NCBI RefSeq assembly: GCF_963921235.1
Contig: NC_086110.1
Span: forward strand, 13,392,001-13,456,000
Origin: Mobula hypostoma
Lineage: Eukaryota
DNA length: 64,000 nucleotides
Reading direction: 5' to 3'
The notes under the pieces are model-generated. The model was not told the DNA's origin. It worked only from the letters and a program-made list of their open reading frames with translations, and did no database searches. Position numbers and translations under genes: made by a program. Shown piece by piece: positions 1 to 64,000 of the stretch; the first letter of the stretch is position 1; every line of letters starts with the position of its first letter.

Positions 1-104
1 TGGGCTTTGGAGAGGATGGCTTTCGCATGTACATGCTTTTTAGTACTTCCTGGTTTGCAAATTACATATGGGAAATTAAATTCATAAAAGCAAGAGAAAA
101 AGCT

Positions 105-625
105 AATCTTGAGAGAGTTTGCAGATGCTGGAAATCTTGAGGAATGCAAAGAAAAATGCTGAAGAAATTCATTATCTAAGGCAGCATGTATAAATAAACT
201 GTCGATGTTTCTGGCCGAAGCGCTTTAACAGGACAGTAAATGGAGTCAGAAGTTAGAATCAGAAGGTGGGGAAGGGGTAGAGCATGGCAGGTGATAGGAA
301 AAACAAGGTTGGTAAGAAGGTGTGTGGATGATGGGGGATGGAGTGACGTAGAAGCTAGGACGTGGTGGGTGGAAAAGGAAAATGGTGGAGGAAGGAGTCT
401 GATAGGAAGAATCAATGGACCCTGGAAGAAATGGAAGAAGGTGGGGCACCAGTAGAGGTGATGGACAGATCAGAGAAGAGAAGAGAAGAGGTGAAAGGGA
501 GCCAGAATTGGGAGCAGAGAAAAAAAAGAGAGGAGGTGGTGATGAAGTAAGTATCAAAAGTTAGAGAGATCAATGCTTATGCCTTCAGGTTGGAGTCCAC
601 CCAGATGGAACAAAAAGGTAATGAT
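105..625 (-). mobile_element. Penelope-like element remnant
   Basis: Terminal-repeat-like motif (gcagatgctggaaatc...gtcgatgttt), purine-rich linker, and degenerate GIY-YIG 3' end matching the copies at 37.7 kb and 60.8 kb. Confidence 0.6.
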
Positions 626-699
626 ATTTCGAGGGTATTCAGTTGTAAATGTCATAGTGACAAAGGTCTGCTCAGGTCGGTAAAATTAACCTCCTTTGG

Positions 700-3110
700 G
701 ATAATGTTTATATAAGGATACTACAGACCTGTTAGCTTGACATGAGTGGTTCGGAAGTTGTGGGAAGCGATGGTAGGGAAGAGAATACGGAGTATCTGGA
801 TGCACATGACAAGATAGGCCAAAGCAAGCATGATTTTCTGAAAGGAGAATCCTGCCTGACTAACCTATTTCAATTTCTGAGGAAAGTATAAGCAGGGTAG
901 AGAAAGAAAATGTAGTAGATATGGTGTACTTAGATTTTCAGAAGGCCTTTGACATGGTGCCGCACATGAGACTGCTTGGCAAGATAAGAGCCCATGGCAT
1001 TACATAGGAGTCAGTAGCATGGGAGTAGCAGTGGCTGATTGGCAAAAAACAGAGAGTGGAATAAGACCATAAGACAAAGGAGCAGAAGTCGACCATTCGG
1101 CCCATCGAGTCTGCTCCGGCATTTGATCATGAGCTGATCCATTCTCCCATTTAGTCCCAACCCCTGCCTTCTCACCATAACCTTTGATGCCCTGGCTACT
1201 CAGATACCTATCAATCTCTGCCTTAAACACACCCAAAGACGTGGCCTCCACTGCTGCCCGTGGCAAGAAATTCCATAGATTCACCACCGTCTGACTAAAA
1301 AAAATTCTTCGCATTTCTGACCTGAATGGGCGCCCTTCGATCCTTAAGTCATGCCCTCTCGTAATAGACTCCCCCATCATGGGAACAAACTTTGCCACAT
1401 CCACTCTGTCCATGCCTTTCAACATTCGAAATGTTTCTATGAGGTCTCCCTCATTCTGCTAAACTCCAAGGAATACAGTGCAAGAGCGGACAAACGTTCC
1501 TCATATGTTAATCCTCTCTTTCACGGAATCATTCTCGTGAATCTTCACTGTACCCTCTCCAACGTTAGCACATCCTTTCTTAAATATAGAGACCAAAACT
1601 GCCGACAGTACTCCAAGTGAGGTCTCACCAGCGCCTTATAGAGCCTCAACATCACATTCCTGCTCCTATACTCTATTCCTCTAGAAATGAATGCAAACAT
1701 TGCATTCGCCTTCTTCACTACCGATTCAACCTGGAGGTTAACCTTAAGAGTATCCTGTACGAGGACTCCCAAGCCTCGTTGCATCTCAGAACTTTGAATT
1801 CTTTCATCATTTAAATAATAATCTGCCCGTTTATTTCTTCTGCCAAAGTGGATAACCGTACACTTTCCAACATTGTATTTCATTGGCCACTTCTTCGCCC
1901 ATTCTGCGAATCTATCCAAGTCTCTCTGCGGCCTCTCCGTTTCCTCAGCACTACCGGCCCCTCCCGCTATCTTCGTATCGTCAGCAAACTTAGCCACAAA
2001 GCCATGTATTCCATAATACAAATCGTTGATGCACAATGTAAAAAGAAGCGGCCCCAACACGGACCCTTAGGTCCCCTCATAAAGAGATCCTATTCTGGCT
2101 GGCTATTGGTTGCCCGTGGAGTTGCACAGGGGTTGGTGTTGGGGACCGCTGCTTTTTACCATGTATGTCAATGATTTAAACTATGGAATTAATAGACTTG
2201 TAGCTAAATTTGCCGATGATACAAAGGTAGGTGGATGAGTTAGTAGTTTTGAGGAAACATAGAGTCTGCAGAAAGACTTAGCTAGTTAAGGGGAATGGGC
2301 AAAGAAGTGGCAAGTGATATACAATGTTGGAAAGTATATGGTCATGCACCTTGGTGGGAGAAATAAACGGACAGACTATTGGGAAGATGGGGAGATAATT
2401 CAAAATGCAGAGATGCAAAACGACTTGGGAGTCTCTGTGCAGAATGCACTAAAGTTAACCCCTAGGCTCAGTCGGTGTTGAAGAAAAGCAAATGTTGGCA
2501 TTTCATTTCTGGAATATAAGCGGATGGGTGTGATGTTGAGGCTCGAAGAGGCACTCATGAGTCCACACTTGTAGTAGTGTTTGCACTTTTGGACTCCTTA
2601 TATTAGAAAGGATAAACTGACATTGGAGAGGTTTCAGAGAATATTCACGACAATGCTTCCAGGAGTGAAAGGGTTACCGTATGAGCAACGTCTGGCAGCT
2701 CTTGGGCTGTATTCCCTGGAATTTAGGGGCATGCAGCGGGAATCTCATAGAGACATTCCGAATGTTAAAAGGCCTGAACCCATTAGATATGGCGAATCTA
2801 ATTATTTCCCATGGCAGGAGAGTCTGGGACAGGAAGGCACGACTTCAGGATTGAAGGTCGTCCATTTAGACAGTGATGCGGAAAAAGTACTTTAGTCAGA
2901 CGGTTGTTAATATGTGGAATTTGTTGCCGCGAACGGCTGTGGAGGCCGAGTCATTCGGTGTATATAAGGCAGAGATATATATGTTCTTGATTAGCCAGGG
3001 CATCAAAGGGTATAGGAAGAAGGCAGGGGAGTGGGCATGACTCGAAGAATTGGATCAGCCCATGATTGAATGCCGGAGCAGACTCTGCTTCTATATCTTA
3101 TAGTCTTATG
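700..3110 (+). mobile_element. Degenerate CR1 LINE (RT to 3' end) interrupted at about 1064-2076
   Basis: Degenerate YRPVSLT, YLDFQKAFD, GVAQGLVLG and KFADDTK motifs; CR1-type 3' UTR; frame resumes after the insert. Confidence 0.85.
1064..2076 (-). mobile_element. 5'-truncated CR1 LINE nested antisense in the previous CR1
   Basis: ORFs 1545-2060 and 1000-1425 encode the CR1 RT C-terminus; short-repeat tail at about 1064. Confidence 0.85.
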
Positions 3111-3132
3111 GTTTTATATATATATATATGTT

Positions 3133-3365
3133 TTGCGTGGCTCGGTAGCGTAGCGGCTAGCGTATCACTATTACAGCTGCAGTGATCCAGGTTTAGTTCC
3201 CATACATGACTAAATGGTGGGTTTATACGTTTTCCCATGACCGTATGCCTTTTTTAGGCGTTCGGGTTTCCTCTCACATTTGAAAGAAGTACGGCGAGTC
3301 GGCTAATTGGTAACATGGGTGCAATTGGGCGGTACGAACCTATTAGGCCGGACGCCTCAGTAACA
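3133..3365 (+). mobile_element. tRNA-derived SINE (V-SINE-like)
   Basis: tRNA-like head (gtggctcggtagcgtagcggctagcg...ggtttagttccc) and V-core-like ggtttcctctcacat...ggctaattgg. Confidence 0.6.
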
Positions 3366-4582
3366 GTGTTAAATATCTGAAGAAAATTCATATGTTATTC
3401 ATGGCAAACTCTCTGCTTTACCTGAGAATAGATAGTGCGCTCTTCTTGTTGTCGATCTTTCCGAAATCCTATGCTGTCCCGCATATTTAGTGAAACATAG
3501 GCGGTGGTGAGATCAACCGCAGCCTGTTCAGCCTGTTGGGAAAACACATTTAATACTGATAACTGATACAAAGGTCAGTGACCATGAAATACGTTTGATT
3601 CGGAATATCTAATCATAGAAAAGTATTTAAAATGGTTGGAATGATATTTTGTGCGCGTATACTATCGTTGTTCGTATATCATACGGGAGCTGGGATACCA
3701 AACCCATTTCAGGCTAGAAGTTGACACGTTTATTTTAGATTTCCGAACAACCACGTAAAACCATTCTATCAAGCCGATGGATTTCTCAGGTCTGGCCATC
3801 TTTTTTTTTTCCATCTCTTCTGTCACATCCCTTACGCCCCTCCAAGTTTTGTTCATGGGCTTTCTCCGATGCGATTATCTTATGCACCCCATCAAATCAT
3901 TATAATTATTGGCGTGACCAGATTTCGTCCCCATGGTGCATTTAGAACTTGTGACCCTTCAAACTCGCAATATCTACTTTGAGGACATTGGAACAAATGG
4001 CAAGACCTGATGTACTGTTCCAGCCTGGCTGAACTGAGGTAGCGAATACGGAAGGGGCATCTTGCCAACTGTTGAACTGACTGGTGTTGCTGGTGAATCA
4101 ATTAAACTACAATAAAATGAAATAGAGCAGTTAGACATGGCCGCAGTAAGTCGTTAAAATAGCATTTGTTATGGCTGAAGCAATGACATAGCATTCCAGA
4201 GGAATAAAGCGACAGTGCAAAAACCATCTTGAACGATCAGTTTCAACTTAGATTTTTCTCTCAGAAGCGGTCCTTCATTTCGGGAAGTGATACGAACGCT
4301 GATGGAAGTTTTAACGGAGTTCTACTATAATGAAGCCAGTGATATATGACAACCTTGTTTTGGTGATATGAAAAGTTGCTGCAGCAAATATCGTTAGGTA
4401 AATGTAAAATATTGCACTAAAATTGGGAAGATGATTAATGGAACACAAGAAGACATCTTCAGTTTTAGTCAGATAAAATCGACAAAGATTAAATATATTC
4501 TAAAAGAAGAATCCAGGTGGGACAATTTTAATAACATTGAACTGCTGGAAATTTAAAGTAAACAAATAAAACACACAGTAGA

Positions 4583-4900
4583 TCAGGAAACACCAGAGCA
4601 AAGAGAAACATTTGAAGTTGACATTGCTTTCTGTGGAGAGGTGTTCAATCTGAAAGGACAAATATTACTCTTTTCCAAGATGTCGTTAAGATTTTTAATT
4701 TCTGGTTTAAATCGAAAATGAGAGATGACAATACATTTATAGATTTCATGTACTTCTTTCAAAATTGAGGATGATAACCATTCAGCGTAGCCTCGTGGAG
4801 CAGAAGGCGCCTTGAGGAGTTTCGTTACCATTTGTGTTTCATTGTGCACCAGATAGTACACGGTGTTATTGGGAGCATATTCGATTCTATACACTGCTGT
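4583..4900 (-). CDS. Candidate terminal cytoplasmic exon(s), Tyr-rich (VYRIEYAPNNTVYYLV...EIYKCI)
   Basis: Frame open for more than 100 codons in AT-rich DNA. Phase-1 acceptors (cacacag|, cagcag|) are compatible with candidate exon 6. An internal donor ATG|gtaacg is possible. Boundaries uncertain. Confidence 0.4.
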   Translation of the reverse strand, partial: TAVYRIEYAPNNTVYYLVHNETQMVTKLLKAPSAPRGYAEWLSSSILKEVHEIYKCIVISHFRFKPEIKNLNDILEKSNICPFRLNTSPQKAMSTSNVSLCSGVS

Positions 4901-5174
4901 GTGGATCTTTGTTGGGAATCCAGGTTAAAAACTGCATATGAGTTCCAAAACAAGACTTCGTTGCAGTTTTTATCTTGCTTACTGTGCGTTTAAATCAATT
5001 GTAACATATATTGCGAACTGATTCATGCGTGTAATGTATTTTCCCAATGACAACTACACCGCCATTCTCGTAAACCGACATTTGACATCTAAAACATCCC
5101 CGTCTTAGATTTGTATTTAATCATTCGTCACACGAAGAATGATTAACAGCCTAACTTCCCTTAGTCTACATTAC

Positions 5175-5262
5175 GGTTCATCTTAATGTAACTGATATGG
5201 AATCTTGAAAGACTATAGGAAGTAGATTCAACAGGAATATTCAAATAGATCTTGGATATATG
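5175..5262 (-). CDS. Candidate cytoplasmic exon 6 (HISKIYLNIPVESTSYSLSRFHISYIKMN)
   Basis: Acceptor ctctttattttgaag|, open in phase 0 as required; donor C|gtaatg is weak. Confidence 0.4.
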
Positions 5263-5393
5263 CTTCAAAATAAAGAGTTGTCACAGAGTTTCATTCTTCC
5301 CTACTGCGTTCCAAATGTTAGAACAAAATAAATTCATAATGTATCTGCTATATATATACGTCGTTCTGAAAGAAGAGGAACCACTACACGTAC

Positions 5394-5437
5394 CGGCTCT
5401 GCATTCTGACATCTGTCCACAGAACTTGTGCTAACCC
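5394..5437 (-). CDS. IgSF receptor exon 5, first cytoplasmic exon (GVSTSSVDRCQNAEP)
   Basis: Acceptor ttcttttatttcttaag|, donor CCG|gtacgt, 44 nt, phase 1-0, open frame. Confidence 0.7.
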
Positions 5438-5889
5438 CTTAAGAAATAAAAGAAATTATTTGCATTGTAAAAACTGGACTACGTTTAAATACTGTCGCTA
5501 AAATAGAAATTAAAATCATTGAGACATGCACGAGTTCGTCAATGTTCTTTACACATTCATAGTAAGTCCAGACCTACGCCAAGTTGCATACGCTTCAGAA
5601 TATGGATCTGCCATTGTATTGTAAACGGCATTTGAAGTACTCCAAAGAGATATGACGGCATTTATGAACAAGATACAGCCTGTAAATACAGCGAGTGGAC
5701 TGGTGAAATTAATGCACTTAACATCCAGCTTGTGTTGTGCCTGATGGTTATCAATGTAATCATGTTCGTACATCTCAATCTATGTCTAATCATGCTGTAA
5801 TGACACTTATTCTTTTTGAAGTTCAATATCTTTAGTGCATCTATTTTGCACGAATAAAGCTGATATTTCTCAGCGATCAGGGTCCTTAC

Positions 5890-5997
5890 CATGCGAGCTC
5901 TTTAACTTGACTTTCACCAAAACTATTATCAGAGCTAAAATTGCCGATCCGCCCACTGCAAATGCCAGAATCAATTTAGTATCAGCGCCTTGTGGCT
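5890..5997 (-). CDS. IgSF receptor exon 4, connecting peptide plus transmembrane segment (EPQGADTKLILAFAVGGSAILALIIVLVKVKLKSSH)
   Basis: Acceptor tttcttgttttacccctgtag|, donor G|gtaagg, 108 nt, phase 1-1. About 20 hydrophobic residues followed by a basic stop-transfer stretch. Not in the ORF track. Confidence 0.88.
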
Positions 5998-6574
5998 CTA
6001 CAGGGGTAAAACAAGAAACTGTGAAGCATTTATACATCTAAAAACAAATCTACACATGAGAATCAACAACGTAAATTACTTCATAGGCTCCTTTCAAATC
6101 TCACTGCACATATCGGAAAATATATCATGAGACAGGAAATGCAGATTCCCACCTTTGTTATATCACGATAAGGTAAAAAGTTTAAGTGTTGCATTATCAC
6201 AATTTTGCCAAATGATCAGAAGTTTGATACCTTCCAAATACTGCACGAATTCAATTCGTCCTACACTACTTAATATAACGGAAAAAACACGTCAGTTCTT
6301 GAACATCGTTCACACTGAATATTAACTATCAATATTAGTCATTCTTCCTTGTTTGAGTAGCTGTTCAGTTACTGTTCTTAACAAAGTCACATTGACCCCA
6401 TCATTATGACTAATAAGCCATTCCATCTTACAATGAGCGCAAAAGATTCTGAACCTGCTGAAATCCAGAGTAACACATAAAGTCCTGGAGGAACTCAGCG
6501 GATCAGACAGATCTAAAGTGTCGACGTTTATGTCCGAGATCCAACATCATGACTTCATCGAGACACCATCTTAC

Positions 6575-6868
6575 CTTGGTCCAGGAAGTAGCTGAAACTG
6601 GCAGGCACCTTGAGGGAGACATGCGATACCAGACAGGTGTAAACATCTTTTCCCCAAGTAGACTTCCTGGTTTCCAATAAACTAAAAGCTTCGTACAAGC
6701 CGTCCACGCTCCGGTTTGTCACACTTTCTATTCCAGTGCGAATTTGCTTGTTATTTCTTTGCCAAACGATTTCTACTTTCTCCGGGTAGAAGGCAGCCGT
6801 TTTACAAAGGAGCTTTCGAGGAGACGAAAACTCTCCAACAGGAACAATTTCCAAAGGAGTTGGAGGAG
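6575..6868 (-). CDS. IgSF receptor exon 3, C1-set Ig domain
   Basis: Acceptor tttttacccaag|, donor G|gtaaga, 294 nt, phase 1-1. Motifs LLCKTAAFYPEKVEIVW, DGLY and YTCLVSHVSL are canonical C1-set. Confidence 0.92.
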
Positions 6869-7929
6869 CTTGGGTAAAAACAAAGTTATTTTGGGTACTT
6901 TCAATCCATTTCAGAGTAGGTAGGTTCCCTTAATTCCCCGCCAACTGGCATGACCGTCTAACTCTAATTCTTTCAATTTTACGTTCGGTTTATTGTTGCT
7001 CAAGCATTGACACACACCTCTAAGCGAAACATTGCTCTTCTGGGGTAAATTGCAAAATACAGTACATATCATCACACATAGCACATGTAGTTACCATCCA
7101 GCACAGACAGTCACAAAACAAGCAAAATAAAATGGAGTCACCTTAGGGAACGGATGAAAGGAATAGTTCAGAGAATACATATCGATGGCGAATCTAAAAG
7201 GTTCGAAATGAGGAAGACATTCTCTTTGAATGGTATTTGAGCTTCATTCCACAGTTGGTTTGCGGCGGGCGTTGGCTTTGGAACCTGGCTACTTTTGTTT
7301 TTTTCATTTCGTATAAGACTGAGCTACAAAACCCAAATATCACAGATTTCTATAGCACATGGAGTATAATATTCTAGCAGCTCAATTGCTAAGGGAGTGT
7401 TTCAGGTCTTGGGGTTGAGTTTTCAAGTAATAAACATTCAGTAATAGAGCTTCCCTCGAAATGTAAACCATTCCTGCAACAGTTCCCCATATTGAATGTT
7501 GTAAATTATATCCTCCGTGAAACAACCAGGAACGCAAATGCACATTGATATTAAGTTCATTGATTCTGTAGTTCTATTCTTGCTAAAGCCTGCAAAACAT
7601 AGTCGACAGTGACTTGGCACTGCTATAGGATAGTTTGTGAAAATCATGCCTTGCAGAGTATCGAACAGGAACTGAACAACTTCAATTGCACCATACACAG
7701 AGTTTTCTAAAACATGAGCCCAATTTTAAGGTTTTGTAATCATAGACTGCTTCGGCTGCAGCTATGGTCTGTGTCTAACAGGGGGGATTCAATAGTTAGA
7801 TTGCTTTATCTGTTTATAATTCAGTGAGGATTTCACTCTGCTTGCAATGGCCATCCCGCGTTCACGGTTGCCCGATTCCATCTCCCACGCCTATACCGAC
7901 GTCAACGATTTTGGCCTTGTTAAATTCTC

Positions 7930-10900
7930 GGTGAAGGGCAATCCCAAGGTGAAAAAAATCGAAGGCTTTCACAGATACATTAAGCGCAAAGGGATAGCGA
8001 CAAACAGAATTGATCCATTTGAAGATCAGCGTGTTCAACAATGCATGGAGGCGAAAGTGATGGGGGGAGATCTTATCTATTTCCATTTGTTTTTACTCGG
8101 GAGACGTACACAGAGACTATACAACTCATGCAAAACAGAAGCAATGTCATTGCCCACATACGGATTACTGCCTTGAGGCAAATTAGGGTGCAGAAGTCTC
8201 CCGAATATGGCAAGGTGTCCCATCGGACCTCGCTGGAGGCTAGTGCAGAAAGTGAAAGTGCCCCGATAGACGTATTCAAGATATCCTTACTCATGGGTGA
8301 AGTGCCGGAGGACTAGAGTATAACTAATGTTTTAAGACTATATGACTATTGGATATAGGAGCCGAGTTAGGCCATTTGGCCCACCAAGTTTGCTCTGCCA
8401 TTTCATCAGAGTTAACTTTTACCTCTCAGCCCCAATCTCCCGCCTTCTCTCCGTAGTTCTTCATGCCCTGACAAATCAAGAATCTATCAACTACAGCTTT
8501 AAATATCCATAAACGCTTGGTCTACATAGCAGCTTGTGGCAAAAAAAAAATTCCACGGGTTCACCATTCTCTGGCTATAGGCATTCCTCTTCATTTCTTT
8601 TTTTAAAAGGACGTCCCTCTACTGTAAGGCTGCGTCCTCTGGTCTGAGACTCTCCCACCATAAGAAACATCCTCTGCACATCCACACTAAACAGTATTTT
8701 CACCTTCAACAGGTTTCCATGCCATCGCCCCTAATTTATTTTTTTCTGAATTCTAGTGAAAACAGTCCCAGAGCCATAAATCCTCTACATATGACTAGTT
8801 ATTTAATTCTGGAATCATTGTCGTGAACCTACTTTGAACTTACTCCAGTTCCAGTACATTCACAGAGAGGGCCCAAAACTGCTCACAATATGCCATGATG
8901 CCTCACCAGTGCTTTACAAAGTCTCAACATTACATCTTTGCTTTTATATTCTAGTCCTCTCGAAATAAATGCGATCATTGCATTTGTCTTCCTGATCTCC
9001 GACTCAACCAGCAAATTAACCTTTGTGGATTACTTCACACGGACTCCCAAGTCCCTTTGTGACTCAAAGTTTTTTGTATTTTCTCTCCAGTTAGAAAATA
9101 GTCAAAACGTTCATACCCTCCACCAAAGTGGATGGCCACACTGCATCCCATCTGCTATTTGTTTGCCTATTCTCCTAATCTGTCTAAATCTTTCTGCAGT
9201 CTCTCTACCTCCCTGTCCATCTATTTTTATCGTCTGCAGCTTTGCAACAAAGCCATCAATGCCATCAACCATATCACTGACATATAACCTTAAACGAATA
9301 GGTCACAACACAGACCCCTTTGGAACACCATTAGTGACGGGCAGCTAACCAACAAATATTCCCTTTATTCCCACTCTTTGTCTTCTTACCAACCAGCCAC
9401 TGTTTTATCTACCCTAGAATCTTTCCTGTAATGCTTTGGGCTCGTAGCTTGTTAAACAGCCTTGTGTGTGGTACTATGTCAAAGGCCTTCTGAAAATCCA
9501 AGTACACAACAACAGATTCTCCCTATATTTATCTATCCTTTATTCATTCCTTCAAATAATTCAATCAGATTTGTCTGGCGAGAGTTTCTCTTCAGGAAAT
9601 CATGATTAATATGGCCTGTTTTATTATGTTCCTTCAAGTAACCTAAGACCTGATCCTTAATAATGGACTCCAAAATCTTGTCAACCAGTTAGCTGAGACT
9701 GACTGGCCTATAGTTTCTCTTTTCTGCCTGTCTGCCTTCTTGAAGAGTGTAATGACATTTGCAACTTTCCAGTCTTCCAGAACCATTCCAAAATCTATTA
9801 ATTCCTGAAAGACCTTTACTATTGCCTCCACAATCTCATCAGCAACTTTTATAGGGACCCTGGAATGTACATCATCTGGTCCAGGTGAATTACTTACCTT
9901 CAGACCATTTAGTTTCCCAGTAACCTGCTCTCCAATTATGTCTCTAGTTTGCCGCTGTTCAAGATAGACTCTGGGAATAAGCCGGGATATTATAGACCAG
10001 TGGGTATTACAGAGAAGTGGGTAGTTTATTGGAAGCTATTCTAAAGAATGTGACATATACCGTAAATTTTAAGATAGACTGGGCTTGTTTGGGAATAGGC
10101 AACATTGTTTTGTGCAATGTAGGCTGTGTCTAACCAATCTCAAAGAGCTTATTGAACCGGTTACCATTGCTCCTGATGAAGGATAACAGTGGATGTGGTC
10201 AACATGGCTTTTAGCAAGAGCTTTGTAAAAGTTCTTCATGGGGGTGGCGGGCTGATCATGTACGTTCGCTTGGCATTCAGTATGAATGAGTAAATTGCAT
10301 CTAACGTTGGTTTCACGGGAGAATCCAGAGTATGGTAGTGGATGGCTGATCTTTGAATGAAGGCCTTTGACTAGTGGTGTAGGCATTGCTATGAAAGTTT
10401 GCAGAGGGTCATGGAGCAGGTGGGCTGAAAATGGCAGATATAATTTAATGAAAGTAATTGTAAGCTGTTGCACTTTGAGAAGACAAACCAGTCTCGGATA
10501 TACACAGTCAAAGAGACTGGCATTGAGGAGTGCGGTAAAAATAATCTTGGAATATAGATCGATAATTCATTGAAAATGGAGTCAATGACGGATAGTATCG
10601 TAAAGATCGCCTTGGTTATACAGGCCTTCATATATCAGAATATTGAGTGTAGAAGTTGGGATGTTATGCTGAATTGGTATTAGATATAAGTGAGAACAAA
10701 TTTGGAGTATTGTTTGCAGTTCTGGTTACCTATCTGCAGGAAAGTTATCAATATGATTGAATGAGTACAAAGAAAACTTACACGGAAGTGGCATGAATTT
10801 GAGGACATGAATTATCAGGAAAGGTTTAACAGGTTAGGATTGTTTCCATGATTCGTAAGAGAACGAGCGAACTTTTGATTGAGGCATACAAAATTATGAG

Positions 10901-11080
10901 GGATGTAGATATGGTGCATGTAAGCCTGCTTCATCCACTGAGGTTGGGTGAGAATGGAATTGGAAGTCATTGCTTAAGAATGAAATGAGAAGTATTAAAT
11001 ACGAACCTGAGGGGAAACGTCTTCACTCAGACGGTGATGCTACTGTGCAATGAGCTGCCAGCGGAAGTTTTAAATGTAGG
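7930..11080 (+). mobile_element. Degenerate CR1 LINE interrupted by an antisense CR1
   Basis: FHRYIKRK tether motif at about 7960; RT motifs resume after about 9905. Confidence 0.75.
8335..9905 (-). mobile_element. CR1 LINE fragment nested antisense
   Basis: Reverse-strand RT motifs (EDWKVANV in ORF 9643-9831) and CR1 3' UTR near 8340. Confidence 0.75.
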
Positions 11081-11871
11081 TTTGCGCTCGACTCTCTACA
11101 CTTTACTATTAGCCCTATCAAAATTCACCTCGATTTTGAGAGGTTTATATTTCTCCCCATTTTGTATGGTGAAAGAAATATAGATTTTGCTAATCCTGCA
11201 TGACAAAAGTTGGAATGACAATTGCAGTGCATGCGACAAATTGTTACATGATGTTGTGATTAACTGGTTTGGAGCTGGGTATTATTCCTCTCTACTAGTT
11301 GATGCGTAAATGGAGCATTGTGTTGCTGCATACAGACCCTTTGATAGTGATTATTCTATTAAAGTATTAATATTTTGCCTCCTCTGTGATGACGAATCTA
11401 GTTATCCAACTCCAGCTATTCACATTAACATTAACATTATTTCAGCCTTTTGCTTGCAAAACAATCCTAACCTTGCTTGAATGTTAATTCGTTGCATTCA
11501 AAAAGTACCTTCGCGATAATGAGGGTAAAATCGAAAGGTATCACGAACCTTGGACATTAGCTTTAACGGGGAGATTGTTGATGAAGAGGGCTGGACTAGA
11601 GCAGAGGGAAAGAGCCGGTGAGATACGATACAATGAACAGAACCAACTCTATTATGCGCCGAATAGTTGCCACATGAAATGTGATTAATTCTTCTGTTCT
11701 TTTTAAGTCTGAATTTAGAATCTCTGGACTGGGATGTATTTTAACGCGGGAAACAAATGTACTCTAGCCGTTTGTTTTATCCAGTAGAAACTTTTCGTTT
11801 TATCCTCAGCACTAAGTTTAAGTTTGATGTAAAATGCACAGAGCCGAAAATCTCCAAGCAGCCACACTCAC

Positions 11872-12177
11872 CGAACACAGTCAGCTTGGTACCACCTCCA
11901 GTCCCGAAAGATTGTTTCTGATAGTTTGCTTCACAGTAATACAGTCCGGAGTCGGCCAATTTGACATTCCAGAGTGCAAGTTCTCCCCTTCCCCTTTCTA
12001 CCGTAAAATGTCTTCTGTTGTCCGTTTCTAAGAATGCTTTCTCGCCTTCCCTCCACCAACGAACGTCAACAGTACCTTGTGATATTGGAAATTTGCAGAA
12101 CATAGTAACATTCTCACCACCCAGGACTTCCAGTTCCCTTGGTAATTGAGATACTTCGCTTGCAGTTACTTTGACCG
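11872..12177 (-). CDS. IgSF receptor exon 2, V-set domain with germline-joined J motif (VJ-type; NCR3/SIRP/antigen-receptor-like)
   Basis: Acceptor ttatttttccggcag|, donor G|gtgagt, 306 nt, phase 1-1. Protein has B-strand Cys (VTMFCKF), C-strand Trp (VRWW), DSGLYYC and GTGGGTKLTV. Confidence 0.93.
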
Positions 12178-12378
12178 CTGCCGGAAAAATAAGCAACAGT
12201 ATTAATAACAGTTAAATACAGTGAATTAAAACAAAACTACAGACGTATGTCACTGGATATCTAAGAGCCAAAGACGATCGAATAGCTGAACCACTGTAAC
12301 CGAATTTGCTGCAGGCACTCAGGGTTTAATATTCTAAAATATTATTCAGTTCGGAAACGGCATATATAATCAGCATAC

Positions 12379-12433
12379 CTAGACAAGTAATAGCCAGAAG
12401 TGCCATGTACGAAACCGTAAATTTCTCCGACAT
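12379..12433 (-). CDS. IgSF receptor exon 1, leader peptide (MSEKFTVSYMALLAITCL; alternative ATG at 12406)
   Basis: ATG at 12433, hydrophobic leader, phase-1 donor G|gtatgc; splices in frame to the V exon. Confidence 0.8.
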
Positions 12434-12509
12434 CTTACAGAAACCAATCGACAAATTCCTGCAATGCAAGTGGTATTTTAAAGCAAGTGCTGGAGGAGAA
12501 GTTCTTCAT

Positions 12510-12542
12510 GAGGAAATGTATCAGTATGACGTAGGATGACGC
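12510..12542 (-). promoter_or_regulatory. Putative proximal promoter of the IgSF gene: ETS core plus two CRE half-sites
   Basis: GGAA at 12512-12515; TGACG at 12527 and 12537 (10 bp apart); about 80-110 bp upstream of the ATG. Confidence 0.35.
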
Positions 12543-13216
12543 CACGGCAAGGCAGAATAATATAGTTCAAATTTTAACTCTGCGTCCGCTGGAAGGGAGA
12601 AACGAACTCTTACAATTCTAATTTTCACATAGCCCAGCTAGTGCTTTCGTGATTATGCTAGAAATTTTGCCCTCTTACTGAATTTAGGGATTATCGATAT
12701 CTTTATTGAGATATGAATTCAAATCTGCATTCTGCGAATTTTGATGGTAAAGGTGGATCCTTATTACTTCAGCAATTTTCATGAAACAAAAGCATATAGT
12801 GTGAAAACTTCATAAATTTATTCTAGTGACAGATTTCAGTCTGTTTTCTGAAAGTAGACCGCATAGTACTCAGGTTCCTTACACTCTGCAGCGACCAGCT
12901 CGCGTGAAACTCAGCATAATGCAGCAACAAATGCTGACTGTGTTGGAGATAGATTCCGGGTATAGAATATTAATCACACAAAGAGAGAGTTAGTTTTCAA
13001 ACACAAATTATTCAGTTTAATGATGACAGATATTCAAGAGGTACTGCGATAAAATCCATAAAGGGTGCATCGACGAAGGTTCAAATAATTGATTGCAGTT
13101 CCGAGACTCCATTTTAAATTCAATAAACACAAGCAATTCCATGAGGGAAAGGCTGCTCTTTCAATTATCTCCTACATTTCCACAAAGCAAACAGGAGGCA
13201 ATAGGATAGTCCATCG

Positions 13217-15300
13217 AACATAGAACATAGAACATAGAATAGTACAACACATTACAGGCTTTTCGGCCCACAATGTTGTGCAGACCCTCAAACCCTGCCT
13301 CCCATATAACCCCCCACATTAAATTCCTCCATATACCTGTCTAGTAGTCTCTTAAACTTCACTAGTGTATCTGCCTCCACCACTGACTCAAGCAGTACAT
13401 TCCACGCACCAACCACTCTCTGAGTAAAAAAACCTCCCTCTAATATCCCCCTGGAACTTCCCACCCTTTACCTTAAAGCCATGTCCTCTTGTATTCAGCA
13501 GTGGTGAACTGGGGAAGAGGCGCTGGCTATCCACTGTATCTATTCCTCTTATTGCCTTGTACACCTCTATCATGTCTCCCCTCATCCTCCTTCTCTCCAA
13601 AGAGTAAAGCACTTTCTCCCTTTATCTCTGATCATAACGCATACTCTCTGAACCAGGCAGCATCCTGGTAAATCTCCTCTGTACCTTTTCCAATGCTTCC
13701 ACATCCTTCCTATAGTGAGACGACCAGAAATGGACACAGTACTCCAATTGTGGCCTAACTAGAGCTTTATAGAGCTGCATCATTACATCGCAACTCTTAA
13801 ACTCTGTCCCTCGACTAATGAAAGCTAACACCCCATAAGCATTCTTGACTACCCTATCTAACTGTGAGGCAACTTTCAGGGATCTGTGGACATGTACCCC
13901 GAGATCCCTCTGCTCCTCCACACTACCGGGTATCCTGCCATTTACTTTGTGGTCTGCCTTGGAGTTTGTCCTTCCAAAGTGTACCACCTCACACTTCCCC
14001 GGGTTGAACTCCATCTGCCACATCTCAGCCCACTTCTGCATCCTATCAATGTCTCTCTGCAATCTTCGATAATCCTCTAGACTGTCTACAACACCACCAA
14101 CCTTTGTGTCGTCTGCAAACTTGCCAACCCACCCCTCTACGCCCACATCCAGGTCGTTAATAAAAATCACGAAAAGTAGAGGTCCCAGAACAGATCCTTG
14201 TGGGACACCACTACACACAATCCTTCAATCTGAATGTACTCACTCCACCACGACCCCCTGCCTTCTGCAGACAAGCCAATTCTGAATCCACCTGACCAAA
14301 CCTCCGTGGATCCCATGGCTTCTGATTTTCATAATAAGCCTACCGTGTGGAACCTTGTCAAATGCCTTTCTAAAATCCATTTAGATCACATCTACTGCAC
14401 TACCCTCATCTATATGCCTGGTCACCACCTCAAAGAACTCTATTAGGCTTGTTAGACACGTTCTTCCCTTCACAAAGACATGCTGACTGTCCCTGATCAG
14501 ACGATGATTCCCTTAATGCCCATAGATCCTATTTCTAAGAATCTTTTCCAACAGTTTTCCAACACAGACGTAAGGCTCACTGCTCTACAATTACCCGGAC
14601 GATTCCTACAACTTTTTTTGAACAAGGGGACAACATTCGCTTCCCTCCAATCCTCCGGTACCATTCTCGTGGAAAACGAAGACATAAAAATCCTAGCCAG
14701 AGGCTCAGCAATCTCTTCTCTCGCCTCATGGAGCAGCCTGGGGAATATTCCGTCAGGCCCCGGGGACTTATCCGTCCTAATGTATTTAACAACTCCAACA
14801 CCTCCTCCCCCTTAATATCAGCATGCTCCAGAGCATCAACCTCACTCATATTATCATCAGGTTCACTCTCATTGGTGAATAACGAAGAGTATTTATTGAG
14901 GACCTCGCTAACTTCCACAGCCTCGAGGCACATCTTCTCTAATCGGTCCGACCTTCACTCCTGTCATCCTTTTGTTCTTCACATAATTGAAGAATGCTTT
15001 GGATTTTTCCTTTACCCTTCTCACCAAGGCCTTCTCATGCCCCCTTCTTGCTCTTCTCAGCCCCTTCCTAAGCTCCTTTCTTGCTTCCCTATATTCCTCA
15101 ATAGTCCCATCTGATCCTTGCTTCCTAAACCTCATGTATGCTGTCTTCTTCCACCTGACTAAATTTTCCACCTCACTTGTCACCCATGGTTCCTTCACCC
15201 TACCATTCTTTATCTTCCTCACCGGGACAAATTTATCCCTAACATTCTGCATCCATCGAGCAGAAAATTTAACCCGATACAGAAAGATAGGGTTAACACG
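13217..15300 (-). mobile_element. 5'-truncated CR1 LINE
   Basis: ORF 13622-14218 has GVPQGSVLGP and KFADDTK; tail (catagaa)n at about 13217. Confidence 0.88.
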
Positions 15301-16589
15301 CACATAAGTGTCTAACCTGACAGGGCATCAATTGTTATCCACTGAATATTTAAATGCTTCTTGGTTGGTGATGAAACAATAATGACCTTTTCATGTGCTT
15401 CCCATACCATGTCAAACGGCTCACCATTTTGATCGGTTATGTTTCCCAATTTCCACGAAGCGGTGGGGATGTTATGCCGTTTTCACAGAAGCTTTATCAC
15501 CATTATAAAATTGTATCTCCCGTCCTCTCAGATCTGAAATTATGTGCCTGATTGGGGCGTAAAGTTGGTCAGAGGTAACACAAATTTTGTCTCTTAGGTC
15601 CCACGAGAAGTAATTGAGGTCTGTTTGTTGAGGACTTTAGCCGAGAAATGATATCGACATTTGGAACATTATCCTGCTGTGGATCTGGATGAATCGTAGG
15701 AGGCAATTCTAATGATAGATAGCTTAGTTTTACGTTACAGGCAATTTGAGATGCCGAATACAAAAATGTGTCTGCAGCAGAAAACACTATTTCCAGAAGG
15801 TACGTTTTCTGTCGTGATTTCTGCCTTGATCATCTGATATTCCTTTTTCTCGACACGTAAGTACCAAAGATAAGAGTACTGCGATTTGTTCCCCATGAAC
15901 CACTCTCTGTTCTCCATCAGTCCATCCTTCATGGTGTGTAAGAATGGAGCAGTGACTTGGACCAATTACTAAGCACTTAAAAACAAGCTGGCTGATGAAA
16001 ATTGGCTTCGTTTGAGTACGGTTGGGATTGTCGTGCTAGCTCTTAGGTGCCAATTGATTAAGAATGCCCATGCATTTTTAGTTTTAATTGCTTTAGAGAT
16101 AAACCCTACATCTCTATGTTTTCACCAGCATATCGTTAACTGGGGCAGAAACACTCAGGAAAGACTTTTTTTTCTTTTTTTAAGCATTCAGTTTACTGGG
16201 TTTTTTTTTAAATTTTAAATGCTTGAATACATGAAAATTTCAGAAAAATTAAGAAGTGTATAAATGTCAAGCACAGCTCTGGTTTTGCCAAAGGATTGAC
16301 TGTAAATCTAGATTTCTAATTTGTGAGACAATTTTGTCCACCGGACGAGATAATCTTATAATATCGCGCATTTAATTGTCTCTATCTTCATTAAAGACCT
16401 ATTCCAAAATGTTTTCAGCAAGGTTCTTTTAGGATGAATGTTTCAACTGAATGCAGATTATCGTTAATAGATAATAGGGAGCTGAATTGTAGTTAGTCGA
16501 CTGCAAAATTAAAGCTACTATTTGATACTACTGGGTGGAAGTCATAGGAAACAATCAGCAAGCCAGGCAGCGTCTGCTGAGAGAAATAG

Positions 16590-17150
16590 AACATGGAACA
16601 TAGAACATAGAAAATAGAATAGTACAACACAGTACAGGCCCTACGGCCCACAATGTTGTGCAGACCCTCAAACCCTGCCTCCCATATAAACCCCTGCCTT
16701 AATTTCTTCCATATACCTGTCTAGTAGTCTCTTAAACTTCACTAGTGTATCTGCCTCCACCACTGACTCAGGCAGTGCATTCCACGCACCAACCGATCGG
16801 AGTAAGAAAGCCTTCCTCTAATATCCCTCTTGAACTTCCCACCCCTTACCTTAAAGCCATGTCCTCTTGTATTGAGCAGTGGTGCCCTGGGGAAGAGGCG
16901 CTGGCTATCCAGTATATCTATTCCTCTTATTATCTTGTACACCTCTATCATGTCTCCTCTCATCCTCCTTCTCTCCAAAGAGTAAAGCCCTAGCTCCCTT
17001 AATATCTGATCATAATGTATACTCTGCAAACCAACCAGCATTCTGGTAAATCTCCTCTTATCCCCTTTCCAATGCTTCCACATCCTTCCTATAGTGAGAC
17101 GACCAGAACTGGACAAAATACTCCAAGCGTGGCCTCACCAGAGTTTTATA
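16590..17150 (-). mobile_element. CR1 3' fragment, same subfamily as 13217-15300
   Basis: Tail catagaa; ORF 16742-17116 contains LGLYSLERRRMRGD. Confidence 0.85.
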
Positions 17151-19281
17151 GAGAGCTACAGGGAGTACTAGCGTGAATATCAAGTTGATAATTTTTCACT
17201 TTGTCAAGAAGAGAAATGATTTGGATTTTCCCCTTCTCATATAAGATTCCCGATTTTTTCCGCTTAATTTCGGACTGCAAACATCTGCAATCCTGTTTTA
17301 CTTTAAATACCCTGCTTTCCAATTCATGATCTTACTTGATATGAGCTGAATACAAAGCGACATGACCTTAATTCCCCTTCCATTCAAATCTATAACATCA
17401 TCTCCGGAAAACTTTAGATCAAGAGTCAACTCTCGACATTGCTGCTTTTTAATGTTGTCTATCTGTTCCTTGTTCCCTTAACACCGTTTTTAATAGAACA
17501 ACGGACCAGTATAGGACAGGAATAGGACATTCGGGTAAGCTATCTGTCGCGAACACAATGTCAAATAAACTGAATATCTACCTGCTGCGGATGATCTATA
17601 TCGAATAATTCACTGCATGTCTGTGTGGACATTCTGAAGCCTCGTTACTGCAGAATTTCCTTCTAGTTCTTCCTTCTGTATCGTAAAAAAAAATTCATTA
17701 CTGCGAATAAGTTACATATAATTCCCAGCAGTCCTGCATTTTATGCAAATTGAATCTTTTGTTGCAATTTGTCACGTGGTTGTGAGGAAAACCCATACCA
17801 GTTCAGCGATACGGAAGGACTTTGACCGAATTCTCAAATGTATTGTCCAAATCGTCTCTCTCTGGAACTGGTCAAAGTCATCAAATGACAATCTTGCACT
17901 CTGTGACTCGAAGCAGATATTATTACAAGTAACCTATGAGTTCTGATATGATTTGCACCGTTCTCACTTTGCAAGATTTTACCTAATACACAAAAAATAA
18001 TACCAACATTCTGAGAGCTAATATTATCCGGATGAGCAGAAATCACAGGTGATCTTTTAAAGAACTTCCTCATTTAATTAATTAGGAAAGATATTGCTTT
18101 CCCCCTGACATCGGTTTACAATGTCTTTTAATCTGCAAAGTAATTGGTTCTCCATTATGTGCTCTCAGAGAATCAGTCACACATAAATATCAGCTATTTA
18201 GCTGTTTTTTTTTAGAATTGTTTAGTATATTTATTTCCAGAATGAACATGGCGAAGAAACAGGAAGTATAGCCGTTGAAGCACAGCTTTAGAAATATTTA
18301 GCTGACAGAAACAAGATATCAAATAAGTTACTATATTAAACCTATTGACCTACTCTTAAACGTCAAGTGTGATAACACCAGCTGTCTGCAACATACAGCT
18401 TTCAGAGAGAAGCAGTCTTTAACCACATATTTTCCATGATGTTAACAGCAGACTGACGAGTGCAATTCTATTCTCAGGTAGCGTATTAGGTCCCATAAAG
18501 ACAAAGTTCAAATGCATACTTGGTAAACATATAACCATATAGCCATATAACAATTACAGCAAGGAAACAGATCATCTCGGCCCTGCTAGTCCGTGCCGAA
18601 CGCTTACTCTCACCTAGTCCCACCTACGTGCAATCAGCCCATAAGCCTCCATTCCTTTCCTGTCCATATACCTACCATTTTATTCTTTAAATGACAGTAT
18701 CGAACCTGCCTCTACCACTTTTACTGGAAACTCGTTCCACACAGTTACCACTCTCTGAGTAAAGAAGTCCCCCCTCGTGTTACCCCTAAACTTTTACCCC
18801 CTAACTATCAACTCATGTCCTCTTGGTTGAATCTCCCACACTCTAAATGGAAAAAAAAGCCTATCTACGTCAACTCGACCTATTCCCCTCATAATTTTAA
18901 ATACCTTTATCGAGTCCCCTCTCAACCTCCTATGCTCCAAAGTATAAAGACCTAACTTGTTCAACCTTTCTCTGTAACGCAGGTGCTGAAACCCAGGTAA
19001 CATTCTGGTAAATCTTCTCTGTACTGTCTGCATTTTGTTGACATCTTTCCTATAATTCTGTGACCAGAACTGTACACAAGACTCCAAATTTGGCCTTCCC
19101 AATACCTTGTACAATTTTAACATTGCATCCCAACTCCTACACTCAATGCTCTGATTTATGAAGGCCATCATACCAAAAACCTTCTTCACCACCCTATTCA
19201 CATGAGATTCCACCTTCAGTGATCTATGCTCCATTATTCCTAGATCACTCTGTTCTACTGCATTCTTCAATGTCCTACCAT

Positions 19282-21787
19282 ACAGCAGTTATAATGGGTG
19301 ACTTCAATCTACATGTAGACTGGGTGAACCAAATTGGTAAAGGTGCTGAGGAAGAGGATTTCTTGGAATGTATGCGGGATGGTTTTTTGAACCAACATGT
19401 CGAGGAACCGACTAGAGAGCAGGCTATTCTGGACTGGGTTTTGAGCAATGAGGAAGGGTTAATTAGCGATCTTGTCGTGAGAGGCCCCTTGGGTAAGAGT
19501 GACCATAATATGGTGGAATTCTTCATTAACATGGAGAGTGACGTAGTTAATTCAGAAACAAAGGTTCTGAACTTAAAGAGGGGTAACTTTGAAGGTATGA
19601 GACGTGAATTAGCTAAGATAGACTGGCAAATGACACTTCAAGGATTGACGGTGGATATGCAATGGCAGGCATTTAAAGGTTGCATGGATGAACTACAACA
19701 ATTGTTCATCCCAGTTTGGCAAAAGAATAAATCAAGGAAGGTAGTGCACCCGTGGCTGACAAGAGAAATTAGGGATAGTATCAATTCCAAAGAAGTAGCA
19801 TACAAATTAGCCAGAGAAAGTGGCTCACCTGAGGACTGGGAGAAATTCAGAGTTCAGCAGAGGAGGACAAAGGGCTTAATTAGGAAGGGGAAAAAAGATT
19901 ATGAGAGAAAACTGGCAGAGAACATAAAAACGGACTGTAAAAGCTTTTATAGATATGTAAAAAGGAAAAGACTGATAAAGACAAATGTAGGTCCCCTGCA
20001 AACAGAAACAGGTGAATTGATTATGGGGAGCAAGGACATGGCAGACCAATTGAATAATTACTTTGGTTCTGTCTTCACTAAGGAGGACATAAATAATCTT
20101 CCAGAAATAGTAAGGGACAGAGGGTCCAGTGAGATGGAGGAACTGAGCGAAATACATGTTAGTAGGGAAGTGGTGTTAGGTAAATTGAAGGGATTGAAGG
20201 CAGATAAATCCCCAGGGCCAGATGGTCTGCATCCCAGAGTGCTTAAGGAAGTGGCCCAAGAAATAGTGGACGCATTAGTGATAATTTTTCAAAACTCGTT
20301 AGATTCTGGACTAGTTCCTGAGGATTGGAGGGTGGCTAATGTAACCCCACTTTTTAAAAAAGGAGGGAGAGAGAAACCGGGGAATTATAGGCCGGTTAGC
20401 CTAACGTCGGTGGTGGGGAAACTGCTGGAGTCAGTTATCAAAGATGTGATAACAGCACATTTGGAAAGCGGTGAAATGATCGGACAAAGTCAGCATGGAT
20501 TTGTGAAAGGAAAATCATGTCTGACGAATCTCATAGAATTTTTTGAGGATGTAACTAGTAGAGTGGATAGGGGAGAACCAGTGGATGTGGTATATTTGGA
20601 TTTTCAAAAGGCTTTTGACAAGGTCCCACACAGGAGATTAGTGTGCAAACTTAAAGCACACTGTATTGGGGGTAAGGTATTGGTGTGGGTGGAGAATTGG
20701 TTAGCAGACAGGAAGCAAAGAGTGGGAATAAACGGGACCTTTTCAGAATGGCAGGCGGTGACTAGTGGGGTACCGCAAGGCTCAGTGCTGGGACCCCAGT
20801 TGTTTACAATATATATTAATGACTTGGGTGAGGGAATTAAATGCAGCATCTCCAAGTTTGCGGATGACACAAAGCTGGATGGCAGTGTTAGCAGTGAGGA
20901 GGATGCTAAGAGGATGCAGGGTGACTTGGATAGGTTGGGTGAGTGGGCAAACTCATGGCAGATGCAATTTAATGTGGATAAATGTGAAGTTATCCACTTT
21001 GGTGGCAAAAATAGGAAAACAGATTATTATCTGAATGGTGGCCGATTAGGAAAAGGGGAGGTGCAACGAGACCTGGGTGTCATTATACACCAGTCATTGA
21101 AAGTGGGCATGCAGGTACAGCAGGCGGTGAAAAAGGCGAACGGTATGCTGGCATTTATAGCGAGAGGATTCGAGTACAGGAGCAGGGAGGTACTACTGCA
21201 GTTGTACAAGGCCTTGGTGAGACCACACCTGGAGTATTGTGTGCAGTTTTGGTCCCCTAATCTGAGGAAAGACATCTTTGCCATAGAGGGAGTACAAAGA
21301 AGGTTCACCAGATTGATTCCTGGGATGGCAGGTCTTTCATATGAAGAAAGACTGGATGAACTGGGCTTGTACTCGTTGGAATTTAGAAGATTAAGGGGGG
21401 ATCTGATTGAAACGTATAAGATCCTAAAGGGATTGGACAGGCTAGATGCGGGAAGATTGTTCCCGATGTTGGGGAGGTCCAGAACGAGGGGTCACAGTTT
21501 GAGGATAGAGGGGAAGCCTTTTAGGACCGAGATTAGGAAAAACTTCTTCTCACAGAGAGTGGTGAATCTGTGGAATTCTCTGCCACAGCAAACTGTTGAG
21601 GCCAGTTCATTAGCTATGTTTAAAAGGAAGTTAGATATGGCTCTTGTGGCTACAGGGGTCAGGGGGTATGGAGGGAAGGCTGGGTTCTGAGTTGGATGAT
21701 CAGCCATGATCATAATAAATGGCGGTGCAGGCTCGAAGGGCCGAATGGCCTACTCCTGCACCTATTTTCTATGTTTCTATGTTTCTA
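19282..21787 (+). mobile_element. Young 5'-truncated CR1 LINE with uninterrupted ORF2 (partial EN, complete RT)
   Basis: 823-aa ORF with MGDFN, NYRPVSLTS, YLDFQKAFD and FADDTK; tail (tttctatg)n. Confidence 0.95.
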
Positions 21788-22849
21788 TTTATTATGTATG
21801 TCCTATTTTGATTAGTCCTACCAAAATATAGCACCTCACTCTTATCAGCATTAAACTCATCTGCCATCTTTCAGCCCACTCTACTAACTGGCCTTAATCA
21901 CTCTGCAAACTTTGAAAACCTCCTTTAATATCCACAAAAACACCTATCTTAGCATCATCTGCATACTTACCACCCCATCATCCAGATGATTAATGTATAT
22001 ATAACCATATAACCTATAACAATTACAGCACGGAAGCAGGCCATCTCGGCCCTTATAGTCCATGCCGAACGCTTACCCTCACCTCGTCCCACCGACCTGC
22101 ACTCGGTCCATAACCCTCCATTCCTCTCGTGTCCATATAGCTATCCAATTTTACTTTAAATGACAATATCGAAACTGCCTCTACTACTTCTGCTGGAAGC
22201 TCCTTCCACACAGCTACCACTCCTTGAGTAAAGAATTTCCCGCTCATGTTACCCCTGAACTTTTGCCCCCTAACAGTCAACTCATGACCTCCTGACAACA
22301 ACATTGGACCCAGTACAGATCCCTGAGGCACAACACTAGTCTCTGGCCTCCAATCTGACAAACATTTATCCACCACCACTATTTGGCATCTCCCATCTAG
22401 CCACTGCTGAATCCATTTTATTACTTCAATATTAATACCTAACGATTGAACCTTCCTAACTAACCTTCCGTGTGGAACCTAGTCAAACGCCTTACTGAAG
22501 TCCATATAGACAACATCCACTGCTTTACCCTCGTCAACTGTCCAAGTAACCTCTTCAAAAAATTTAATAAGATTTGTCAAACATGACCTTCCACGTACAA
22601 ATCCATGGTGACTGTTCCTAATCAGACCCTGTCTATCCAGATAATTATATATATCATCTCTAAGAATACTTTCAATTAATTTCCCTTCCACTGACGTCAA
22701 ACTTACTAGGCAGGTTTACTCTTAGAACCCTTTTTTAAAAAATGGAACAACATGAGCAATACGCCAATCCTCTGGCACCATCCCTGTTTCTAATGACATT
22801 TGAAATATTTCTGTCAGAGCCCCTGCTATTTCTACACTCAGTAAGGAGG

Positions 22850-23520
22850 GAGAAAAAGATGGGGGCGCGACGTACCGCACACCGCCGCTCCGAATTGATA
22901 TCGTGTTTGTTAACCAGGATGCACAACCCTGCTTTGATGGAGACAGCCGTGAGAAGCACGGAGGAACATCTGGAGAAACATCTGAAATAACTGCTTCGCT
23001 GCCGCTGCTACTGTCCGATCGATAATCTCCGGAGGGGAAGGCCCCGAATCCTCGGCTTTGCCTTTCGCCTATTGCCGGGGCCGGGGTCGAAGCGTTCGGC
23101 AGCGATGGTGCTCGGTGATCCGTTTCTGAGTGTTTGTCGGAGACTCGAAGCTTTCGGACGGACTCGGAGTCAGACAGTGGTCGAGTGCTTCCAGGGTGCT
23201 GCATCGGCAAGTTTGCGGCGCTGGAAGCTCATGGCAGAAAGAGTTTTCTTCCTTCAACCGTCTGCGTGAAATGATGCGACTTTCGAGAGACTGAGACTTT
23301 TTACCGTGACCATGATCTGTCCTTCTATCAAATTACGGTACTGCTTGCACTGTTGTAACTGTATGTTATAATTATGTGGTTTTGTCAGTTCTTTTAGACT
23401 TGGTTTGTCTTGTGTTTCTGTGACAGCATTCTGGAGGAACAAATGGTATCACTTCCTTATGCATACATGACTAAATAACAATAAAAGAGGACTGCGTGTC
23501 CTCATAATCTTATCTAATCT
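22850..23520 (+). mobile_element. Non-coding retroposon-like repeat with (aatct)n tail
   Basis: Homologous to 39443-40113; interrupts the host CR1. Confidence 0.6.
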
Positions 23521-26500
23521 AAACTAACTGCCCTCAAGGTCCCAGGGAATATCCTGTCAGGACCCGGAGATTTATCCACTTTTATATTCCTTAAACATAC
23601 CAGTACTTCCTCTTCTTTAATCATCATAGTTTCCATAACTTCCCTACTGTGTCCCTTACCTTACACAATTCAATATCCTTCTCCTTAGGGAATACCGAAG
23701 ACAAGAAATTGTTCCAAATCTCCCCCATCTCTTTTTGCTCCACACATAGTTGTCTACTCTGAATTTCTAAGGGACCAGTTTATCCCTCACTATCCTTTTG
23801 TTATTAATATAATTGTACAAACCCTTTGGATTTATTTTCACCTTACTTGCCAAAGCAACCTCGTGTCTTCTTTTAGATTTTCTAATTTCTTTCTTAAGAT
23901 TATTTTTACATTCTTTATATTTCTCCAAAACCTCATTTACTCCATGCTGCTTATATTAATTTTAGATATCTCTCTTTTTTCTGAACCAAGTTTCCAATAT
24001 CCTTTGAAAACCATGGCTCTTTCAAACTGTTAACATTTCCTTTCAACCAAACAGGAACCTACAGATTCTGTACCCTCAAAATTTTTCCTTTAAATGACCT
24101 CCATTTCTTTATTACATCCTTCTCATAAAACAATTTGTCCCAATCCACTCCGCCTAAATCCTTTAGCATTTCCTCAAAGTTAGCCTTTCTCCAATCGAAA
24201 ATCTCAACACTATGTCCAGATCTATCCTTCTCCATCATTACATTTAAACTAATGGCATTGTGATCACTTGGACCCGAAGTTCTCGCCAACACATACCTCC
24301 GTCGCCTGACCTATCTCATTCCCAAACAGGAGATCCAACACTGCCCCTTCTCTAGTTTTGTACCTCTATGTATTGCTGCAAAAAAACCTATCCTAGACAC
24401 ATTTTACAAACCCCAAATCATCCACCCCTTTTACAGTATGGTCTTCCCAGTGTATGTGTGGAAAATTAAAATATCCCAAAATCAGAACCAGACCTTACTA
24501 CAAATATCTGGTATCTCCTTACAAATTTGCTGCTCCAATTCTTGCGCCCCATTAGGTGGTCTATAATACACCACTATAGGTTTTTCTACGCCTATCCCAT
24601 TCCTCAATTCCACCCAAATAGCCCTCCTAGAGAGCCCTCTAATCTATTCTGCCAGAGCACCGCTGTACTATTTTCTCTGGCAAGCAATGCAACACCTCCC
24701 CCTCTTGCCCCTCCGATTCTATCACATCTGAAGCAATAAAATCCAGGAATAGTTAGTTGCCAATCACACCCCTCCTGCAACTATGTTTCGCTAATAGGTA
24801 GAACATCATATTTCCCGGTATCAATCCATTCTCTAAGCCCATACACCTTTCTTACAATGTTCCTAGTTATTAAAATAAATGCATTTAAGTAATTCTCCAC
24901 CTCCTACTCTCTATTTATCACTGACGGTGCAGACAACATTACTATCTTCTTTTTCTTCCTTCTCCCCTACATCTGTTCCTGCACTCTTATTCCCCTCCCA
25001 CCTTGTACCTATTTTACATCCACCGGAGCCTCTCTAGTAAACCTACCTGCAAGAACATTTGTCCCCCTCCATTTCAAATGAAAAGCGTCCCGGCGGAACT
25101 GGTCCCACCTTCCTTGGAAAACAGCCCAATTATCTATAAATTTGAAGCCCTCCCTCCTGCACCATGTCTTCAGCCACGTGTTTATCTGCTCTATCTCGCT
25201 ATTTCTAACCCCGACTGCACGTGGCACTGTTAGCAATACTGAAATTGCTATGCTTGATGTCCTGTCCTTTAACTTGCGGCCTAACTCCCTAAACTCACTT
25301 TTCAAGACCTCCTTACTCTTCCTACCCACGTCATTGGTCCATACATGGACCACAGCATCTGGCTGCTCACCCTCCCTCTTGAGAATACTGAGAACTCGAT
25401 CCGAGATATCGCGGACCCTGGCACCAGCGGGGCAACAGGCCATCGGAATTCTCGATCTCTTCCACAGAACCACTTATCTCTCACCCTAACTATTGAAACT
25501 GACAGATGAATTAAAATTTTTTTCTGAAAATCTTTTGTTTAGAAAACTTGCAGAAGCTCTCATGCAAATATTTGCATTTGTGAATTACGAACAGGATGTG
25601 AAAATATATCTCTTCTGAGAGGATATGAAACTTCCTGAATTGAACAAAAGCGGTTGGCCTTTCAAATTGGCAGATGAAATAGGAAAGGAAACACAAGAAT
25701 GCAGTCATTTCCTTCGATGTAATTTAATTGCTTGGATTCATAGTTCATGAATGTGAGGTTAGAAGTCCAGAGCGACAACTCTGAGAAAAGAAGATAAATC
25801 GAAGTGTAATTCTGTTGATCTACCTGTAAATAATCCGTGAGATGAGTATAACAATTTGAAAAACTTTTAACTGCTGAGGCAGCTGACGTGAAAGGAGGAC
25901 TGGGGAGGTCAAGCTAGGTACAGATTCTGGAGGGTGATAAGCAGAAAGGCAAAGACGACCAGTTCTGGAATCTAACAAATAAAGGAAAGAGATGATGGGG
26001 ACCATTAGAAGAGAGGTGAAGGGTAGATGGAGCCAGGGCAAGATAGGGGAAAGGGAAGGCTTTGTGTGAAATGTGTGTGTTGTAGATGGATGCAACAACC
26101 GGGCAGCAAAGTTTTTCGAAAGTTTTGCTTCTTTAGATGTGGATGAGACAGACTGCCTGAAGATGAATAGAATGATAAATTCAAATTACTTGTATCACAA
26201 AGAAAACTGGTGAAACAAGACATAAACTTTTATTGATTATAAAGCGTGTAATTGTATAATGGTAATGACGCCTGGCAATAATTCGACTAAGCTAAAATAT
26301 TTTCTGAAGATTTTCGTTTGTATTCAGTGCCTGAGGCTTCTCACATAACAACAATCCGCCAGCATTCATGGAGTCCAGCTGCCTTGATAACATTTTTTCA
26401 TGACCACTATCTCCTTGTGACTCCCTTCACCACGCTTGTTACGAACAACATCAAGATCTGCATGGAAAAAGTCTAAATGGGAGTGCAGAAACTGATTTTT

Positions 26501-26733
26501 TTACTGACATGCTGCACTTTATAGTTTTGTATGCTTGAAGAATGGTGTCATGCAGCTGCACGTAGTTTGATGCTCTCTGGTTGCCAAAAAATATTTCACC
26601 GACATCCTGGAATGCCTTCCACAGGACTTTCTCCGGTATCACTAGACGATCTTTGAATGGCCTGCCATTGATGACCTGTTTGATATGCGGAGCAACAGAA
26701 AATGCCTTACTTAATTTTGGCATCAGATATTCT

Positions 26734-29700
26734 TGTCATGGTCCCGTCCGGCAATTCCCCATCTTGCTATAACCCAACTTAAGTGGGCCTTAATCCCTCA
26801 GTCTGATTTCCAGTCGTTCCCAGTTCCACTAATTACAGCACACCTGGTTCCCATTAGCGAACATAAGATAAAATCCAGGGCAAGCATTAAAAAGGGCTAA
26901 GAGAGTTGTAAAAGAGCGCCTGAAGGCTTTATGTGTCAATGCAAGGAGCATTCGTAATAAGGTGGATGAATTGAAAGTGCAGATTGTTATTAATGATTAT
27001 GATATAGTTGGGATCACAGAGACATGGCTCCAGGGTGACCAGGGATGGGAGCTCAACGTTCAGGGATATTCAATATTCAGGAGGGATAGACATGAAGGAA
27101 GGGGAGGTGGGGTGGCGTTGCTGGTTAAAAAAGAGATTAACGCAATAGAAAGGAAGGACATAAGCCGGGAAGATGTGGAATCGATATGGGTAGAGCTGCG
27201 TAACACTAAGGGGCAGAAGACGCTGGTGGGAGTTGTGTACAGGCCACCTAACAGTAATAGTGAGGTCGGAGATGGTATTAAACAGGAAATTAGAAATGTG
27301 TGCAATAAAGGAACAGCAGTTATAATGGGTGACTTCAATCTACATGTAGACTGGGTGAACCAAATTGGTGAAGGTGCTGAGGAAGAGGATTTCTTGGAAT
27401 GTATGCGGGATGGTTTTTTGAACCAACATGTCGAGGAACCGACTAGAGAGCAGGCTATTCTGGACTGGGTTTTGAGCAATGAGGAAGGGTTAATTAGCGA
27501 TCTTGTCGTGAGAGGCCCCTTGGGTAAGAGTGACCATAATATGGTGGAATTCTTCATTAACATGGAGAGTGACGTAGTTAATTCAGAAACAAAGGTTCTG
27601 AACTTAAAGAGGGGTAACTTTGAAGGTATGAGACGTGAATTAGCTAAGATAGACTGGCAAATGACACTTCAAGGATTGACGGTGGATATGCAATGGCAGG
27701 CATTTAAAGGTTGCATGGATGAACTACAACAATTGTTCATCCCAGTTTGGCAAAAGAATAAATCAAGGAAGGTAGTGCACCCGTGGCTGACAAGAGAAAT
27801 TAGGGATAGTATCAATTCCAAAGAAGTAGCATACAAATTAGCCAGAGAAAGTGGCTCACCTGAGGACTGGGAGAAATTCAGAGTTCAGCAGAGGAGGACA
27901 AAGGGCTTAATTAGGAAGGGGAAAAAAGATTATGAGAGAAAACTGGCAGAGAACATAAAAACGGACTGTAAAAGCTTTTATAGATATGTAAAAAGGAAAA
28001 GACTGATAAAGACAAATGTAGGTCCCCTGCAAACAGAAACAGGTGAATTGATTATGGGGAGCAAGGACATGGCAGACCAATTGAATAATTACTTTGGTTC
28101 TGTCTTCACTAAGGAGGACATAAATAATCTTCCAGAAATAGTAAGGGACAGAGGGTCCAGTGAGATGGAGGAACTGAGCGAAATACATGTTAGTAGGGAA
28201 GTGGTGTTAGGTAAATTGAAGGGATTGAAGGCAGATAAATTCCCAGGGCCAGATGGTCTGCATCCCAGAGTGCTTAAGGAAGTGGCCCAAGAAATAGTGG
28301 ATGCATTAGTGATAATTTTTCAAAACTCGTTAGATTCTGGACTAGTTCCTGAGGATTGGAGGGTGGCTAATGTAACCCCACTTTTTAAAAAAGGAGGGAG
28401 AGAGAAACCGGGGAATTATAGGCCGGTTAGCCTAACGTCGGTGGTGGGGAAACTGCTGGAGTCAGTTATCAAGGATGTGATAACAGCACATTTGGAAAGC
28501 GGTGAAATGATCGGACAAAGTCAGCATGGATTTGTGAAAGGAAAATCATGTCTGACGAATCTCATAGAATTTTTTGAGGATGTAACTAGTAGAGTGGATA
28601 GGGGAGAACCAGTGGATGTGGTATATTTGGATTTTCAAAAGGCTTTTGACAAGGTCCCACACAGGAGATTAGTGTGCAAACTTAAAGCACACGGTATTGG
28701 GGGTAAGGTATTGGTGTGGGTGGAGAATTGGTTAGCAGACAGGAAGCAAAGAGTGGGAATAAACGGGACCTTTTCAGAATGGCAGGCGGTGACTAGTGGG
28801 GTACCGCAAGGCTCAGTGCTGGGACCCCAGTTGTTTACAATATATATTAATGACTTGGATGAGGGAATTAAATGCAGCATCTCCAAGTTTGCGGATGACA
28901 CAAAGCTGGGTGGCAGTGTTAGCAGTGAGGAGGATGCTAAGAGGATGCAGGGTGACTTGGATAGGTTGGGTGAGTGGGCAAACTCATGGCAGATGCAATT
29001 TAATGTGGATAAATGTGAAGTTATCCACTTTGGTGGCAAAAATAGGAAAACAGATTATTATCTGAATGGTGGCCGATTAGGAAAAGGGGAGGTGCAACGA
29101 GACCTGGGTGTCATTATACACCAGTCATTGAAAGTGGGCATGCAGGTACAGCAGGCGGTGAAAAAGGCGAACGGTATGCTGGCATTTATAGCGAGAGGAT
29201 TCGAGTACAGGAGCAGGGAGGTACTACTGCAGTTGTACAAGGCCTTGGTGAGACCACACCTGGAGTATTGTGTGCAGTTTTGGTCCCCTAATCTGAGGAA
29301 AGACATCTTTGCCATAGAGGGAGTACAAAGAAGGTTCACCAGATTGATTCCTGGGATGGCAGGTCTTTCATATACAGAAAGACTGGATGAACTGGGCTTG
29401 TACTCGTTGGAATTTAGAAGATTGAGGGGGGATCTGATTGAAACGTATAAGATCCTAAAGGGATTGGACAGGCTAGATGCGGGAAGATTGTTCCCGATGT
29501 TGGGGAGGTCTAGAACGAGGGGTCACAGTTTGAGGATAGAGGGGAAGCCTTTTAGGACCGAGGTTAGGAAAAACTTCTTCACACAGAGAGTGGTGAATCT
29601 GTGGAATTCTCTGCCACAGCAAACTGTTGAGGCCAGTTCATTAGCTATGTTTAAAAGGAAGTTAGATATGGCCCTTGTGGCTACAGGGGTCAGGGGGTAT

Positions 29701-32700
29701 GGAGGGAAGGCTGGGTTCTGAGTTGGATGATCAGCCATGATCATAATAAATGGCGGTGCAGGCTCGAAGGGCCGAATGGCCTACTCCTGCACCTATTTTC
29801 TATGTTTCTATGTTTCTATGTTTCTAAAACTCGGACGGCACAGCCATGCTTTGCCAGTTCGTTGGTCGACTCGAGTGTGAGTAAATCTCGTTTCCTGATC
29901 CCTTGGGACTGTTAGTTCTAAGCTCCGCATCATTTCCTGGATACACTCCGTAACCTTGTCTCCGTATAATGTCTCTCATGGATGCCGGTTCCCCGTTCGC
30001 GGCGCTGCTGACGCCTCACGACTGTGCCTCCACGCCGGTGTACTGCACTTGGGTTCCTTCTCAGCCTCGTCCTTGCAACAGACGAACTGGCCAAAAATGT
30101 ACCCAGCGGACATGGACCCCGTACAACAGGCCCTCGCCAGCCAGTGCTACCTACTGGTCGCCCACGACCAACTGCTCAAAGAGGTCACAGAAAATCTTGG
30201 TGCGCTGTCCGTGGATTTGAGGAAGCTCAGTAAGCAGGTTGAACAGGTAAACGCTTCTTTTATTCTGTCCCTTCCAAGAACCCCGACTGACCAAACCGCA
30301 CAGCCTGGGATGGTTACGCCCCTTGGATCGGCAGCATAATCCCTTAGAGAACCGTACGTACCCTAACCGGATCTCTACGCTGGGGAACTTGGGAACTGCT
30401 GGGCCTTCTTATTGCAATGCTGTTTGGTCTTTGAGCAACAGCCACGTACGTACACCTCGGACGGATTAAAGATTGCATACATCATGGGGATGTTACGAGG
30501 GGATGCCTTTGCATGGGTCACAGCGATCTGGGACAGCCAGATCTGTTCCTCCTTCCCCTTTTTCGTCTCCGAAATGAAGAAGGTCTTTGAACAGCCCATT
30601 CGCGGTATGGACGGCGCTAAGCGCTGGCTAACTCTTTGTCAGGGTTCGCGAAGCGTAGCATAATACTCCGTCGAGTTCCAAACATTAGCGGCCGACTCTG
30701 GGTGGAATAACGAGGCACTACGGGAAGTGTTCCTACAGGGCCTCTCAGATAAGATAAAAGATGAACTGGGAGCGAGGGATGACGCGGACAGCCTGGACTG
30801 TCTTCAGCCACCCTCCCCTCCCTATCCACTCCAAGTATAGCAGCTGCTTCGACCGTCCCCACTACCCTGGGGGAGGAACCGATGCAGCTGGGACGCAACC
30901 GTCTCTCCCCTGCCAAACTACGTCAGAGGCGGAGACCGGGGGATTGTTACTATTGCGGCCAGCCGGGACATTTCCGGGATACCTGTTCTCTGCGGCCAAA
31001 AGGGAGGGCTCACCAGTAGAAAGGGGGTCACCGAGAGCCGGACGACACTGCCTTCAGTCCCCCAGACCCGGACGCAGATCCTGGCTACCGTGAATTATCA
31101 ACAACAGTCCCTGTTCCTTTCCACCATGGTGGATTCCAGTGCCGAGGGAAATCTGCCGAACTAGGACATAGCCTCCCGGGCCGGATTACCTCGGAAGCCT
31201 GGGCGCCGGACGGAAAACTGCTGGCTCGGGTTACCCACTGTACGCCACCCCTCACCTTGATTCTGTCCAAAAACCTTCGAGAGGAGGTACGAATTAATCT
31301 CATCCATTCTCCTCAAGCCCCTGTAGTTCTAGGATAACCCTAACAGAACCAACACAACCCCTACATCGACTGGTCTACCGGAAGTATGGCCAGCTGGAGC
31401 CCGTTTTGCCACGACCCTAGGGAGGCTACAGGAACACCTCCGGTCTTCGAACCCCTAGACATGTACGGAGCTCCCGCAGAATACCATGACCTGGGACAGG
31501 TATTCAGCAAACAACGGGCTCTTTCCCTGTCTCCACACATGGAATATATTATTATATGAATATATATAAAATATGATTGCGATATCGACCTTTTCCTCGG
31601 GGACTCGTTTTCCACCAGTCGGCTTTATAACATATCACGACCGGAGAGAGAGACCATGGAGAAATACATTAGTGAGTCCCTCGCGGCTGGCATGATTCGA
31701 CCTTCATATTCCGCGGTGGGAGCCGGGTTGTTCTTTTCAGAGAAGAAGGAGGGGTCGCTTCGTCCCTGTATTGATTACCGAGGACTAAACAATATAGCAG
31801 TTAAAAATAAGTACCAACTACCCCTCAAGAACTCGGCATTTGAACCATTTCACGGAGCCACCATCTTCTCGAGTTTGTACCTTCGTAGAGCCTACCATAG
31901 GTCAGGATCAGGGAGGGAGACGAGCGTAAAATGGCCTTTAATACACCTTTGGGCCATTTAGAATACTTCGTCATGCCGTTTGGCCTCACCAATGCCTCCG
32001 CCGTTTTTCAAACCCAAATCAATGATGTACTGAGGAACTTTATGAATCGCTTCGTGTTCGTCTGCCGAGATGATATCTTAATAGTTTCTAGCGTCTCCCC
32101 AGAAACACATTCACCATGTCCGTCTAATCCTCCAGAGACTGTGGGAGGACAAGTTATTTGTGAAGTCGGAGAAATGTGAGTTCCACGTTGCTGCGGTCAG
32201 CTTCCTGGGCTAAATCATCGAAAGCGGGCAGGTGAGGGCAGATCCCGAGAAGATCCGGGCGGTGGAAGAATAGCCCAGATCCACGACCCGCAAACAACTT
32301 CAGCAGTTTTTGGATTGCAAACTTTTATCGTCGATTTATCAGGAAGTACAGTCTGGTGGTGGCGCCCCTTACCTGATTTACCTCGCCTGCCCCACGTTTT
32401 TGTTGGGACTCCGAGGGTGATTCGGCATTCACCGACTTGAAGAGGCGGTTTACAAGCGCTCCCTTCCTGGTCCAACCGGACATCTCCCATCAATTCATTC
32501 TTGAGGTTGACAGATCCGACTACGGGGTAGGAGCAGTCCTGTCCCAACGATCAGGTTCGGACGAAAAGCTTCATCGCTGTGCCTTCTTTTCTCGCCGATT
32601 GTCCCCCACGGAGCGGATTACGACGTGGGGAATCGGGAACTACTGGCGGTCAAGCTAGCATTAGAGGAGTGGAGGCACTGGCTGGAAACGCGGAACACCC

Positions 32701-34734
32701 GTTTATTGTTTGGACTGATCACAGGAACCTGGGATATATATTCAGACCGCTAAACGTTTGAACTTTGAACTCTCGCTAGGCCCGTTGGGCTTTTTTTTTG
32801 TTTGGACGGTTCAAGTTTCCCCTCACATACCGTCCACAGTCCAAGAATGGTAAGCCGGAGGCGCTCTCCCGCCAATACAACTCCAAGGAGGACACTTCCA
32901 GCCCAGAGACTATTCTCAAACCATCCTGTGTGGTGGCAACTCTCACTTGGGAGAGGAGCCCATAGCAAAAGAAGCCCAACAGGGAGACCCTGACCCTGAC
33001 AATGGACGCCAATTGCCTTTTTTGAGCCTGATTCCGTCAGATCTCAGGTTCTCCGGTGGGGGCACAGATCTCGGTTCGCCTGCCACCCGGGGGAGACCGG
33101 ACCCTGGCTCTCCTGAAAAGACACTTTTGTTGGCCTTCTGTGGAGGCGGATACCCGTTCCTATGTCTCTGCATGTTCCGTCTGTGCCCGTGGAAAAGCAT
33201 TGTATCGGCCATCAGCGGGATTACTTCGTTCCCTTCCTGTTCCTGGTGGTCCTTGATCGCACACTGCCCTAGATGTTGTCACCCGTCTACCTCCTTCACA
33301 CGGAAACACCACCGCACTCACCGTGGTAGACCAGTTCTCCAAGACTGTGCGCTTTGTAGCCCTCCCTAACCTCCCTTCTGCTCAGGAAGCCGCAGAGCTT
33401 CCCGTCCGCCACGTGTGCCGCCTCTACGGAATCCCCGCGGACATCGTCTCCGATCGAGGTCCCCAATTCATCTCGCAGGTGTGCAAGGCCTTCTGCCAAG
33501 CCGTAGATGCTTCGTTCAGCCTGTCATTTGGCTTTCATCCACAGACGAACGGGCAAGTGGACGGGTCAACCAGGACTTGGAGGCGACGCTACGTTATATT
33601 ACAACCAACAACCCGTTTACCTGGAGTGAACACCTCGCTGGGCTGAGTACGCCCACAACTGTCTGGTTAGTACTGCAATCGGAAGGTCTCCCTTGGAGTG
33701 CTCCCAAGGATAACAACCCCATTTGTTCCCCGCGCAAGAAGAGAATATTGCAGTGCCGTCTCTTCAGGCCCATATCGATCGGAACGCGGGGTTTGGGAGG
33801 ACACACGCACGGCCCTGATCAGATCAGTCGATCGAAATAGGGGGAACACCGATCGACACCGGATGCCTGCGCCTGACTATCGACCTGGTCAGATGGTGTG
33901 GCTTTCATCTAAAGACATCCCTCTGATAAAAGAGCCTAAGAAACTCGCCGCTCTCTTCCTGGGACATTTCAAGGTCGAAAGTATCATCAACCCCAGAACA
34001 GTCCGACTTAAACTACCAAGATCTATGCACATCCACCCTACTTTTCATGTTTCCCAATTAAAACCACTTTCCGTCAGCCCCTTGTGTCCTCCGACCGAAA
34101 CCCGTCCACTCGCCCCGATCATCGACAACTATCCGGCATATTCCGTCCGGCGGCTACTAGATGTGCACCGTCGGGACAGGGACCTCCAATACCTGGTCGA
34201 CTGGCAAAAGTACGGCCCAGAGGAGCGTTCCTGGGTTCCGCGCCCCTTCATCCTGCATCCCTCCCTCATCCAAGACTTTCATGCGGACCATCAGGACAAG
34301 CCTGGAGAATCGCCTGGAGGCTCCTGTTGAGGGGGTGGGGAGACTCTCATGGTCCCGTCCGGCATTTTCCCAACTTGCAATTACCTCCTTATCTGGGCCA
34401 TAATCCCCTCGTCTGATTTCCAATCATTCCCAGTTCCACTAATTACAGCACACCTGGTTCCCATTAGCGAACATCGGATAAAACTCGGGCGGCATAGCCA
34501 TGCTTTGCCAGTTCGTTGGTCGACTCCATTGTGAGTAAACCTCGTTTCCTGATTCCTTGGGACTGTTAGGTCTAAGCTCCGAATCACTTCCTGGATACTC
34601 TACGTAAACCTTGTCTCCGTGTAAAGACTCTCCTGGATACCAGCTCCCAGTTCGCGGCAGTGTTTATGCCTCACGACTCTGCTCTGCGCCTGAATCCTGC
34701 AGTTGGGTTCGTCCTCACCCTAGTCCTTGCAAAA
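26734..34734 (+). mobile_element. Ty3/Gypsy chromoviral (sushi-like) LTR retrotransposon, full-length but degenerate
   Basis: 5' LTR 26734 to about 30080 (interrupted by CR1); 3' LTR 34345-34734; TSD attct/attct; polypurine tract before 34345; gag, CCHC knuckle, RT ([17 protein letters not shown]), RNase H, integrase (HPQTNGQ) and chromodomain ([15 protein letters not shown]). Confidence 0.92.
26874..29824 (+). mobile_element. Young CR1 LINE with essentially complete open ORF2 (APE endonuclease plus RT), inserted in the 5' LTR
   Basis: 919-aa ORF (GITETW, GGGVAL, YRPP, GDFN, SDH, FADDTK); TSD taaaa/taaaa; tail (tttctatg)n; no ORF1. Confidence 0.96.
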
Positions 34735-36789
34735 ATTCTGGAGAAACATCTCACTCACATATCGAAAACATCCACGGAAATTCTTGCACTTGGAGACAGC
34801 AGATTCCATCCGTGCAGTTTTGAACGCAGTAATTCTGCTTTTGCCTTTGGTAAACCGAAATCTCTGTCCAAGTCGTTTAAGGTAGATTGAGTGTCAGAAG
34901 AGGCTCACTGGACATAAAATTTTCAGAATCTGTATCGGGAAGTTTCGTTTTCCATTCCTGCCTCTTACACATTGTCATCTTTCTCTTCCTCCTCCAGACT
35001 CTGTGTCTCTGATGACTTCAGTACTGCGAGACTATCATCAGGCGGCACAGGTCTCGATGCTGAAAGGAAATTGCAGTGTTCAATTATTTTAGCAGAGAAA
35101 CCAGACACACTGGTCAGACAGAAATAGCTGTCTCCATATCATCGGTACCACGTATGCTATTGCCTTCCGAATATCTCTGAGCCAAACTCTCACACCGATA
35201 ACACCTGTTGAGCGACAAATAAGAAAAGCCCAGGCATTGAGTTTGTCACCAATGTTACACTCAATGTAGAACTCATAGGCTTTCTTAACAAAAGGAGTTA
35301 TTCTCCGTGGTTGAATTTTAAGTTCATACTCACTACAAGTATAACAGAAAGTATCGCTGTTGATGCAAGATTGATGAGACATCTTGCTTTCACAGATACT
35401 GCTGAAAATAGCATTACTTGGTTATAAGGAAATCACACAATATGCTATGCTAACAGATGCACATTTAAATGCAACATATAGAACGGAGTGTGCATGACGC
35501 TTTTATATCTTTCCAAAACCTGTCCTGTCATGCAGCACCCGCCCTGCCTAATGCCCCGAGAAAAATAAAACTTTTCAGCTTACATCGTGGGCAATATTTT
35601 AATTGACTTGAATTATGAGGTGAATTAATAAATGTAGGCAATTTAAAAATGGCACGTGACAGCGAAACCTCATGGAGACTTTTACGATCAGCAGCACACA
35701 ATCCATAAGACAAACCTGAAAGTATTCAGGATGCAAATTCTTTGCTGTCCAGTGAACTAGGAGGGGAGGTGTCGAACACACGTGCCTTGAAGCTGAGAGG
35801 TGGAAGAGGATGGGGCGTGGAGAGACACAGCTGGGAGTATACTACAACTGGTAAACTTGATATTGAAGGTCTTGGGTTGTGGAATATGAAAGCTGAATAT
35901 GAACCCAGAGGCAGGCTACAGAATGTTAAACGTTGATGTAAATGACTTGGCATATGACAAGAGAGCCGTCCTGCAGCAAGGGAAAATGACTCGGTTTAGC
36001 CACAACTGCGAACAATTTTGACCTTTTTAAATGGTAGGTTTTTTCTTGGAGGAAAATACAGTGAAGCTTGGCTAAATTGTGTCAAGCGGCATCTATGGAG
36101 AGAAGTGAACAGTCGAAGATTCGTGACCAGACTCTTCGTTAGAACTGGAAGGAAGGAAAGAAGGAGGAGAAAAAAACAAGTATTAAAAGATTAGGAGAAG
36201 TTTGGAGCAATAATTGGAGAGTAATCGGTGAGTCCAGATGAGGAAGTGCTTAGTAGCACTCTCCTAAATCACTATGATCTTTCCTCTGCATATTCAGAAA
36301 GAACCTGGATCTTTAATCCGACTAAATTCCTTGCTCACGATCATGGCTGATCCAATCAGAATCTCAGATTTTGCTTTCCTTTTCGTCTGCAACTCACGTC
36401 GGTATCAGTCGGCTTTACTTTGTCACTATTTGGTTACTTTCTAAAATTCTGTAGCAAACTACTGATATGATTTAGGCCATGTAATCTAAATGTCTGGAAC
36501 AATGAAGAAAATCATATTTCAGTTCTCGTTCTGACAGTTTGCGAATTTGCGTTCAGCTAATGAACTAAAGAATCATATGAATAATGGTTCCCACGATTGA
36601 GGTACAGGACCGCCGAACACTACAATAGATCCAGCAGATCATAGTTGCCATCTATGATTTAATATGAGAAAGCTATATTCCCTCTTATTCTCTTCTAGCC
36701 AAACCGAGAAATTCATCAGCTTGTGTAGTGACATTTTTTAAAATTATTATTAACTTAGCAAGTCGGCCAGTGCTTAAACACGACTCCCA

Positions 36790-37480
36790 CGAAAGACAAA
36801 CGTATAAGAATCGAACAGACCGATGGCTTTTCGGGACACAGGATTGATCGAACTACTGAATCGGAAACGGTCGAGATATCTGTTTCATGATAAACTGTAC
36901 TTCTGCGATATGGCAATTTTCTTGTGATCTTTTTCGTCCGAACTTGAACACTTAACGATCAAACGCAGGCCGTTCTATTTACCAAGAGAGTCCTCCTTTA
37001 TGATCCTGGTCTCAGTTTACATAGCATCATCATCCGACTGAGTTACTACATGAGGCCATCCCCAAACAGGTAACAACCCATCTCGACGCATTTCAAATCA
37101 TAGTCGGAAAATTCAACGGGGCTTGCTTGAAGAACTCTTTGCCCAGTTACCTTCAGCATATCACCTGTACATCCAGAAGACCGAACACACTAGACTACTG
37201 CCACTGTATATAAAGTTACGAAATTCCTACACTACCCAGCCCAAAAGCCGCATCTGATTACACAGGTATCCTTCTCCACCTGCATAGAACCAAAAGCAAA
37301 AGAGCAAGATCCATAGATTAGGACAACAAAAAGGTGGTCGCGGGAGGCAGAGGAGCGGCCAGAGGATTGCATCAATTTGGTGGACTGGGCTGTGTTGAAA
37401 TTCTCGACTATGAAACTGAATGAATACACTGCGGTTATCACGTACCCGAAAAAGAAAAAAACAGTTGTAGACAAGTGAGT
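36790..37480 (+). mobile_element. Rex1/Babar LINE endonuclease fragment
   Basis: Degenerate RPFYLPRE and NTLD motifs homologous to 48555-49427. Confidence 0.65.
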
Positions 37481-37679
37481 CCAAGAGACCTGGGTGACCC
37501 ATGGCTACTGCAGTATGCTGAAGTCAGATCACAGACAATCACGACTGGCGACCAATAAAGCTATAAGAGGTCTATAAAAGGCAGATCACGGGGAAGTGAC
37601 AATTCCAGATTAAACCTGAATGAAGGAAGGTTGCCCAACAGTTGCGGCAGGGCTTGAGTGCTATCAAAGTGCAGTTAAA

Positions 37680-39430
37680 AGCAGAAAATTTGCAGATCCT
37701 GAAAATCCGAAGCCATACACACAATATGCTGGAGGAACTCAGCAGTCCAGTTAGCATTTATGGAACAGATTAAACAGTCGACGTCCCTGGCCGTGATCCT
37801 TCATCAGAACTGGAAAGGAAAGGGAAGAAGTTAAAATAAGAGGGAGGGGAGGCATCTTGGTTCAGACCCTTTGTACTACATCCGTGACGCTTCACAAGCT
37901 CTCGTTCTCTTCTATCAATTTAAGTTCCCTGGCCTAGATTGTTTCATTTTCCCTATAAATGAACAGTCTCTATACATTTCTATTCGCCATCAGGATGATC
38001 TTAACGCTCTTCACTTCTCACTGGACAACAGACCCAACTAGTTGCACTGTCCTCTGTCTGGCAGATCTGGAACTCATCTCCATCAATTTCTCGTTGGGAT
38101 CCTCTGCCTTCTTTCAAACCCAAGGTGCAGCTATGGGTAATCGCATGAGTCCAAACAGTGCCATCTGGAACAAATAAAATCCCAATATTCCACCAGCGTC
38201 GTTCCCCAACTCTTCCAATATTACATTGACGACTGCTGTGGTGCTACTTCCTGCACCCATGCAAAGCTCGGCAATTTCATCAACGTTGCCTTCAACATCC
38301 ATCCTGGCCTAAAATTATTTGTTCAGTTTCGGAAATATGTCGCCCCTTTCCCGATATCTGTCTCAACCGCTGAAGACAGTCCAGTTACAGATATATTTTA
38401 TAAATCCATTGACTATCACAGATATGTGGACTATACCTCTTCCCACACTGACACTTGTAAAAATGCCATTCCATTTTCTTCGTTTCCCCATCTCCACCGC
38501 ATCTGCTCTCAAGATGAGGCTTTCCATTCCAGAACTATTGAGATGTTCTTCTTCTTCAAAGAACGGAACTTTGCTTCCTCTACGATCAGCACTGCCCTCT
38601 CCCGCACCTCTTCCATTTCGTGCCATCCTCCCTCTGTTACACAGTGAAGGATTCCTCTTGCCCTCAGGTACCACCCAACTGCCTCCGCATCCAGCAGATC
38701 ATTCTATGATATACATATATATACATATCATTCCTATTTCATACAGGATCCCACCACCATGCATATCTTTCCCTACTCCCCATCCCCACTATCCGCTATC
38801 CACAGGGCTTACCTATGCAACTCCTTTGTTCACACCACCCACCCAAGTGATCACTCTCCGGACACTTAGTCTTCCAAGCAGAACAAGTGCCACACTTGTC
38901 CATACATCTCCTCCCTTGCGACTATTTAGGGCTCCAAACAGTGAGGCGACATTTCATCTGCGATTCTATTGGGGTTATCTAATGTATCCAGTGCTCCCGG
39001 CGTGGCATCCTGTTTTCGGTGAGACCCAACGTAGATCGGGAGAACATTTCATCGAGCATCTTCTCTCCGTCTGCCGCAAAAAGTGCAATTTCTCGGTGAC
39101 CACTCATTTCAATTCTACATCCCATTCCCATTCTGACATTATCAGACCATGACATCTTCTACTGCCACGATCCAGCCACACACAGACTGGAAGGGCAACA
39201 CCTTATATTCCCTCTTGGTAGACTCCAATCTGATAGGATGAACTTTCGGTAATTCCTCCCCTCTCCACCCCCCCCCCCCCCGCGCCACCATCAGTTCCAC
39301 TTCTAGTTTCAGTCTCTTATTTTATCTGTCCATCACCTCCTTCTGGTGATCCAACCGCTGAAGACAGTCCAACGACAAATGTATTTTACTCTCACAGTTA
39401 TCTGGACTATATCAGACAATACCAGAAGAC
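37680..39430 (+). mobile_element. Penelope-like element (RT plus GIY-YIG remnants)
   Basis: Degenerate QTQGAAMG and YID RT motifs; GETQRR GIY-YIG region; terminal-repeat motif at about 37690; partial internal repeat near 39350. Confidence 0.75.
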
Positions 39431-39442
39431 TATACCAGAGGA

Positions 39443-40113
39443 GAATATGGCGGTATTACGCAGCGCAGCGGCCACGCCGTTAATGAATATCTGTTACCTG
39501 TCAAGTAGGGTGCTGTGCGCAATCCTGATTTGATGGAGACAGACGTGAGAGCTCGGAGGAACTTCTGGTGAAACTTCTGTAATGCCTGTTTCGCTGCTGC
39601 TGCTACTGTGTTGTCCAGAATCTCCGGCGGGGAAGGCACCAAGTCCTCCGCTTTAGTTTTTGCTCGGCGGCCGGGGCGGGGTCGAAGCTCTCGGCAGAGA
39701 TGGTGCTCGGTGCTCAGTGTAGGACGGCTGGTCGGAAGCTCCAAGTTTTCCGACGGACTCATATTCGGCTGTGGTAGGGTACTTCCAGGGTGATGCATCG
39801 GCAAGTTTGCGGCGCTGGAGGTCCACGGCAGGGAGAGTTTCTCCCTTCTACCGTCTGCGTGAGATGATGGGGCTATCGGGACTTCGAGACTTTTTTTTTA
39901 CTGCGCTCATGGTCTCTCTTTATCAAATTACGATATTGCTTTGCACTGTTGTAACTATATGTTATAATTATGTGTTTTTTGTCAGTTTTAGTCTTGGGCT
40001 GTCCTGTGTTTCTGTGATATCATACTGGAGGAGCATTGTATCATTTCTCAATGCATGCATTTCTAAATGACAATAAACGAGGACCGAGTGTCCTCATAAT
40101 CTAATCTAATCTC
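39443..40113 (+). mobile_element. Non-coding retroposon-like repeat with (aatct)n tail
   Basis: Homologous to 22850-23520. Confidence 0.6.
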
Positions 40114-40261
40114 ATCCTTCTTCCCTTTCTTCCGTCCTCTCCTATCAGGTTCCCCCTTCTCCAACCCTTCAGTTCTTTCAGCAATCAACATCCCAGCTCT
40201 TAACTTCTCCCCCTCCCTTCTCCGGGTTCCACCTATCACCTACCCTTCTTTGATTGCCTTG

Positions 40262-43200
40262 ATCGGAAAAACATGCAGCAACCATAACGAACTACCACAG
40301 ATCTCGATGACTCTGTGATTTCAGTCTCTGAGACGACTTGACAGCACCTGTTTGGACAGTAAGCCCACATAAAGAATACGGCCCAAATGGGATACCTGCT
40401 GAGACCTAAAGAACTGTGCTGATTAATCGAAGGTACCCACCTGCTTTAAGCGGGCTGCGATTATACCCATGCTCAAGAAGAACGTGGTAACCTGCTATCG
40501 CCCTGTAGCACTTTGATCCAGAGTGACAAAGTGTTTTGAGAGATTGGTAATGTAACATATAAACTGCTGCCCTATGCGCGACTTAGATCCGCTCTGCTTT
40601 GCCTACCGTTAAGACAGACCTTCAGCAGGTGCTATTTCATTGGCTCCTCAATTACCCTGGAACATCTGGATACATCAGGATGCTTTTTTATCGACTCGTC
40701 TTGGAATGCAATACTATCATCCCCTCAAAACTAATCAGTAAGCTTGAAGCTTTGAGTGAGTTATATATGGTCCTTGTGGCTAAAGGGATCGGGGGTATGG
40801 AGGGAAGGCTGGTACAGGGTTCTGAGTTGAATGATCAGCCATGATCATACTGAATAGCGGTGCATGCTTGAAGGGCCGAATGGCCTAGTCCTGCACCTAT
40901 TTTCTATGTTTCTATGTCCGCTTGAGCAATTTGTTCTGCTATGTCTTCACTTGTAGACTGCGGTGATTGCAGACTGGCAACAGCATCTCCTCCACAATCT
41001 CCATCAGCACAGGTACTCCACAAGGCTGTGTGATCACCACCCTGCTCTGATCGATTTACACCTATGACTGCGTCGCTAAGCACAGCTCCAAAGCATATTT
41101 AAGTTTTCTGAGGGCAGCACTGTCGTAGGTGGAGACCAATAAAAGGTGGAGGTCAGTCGTAAAATCATTAGGAACCATCAGAAACAAGGGTGATGGACTG
41201 AGATTTTGGATACATACATGAAATTATGATGTAGTGGCCATGATAGAGACTTAGCCGGCGGCACGGCGGGAATGGATTCTCAATATTCCTGGATTTCAGT
41301 GCTTTGAAAGGCATAGGGAGGGAGGACAAGGGGAGGAGGGGTGGTATTACTGGTCAGGGAAACTATTACAGCTACAGAAAGGGTGGGTAATGTAGCACGA
41401 TCCTCTTTTGAGTCAGTATGGATGGAAGTCAGGAACAGGAAGGGAGCAGTTACTCGATTGGGAGTATTCCATCGGCCCCCTGGTAGCAACAGAGATACCA
41501 AGGAGCAGATTGGGAGACAGATTTAGCGGGGCAGAGTTTGATAAGTGTTTCCAGGACCGATTCCTGTCACAGTATATTGACAGGCCGACTGGGGGAATTG
41601 CATACTAGATTTAGTAATAGGTAATGGAACGGGTCAGGTCTCAGATCACTCAGTTGGTGAGCATCTGGGGGATAGTGAGCACCGCTCCCTGGCTTTAGCA
41701 TCATCATGGAAAAGGATAGAATCAGAGAGGACAGGATTTTTTTTTTAATTGCGGAAGGGCAAATTATGAGGCTATAAAGCTGGAACACGCGGGTGTGAAT
41801 TTAGATGATGTTTTTGCAAGGAAATATACTATAGACATGTGGTCGATATTTAGGGATCGCTTGCAGGATGTTAGGGATAAATTTGTCCCGGTGAGGACGA
41901 TAAAGAATAGTAGGGTGAAGGAACCATGGGTGACAAGTGAGGTGGAAGATCTAGTCAGGTAGAAGAAGGCAGCATACATGATGGTTAGGACGCAAGGATC
42001 AGATGGATCTATTGAGCAATATACGGTAGAAAGAAAGGAGCTTAAGAAGGGGATGAGGAGAGCAAGAAGGAGCATGAGGAGGCCTTAGCGAGTAAGGTGA
42101 AGGAAAACTCCAAGACATTCTTCAATTATGTGAAGAACAAATGGATGACAGGAGTGAACGTAGTACCGAACAGAGATAAAGGTGGGAAGATGTGCCTTCA
42201 GGCTGTGGGAGTGAGCGAGGTCCTCAAGGGATACTTCTCTTCGGTATTCACCAATGAGAGGGAACTTGATGACGGTAGGGACAATATGAGTGGGGTTGAT
42301 GTACTGGCGCATGATGATATTATGGGAGAGGAGGTGCTGGAGTTGTTAAAATGCATTAGGACGGATAAGTCCCCAGGGCCTGACGGAATATTGCCTCGGC
42401 TGCTCCAGGATGAGAGGGAAGAGATAGCTGAGCTTCTGGCTAGGATCTTTATGTCCCTGTTGTCCACAGGAATGGTACTGGAGGATTGGAGGGAGGCGAA
42501 TGCTGTGTCCTTGTTCAAATAAGGTAGTAGGGATAGTCCGGGTAATTATAGACCAGTGAGTCTTATGTCTGTGCTAGGAAAGCTGTTGTAAAAGATTATT
42601 AGAGATAGGATCTATGGACATTTACAGAATCATGGTCTGATCAGCGACAGTCAGCATGGCTCTTTGAAGGGCAGATCGTGTCTAACAAACATGATAGATC
42701 TCTTCGATGAGGTGACCAGGCATATAGATGAGGGTGGTGCAGTAGATGTGATCTACATGGATTTTAGTAAGGCATTTCATAAGGTTCCACACGGTAGGCC
42801 TATTCAGAAACTCAGAAGGGCTGGGATCCAGGGAAGTTTGGCCAGGTGGATTCAGATTTAGCTTGGCTGTAGAAAACAGAAGGTGGTGGTGGAGGAAGTA
42901 CATTCGGATTGGTGTGTTGTGACTAGTCGTGTCCAACAAGGATCGGTTCTGGGACATCTACGTTTCGTGATTTTTATTTATGACGTGGATGTGGGGATAG
43001 AGGGGTGGGTTGGCAAGTTTGCAGACGACACATAGATTGGTGGTGTTGTGGAATATGTTCAGGATTGTCGAAGATTGCAGAGAGACATTGATAGGATTTA
43101 GAATTTGGCTGGAAGTAGCAGATGGAGTTCAACCGGGAGAAGTGTGGGGTGGTATACTCTGGAAGGACAAACTCCAAGGCAGAATACAAAATAAATGGCA

Positions 43201-44650
43201 GTATACTTGGTAGTGTGGAGGAGAAGAGGGATCTGGAGATACATGACCACAGATCCCAGAAAGTTGCATCAGATGTAGACAGGGTAGTTTAGAAAGCTTA
43301 TGAGTTGTTAGCTTTCATAAGTCGACGGATGGAGTTTAAGAGTCGCGAGGTAATGATGTAGCTTTATAGAACTCTGGTTAGGCCATACTTGAAGTACTGT
43401 GACCAGTTCTGGTCGCCTCACTATAGGAAGGATGTGGAGGCACTAGGAAGGGTACAGAGAAGATTTACCAGGAATCTGGCTGGTTTACAGAGTATGCATT
43501 ATGATCAGAGATTAAGGGAACTCGGTATTTACTCTTTGTAGAGAGGAGGATGACAGGACACATGAAAGAGGTATACAAGATATTAAGAGGAATGGATATA
43601 GTGGACAACCAGCGCCTCTTCCCCAGGGCACCACTGCTCAATGCAAGAGGACCTGGCTTTAAGGTAAGGGGTGGAAAGTTCAAGCGGTATATTTCTGGAC
43701 GACTTTTTACTCAGAGAGAGTTTTTTGCGTGGAACGCACTGCCTAAATCAGTGGTGAAGGCAGACACAGTAGTGAAATTTAAAAGACTACTAGACCTATA
43801 TATGGAGGAATTTAAGTTTGGGTTATATAGGAGGCAGGGTTTAAGGGTCGGCACAACATTATGGGCCGAAGGGTCCGTACTGCGCTGTACTATTCTATGT
43901 TCCATGTATATAGGATGTAGATTGAAAATTTGTCTGAGTGGTGCAACAGGGGAAAAAAAATCTTACTCAATGTCAGCAAGAGCAACACGCAGATTATACG
44001 CTACAGGAAGATGAAGCCGGAGGTCCATGAACCTGTCCTCATCGGGGGATCAGAGCTAGAGACGGTTAGCCACTTTTAATTACTCAGTGTTATAATTTCA
44101 GAGGACCTTTCCTGGTTAGGATGTTAGAATGTCAGCGCACATACTTCCACAGTAGTTTGTGAAGAAATGGCGTGACATCTCTAGCTTGACGAACTGCTGT
44201 AGATATGCAATGGAGATTAGATTGAAACACCTAAGCCCCAGAACAAAAATGCCTTCAAAATGTAGTGGATACGGCCCAGCCCAACACAGATAACGTCCTC
44301 CTCCCCATTTTACACATGAGGAGGTATCGCAGGCAGCAGCATCCATCATCACGAATCCCCATCAGCCAGGTAATTCTTTCCTCTCGATACTGCCCTCAGG
44401 AAAAAGTAGAAGAGACCCTAAACTCACACCACCAAGTTCAGGAAAAGTTACTACCCCTCAACAATCAGTCCCCTGAAACAGAGGGATTAACTGCGTCGAG
44501 TTTTACATGTCCTATCTCTGAACTGTTCCCACAACCTATGTACTCACTTTCAAGGACTTCTCGTTTCATGTTCTCGATTGTTACTGCTTATATATTATTA
44601 TTATTATTATTATTATTATCATTGTTATTGTTACGCTTTATGGTATATTT
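40262..44650 (+). mobile_element. Degenerate Rex1/Babar LINE (duplicate copy 1) interrupted by CR1 inserts
   Basis: Colinear with 46205-47655 once the inserts at about 40745-40915 and 41140-43905 are removed; (att)n tail. Confidence 0.7.
41140..43905 (+). mobile_element. Degenerate CR1 LINE (EN-RT-3' end)
   Basis: ORFs 41341, 42097, 42664 and 43550 carry CR1 motifs; tail (ttctat)n. Confidence 0.88.
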
Positions 44651-46204
44651 TTCTCAGCTCAAGCTGGTGAAACCTGAGGTATGGCCGTAGCCAAACACAC
44701 TCAGTTCTCAATGGACAGGAATATTCAGACAATTCCTGTCATGCTTGGCATTGTGGTTTCTGAAGATCTATATAAATTTTGCTGTACACATCGAATTGTT
44801 TGATGATACTGTGCAGTGATTTTGGGATGATACCAGTTGTAGATATTACTATTTGGACAGTATATCCGGTTCATGTTCCAAAATCGCCCAATTTCCTTTT
44901 TTCATCCAACATATTTCCAGTGTTTTTCACTTATTGGCTTCTGTATTTTGTGCGCTTGGAATGGTTATATCTATTAAGGGCGTTGTCCTTGGTTATTCAT
45001 CCTGTAATCTATCCGCACATTTATTATGGATTGTCCTATCTCTAATACGTTTGCCTCTGCCACCCTGTGCACTGTTCTATGATGTTACACCTTGTGAAGG
45101 TCTACGTAATACAACCTCTGTTTGTCCGGAAGCCTCCTTGCTCTTTCCTCAGGCACATATCTCCAGCTACTGAATCCGTTGGAGAATGACTAAAATTTAC
45201 ACAACAATCAGATAAAACTGCAAAGGATATATGTTCTGTAATAATAGATCTACCGTAATGATATTTGGGTGATTCTGACTCTCAAACTGGACCAAGTGTA
45301 TTTCTGGTAATGTATGATTTATTTTGTCAGGTTATATTTTAAAGCAAGATTTTGGTGAATTGTGTTTACTATTTCGTTTTGCCGGTGCAAATGATGAGTT
45401 TGATTTAAATGTGTTCGATTGTTTCTGATTTTTTCCCCTTGAAATGTTCGGCAATTATCATCTTGAATGTGTTGGTTTTTAATATACTTTTACTAATTGT
45501 TGATGTGTTAACCACCGGGTCCGGCATGTTATATGAAAACGAATGGTGAAGATTGCAGGGCTGTGACACGTGGATGTTCGGATGCATGACACGCAGAAGG
45601 CTACTATGAACCTGCGTAAATAAAGTTACAAAATGTCTAGATAAAATCACTGGAAAGCAGACTATAAACAAACTATGCAAATGTAGATATAAATAAGCAG
45701 AAATAAATAAAGAGTATGACATAACGATGTTGCAGAGCCCTTAAATGAGTGTAGCTATCCCCTTTGATGAACAGCCTGATGGTTGAGGGGTTGTAACTGT
45801 CTTTGATCGTGGTGGAATGAGTCCTGAGGCATCTGTACCTTCATCCTGATGGCAGCAGCGAGAGAAGAGCATGACCTAGGTGGTGACGATCTTTGATGAT
45901 GGATGGTGCTTTTCCGCAGCAGCGTTTCATGTGGATATACTCAATGGTCGGGAGGAGTTTACCTTGATGTATTGGACCGAATCCACGACTTTTGTATGAT
46001 TTTCCGCTCAAAAGCATGGGTGTTCCTTTACCAGGCCGGAATACAGCCAGCCATCACACTTTCCACCACACATCTCTTTTTCACAGATGCCGCTTGCCCT
46101 GCTGAGTTGCTCCAGCATTTTCTGTGCGTTGCTTTGAAATCAAGTAACATAGGTAACAAAAATGCTTCGTGGCCAGGTGAGCTGGATATCTTCTATGCTT
46201 GCAG

Positions 46205-47655
46205 TGATCGATAAAACATGAAGGAACCATCACGAACTCCGACAGACCCCGATGATTCTGTGATTTCAGTCTCTGAGATGACTTGACAGAACACTGTAGG
46301 ACAGTGAACCCACGGAAAGCATTTGGCCCAGATAGGATACCTTCGAGAAATAAAGAACTGTTCTGATCAATCCAAGGTGCTCACCTGCTTTAGGCAGACT
46401 GCGACTACACCGGTGCTAAAGAAGAAAGTTATCACCTCCTATTGTCCTGTAGCACTTCGATCCAGAGTGTCAAAATGTTTTGACAGATTGGTAATATAAC
46501 ATATAGACCGCTGCCTAACACGTAACTTGGATTCGCTCTACTTTGCCTACCGTTACGATAGCTCTACAACAGGTGCTCTTTTACTGTAATATCTGGATAC
46601 ATCAGGATGCTCGTCAGCGACTAATCTTGGAATACTATCAGCCTGTCAAAAATAATCAATGAGCTTGAAGACTTTAGCTTCAATGTCCGCTTGAGCAATT
46701 TATTCTGCGATTTCCTCACTTGTTAACCCCAGTGATTACAGACTGGCAACAACATCTCCTCCACAAGCTCCATCAGCACAGGTTCCCCACAAGGCTGTGT
46801 GATCACCATCCTGCTCTGATCGATTTACACTTATATCTGTGTGGTTAAGCACAACTCCAAATACATTTAAGTTTCCTGAGGACACCACTGTCGTGGGCCC
46901 AATAAAAGGTTGCGACCAAATAGTATATAGGAGGTAGATTGAAAATCTGAATGCGTGATGCCACAACAAAAAAAAAACAAAAAAAAAACCTCTTATTCAA
47001 TGCCACAAAGAGCAACGAGCTGATTATTCACTTCAGGAAGAAGAAACCGGAAGTCCATGAGCCAGTCCTCAACGGGGGATCAGAGCTAGAGAGGGTTAGC
47101 CACTTTTAATTACTCAGTGTTATCATTTCAGAGGACCTGTCCTGGTTACAAAGATAGCATGGCAGCGCATATATTTCCTTCGGAGTTTGCTAAGAAATGG
47201 CGTGACATCTATAGCTTTGACTAACTGCAGTATATGCGCAGTGGAGATTAGATTGAAACACCTAAGCCCCAGAACGGAAATACTTTCAAAATGTAGTGGA
47301 TACAGCCCAGCCCAACACAGACAATGCCCTCTTCACCATTGAGCACACCTACATGCAGAGATGTCACAAGCAGCAGCATCCATCATCATGGACCCCAACC
47401 AGCCAGGTCATGCTTTCTTCTCGATGTCGCCCTCAGAAAAAGACACAGGATACTCTGGATTCATACCAGCAAGTTCAGGAAAAGTTATTACCCCTGAACA
47501 ATCAGGCTCCTGAAATAGAAGGATTAACTGCGTTGATTTTCACATGCCCTATCACTGAACAGTTCCCACAAACTATGTACTGACTTTCATGGATTCTTTG
47601 TTTCATGTTCTCAACTGTTATGGCATATATTATTATTATTACATTTTATTATATT
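46205..47655 (+). mobile_element. Degenerate Rex1/Babar LINE (duplicate copy 2)
   Basis: Homologous to 40262-44650; RT remnant; (att)n tail. Confidence 0.7.
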
Positions 47656-48555
47656 TATTCTCAGTTCAAGCTGCTGAAACCTGAGGTATGGCCGTAGCCA
47701 AACATAATCAGTTCCCAATCGTTAGGAATATTCGGACTATTCCAGTGATGATTAGTTTTGTGGTTTCTGAAGATCTACATAAATTTTGCTGGAAACATCG
47801 AATTGTTTGATGATACTGTGTTGTGACTTTGGGATGATACTAGATGTAGATATTACTATTTGGACAGTACATCCGGTTCATATCGCACAGTCGTTCAATT
47901 TCCTTTTTCATCCAGCATATTTCTGGTGTTTTTCAGTTATTGACTTCTAGATGCTGTGTGTGCTTGGAATGGCTACATCTATTAAGGAAGTTGTCCTTGC
48001 TTATTCATCCTGTAATCTATCCGCAAAGTTATTATGGATTGTCCTATCTCTTAATACATTCGTCTCTTCCACTCTGTGCACTGTTCTATGATGTTGCACA
48101 GTGTGACGGTCCAGTCAACACCGCCTCCGTTTCTCTTGCTCTTTCCACAAGCACACATCTCCAGCATCTGAATCTGTTCGACAACAACTAAAATTTACAC
48201 AACAGTCAGTTAAAACTTCGAAGGATATATGTTTTGTAATAATAGATAGTTCGTAGTATTATTTGTATTATTCTGACTCTAAAACTGGACCAGGCTGGTA
48301 TTTATAGTCATGTATGATTTATTTTATCAGGTTGTGTTTTAAAGTAATATTTTGTTGAACAGTGTTTGCTATTTCATTGTGCCGGTGCAAGTAATCAGAT
48401 TCAGTTAAACTGATGCAGGATTCTGTAATGCGTTCGATCGTTTCTGTTTTTTTTTCTCTCTTGAAATGTTCTACAATTATCATCTTGAATTTGTCGTTTT
48501 TTGATATATTTTTCCTAACTGCTCCTGTGTTAGCCACCTGATCCTACATATTATA

Positions 48556-51322
48556 TGATTCATTGTGTGATGACAATAACGGAGACGTGCCTCGAACAGT
48601 ATATTCCGGATGCGGCTATCGAGTTGGCGGGCCGCGCCGTTTTCAGGGCGGACAGGACTAATCACTCCGGCAGGATCAGTGGAGGGGGACTTTGTATTTA
48701 TATACATAACAGTTGGTGTACAGAAGTTACAGTTATAGATACTCACTGTTCCCCGGACACTGAATACTTGATGTTGCAGTGCAGACCTTTTTACTTGCCG
48801 AGAGAGTTTACATCGGTTGTTATAGCAGCTGTTTACATACCACCGCAGGCTAACGCTAAGCTAGCTACGGAGAAGTTAAATCACTCCATTAGCCAGTGTC
48901 TATCAGCACAACCAGACACCATTGTTATAGCAGCTGGGGACTTCAATCATACCAACTTGAAGTCTGTTTTACCTAAATTCAATCAGTATGTGAACTTCCA
49001 GACAAGAGAAAAGAACACCCTGGATCAAGTCTACTGCAATCTTCCTCACGCATATAAAGCCAGCCCTTTGCCACATTTGGGACTCTCAGACGATCTATAT
49101 CTGTCCCTCACCCCGGCATATAAACCACTCGGCTGTAGACAAAGACCATATATGAAGACAGTCAAAGTGTGGACTAAGGAGGCTACCTCTGCCCTACAAG
49201 ACTGCTTCGATAACATAGACTGGGAAGTTTTTGATGAAGGGGGAGATCTGGAAGGGCACACATCAGCTGTTCTTTCATATATACACTTTTGTCCTGAGAA
49301 TGTCATGGACATAAAGTCTCTTAAGTTGTTCCCCAACCAAAAACCTTGGTTCAATAGCATGGTGAGGATCTTGCTAAGAACACGGGATGCTGCTTTTAAA
49401 TCTGGGGATCTACGGGCCTATGGGTAGGCAAGAAGCGCCCTGAAAAGCGGCATCAGAGAGGCCAAGCGCAGATATAAACAGCGTATAGAGGAACACTTTA
49501 CCAATAACAACTCTAACTGTATGTGGCAAGGGATAAAGATTCTTCCTGGCTTCAAGGACAGCGAAGCAGTCACAAACTCCTCAGATAGGGCACTGCCAGG
49601 CACGCTGAACCAGTTCTTTTCTCGCTTTGACAGCCAGAATGGAGAAGTTGGCATCCAGTCAGCACTAACAGAGAAGGATGACCCTATACAATTACACCAA
49701 CACCAGGTCAGATCCGCCCTGCGCGGAGTCAATGCGAGGAAAGCAGCTGGCCCAGATGGAGTGACCGGAAGGATTTTTAAGGACTGCGCAGATCAACTAG
49801 CGGGAGTATTTACTACCATCTTCAACCTCTCGCTACTACAGTCTGTAGTCCCCACCTGCCTTAAATCAGCCAAATAATACCCATACCAAAGAAAAGTACA
49901 GTGAACTGCCTTAATGACCATCGCCCAGTGGCTCTAACTCCGATCATCATGAAATGTTTTGAGAGACTCATACTGTCTTATATTAAGACTGCCATACCTG
50001 TAGACCTTGATAAATACTAGTTTGTGTATCGGGCAAACAGATCGACACAGGATGCAGTCATTACAGTTCTGCACACAACCCTTACAAACCTGGATCAGGA
50101 TAACACCTATGTAAGAATGCTGTTTGTGTATTACAGCTCAGCTTTTAATACAGTCATCCCCTACAAACTGGTGCAGAAATTGAGCAACCTGGGCCTTAGC
50201 GGTTTATTGTGCTCATGGATACTGGATTTTCTGAGTAACAGACCACAAAGTGTCAGGATGGGAGAAAACACATCATCTACTCTCATCCTGAACAGCGGTG
50301 CACCACAGGGCTGTGCTCTCAGCCCCATCCTCTATTCTGTTTTCACCCGTGACTGCTCTACCATTCACTCCACCAACACCATTGTCAAATTTGCTGACAT
50401 ACCACCCTAATAGGTATCATACCAGACTGTGATGAGACAGCCTATAGGGAGGAGGTACAACATTTGACAGAATGGTGTTGTCATAATAACCTGGACTTGA
50501 ACATCACAAAAACCAAGGAGCTGATAGTAGACTTCAGGAAATCAAAGCGCGTCGAGCACTCTGCTCTGCACATATACGGGAAAGAGGTGGACAGAGTAGA
50601 GAGTTTCAAGTTCCTCGGCGTCCACATCTCGGCTGACCTCACCTGGACTGCCCATATCTCTTATCAGGTAGGGAAGGCCCAACAGAGGCTCTACTTCCTA
50701 AGGAAGCTAAAGAGCGCTCTCCTCCCTCATTACCTGCTGATCAACTTCTACCGGACAACTATAGAGAGCCTCCTGGCGTATCGCTGTGCAGTACGGTATG
50801 CCAGCTGCACAGAACAGAACAGGAAGGACTTGCGGCGGTTGGTGAGGGTAGCAGAGCGGGTTATTGGCACAACATTACCCTCCCTCAGAGACATTTATAC
50901 TGGCAGACTTCAAAAGAAGGCTACCTGTATTTCAAAGGATCCCACTCATCCTAGACATCACCTGTTTTCCACTCTGCCTTCTGGGAAGTGATACAGAGCA
51001 TTAAGGACGAAAACAAAAAGACTCCTTAACAACTTCTAACCACAAGCAGTGAAATGTAAAACACTCTGTTCCCTTCTCCTGCCCCCTCCTAAGACGGCGG
51101 TAACTAAATGCATCACATCTCCAGGAATGGCAGGTGTGCAATAGTCCTACCCCACCCCCCATCCATATATTATTAATTTTGGACTGCTCTCTTGAGGTTT
51201 TAGGGTTTATTTTATGTATATATTCTTTGTCATGCTGCAAAACGTTGAGCTGCCAAACTGTGTTTCGTTGCTCCATAACAATGACAATAAAGATAATCTA
51301 TATTCTATATTCTATATTCTAC
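48556..51322 (+). mobile_element. Rex1/Babar LINE, near-complete EN-RT ORF broken by stops and frameshifts
   Basis: TETCL, GGGLC, CRPFYLPREF, GDFN, AAGPDG, SSAFNT, GAPQGC and KFAD motifs; tail (tattcta)n. Confidence 0.9.
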
Positions 51323-51869
51323 TAATGGCGAAGATTGCAGGGCTGTGACTTGTGGATGTTCGGATGCATGATTTGCAGAAGGCTACTACGAAACTGCGTC
51401 AATAAAGTTACAAAAGGTCCAACTGCAGACTGTAGGCAAACTGTGCAAATGCAGATATAAATAAGTAGTCATAAATAACGAGTAAGACATAATAATGTAG
51501 CAGAGCCCTTAAATAAGTATAGCTCTCCCCTTTGTTGAAGAGCCTGATGTTTGAAGTGTCCTTGAACCCGGTGGTATGAGTCCTGAGGCATCTGTACCTT
51601 CATCCTGATGGCAGCAGCGAGAAACGAGTATGACCTAGGTGGTGAGGATCTTTGATGATGGATGCTGTTATTCTACAGCAGCGTTTGATGTAGATGTGCT
51701 CAGTGGTCAGGAGGAATTTACTTTGATGTACTGGACTGAATCCACGACTTTTTTTGGATTTTCAACTCAAAAGCATCGGTGTTCCCTTACCAGGCTGGAA
51801 TTCAGCCAGTCAGCACACTTTCCAAAACACATCTATAGAAGTTTGCCAAGGTTTTCGATGACATGCTGA

Positions 51870-52440
51870 ACCTCCTTAAGAAGTAGAGGCGCTGTGGTGC
51901 TTTCTTCGCTATAATATTTATATAATGAGTCCAGGACAGGCCCTCTGAGATAGAGACACCGAGGACGTTAAAGGAACTGACCCTGTCCAACTCTAATTCT
52001 CCGATTATTACTGGCTCTAGACCTCCTGAAGTTGCAATCAGTTTATTGGTCTTATCGACATTGAGTGAGAGCCTGTTGTCATTAGATCACTCAGCCAAGT
52101 TTTCAATATCCCTCCTGTATGCTGATTCATCGTCCCTTTTGATACAGCCGACAATCGAGGTGTCGTTGGGAAACTTGTATATTCTGTTGGAACTGTACTT
52201 AGCTGCACAGATATTAGTGTAAAGCCAGTGGAGCAGGAGGCTAAGTATGCATCCCTGTGATGCTCATTTGATGCTGGAGATTGTGGAGGAGATATTTTTG
52301 CAATCCAAACTAACACTATTGCTGGAGTCTACAAGTGACGAAATCCAGGATTCAATTGCACAAGGGCGTATCGAGGGCCAGTTGTTAGAGTTTACTGTTT
52401 GGTTTTGCTGGAATGATGGTGTTAAATGCCAAGCTGTAAT
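51870..52440 (-). mobile_element. Rex1/L2-clade RT fragment
   Basis: Minus-strand QRLYFLRR and degenerate KFPNDT motifs. Confidence 0.6.
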
Positions 52441-53589
52441 ATAAATCTCCGGAAAATAAATATAAACGAGGGAGGTAAGACTGCAGTTGAGTAGACCCGA
52501 GGCATCACGTCTTGTGTACTGAGCACAGTATTAGTGTGCTAATTTACAGTATTACTCTCTTATCAGGAAGGAAATACAGCAGCCTTAGGTCCCAGACCAC
52601 CAGGTTTAGGAACAATGTTTACCTTCAGCCATCAGACCTCTGAACCAACGTGGATAATTTCACTCTTCTCAATACTGAACAAGCGATGGACTTGCTTTCA
52701 GTTACCTTACAACAAATGTTATTAACATATTTCCTTACCTAATTATTTATGATTATTACAATTTTTTGTATTTGCACAGTTTGTCTTCTTATACACATCG
52801 GTTGTTCGTCAGTCTTTGTCGGCATTGATTTTATTGATTTTCATTGATTTTATTCCATTTTGTTGCGCTGCGAAGAAAATGAGTATCGGAGTAATAAATG
52901 GTGATACATATCTACTTTGATATTAACTTTACTTTGCACGCTGAACTTTCAGGAATTGTGTAAACACATTGGAAACAGTTCTGCGTGATAGTATAGAAAA
53001 ATGATCCGTAGACGGGCGAGTACTCAGATAAAGCATGTTGGCCCGGCTACATTTGCCTCCGCTGAAATTGAGAAAAGTAAAGTGGTATTGATTCATATGT
53101 ATTTGATCTTGAAGAGTCTAAAAGGGGTAGCTATGAAAAGCTTACAAGCTCATGATAGGACAAATAAATTACTCTCAGTGTTTCGAGTCTTTGGATCATT
53201 CTTCCCGAAACAAAACATATAAAGCTAATTTTGGGTCATTTTAAGGTGGACGATATAATCTGCTCAAGAAGCAAGAAGTCTAAATTACTGTGAGTGGGCG
53301 GGGTATGAATTTGATGTTGCCGTCATATCAGTCACAATTTTATTGAATGGCCAAGCATGTCGAGTTCCCAAGTGTCCGACTTCTACTATGCTGTTTTCCC
53401 AGTAGTCTGCAGACTGTTAAATTTTCAGTTACGTCTTTGAAATCGCCTTCCTATTCGCAGGTAAACTCCTTTCTCTTTTGAGTCACCTCCAACATTTCAC
53501 TGCAGCCAGGCACATTGAACAGGCCCGAATTTCGCCTCAATGCCAAAACTGCATGGTATTCTATTGCCGGCATTGTTCGAATAATTGAT

Positions 53590-54135
53590 ATATACTCATT
53601 GGCTATTTTATAAGGTGCACTTGCATACCTACTCGTTAATGCAAATATCTAGTCAGGCATATATGTGGTATCAAAGCAATGCATAATAGCCCATAGACAT
53701 GGCCAAGAAGTGCAGTTGTTGTTCGGACGAAACATCAGAATGGGGAAGAAACGCAAGCTAAGAGACTTTGACCGTGGAATGATTCTTGGTGCCAGACGGG
53801 GTGATTTGGTATCTCAGAAACCGTTGATCGGCTGAGAACTTCATGTACAACAGTCTCTAAAATTTAAAGAGAGTGGTACGAAAGAACACGAAAAAAGAAA
53901 ACATCAAGTGAGCGACAGTTCTTTGAGCGAAAACTCATTGTGAAGGAGAGAGACCAGAGCAGACTGGCTAGACTGGTTCATGCTGACAGGAAGGCGACAT
54001 TAAACACGTGTTACAGCAATGGTGCGCAGACGAGTATCTCTGAAAGCACAAAACGTCGAATCTTGAAGTAGATGGGCTGCAACAGCAAAAGATCACGAAC
54101 ATACAGAAATACACTCAGTGGCCACTTTACTGGAT
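53590..54135 (+). mobile_element. Tc1-like DNA transposon remnant
   Basis: N-terminus MGKK...DFDRGMILGARR; terminal repeat cactcagtggccacttta at about 54113. Confidence 0.7.
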
Positions 54136-54639
54136 ACTTCATGTAGTTAATAAATTTGTCACTACGATTATTGTCTCTCTGCATGAGAATTCTTTTCCTC
54201 TACTGAAAGCATGTTCTCTACATGATCGGCAGACTTCACCGGGGGGAACACCTTTTCATACGCATGTTATTGAGTTACTCATTGGTCAGTTGCTACCTGA
54301 AGGCCATTACTTTTTAACAGTGAGGGATATGAACAAATTAGGTCACTTTCCATTCCAAGATTAGGAATCGTGGTCCTGGATTTTATTTTCAGAAAACGTG
54401 GACAGTTTATTTTACTGATGGAACCAGGGATGCAACTTGAATTTTCCTGCTCCATTACAGCATGTGTCGATTATTCAAGAACAGTGCATGTTTCTCACAG
54501 TTTGGTTGTCTCGCTTTTGCTCTTTAGTTTGTGCTATTGTAGTGCAATGCACAGCAGAACTCCAGTAACGGCTACTCATTTGCTTGCATCTTCTGAAAAA
54601 GCGCTATTTCCATCTTTAATATCTCTTTTTACCCTTTTT

Positions 54640-54960
54640 AGGGTTCCTTTGAAGACCCTGACTTGGAGTTACACGCGGACTTCGGAAGTGCAGTTGAACT
54701 CTTTGAGTGATTATGCAGAAAGTTTGAAGTTTACAGCTCATCTCCTTCCACCTCAGGCCACGAAATCGTCAATCACCCCTGTTGTGGACCACTTTCTGGA
54801 GGTCCTAACGCAGACTTCTACATAGGAGGGATCCGTATGCTCCAAGACTGCTGGACTAAGTGCCTAAATGTAGCAGGGGACTATGTTGAAAAATAAACGT
54901 GCTAGGTTTTCTAAAATTTACTCCGTCTATCTTCGTCCACAAACTTCTCAATCACCCTTT
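54640..54960. mobile_element. Mariner remnant(s)
   Basis: Plus-strand C-terminus DFYIGGIRMLQDCWTKCLNVAGDYVEK* and a mariner-like terminal sequence at about 54740-54780. Confidence 0.6.
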
Positions 54961-56094
54961 GTATATGCGAAGGATGCGGCCTGAAAGTGCAGCGTTCCCT
55001 CAGGGTACTGGATTTTTGTGACTTTCGAGACGAGTGAATTCGAAGCCGGTGTCACTGCCTGATGTGCTGTGGGTGTACACGGAATATCGAAAGCAGCAAG
55101 CTGGCTGCTGATGTGTGCCCAGAGAGCCCAACCTCAGAAAAAAGCGAGACAACAGACTTTTAACACCATGAATCAGCGAGGTGTTCTGTTATGTGTCCCC
55201 TCTCGCTGTGAAACATGGACATCTCTTGTTCCTTTATTACGGAGCGAGAGGGCCTGTTGTATGTCGACAACCGGGTGAACGAGTAGTCTTTGGGGTACTA
55301 CACGTCTGCGTCTTTTTTGATTCTTTGATGCACGGTTGAGTGCAACATGGAGAATGCAGATGCTATTTTGCTGGTGTGGAAGGGGGCATCGTTGCTTTGC
55401 TACTGCTTATGCGTGGGAGAGATGAGCTGGGGGTTTCTTTGGGGTTCCGACATTTAACTGACACGCCTTATTTGGGATACTCCTCTGTTTTCATGTATGT
55501 TTGTGAAGAAAAAGAATTTCAGGATGTACATTGTATACATTTCTCTGACATTAAATGCACCTTTTAAAACATTTTGAAATTAAATTAAATTTAAAGGCAT
55601 CTCTCAGTCTTGCGAGACCATGGATCTGCGCCTGGAAAGTCTTTACACTCCAGGGCGCAGGCCTGGGCAAGGTTGTATGGAAGATAGGCAGTTGCCCATG
55701 CTGCAAGTCTCTCCTCTCCACGACACTGATGTTGTCCAAGTGAAGAGCATTTTAAAATAAAATATTTGTGTAGATACATTTGAAAAATTATAGATCTTTA
55801 ATTAAGTGAAAAGAATTTGAATTTAGTACCGTTTTGTTGTCATCATAATGAAATAAGATAAGTGAAGAGAAGGTGGCGATATTTAGACAACATTACAGCA
55901 GCGATAACGTTCACATTTGAAACAATGTAAATGGGAGAAACAAAGTAAGCTGGCATTTTTATTCGCGCTTTCAAGACTAAAAGTAATCGATTATTCGTTG
56001 GTCGGAGGCATTTCCGCCTAACGATAGGCTCAAGGGAGGTGTTAATGACACTTCAAAATTCATCACTTTCTCTCCTACATGCAACTACTTTTAA

Positions 56095-56514
56095 CCCTTA
56101 CAAACTGTTCATATTCTATAATTTCACAGAATGGGCTGGGTCAATTTTGACCTGGCTCAAGAATCTCATCATAACAAATGTCCACACCAAATTTTGAACC
56201 ACGGATCTACTTAGAATGTATAAATAGCCTGCCTGACATTAATAAATGGCTGATTTATCCTTAAATAATGTTTCAAAGATCTAAAATCCACTTCAATAGA
56301 TACTTGTCAAATTTGAGCCGGAACAACCTCAATGTACAAAAATTTGTAGCACCCGTACAAAAGTGTAATATTTTAAAATATTTTCATTTTTGCGCATTTT
56401 GGGTCACTTTAGGAAAAGTAATCAAATGTCAGCTAAAACAAATGGCATTTGGGGTGTTTTTACTGCTGCCAAATTTCAAAACGGGTCAAATTTGACCCGA
56501 ACTGTATGTAAGGG
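56095..56514. mobile_element. piggyBac-type MITE
   Basis: TTAA on both flanks (56091-94, 56515-18); 16-bp TIRs cccttacaaactgttc / cccttacatacagttc; no ORF. Confidence 0.85.
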
Positions 56515-57744
56515 TTAAAACAAACGAACAATATATTGTACCTATATTTAGGCATAGCTCTCGTTGCTAAAGTTTGCTTTGATTTTCAGCTTTTCGTCTT
56601 CTTTGAAACATGTGCATCTGCGTACGTTGCCATTTCCTGATTCTGACTAAATGCAGAGGCAGTTTTGATACTGAGAAGGTGCACAGCGACCGAGGCTAAC
56701 TTGTTAATCCCGTACCTTGTGATCTGTGAAAGTAAATCATAGTGACCTTTAGTTCATCATCCTGCGGCTGCAGAGGCGCCCGAGTCTGAAACAAAGTTGT
56801 CAGATGTGTATCTGCATATTATTGATTATCAGCGGCAGGATGTATGCGCAATGTTTGTCTTTTAAAATAAACTTTCTTTTTCTATTTTTCCATTCGGGCT
56901 GAAATCTCGTGCTGCGGTCCATCTCTCGCGCACAGAGCAATGCTCGTGCTCAGTTTAACATCCAATATTTCATATGAACGTTAATGCAATCTATTTAAGG
57001 GAGCGGCTGAATGCAAAGACCAAAGCAGCCTTTCTGCAACCGACGCATTGAGATGTTAATATTGGAAAGGATTATTTAAAGGCTCGCCGATTGTCCAATT
57101 GACTTGTTGTTTCTGTGTGCTGAAGATTCAGGCTGTGTAAATAATTGTAAGGTTCGATCGAAAAACTGCCACCTCATACCTGAAAGATTGAAAGGTGGAC
57201 CTATTTACCTGGGTCTCAGTGTCTTCTTGCTTTGAAGTAATTTCAGTAATTATGGGAATAACCTAAAGGCGAGGTACTCTTGCAACTTTCCAGACATTAT
57301 CTGGCCATAATTTTTTTTGTGCAGCTATTATAAAGTTGAGTAGATTTAGATATTCCTGGTTTCTCTCCTTTTTAAATTAAAACATAACTTAATTGAAATA
57401 TCAACCATTGTCTAACACAGATCCTGAACGTAAGGCAAAGATAATGTTGACTGTGCACGAGGCACAATGGGTGAACGGGTGAAGCCTGTTTTTATTTCCA
57501 GACATGTAGATTCGCAAGCTTTGTAATTAGTGAATTTCAAAAAATATCAGGGAAAATATTTATTTTCACAATGTCAGGTATTCTTAAAATCACAGATTGC
57601 TAGCAATATACAAATATCAGCAAAAATTCCCTCATTAAGGATCCACGGCCCACATTTTTGCACAGTCACTTCAGGCTGAGGAGCCATTTGTAGTCCGGCC
57701 AATTGTTGAAAGCAGATTCCAGAGGTAAGATAAAATGTTCATTG

Positions 57745-58521
57745 TGTCACGTACCCCGTGACCGGGTAAAAAACCAGCAGAAATGGAAAACGCTTTGGAG
57801 TCCAGTATTGGCATTAACTAATGGCATTTAATATTAACTACGCAATACAGTAATATAAAATCAGATATATATATTACAGGTTAGCAATGATTAGATATGT
57901 ATAAGCGTGTGTAAATATATGAAAACCAAACTTCTTCAAGTCTAGGGGTAAATAGATAGTCTCACTAAGATGAGTAAAGTTCAGTTCAGTTCGCGGTATT
58001 GAGTTGAGTAGTGATGGAGAGACAGAGGGAGAGATTTGAGTCTTCAGCTGAGCTGACGCCATCGATCTTCCCGTTGTCCTCCGAAATCCTTTCGACGTCA
58101 CCGACTGTGACCACAACAAAGAGGACCGTTCACCTGTCTTGGAATTATCAACCCAGGCAAGGGTTGTCACGACCTTGGGATGTCCCCACCGGTCACATCT
58201 TTTTCACACAGCGAGAGCCACTGATCGATCCTCCAAAACCCACCTTTTCGGTGGGCACAACAAAGCTCATTCTGTGTCCAACACCATGTGCCTGTAAGTC
58301 TAACAGCAGACCTGCTATTTATCTCCATGTGCTGAATACCAACTGTCCATCAAGCAGCTTCTGCCTTCGCTCTCTGTAAGTACTTGGAAGCTGCTAGTAT
58401 CGTTGGAACAGTGTAAACAAGATGCCAACAAACCATAACACCCATTTCAAAGCAGTCTTCGCCTCGCTGTCTCTTTCTTTCTCTATCTTTTAACAAGGTG
58501 TCTGTGTTGGACACCTCTCTC

Positions 58522-58563
<42 letters not shown>

Positions 58564-58602
58564 AGAGCACAGTGCATAGGGGTATTTCAGGACCCCGTCA
58601 CA
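57745..58602. mobile_element. Solo LTR
   Basis: TG...CA termini (tgtca/tcaca); 4-bp TSD attg/attg; internal (TC)n; no coding remnant. Confidence 0.75.
58513..58561. repeat. (TC)n microsatellite
   Basis: Direct reading. Confidence 0.9.
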
Positions 58603-59100
58603 ATTGTAAATATTTTGCAAATAAAAATGTAATGCAGCCAGAATGGCTTCTTTCCCTAAGCAAAGTTCTAAGATTCTATAGCATTAACATGTCATTTGCT
58701 TCGCTTACTGCGGTACTTCTGCTCCTAGTTCAACAAACTTAGAAACTAAAGAACCCGTTCCATCCCACCAAATAGGTTTGATTCTTACCTCCTATCAAAG
58801 AATTATGCCTACACTTAAAGGAAATGGGGCGGGGGGGCGGATCCATGAGCCTACGATGAAGATTTGTATCATGATGCAATTCGATTTTGTTACCCAAAGT
58901 AAGTTCGCCTGAAAATACTTTCTGAATGCGTGTAGCAGTACCCGTTATTCTAATATTGTGTTTTGTGTATTACATTCACCTTCATCTTTTGTGAATAATA
59001 TCCCCTCTCATCTAAGGTACTTTTCTCCAGTCTGATACATTGTGCTTTCAACTACTTCAGAGGTACTGGTTACAACATCTATCTTAAGCTATTTACTTAC

Positions 59101-59120
59101 CTTTTGCTCTGCACTAGATT
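59101..59120 (-). other. Candidate 20-nt micro-exon ((E)SSAEQK, phase 1-0)
   Basis: Acceptor gttatcttcag|, consensus donor AAG|gtaagt. Confidence 0.35.
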
Positions 59121-59504
59121 CTGAAGATAACTAAACGCCTCAGTACCATGGTTCCACCTCCAGCATAGTAAAACTGAAGGAATTTATTCATACATGAGTA
59201 GGTAGTGTGTGAATAGCCATATCGGGTACCTTGATGACAGTGAGAACCAATTCGGAATTGATTTACTTTGCTTTTGTTCGTGATAATGAAGCAATAACAC
59301 CGACCTAGCGTTTATGTCGGTGAAAAATAGTTCTTTCTCATTAACATGACTCCATAATAACGATTATTGAAAATGTTCTTTTGTTAACTTCAATTCATAT
59401 TCACAATATTATGAAAACCATCAATTTATTCATATAGTATGTGCACATAATGTGGCTCACAACAGGTTTCTATGGCTGCTGTTAATAATATTTTTTTTTA
59501 TATA

Positions 59505-59805
59505 GGCATCCGTTAGTCTCGTGAAACCACGGATTTGCGCCTTGGAAGGTCTCCAGGGCGCAGGTCTGACAAGGTTGTATGGAAGACCAGTAGTTGCCCA
59601 TGCTGCAAGTCTCTCCTCTGCACGTCTCCGATGTTGTCTAAGGGAAGGTCATCAGGACCCATACAGCTAGGCAACGGTGCCGTCGCAGAGCAATGTGTGG
59701 ATAAGTGCCTTGCTCAAGGACACAACAGGCTACCTCAGCCAGGGGTCAAACTAGCGACCTTCAGATCACTAGACGAACGCCTTAACCACTTGGCCACGCA
59801 CCAAC
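59505..59805 (-). mobile_element. tRNA-headed SINE with Meta-like core (3' fragment also at about 55590-55742)
   Basis: Minus-strand tRNA-like head (gtggccaagtggttaaggcg...gctagttt), core ttgtgtccttgagcaaggcact, shared 3' body. Confidence 0.65.
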
Positions 59806-60655
59806 GCTATATTGGGAGAAGTTTTGAAATAGAAATATCGTATCATTTAAATCAAAGTTAATTTTGTGATTTATTTTGTAAGACCCAACAGAAAGGTACT
59901 TGTTGCTTCCAATCAACAACTGCATTACAAATATAACCAATTTGTACGTGAATGCTTCTGTAGAATTCCATTACTCAACTTGTATGCTTTACAGTATTGT
60001 TCGTAGTATAGCTAATAGGACTAATAAATGCCTATGATAAGTAGGCAATCTTAATGTTAGCAGTGGGCCTGCAGTGGTGACAAGAAGCGCAGGTAGCTCA
60101 TCCGGGTCATCAGGTGGGCACCCTCCTACTTAGACGTTTCGTTCATAAACCTACGACGTCTCCGTAGGGCTCAACTTTGCTACCTGGCGTCCCAGATACA
60201 TCCCCCTCAGTTCCTTACCCTCCAATACTCTCCAAACCTTTCTCCAACCTTTTCCTGACCTTTCAATACTAGTTTTCTCTCCTCCTTCTTTCCTTCCTTC
60301 CAGTTCTGATGCAGAGTCGAGCCATGCAACCTCGACTGTTCACTTCTCTCCATAGATACGGCATGATCCAATTTAGAGAAGCCTCACTAAGGAAAACATA
60401 CCATTTAAAATGATCAAAATGGTTCGCAATTGTGGCTAAACCAAGTCATGTTGCCTTGCTGCAGCACGGCTTTCTTTTTAAAAAAAAGTTCCTTGCATCA
60501 AAAGTTAACATTCTGTGGCCTGTCTCTGGGGTCATATTCAGCTTTCAAATTCCATAACCCAAGATCTCGGTCACCAAGTTCGCCAGTTGTAGGTAAACCC
60601 CAGTATACTGTGTCTCTCCCCGCCCCATATTCTACTGCCACTTCACCTTTTAGTT

Positions 60656-63051
60656 CGCTGGGCAACAAAGTATTTGCATCCTGAATACTTTTGGCTTGTC
60701 TTATGGATTTTGTGCTGCTGATCATGAAAGTCACCATGAAGTTTCCCTAACACGTACAATTTCTAAATCGCCTATATTTGTGATTTCAACTTATAATTCA
60801 AGGCAATGAACATGCTGGGGTGAAAAGAACACTCGCAACACGCTGGAGGAACTCAGCAGGTCGGCAGCATCCGTGGCAATGATGAGTCGACGTTTCGGGC
60901 CTGAATCCTTCGTCAGGACTGTAGAGGGAAGGGGCAGAGGCCCTATAAAGAAGGTGGGGGGAGGGTGGGAAAGGGAAGGCTAGCAGGTTCCAGGTGAAAA
61001 ACGAGGAAGGGGAAAGATAAAGGGGTGGGGGAGGGGAAGCAGGCAGGTGATAGGCAGGAAAGGTGAAGAACGAATAGGGGAAAACACAATGCGTAGTAGA
61101 AGGAGACGGAACCATGAGGGAGGTGATAGGCAGCTGGGGGAGGGGGCAGAGTGAACTAGGGATAGGGGGAGGGAGAGGGAGGGAATTACCGGAAGTCGGA
61201 GAATTCTATGTTCATACCAAGGGGCTGGAGACTACCTAGATGGTATATGAGTTGTTGCTCCTCCAACCTGAGTTTAGCCTCATCATGGCAGTAGATGAGG
61301 CCATGTATGGACATAAGTGAATGGGAATGGGAAGCAGAGTTGAAGTCGGTGGCTACTGGGAGATCCTGCCGGTTCTGGCGGATGGAGCGGATGTGCTGGA
61401 CGAAGCGGTCCCCAAATCTGCGTCGTATTTCACCGATGTAGAGGAAGCCGCACCGGGAGCACCGGATGAAATAGATGAACCCAACAGACTCACAAGTCAA
61501 GTGTTGCCTCACCTGGAAGGACTGTTTGGGGCCCTGAATGGTGGCAAGAGAGGAGGTATAGGGACAGGGTGTAGCACTTACGCTTACAGGGATAAGTACC
61601 GGGATTTACAAAGATTATAAAAGCATCGTGCACACTCCGTTCCATTCGTTGCATTTAAGTGTTCGTCGGTCAGTCATCATGTTCCTGCGCATGCTCTGCG
61701 GGTATATTGCGTGTAGTCGTAACAATGATTTTTTTTTTTCAGCAGTATTTGTGAAAGCATGGTATCTCGCCAATGTTGCATCAACCGCGATACTTTCTGT
61801 TATACTTGTGGCTAGTATACGCTTAACTATCAACCACGGAGCATGACTCGTCTTGTTAAGAAAGCCTATGAGTTCTCCTTCGAGTGTAAGGTTGGCGAAC
61901 AACTCAATTCCTGGGATCTTCACATTTGTAACTCAACAGGCGTTAACGATCTGAGCATTTGGCTCAGAGATATTTGGAAGGCAATGGAATTCAAGGTTCC
62001 GATGATATGCCGAGAGCTAGTTCTGACTGACCAGTGTGTCTGGTTTCTCTGTTTTAAACAGGAAATTTACTGAACACTGCAATCTCCTTTCTTTATCGAG
62101 ACCTGTACCGAATGATGATAGCCCTGCAGTACTGAAGCCAACAGAGACATAAATTGTAGAGGAGGCAGAGGAAGAGGATAATGTGTAACAGGCAAGAATG
62201 GAAACGACACCGATACCTTATGTCGAGACATCACCACCGAACTCCTTATGTCGAGTGAGCCTCTTGTGATACTTAATCTGAGTTAAATGACTTGATCGGA
62301 AATTTCGGTTTGTCAAAGACAAAAGCAGAATTACTGGGTTCAAAACACCAAGGATGAAATTTGTTGTCTCCCGGTACAGATTTTTCCGTCGATGTTTTCG
62401 ATATTTGAGAGAGATTTTTCCCACATTAACTGATGCTAAAATAAAGGAAGGCATTTTCGATTAGTCTGATTATCAAACAAGTCATCAATGGCCGTCCATT
62501 CGAAGGACATCTCGTTGGACCGGAGAAAATCACGTGGAAGGCATTCAAGGATGTCGTTGAAAAATATATCAGCAAACTATCTGCAGCTGCTTGGCCACAT
62601 ACTTCAAGCATACAAAACCATGAAGTGCAGCATGTCCGTAAAAATTCAGTTTCTGCATTCCCATTTAGACGTCTTCCATGCATATCTTGGTGCTGATCGG
62701 AACAGACACAGTGGAAGGATTCACAAGGAGATTGCGGTCATGAAAAATGGTATCAATGTAACTGGAATACATCAATGCTGGAGGATTACTGTTTGAAACT
62801 GATGCAAGAAGCCTGAGGCATTGAATACAAAAGAAAATCTTCACAAAATATTTTAGTTTAGTTGAATTATTTCCATGCGTCATTTCCATTATACAATTAC
62901 GCGCTTTATATTCAATAAAAGTTTATGCCTTGTTTCTCCAATTTTTTACCTGATACAAATAATGTAAAGTTATCCCTGTATTCAACTTCAAGCAGGCTAT
63001 CTCATCCACATCTGAAGAAGCAACACTTTCGAAACACTTTGCTACCCGGTG
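60656..63051 (+). mobile_element. Chapaev3-type DNA transposon, same deletion derivative and insertion site as 26097-35754
   Basis: TIRs cgctgggcaacaaag / ctttgctacccggtg; TSD gtt/gtt; KKAYEF and KIQFLHSHLD motifs. Confidence 0.8.
60797..61612 (-). mobile_element. Penelope-like 3' fragment nested in Chapaev3
   Basis: ORF 61186-61512 is a GIY-YIG endonuclease (IYFIRCSRCGFLYIGEIRRR); terminal-repeat motif at about 60830. Confidence 0.85.
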
Positions 63052-64000
63052 GTTCCATCCATCCACGACACACATATTTTACACAAAGCATTCCCCTTCC
63101 CCATCTTGCCCTGGCTCTATCTGCCCTTCACCTCTCCTCTAATGGTCTAGATTCTAGAAGTGGTAGTCTTTGCCTTTCTGCCTATCACCCTCCAGAATCT
63201 GCACCTAGCCTGACCTCCCCAACCCTCTTTTCACCTCAGCTGCCTCAGCAGTTGAAAGTTCTTCCAAATGACATACTCATCTCGCGGATCATTTACAGCT
63301 GTGGGGATCAGGACCTGTTCGGATTATAGTAGAATAAAATACGGAATAAAATTCCGTATTAAAGGAATATTATGTGGCCTAATGGAGTAGATAACAAAAA
63401 AGACCCATAGTCCAAATTGCTGGACCATTGAATATGGAATGCACGGAAGCACGAAAGCAGATCAGGTTAGCATGTACAGGCAGATCAAATAATTCACACT
63501 TCAATTTACCTTTTTTCCTCAGAATTGTGTTTCTGGACTTCTAAATCCACATTCGTGAATTAGGAATCCAAGTATTTAAATTAACATCGAAAGAAATAAG
63601 TACATTTTTGCGTTTTCCTTTCCTATTGTATCTGCTAATTTAAAAGACCCGAGTTTTTTGTTCAATTCCGATGAAGTATCATATCCTCTCAAAATGGATA
63701 TATTTTCAGTTCCTCTATATAGTTCACTAAGTCGAATATTTTCATGCGAGTTTCTGCAAGTTTTCGATGTTAAAAAAAATGTTCAAAACAGAATTTTAAT
63801 ACGTCTGTCAGTTTACCAAGCATGCATTTGTACCTTGTGTTTATGGGAATTAACACGCTACCTGAGAATAGAATTGCACCCGCGAGTCTGCTGGTGATAT
63901 CATGGAGAATCTGTGGTCAAAGATTGTTCCTTTCTGAAAACTGTATGTAGCAGACACCTCGTGTTATCGCACTTGACGATTAAGAGTAGGTCAATAAGTG

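Follow-up and report, generated by a model that had tools for sequence, protein, structure and literature searches.

In the window, by which we mean the whole 64-kb stretch of Mobula hypostoma DNA that was analyzed, direct reading and a scripted rebuild revealed a gene on the minus strand whose leader exon is followed by a VJ contained in one exon, a single C1-set exon and a transmembrane (TM) exon, to which two cytoplasmic exons could be added:

12433-12379, minus strand: leader exon of 18 codons and 1 nt with the start codon at 12433; the leader is split in phase 1 and has a GT donor
12177-11872, minus strand: single-exon VJ (V-set), 306 nt; residues 19-120 of XP_062923464.1
6868-6575, minus strand: C1-set exon, 294 nt, with F-Y-P and Y-x-C-x-V-x-H motifs; residues 121-218 of XP_062923464.1
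5997 or 5988 to 5890, minus strand: stalk and TM exon, with two AG acceptors 9 nt apart
5437-5394, minus strand: cytoplasmic exon 1, 15 residues, ending in phase 0; exact match to XP_062923464.1
3532-3422, minus strand: cytoplasmic exon 2, 37 residues, with T-A-Y-V-S-L and T-I-Y-S-Q; exact match to residues 267-303 of XP_062923464.1

All acceptors are AG and all donors are GT, and the four introns from the leader to cytoplasmic exon 1 are in phase 1, as is the norm for domain exons of the Ig superfamily. The VJ exon runs unbroken from the YYC motif to a J-like G-x-G-T-K-L-T-V, directly followed by the GT donor. Pfam searches with the domain exons returned V-set (E 2.4e-11) and C1-set (E 1e-13), besides C2-set_3 (E 0.048). 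The six window exons encode, with zero mismatches, residues 1-303 of the M. hypostoma RefSeq protein XP_062923464.1 (P0186; 346 aa), the leader exon corresponding to residues 1-18 with 100% identity, and the gene therefore already has a RefSeq model. This match assigns the window to the M. hypostoma genome (GCA_963921235.1). For the last 43 residues of this protein there is no coding match anywhere in the 64-kb window, and the RefSeq gene span of 13,181 bp places the stop around 0.75 kb before window base 1. A transcript contig carrying the XP_062923464.1 protein was searched for and none was found. The introns are packed with transposon fragments, and the remainder of the window consists of LINE and Ty3/gypsy remnants, in which tblastn found no further Ig exons or paralogues.

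The original prediction was made of five exons, and the leader, VJ, C1 and TM exons, with their phase-1 introns, were retained. Its fifth exon, a cytoplasmic tail placed at 4583-4894, has neither a Pfam match nor a homologue in the relatives, and was replaced by the exons at 5437-5394 and 3532-3422. These two were found when full-length relatives (P0002 and P0004), retrieved by an exhaustive HMMER search that took the C1 exon as query, were compared by tblastn with the window: the former shows 80% identity to P0002 over 15 residues and the latter matches the same relative with E 3e-9. The short tail of some gene models in the family corresponds to read-through of the cytoplasmic exon 1 donor. 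As for the predicted TM exon, its end at 5890 was kept, while its acceptor at 5997 differs from the RefSeq one at 5988, 9 nt downstream. Since the three extra residues resulting from the 5997 acceptor are kept in one M. birostris paralogue model, this border is ambiguous and either acceptor may be used. The predicted presence of only one C1-set domain, together with a TM segment, agrees with the single C1 exon found between V and TM.

The C1 search found relatives in cartilaginous fish. A search with P0002 returned 34 proteins, and a profile built from a 15-member alignment returned 47 (E from 1e-38 to 1e-147), all of them from cartilaginous fish; this profile search scored the 8000 most word-similar candidates and a looser E-value gave the same 47, so that the number is uninformative on bony-vertebrate relatives. 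Among the 150 hits of the exhaustive search, ten further ones with a single C1 were examined by cluster and all are chondrichthyan. The family occurs in rays (Mobula, Hypanus, Hemitrygon, Pristis, and Narcine), sharks (Heterodontus, Heptranchias, Scyliorhinus, Chiloscyllium, and Mustelus), and a chimaera (Callorhinchus), and in each species the copies are confined to one chromosome-sized contig. The proposed chondrichthyan VJ-C1 receptor is supported, not as a one-off gene but as one of many tandem paralogues. Our literature search found no published description of a chondrichthyan VJ-C1 family. In databases, its members are inconsistently labelled, with NCBI names including SIRP-alpha-like, NCR3 ligand 1-like (B7-H6-like), Ig lambda-1-like, TCR beta-like, tapasin-related-like, MHC class II-like, and PD-L1-like. 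An automatic label of this type had been anticipated for the present gene, which indeed bears one, and its paralogues carry at least 7 different "like" names.

The alignment of the family shows a VPPTPL hinge, the motifs CKTAAFYPE and VYTCLVSHVSL, and a J-like strand G-N-G-[ST]-G-[ST]-x-L-x-V, all of which are present in the window gene. The family tail contains a K-L-T-Y-A-x-L ITIM followed, 23 residues on, by a second motif Y-A-[DEQ]-[VL], and the pair L-T-Y-A-x-L and x-x-Y-A-[DEQ]-[VL] is kept from chimaera to rays, as is the exon layout, common to chimaera, sharks and rays. Two C1 domains occur in two members (P0176 and P0181), and truncated models also exist. In a maximum-likelihood tree of 51 family ectodomains, M. 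birostris XP_072135229 is the 1:1 partner of the window gene (support 100/100), and this pair is nested in a stingray/devil-ray expansion of 22 members, itself within a batoid clade of an elasmobranch subfamily; a second subfamily contains the chimaera copies. The two Mobula orthologues are 94% identical overall (95% in V and 98% in C1), and the M. birostris copy is open as well. Its gene model terminates by read-through after cytoplasmic exon 1, which may represent a tail-less isoform or a modelling artefact. Among paralogues, identity is 54-78% in V against 70-87% in C1, showing that the V domain diverges faster than C1. We suggest that the V domain of this family may have been diversified by gene duplication.

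Could the gene be an unexpressed or decaying copy, i.e. a recent pseudogene of a birth-and-death cluster? Truncated models do exist in the family and the introns are full of transposon fragments. However, all six window exons are open with canonical splice sites, the structural Cys and Trp residues are all retained, and the orthologue of the second species, so similar in sequence, is open too, making this explanation very unlikely. The gene is intact and structurally real, and its architecture is established from the sequence.

The encoded protein has a signal peptide, one VJ-type V domain, one C1-set domain, a short stalk, a TM helix, and a tail of approximately 95 residues. AlphaFold predicts two confident beta-sandwich domains and a TM helix (H222-250). 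The TM segment is a 20-residue hydrophobic helix with no charged residue inside, and there are no extracellular cysteines beyond the two domain pairs. The final 43 residues of XP_062923464.1, whose exon is outside the window and which are known from the RefSeq model alone, contain two canonical ITIMs, LTYATL and SLYADV, 23 residues apart. The tandem SH2 domains of SHP-1/SHP-2 classically dock on two ITIMs with such spacing. Some shark relatives have short tails and R/D-bearing TM segments, and a short tail with a charged TM typically marks activating partners, which rely on a borrowed ITAM adaptor. Considering both the two ITIMs and these short-tailed shark relatives, we interpret the gene as an inhibitory member of a paired-receptor family.

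To look for rearrangement signals, heptamer-spacer-nonamer sequences (RSS) were scanned on both strands of window positions 1-16000 and compared with shuffled sequence. The result was at chance level, with one weak RSS-like site in 16 kb vs 2.2 expected. This lone site is intronic, 480 bp from the V exon, and no RSS flanking or splitting the V exon was found in the scanned positions. The same exon contains V and J without a break, in agreement with the germline VJ without RSS that had been predicted. The gene follows the Ig/TCR layout, with V preceding a C1-set domain, a split leader and phase-1 introns, without the separate RSS-flanked V and J segments of those loci. Its J-like motif is non-canonical, having F three residues before G-x-G.

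Sequence and structure comparisons do not single out any known receptor. The whole-protein PDB sequence matches are antibody light chains, UrIg2 (9dmx) and SIRP-alpha (2wng, E 1.2e-13), all within two orders of magnitude, and the C1 exon matches UrIg2, IgM and Ig lambda. With the C1 family profile, the best single-domain PDB score belongs to the human lambda constant domain (42.8 bits), the UrIg2 domains being weaker, while light chains and TCRs give the top single-domain PDB matches of the V profile that span the J strand. The predicted structure is closest to SIRP-alpha in Swiss-Prot (E 4e-17), followed by B7-H3, B7-H6, TAPBPR and lambda, and to lambda chains in the PDB. The gene lies at a roughly similar distance from Ig lambda, TCR, UrIg2 and SIRP-alpha, and its membership is supported for none of them. 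The original prediction set the gene apart from NCR3, which has no C1, from SIRP with its two C1, and from light chains, which have no TM; this separation holds, since the gene lacks the defining features of each.

Ig lambda and TCR beta share with the gene the V-J-C1 order, phase-1 introns and split leader, and they provide the best single-domain PDB matches. Here, in contrast, there are no V/J segments and no RSS, the protein has its own TM and signalling tail, and it is devoid of a membrane-proximal cysteine through which it could pair with another chain. Sharks are known to have Ig genes joined in the germline. The gene might be derived from a rearranging gene of the Ig light-chain or TCR type that RAG joined in the germline, with TM exon and tail gained later: V and J lie within one exon, the C1 score of 42.8 bits and the PDB structure matches point to lambda chains, and the shark Ig clusters offer a precedent. 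However, the same exon layout and tail motifs are seen in chimaera, sharks and rays, the J-like motif is non-canonical, no RSS relic appeared in window positions 1-16000, and lambda is matched at only about 30% similarity, not more closely than UrIg2 or SIRP. We consider such an origin extremely improbable.

With SIRP, the family shares an N-terminal V with a J-like G-x-G-T-x-L-x-V strand, a C1-set domain, a single TM, and an ITIM tail, which in the present gene is given by the LTYATL and SLYADV of the RefSeq product, outside the window. It would also share the existence of paired inhibitory and activating relatives. The J-region spacing presumably resembles that of SIRP-alpha as well, although this is not used as evidence. 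The differences are the single C1, an identity of about 17-18%, and the large, fast-evolving tandem family. The SIRP ectodomain consists of one V-set and two C1-set domains (PMC12975943), while here one C1 exon lies between V and TM and tblastn revealed no other Ig exon in the window. A cartilaginous-fish orthologue of SIRP-alpha that lost one C1, acting in a CD47-type "self" checkpoint, would explain the best Swiss-Prot structural match, the good PDB sequence match (2wng), the SIRP-like L-T-Y-A-x-L motifs of the tail, the two C1 domains of P0176 and P0181, and the many copies named SIRP-alpha-like by NCBI. On the other hand, the second C1 domain of SIRP is absent here, the constant domains of Ig lambda, UrIg2 and IgM match equally or better, and dozens of fast-evolving paralogues were found rather than one conserved gene. 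We consider orthology to SIRP-alpha unlikely.

The UrIg and UrIg2 genes of elasmobranchs likewise combine a split leader with a non-rearranging VJ in one exon; the secreted UrIg contains three C domains and UrIg2 contains 9-11 of them, each being a single gene with linkage to MHC or to the Ig/TCR complex (Flajnik et al. 2025, PMC12227049). Single-exon VJ, split leader and C1-type domains are common to them and to the present gene, which differs in having one C1 and an ITIM tail. UrIg2 (9dmx) is the top PDB sequence match for the C1 exon, with an E of 7e-17 summed over three domains, but its per-domain scores of 13-24 bits are no better than those of IgM or lambda. NCR3/NKp30 resembles the gene in being an immune receptor with a non-rearranging VJ-type V domain. 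It has the V domain only and uses a charged TM residue for signalling, whereas a C1 exon, an uncharged TM and ITIMs are found here. Concerning the B7/NCR3LG1 type (V without J motif plus a B7-type C), the C1-set scores better in our gene and a J-like motif is present. The large N-terminal domain of tapasin-related proteins is also missing, as the signal peptide is directly followed by the V domain.

Non-rearranging VJ-C1-TM genes named PRARPA/B were reportedly first described in chicken, by Fu et al. in 2019 in J Immunol. Their reported VJ-C1-TM-tail layout is the same as the one found here, a likeness by description only, and they are said to be genes of bony vertebrates, whereas the present family was seen in cartilaginous fish alone. 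In a passage of PMC10751288, PRARP is cited as a VJ gene. If the gene belonged to PRARP, PRARP would be extended to cartilaginous fish. The shared V(J)-C1-TM-tail architecture, on the PRARP side as reported and as cited in that passage, speaks for it; however, the relatives from the profile search and all examined single-C1 hits of the 150-hit exhaustive list are chondrichthyan. This assignment seems doubtful, with a low probability similar to that of SIRP-alpha orthology.

Taken as a whole, we class the gene with the non-rearranging VJ-C1 immunoreceptors of the SIRP/PRARP type. We think it likely, judging from sequence features, that it is an intact non-rearranging type I receptor, one tandem paralogue of a cartilaginous-fish family, with a putative inhibitory function in a SIRP-like paired-receptor system. 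In the proposed mechanism, the V domain would bind a putative ligand, and Src-family kinases would phosphorylate the tail tyrosines, located in the two canonical ITIMs and in the upstream T-x-Y-x-x-L type motifs. The phosphorylated motifs could then recruit SHP-1/SHP-2-type phosphatases, which would dampen the activation of the receptor-bearing cell, as SIRP-alpha does. The short-tailed relatives with charged TM would be the activating partners of the paired-receptor system. For comparison, ITIMs recruit SHP-1 and SHP-2, SIRP-alpha signals via the docking of these phosphatases on its ITIMs, and SIRP-alpha and SIRP-beta form a paired-receptor system (PMC12975943).

This copy alone adds little beyond the other copies of the family. 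The RefSeq names are unreliable and the family deserves a single name. Non-rearranging V+J+C1 genes are the main comparative material on what the RAG transposon invaded, and the pre-RAG discussion has so far relied on few genes, namely NKp30, SIRP, PRARP, UrIg and UrIg2. We tentatively raise the possibility, although we regard it as rather improbable, that the family is a germline VJ-C1 paired-receptor lineage that split off either ahead of the Ig/TCR, UrIg and SIRP/PRARP lines or alongside them. If true, its V-C1 unit would be a living sample of the pre-RAG receptor, already put to use in innate recognition through ITIM and charged-TM signalling, its V domains having diversified via gene duplication rather than by rearrangement. 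This discussion would gain many data points from a large, expressed-looking VJ-C1 family that has both inhibitory and activating forms in the oldest jawed vertebrates, and such a family would be a ready system to test the antigen-receptor-like dimerisation of such domains.

In the transmembrane exon of the VJ-C1 receptor gene, tandem AG acceptors separated by 9 nt were found (window 5988-5997, minus strand), and the choice between them would gain or lose three stalk residues, E-P-Q. The acceptor used differs between the gene models of different paralogues. If the donor of cytoplasmic exon 1 is read through, the protein ends differently, with 19 alternative residues (5337-5393, minus strand), an ending also present in the model of the M. 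birostris orthologue and in that of one M. hypostoma paralogue. Either a tail-less isoform or an annotation artefact common to the models could account for it.

At 56613-56729 on the minus strand, a stretch weakly resembles the last, ITIM-bearing exon of the family (E 0.04-0.17) but has lost the ITIM tyrosine. This may represent a degenerate tail exon belonging to the next upstream paralogue, or a chance similarity.

The window also contains the following transposable elements:

19219-21690, plus strand: LINE copy 1, endonuclease and reverse transcriptase
26962-29721, plus strand: LINE copy 2, endonuclease and reverse transcriptase, 919-residue ORF kept
30000-34400, plus strand: GC-rich block (53% GC vs ~42% elsewhere) that contains the integrase end of a Ty3/gypsy-type element, including SH3_Tf2-1 and chromo domains

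The LINE copies share 99.4% identity across 2.5 kb which, together with the preserved ORF of the second, indicates that the element was recently active or duplicated.

The exhaustive HMMER search with the C1 exon also retrieved P0001 and many other long shark proteins (900-2700 residues) that contain 6-10 C1-set repeats and carry the NCBI name 'titin-like'. Their summed scores exceed those of the true relatives. These proteins may be the products of misnamed UrIg2-type genes.
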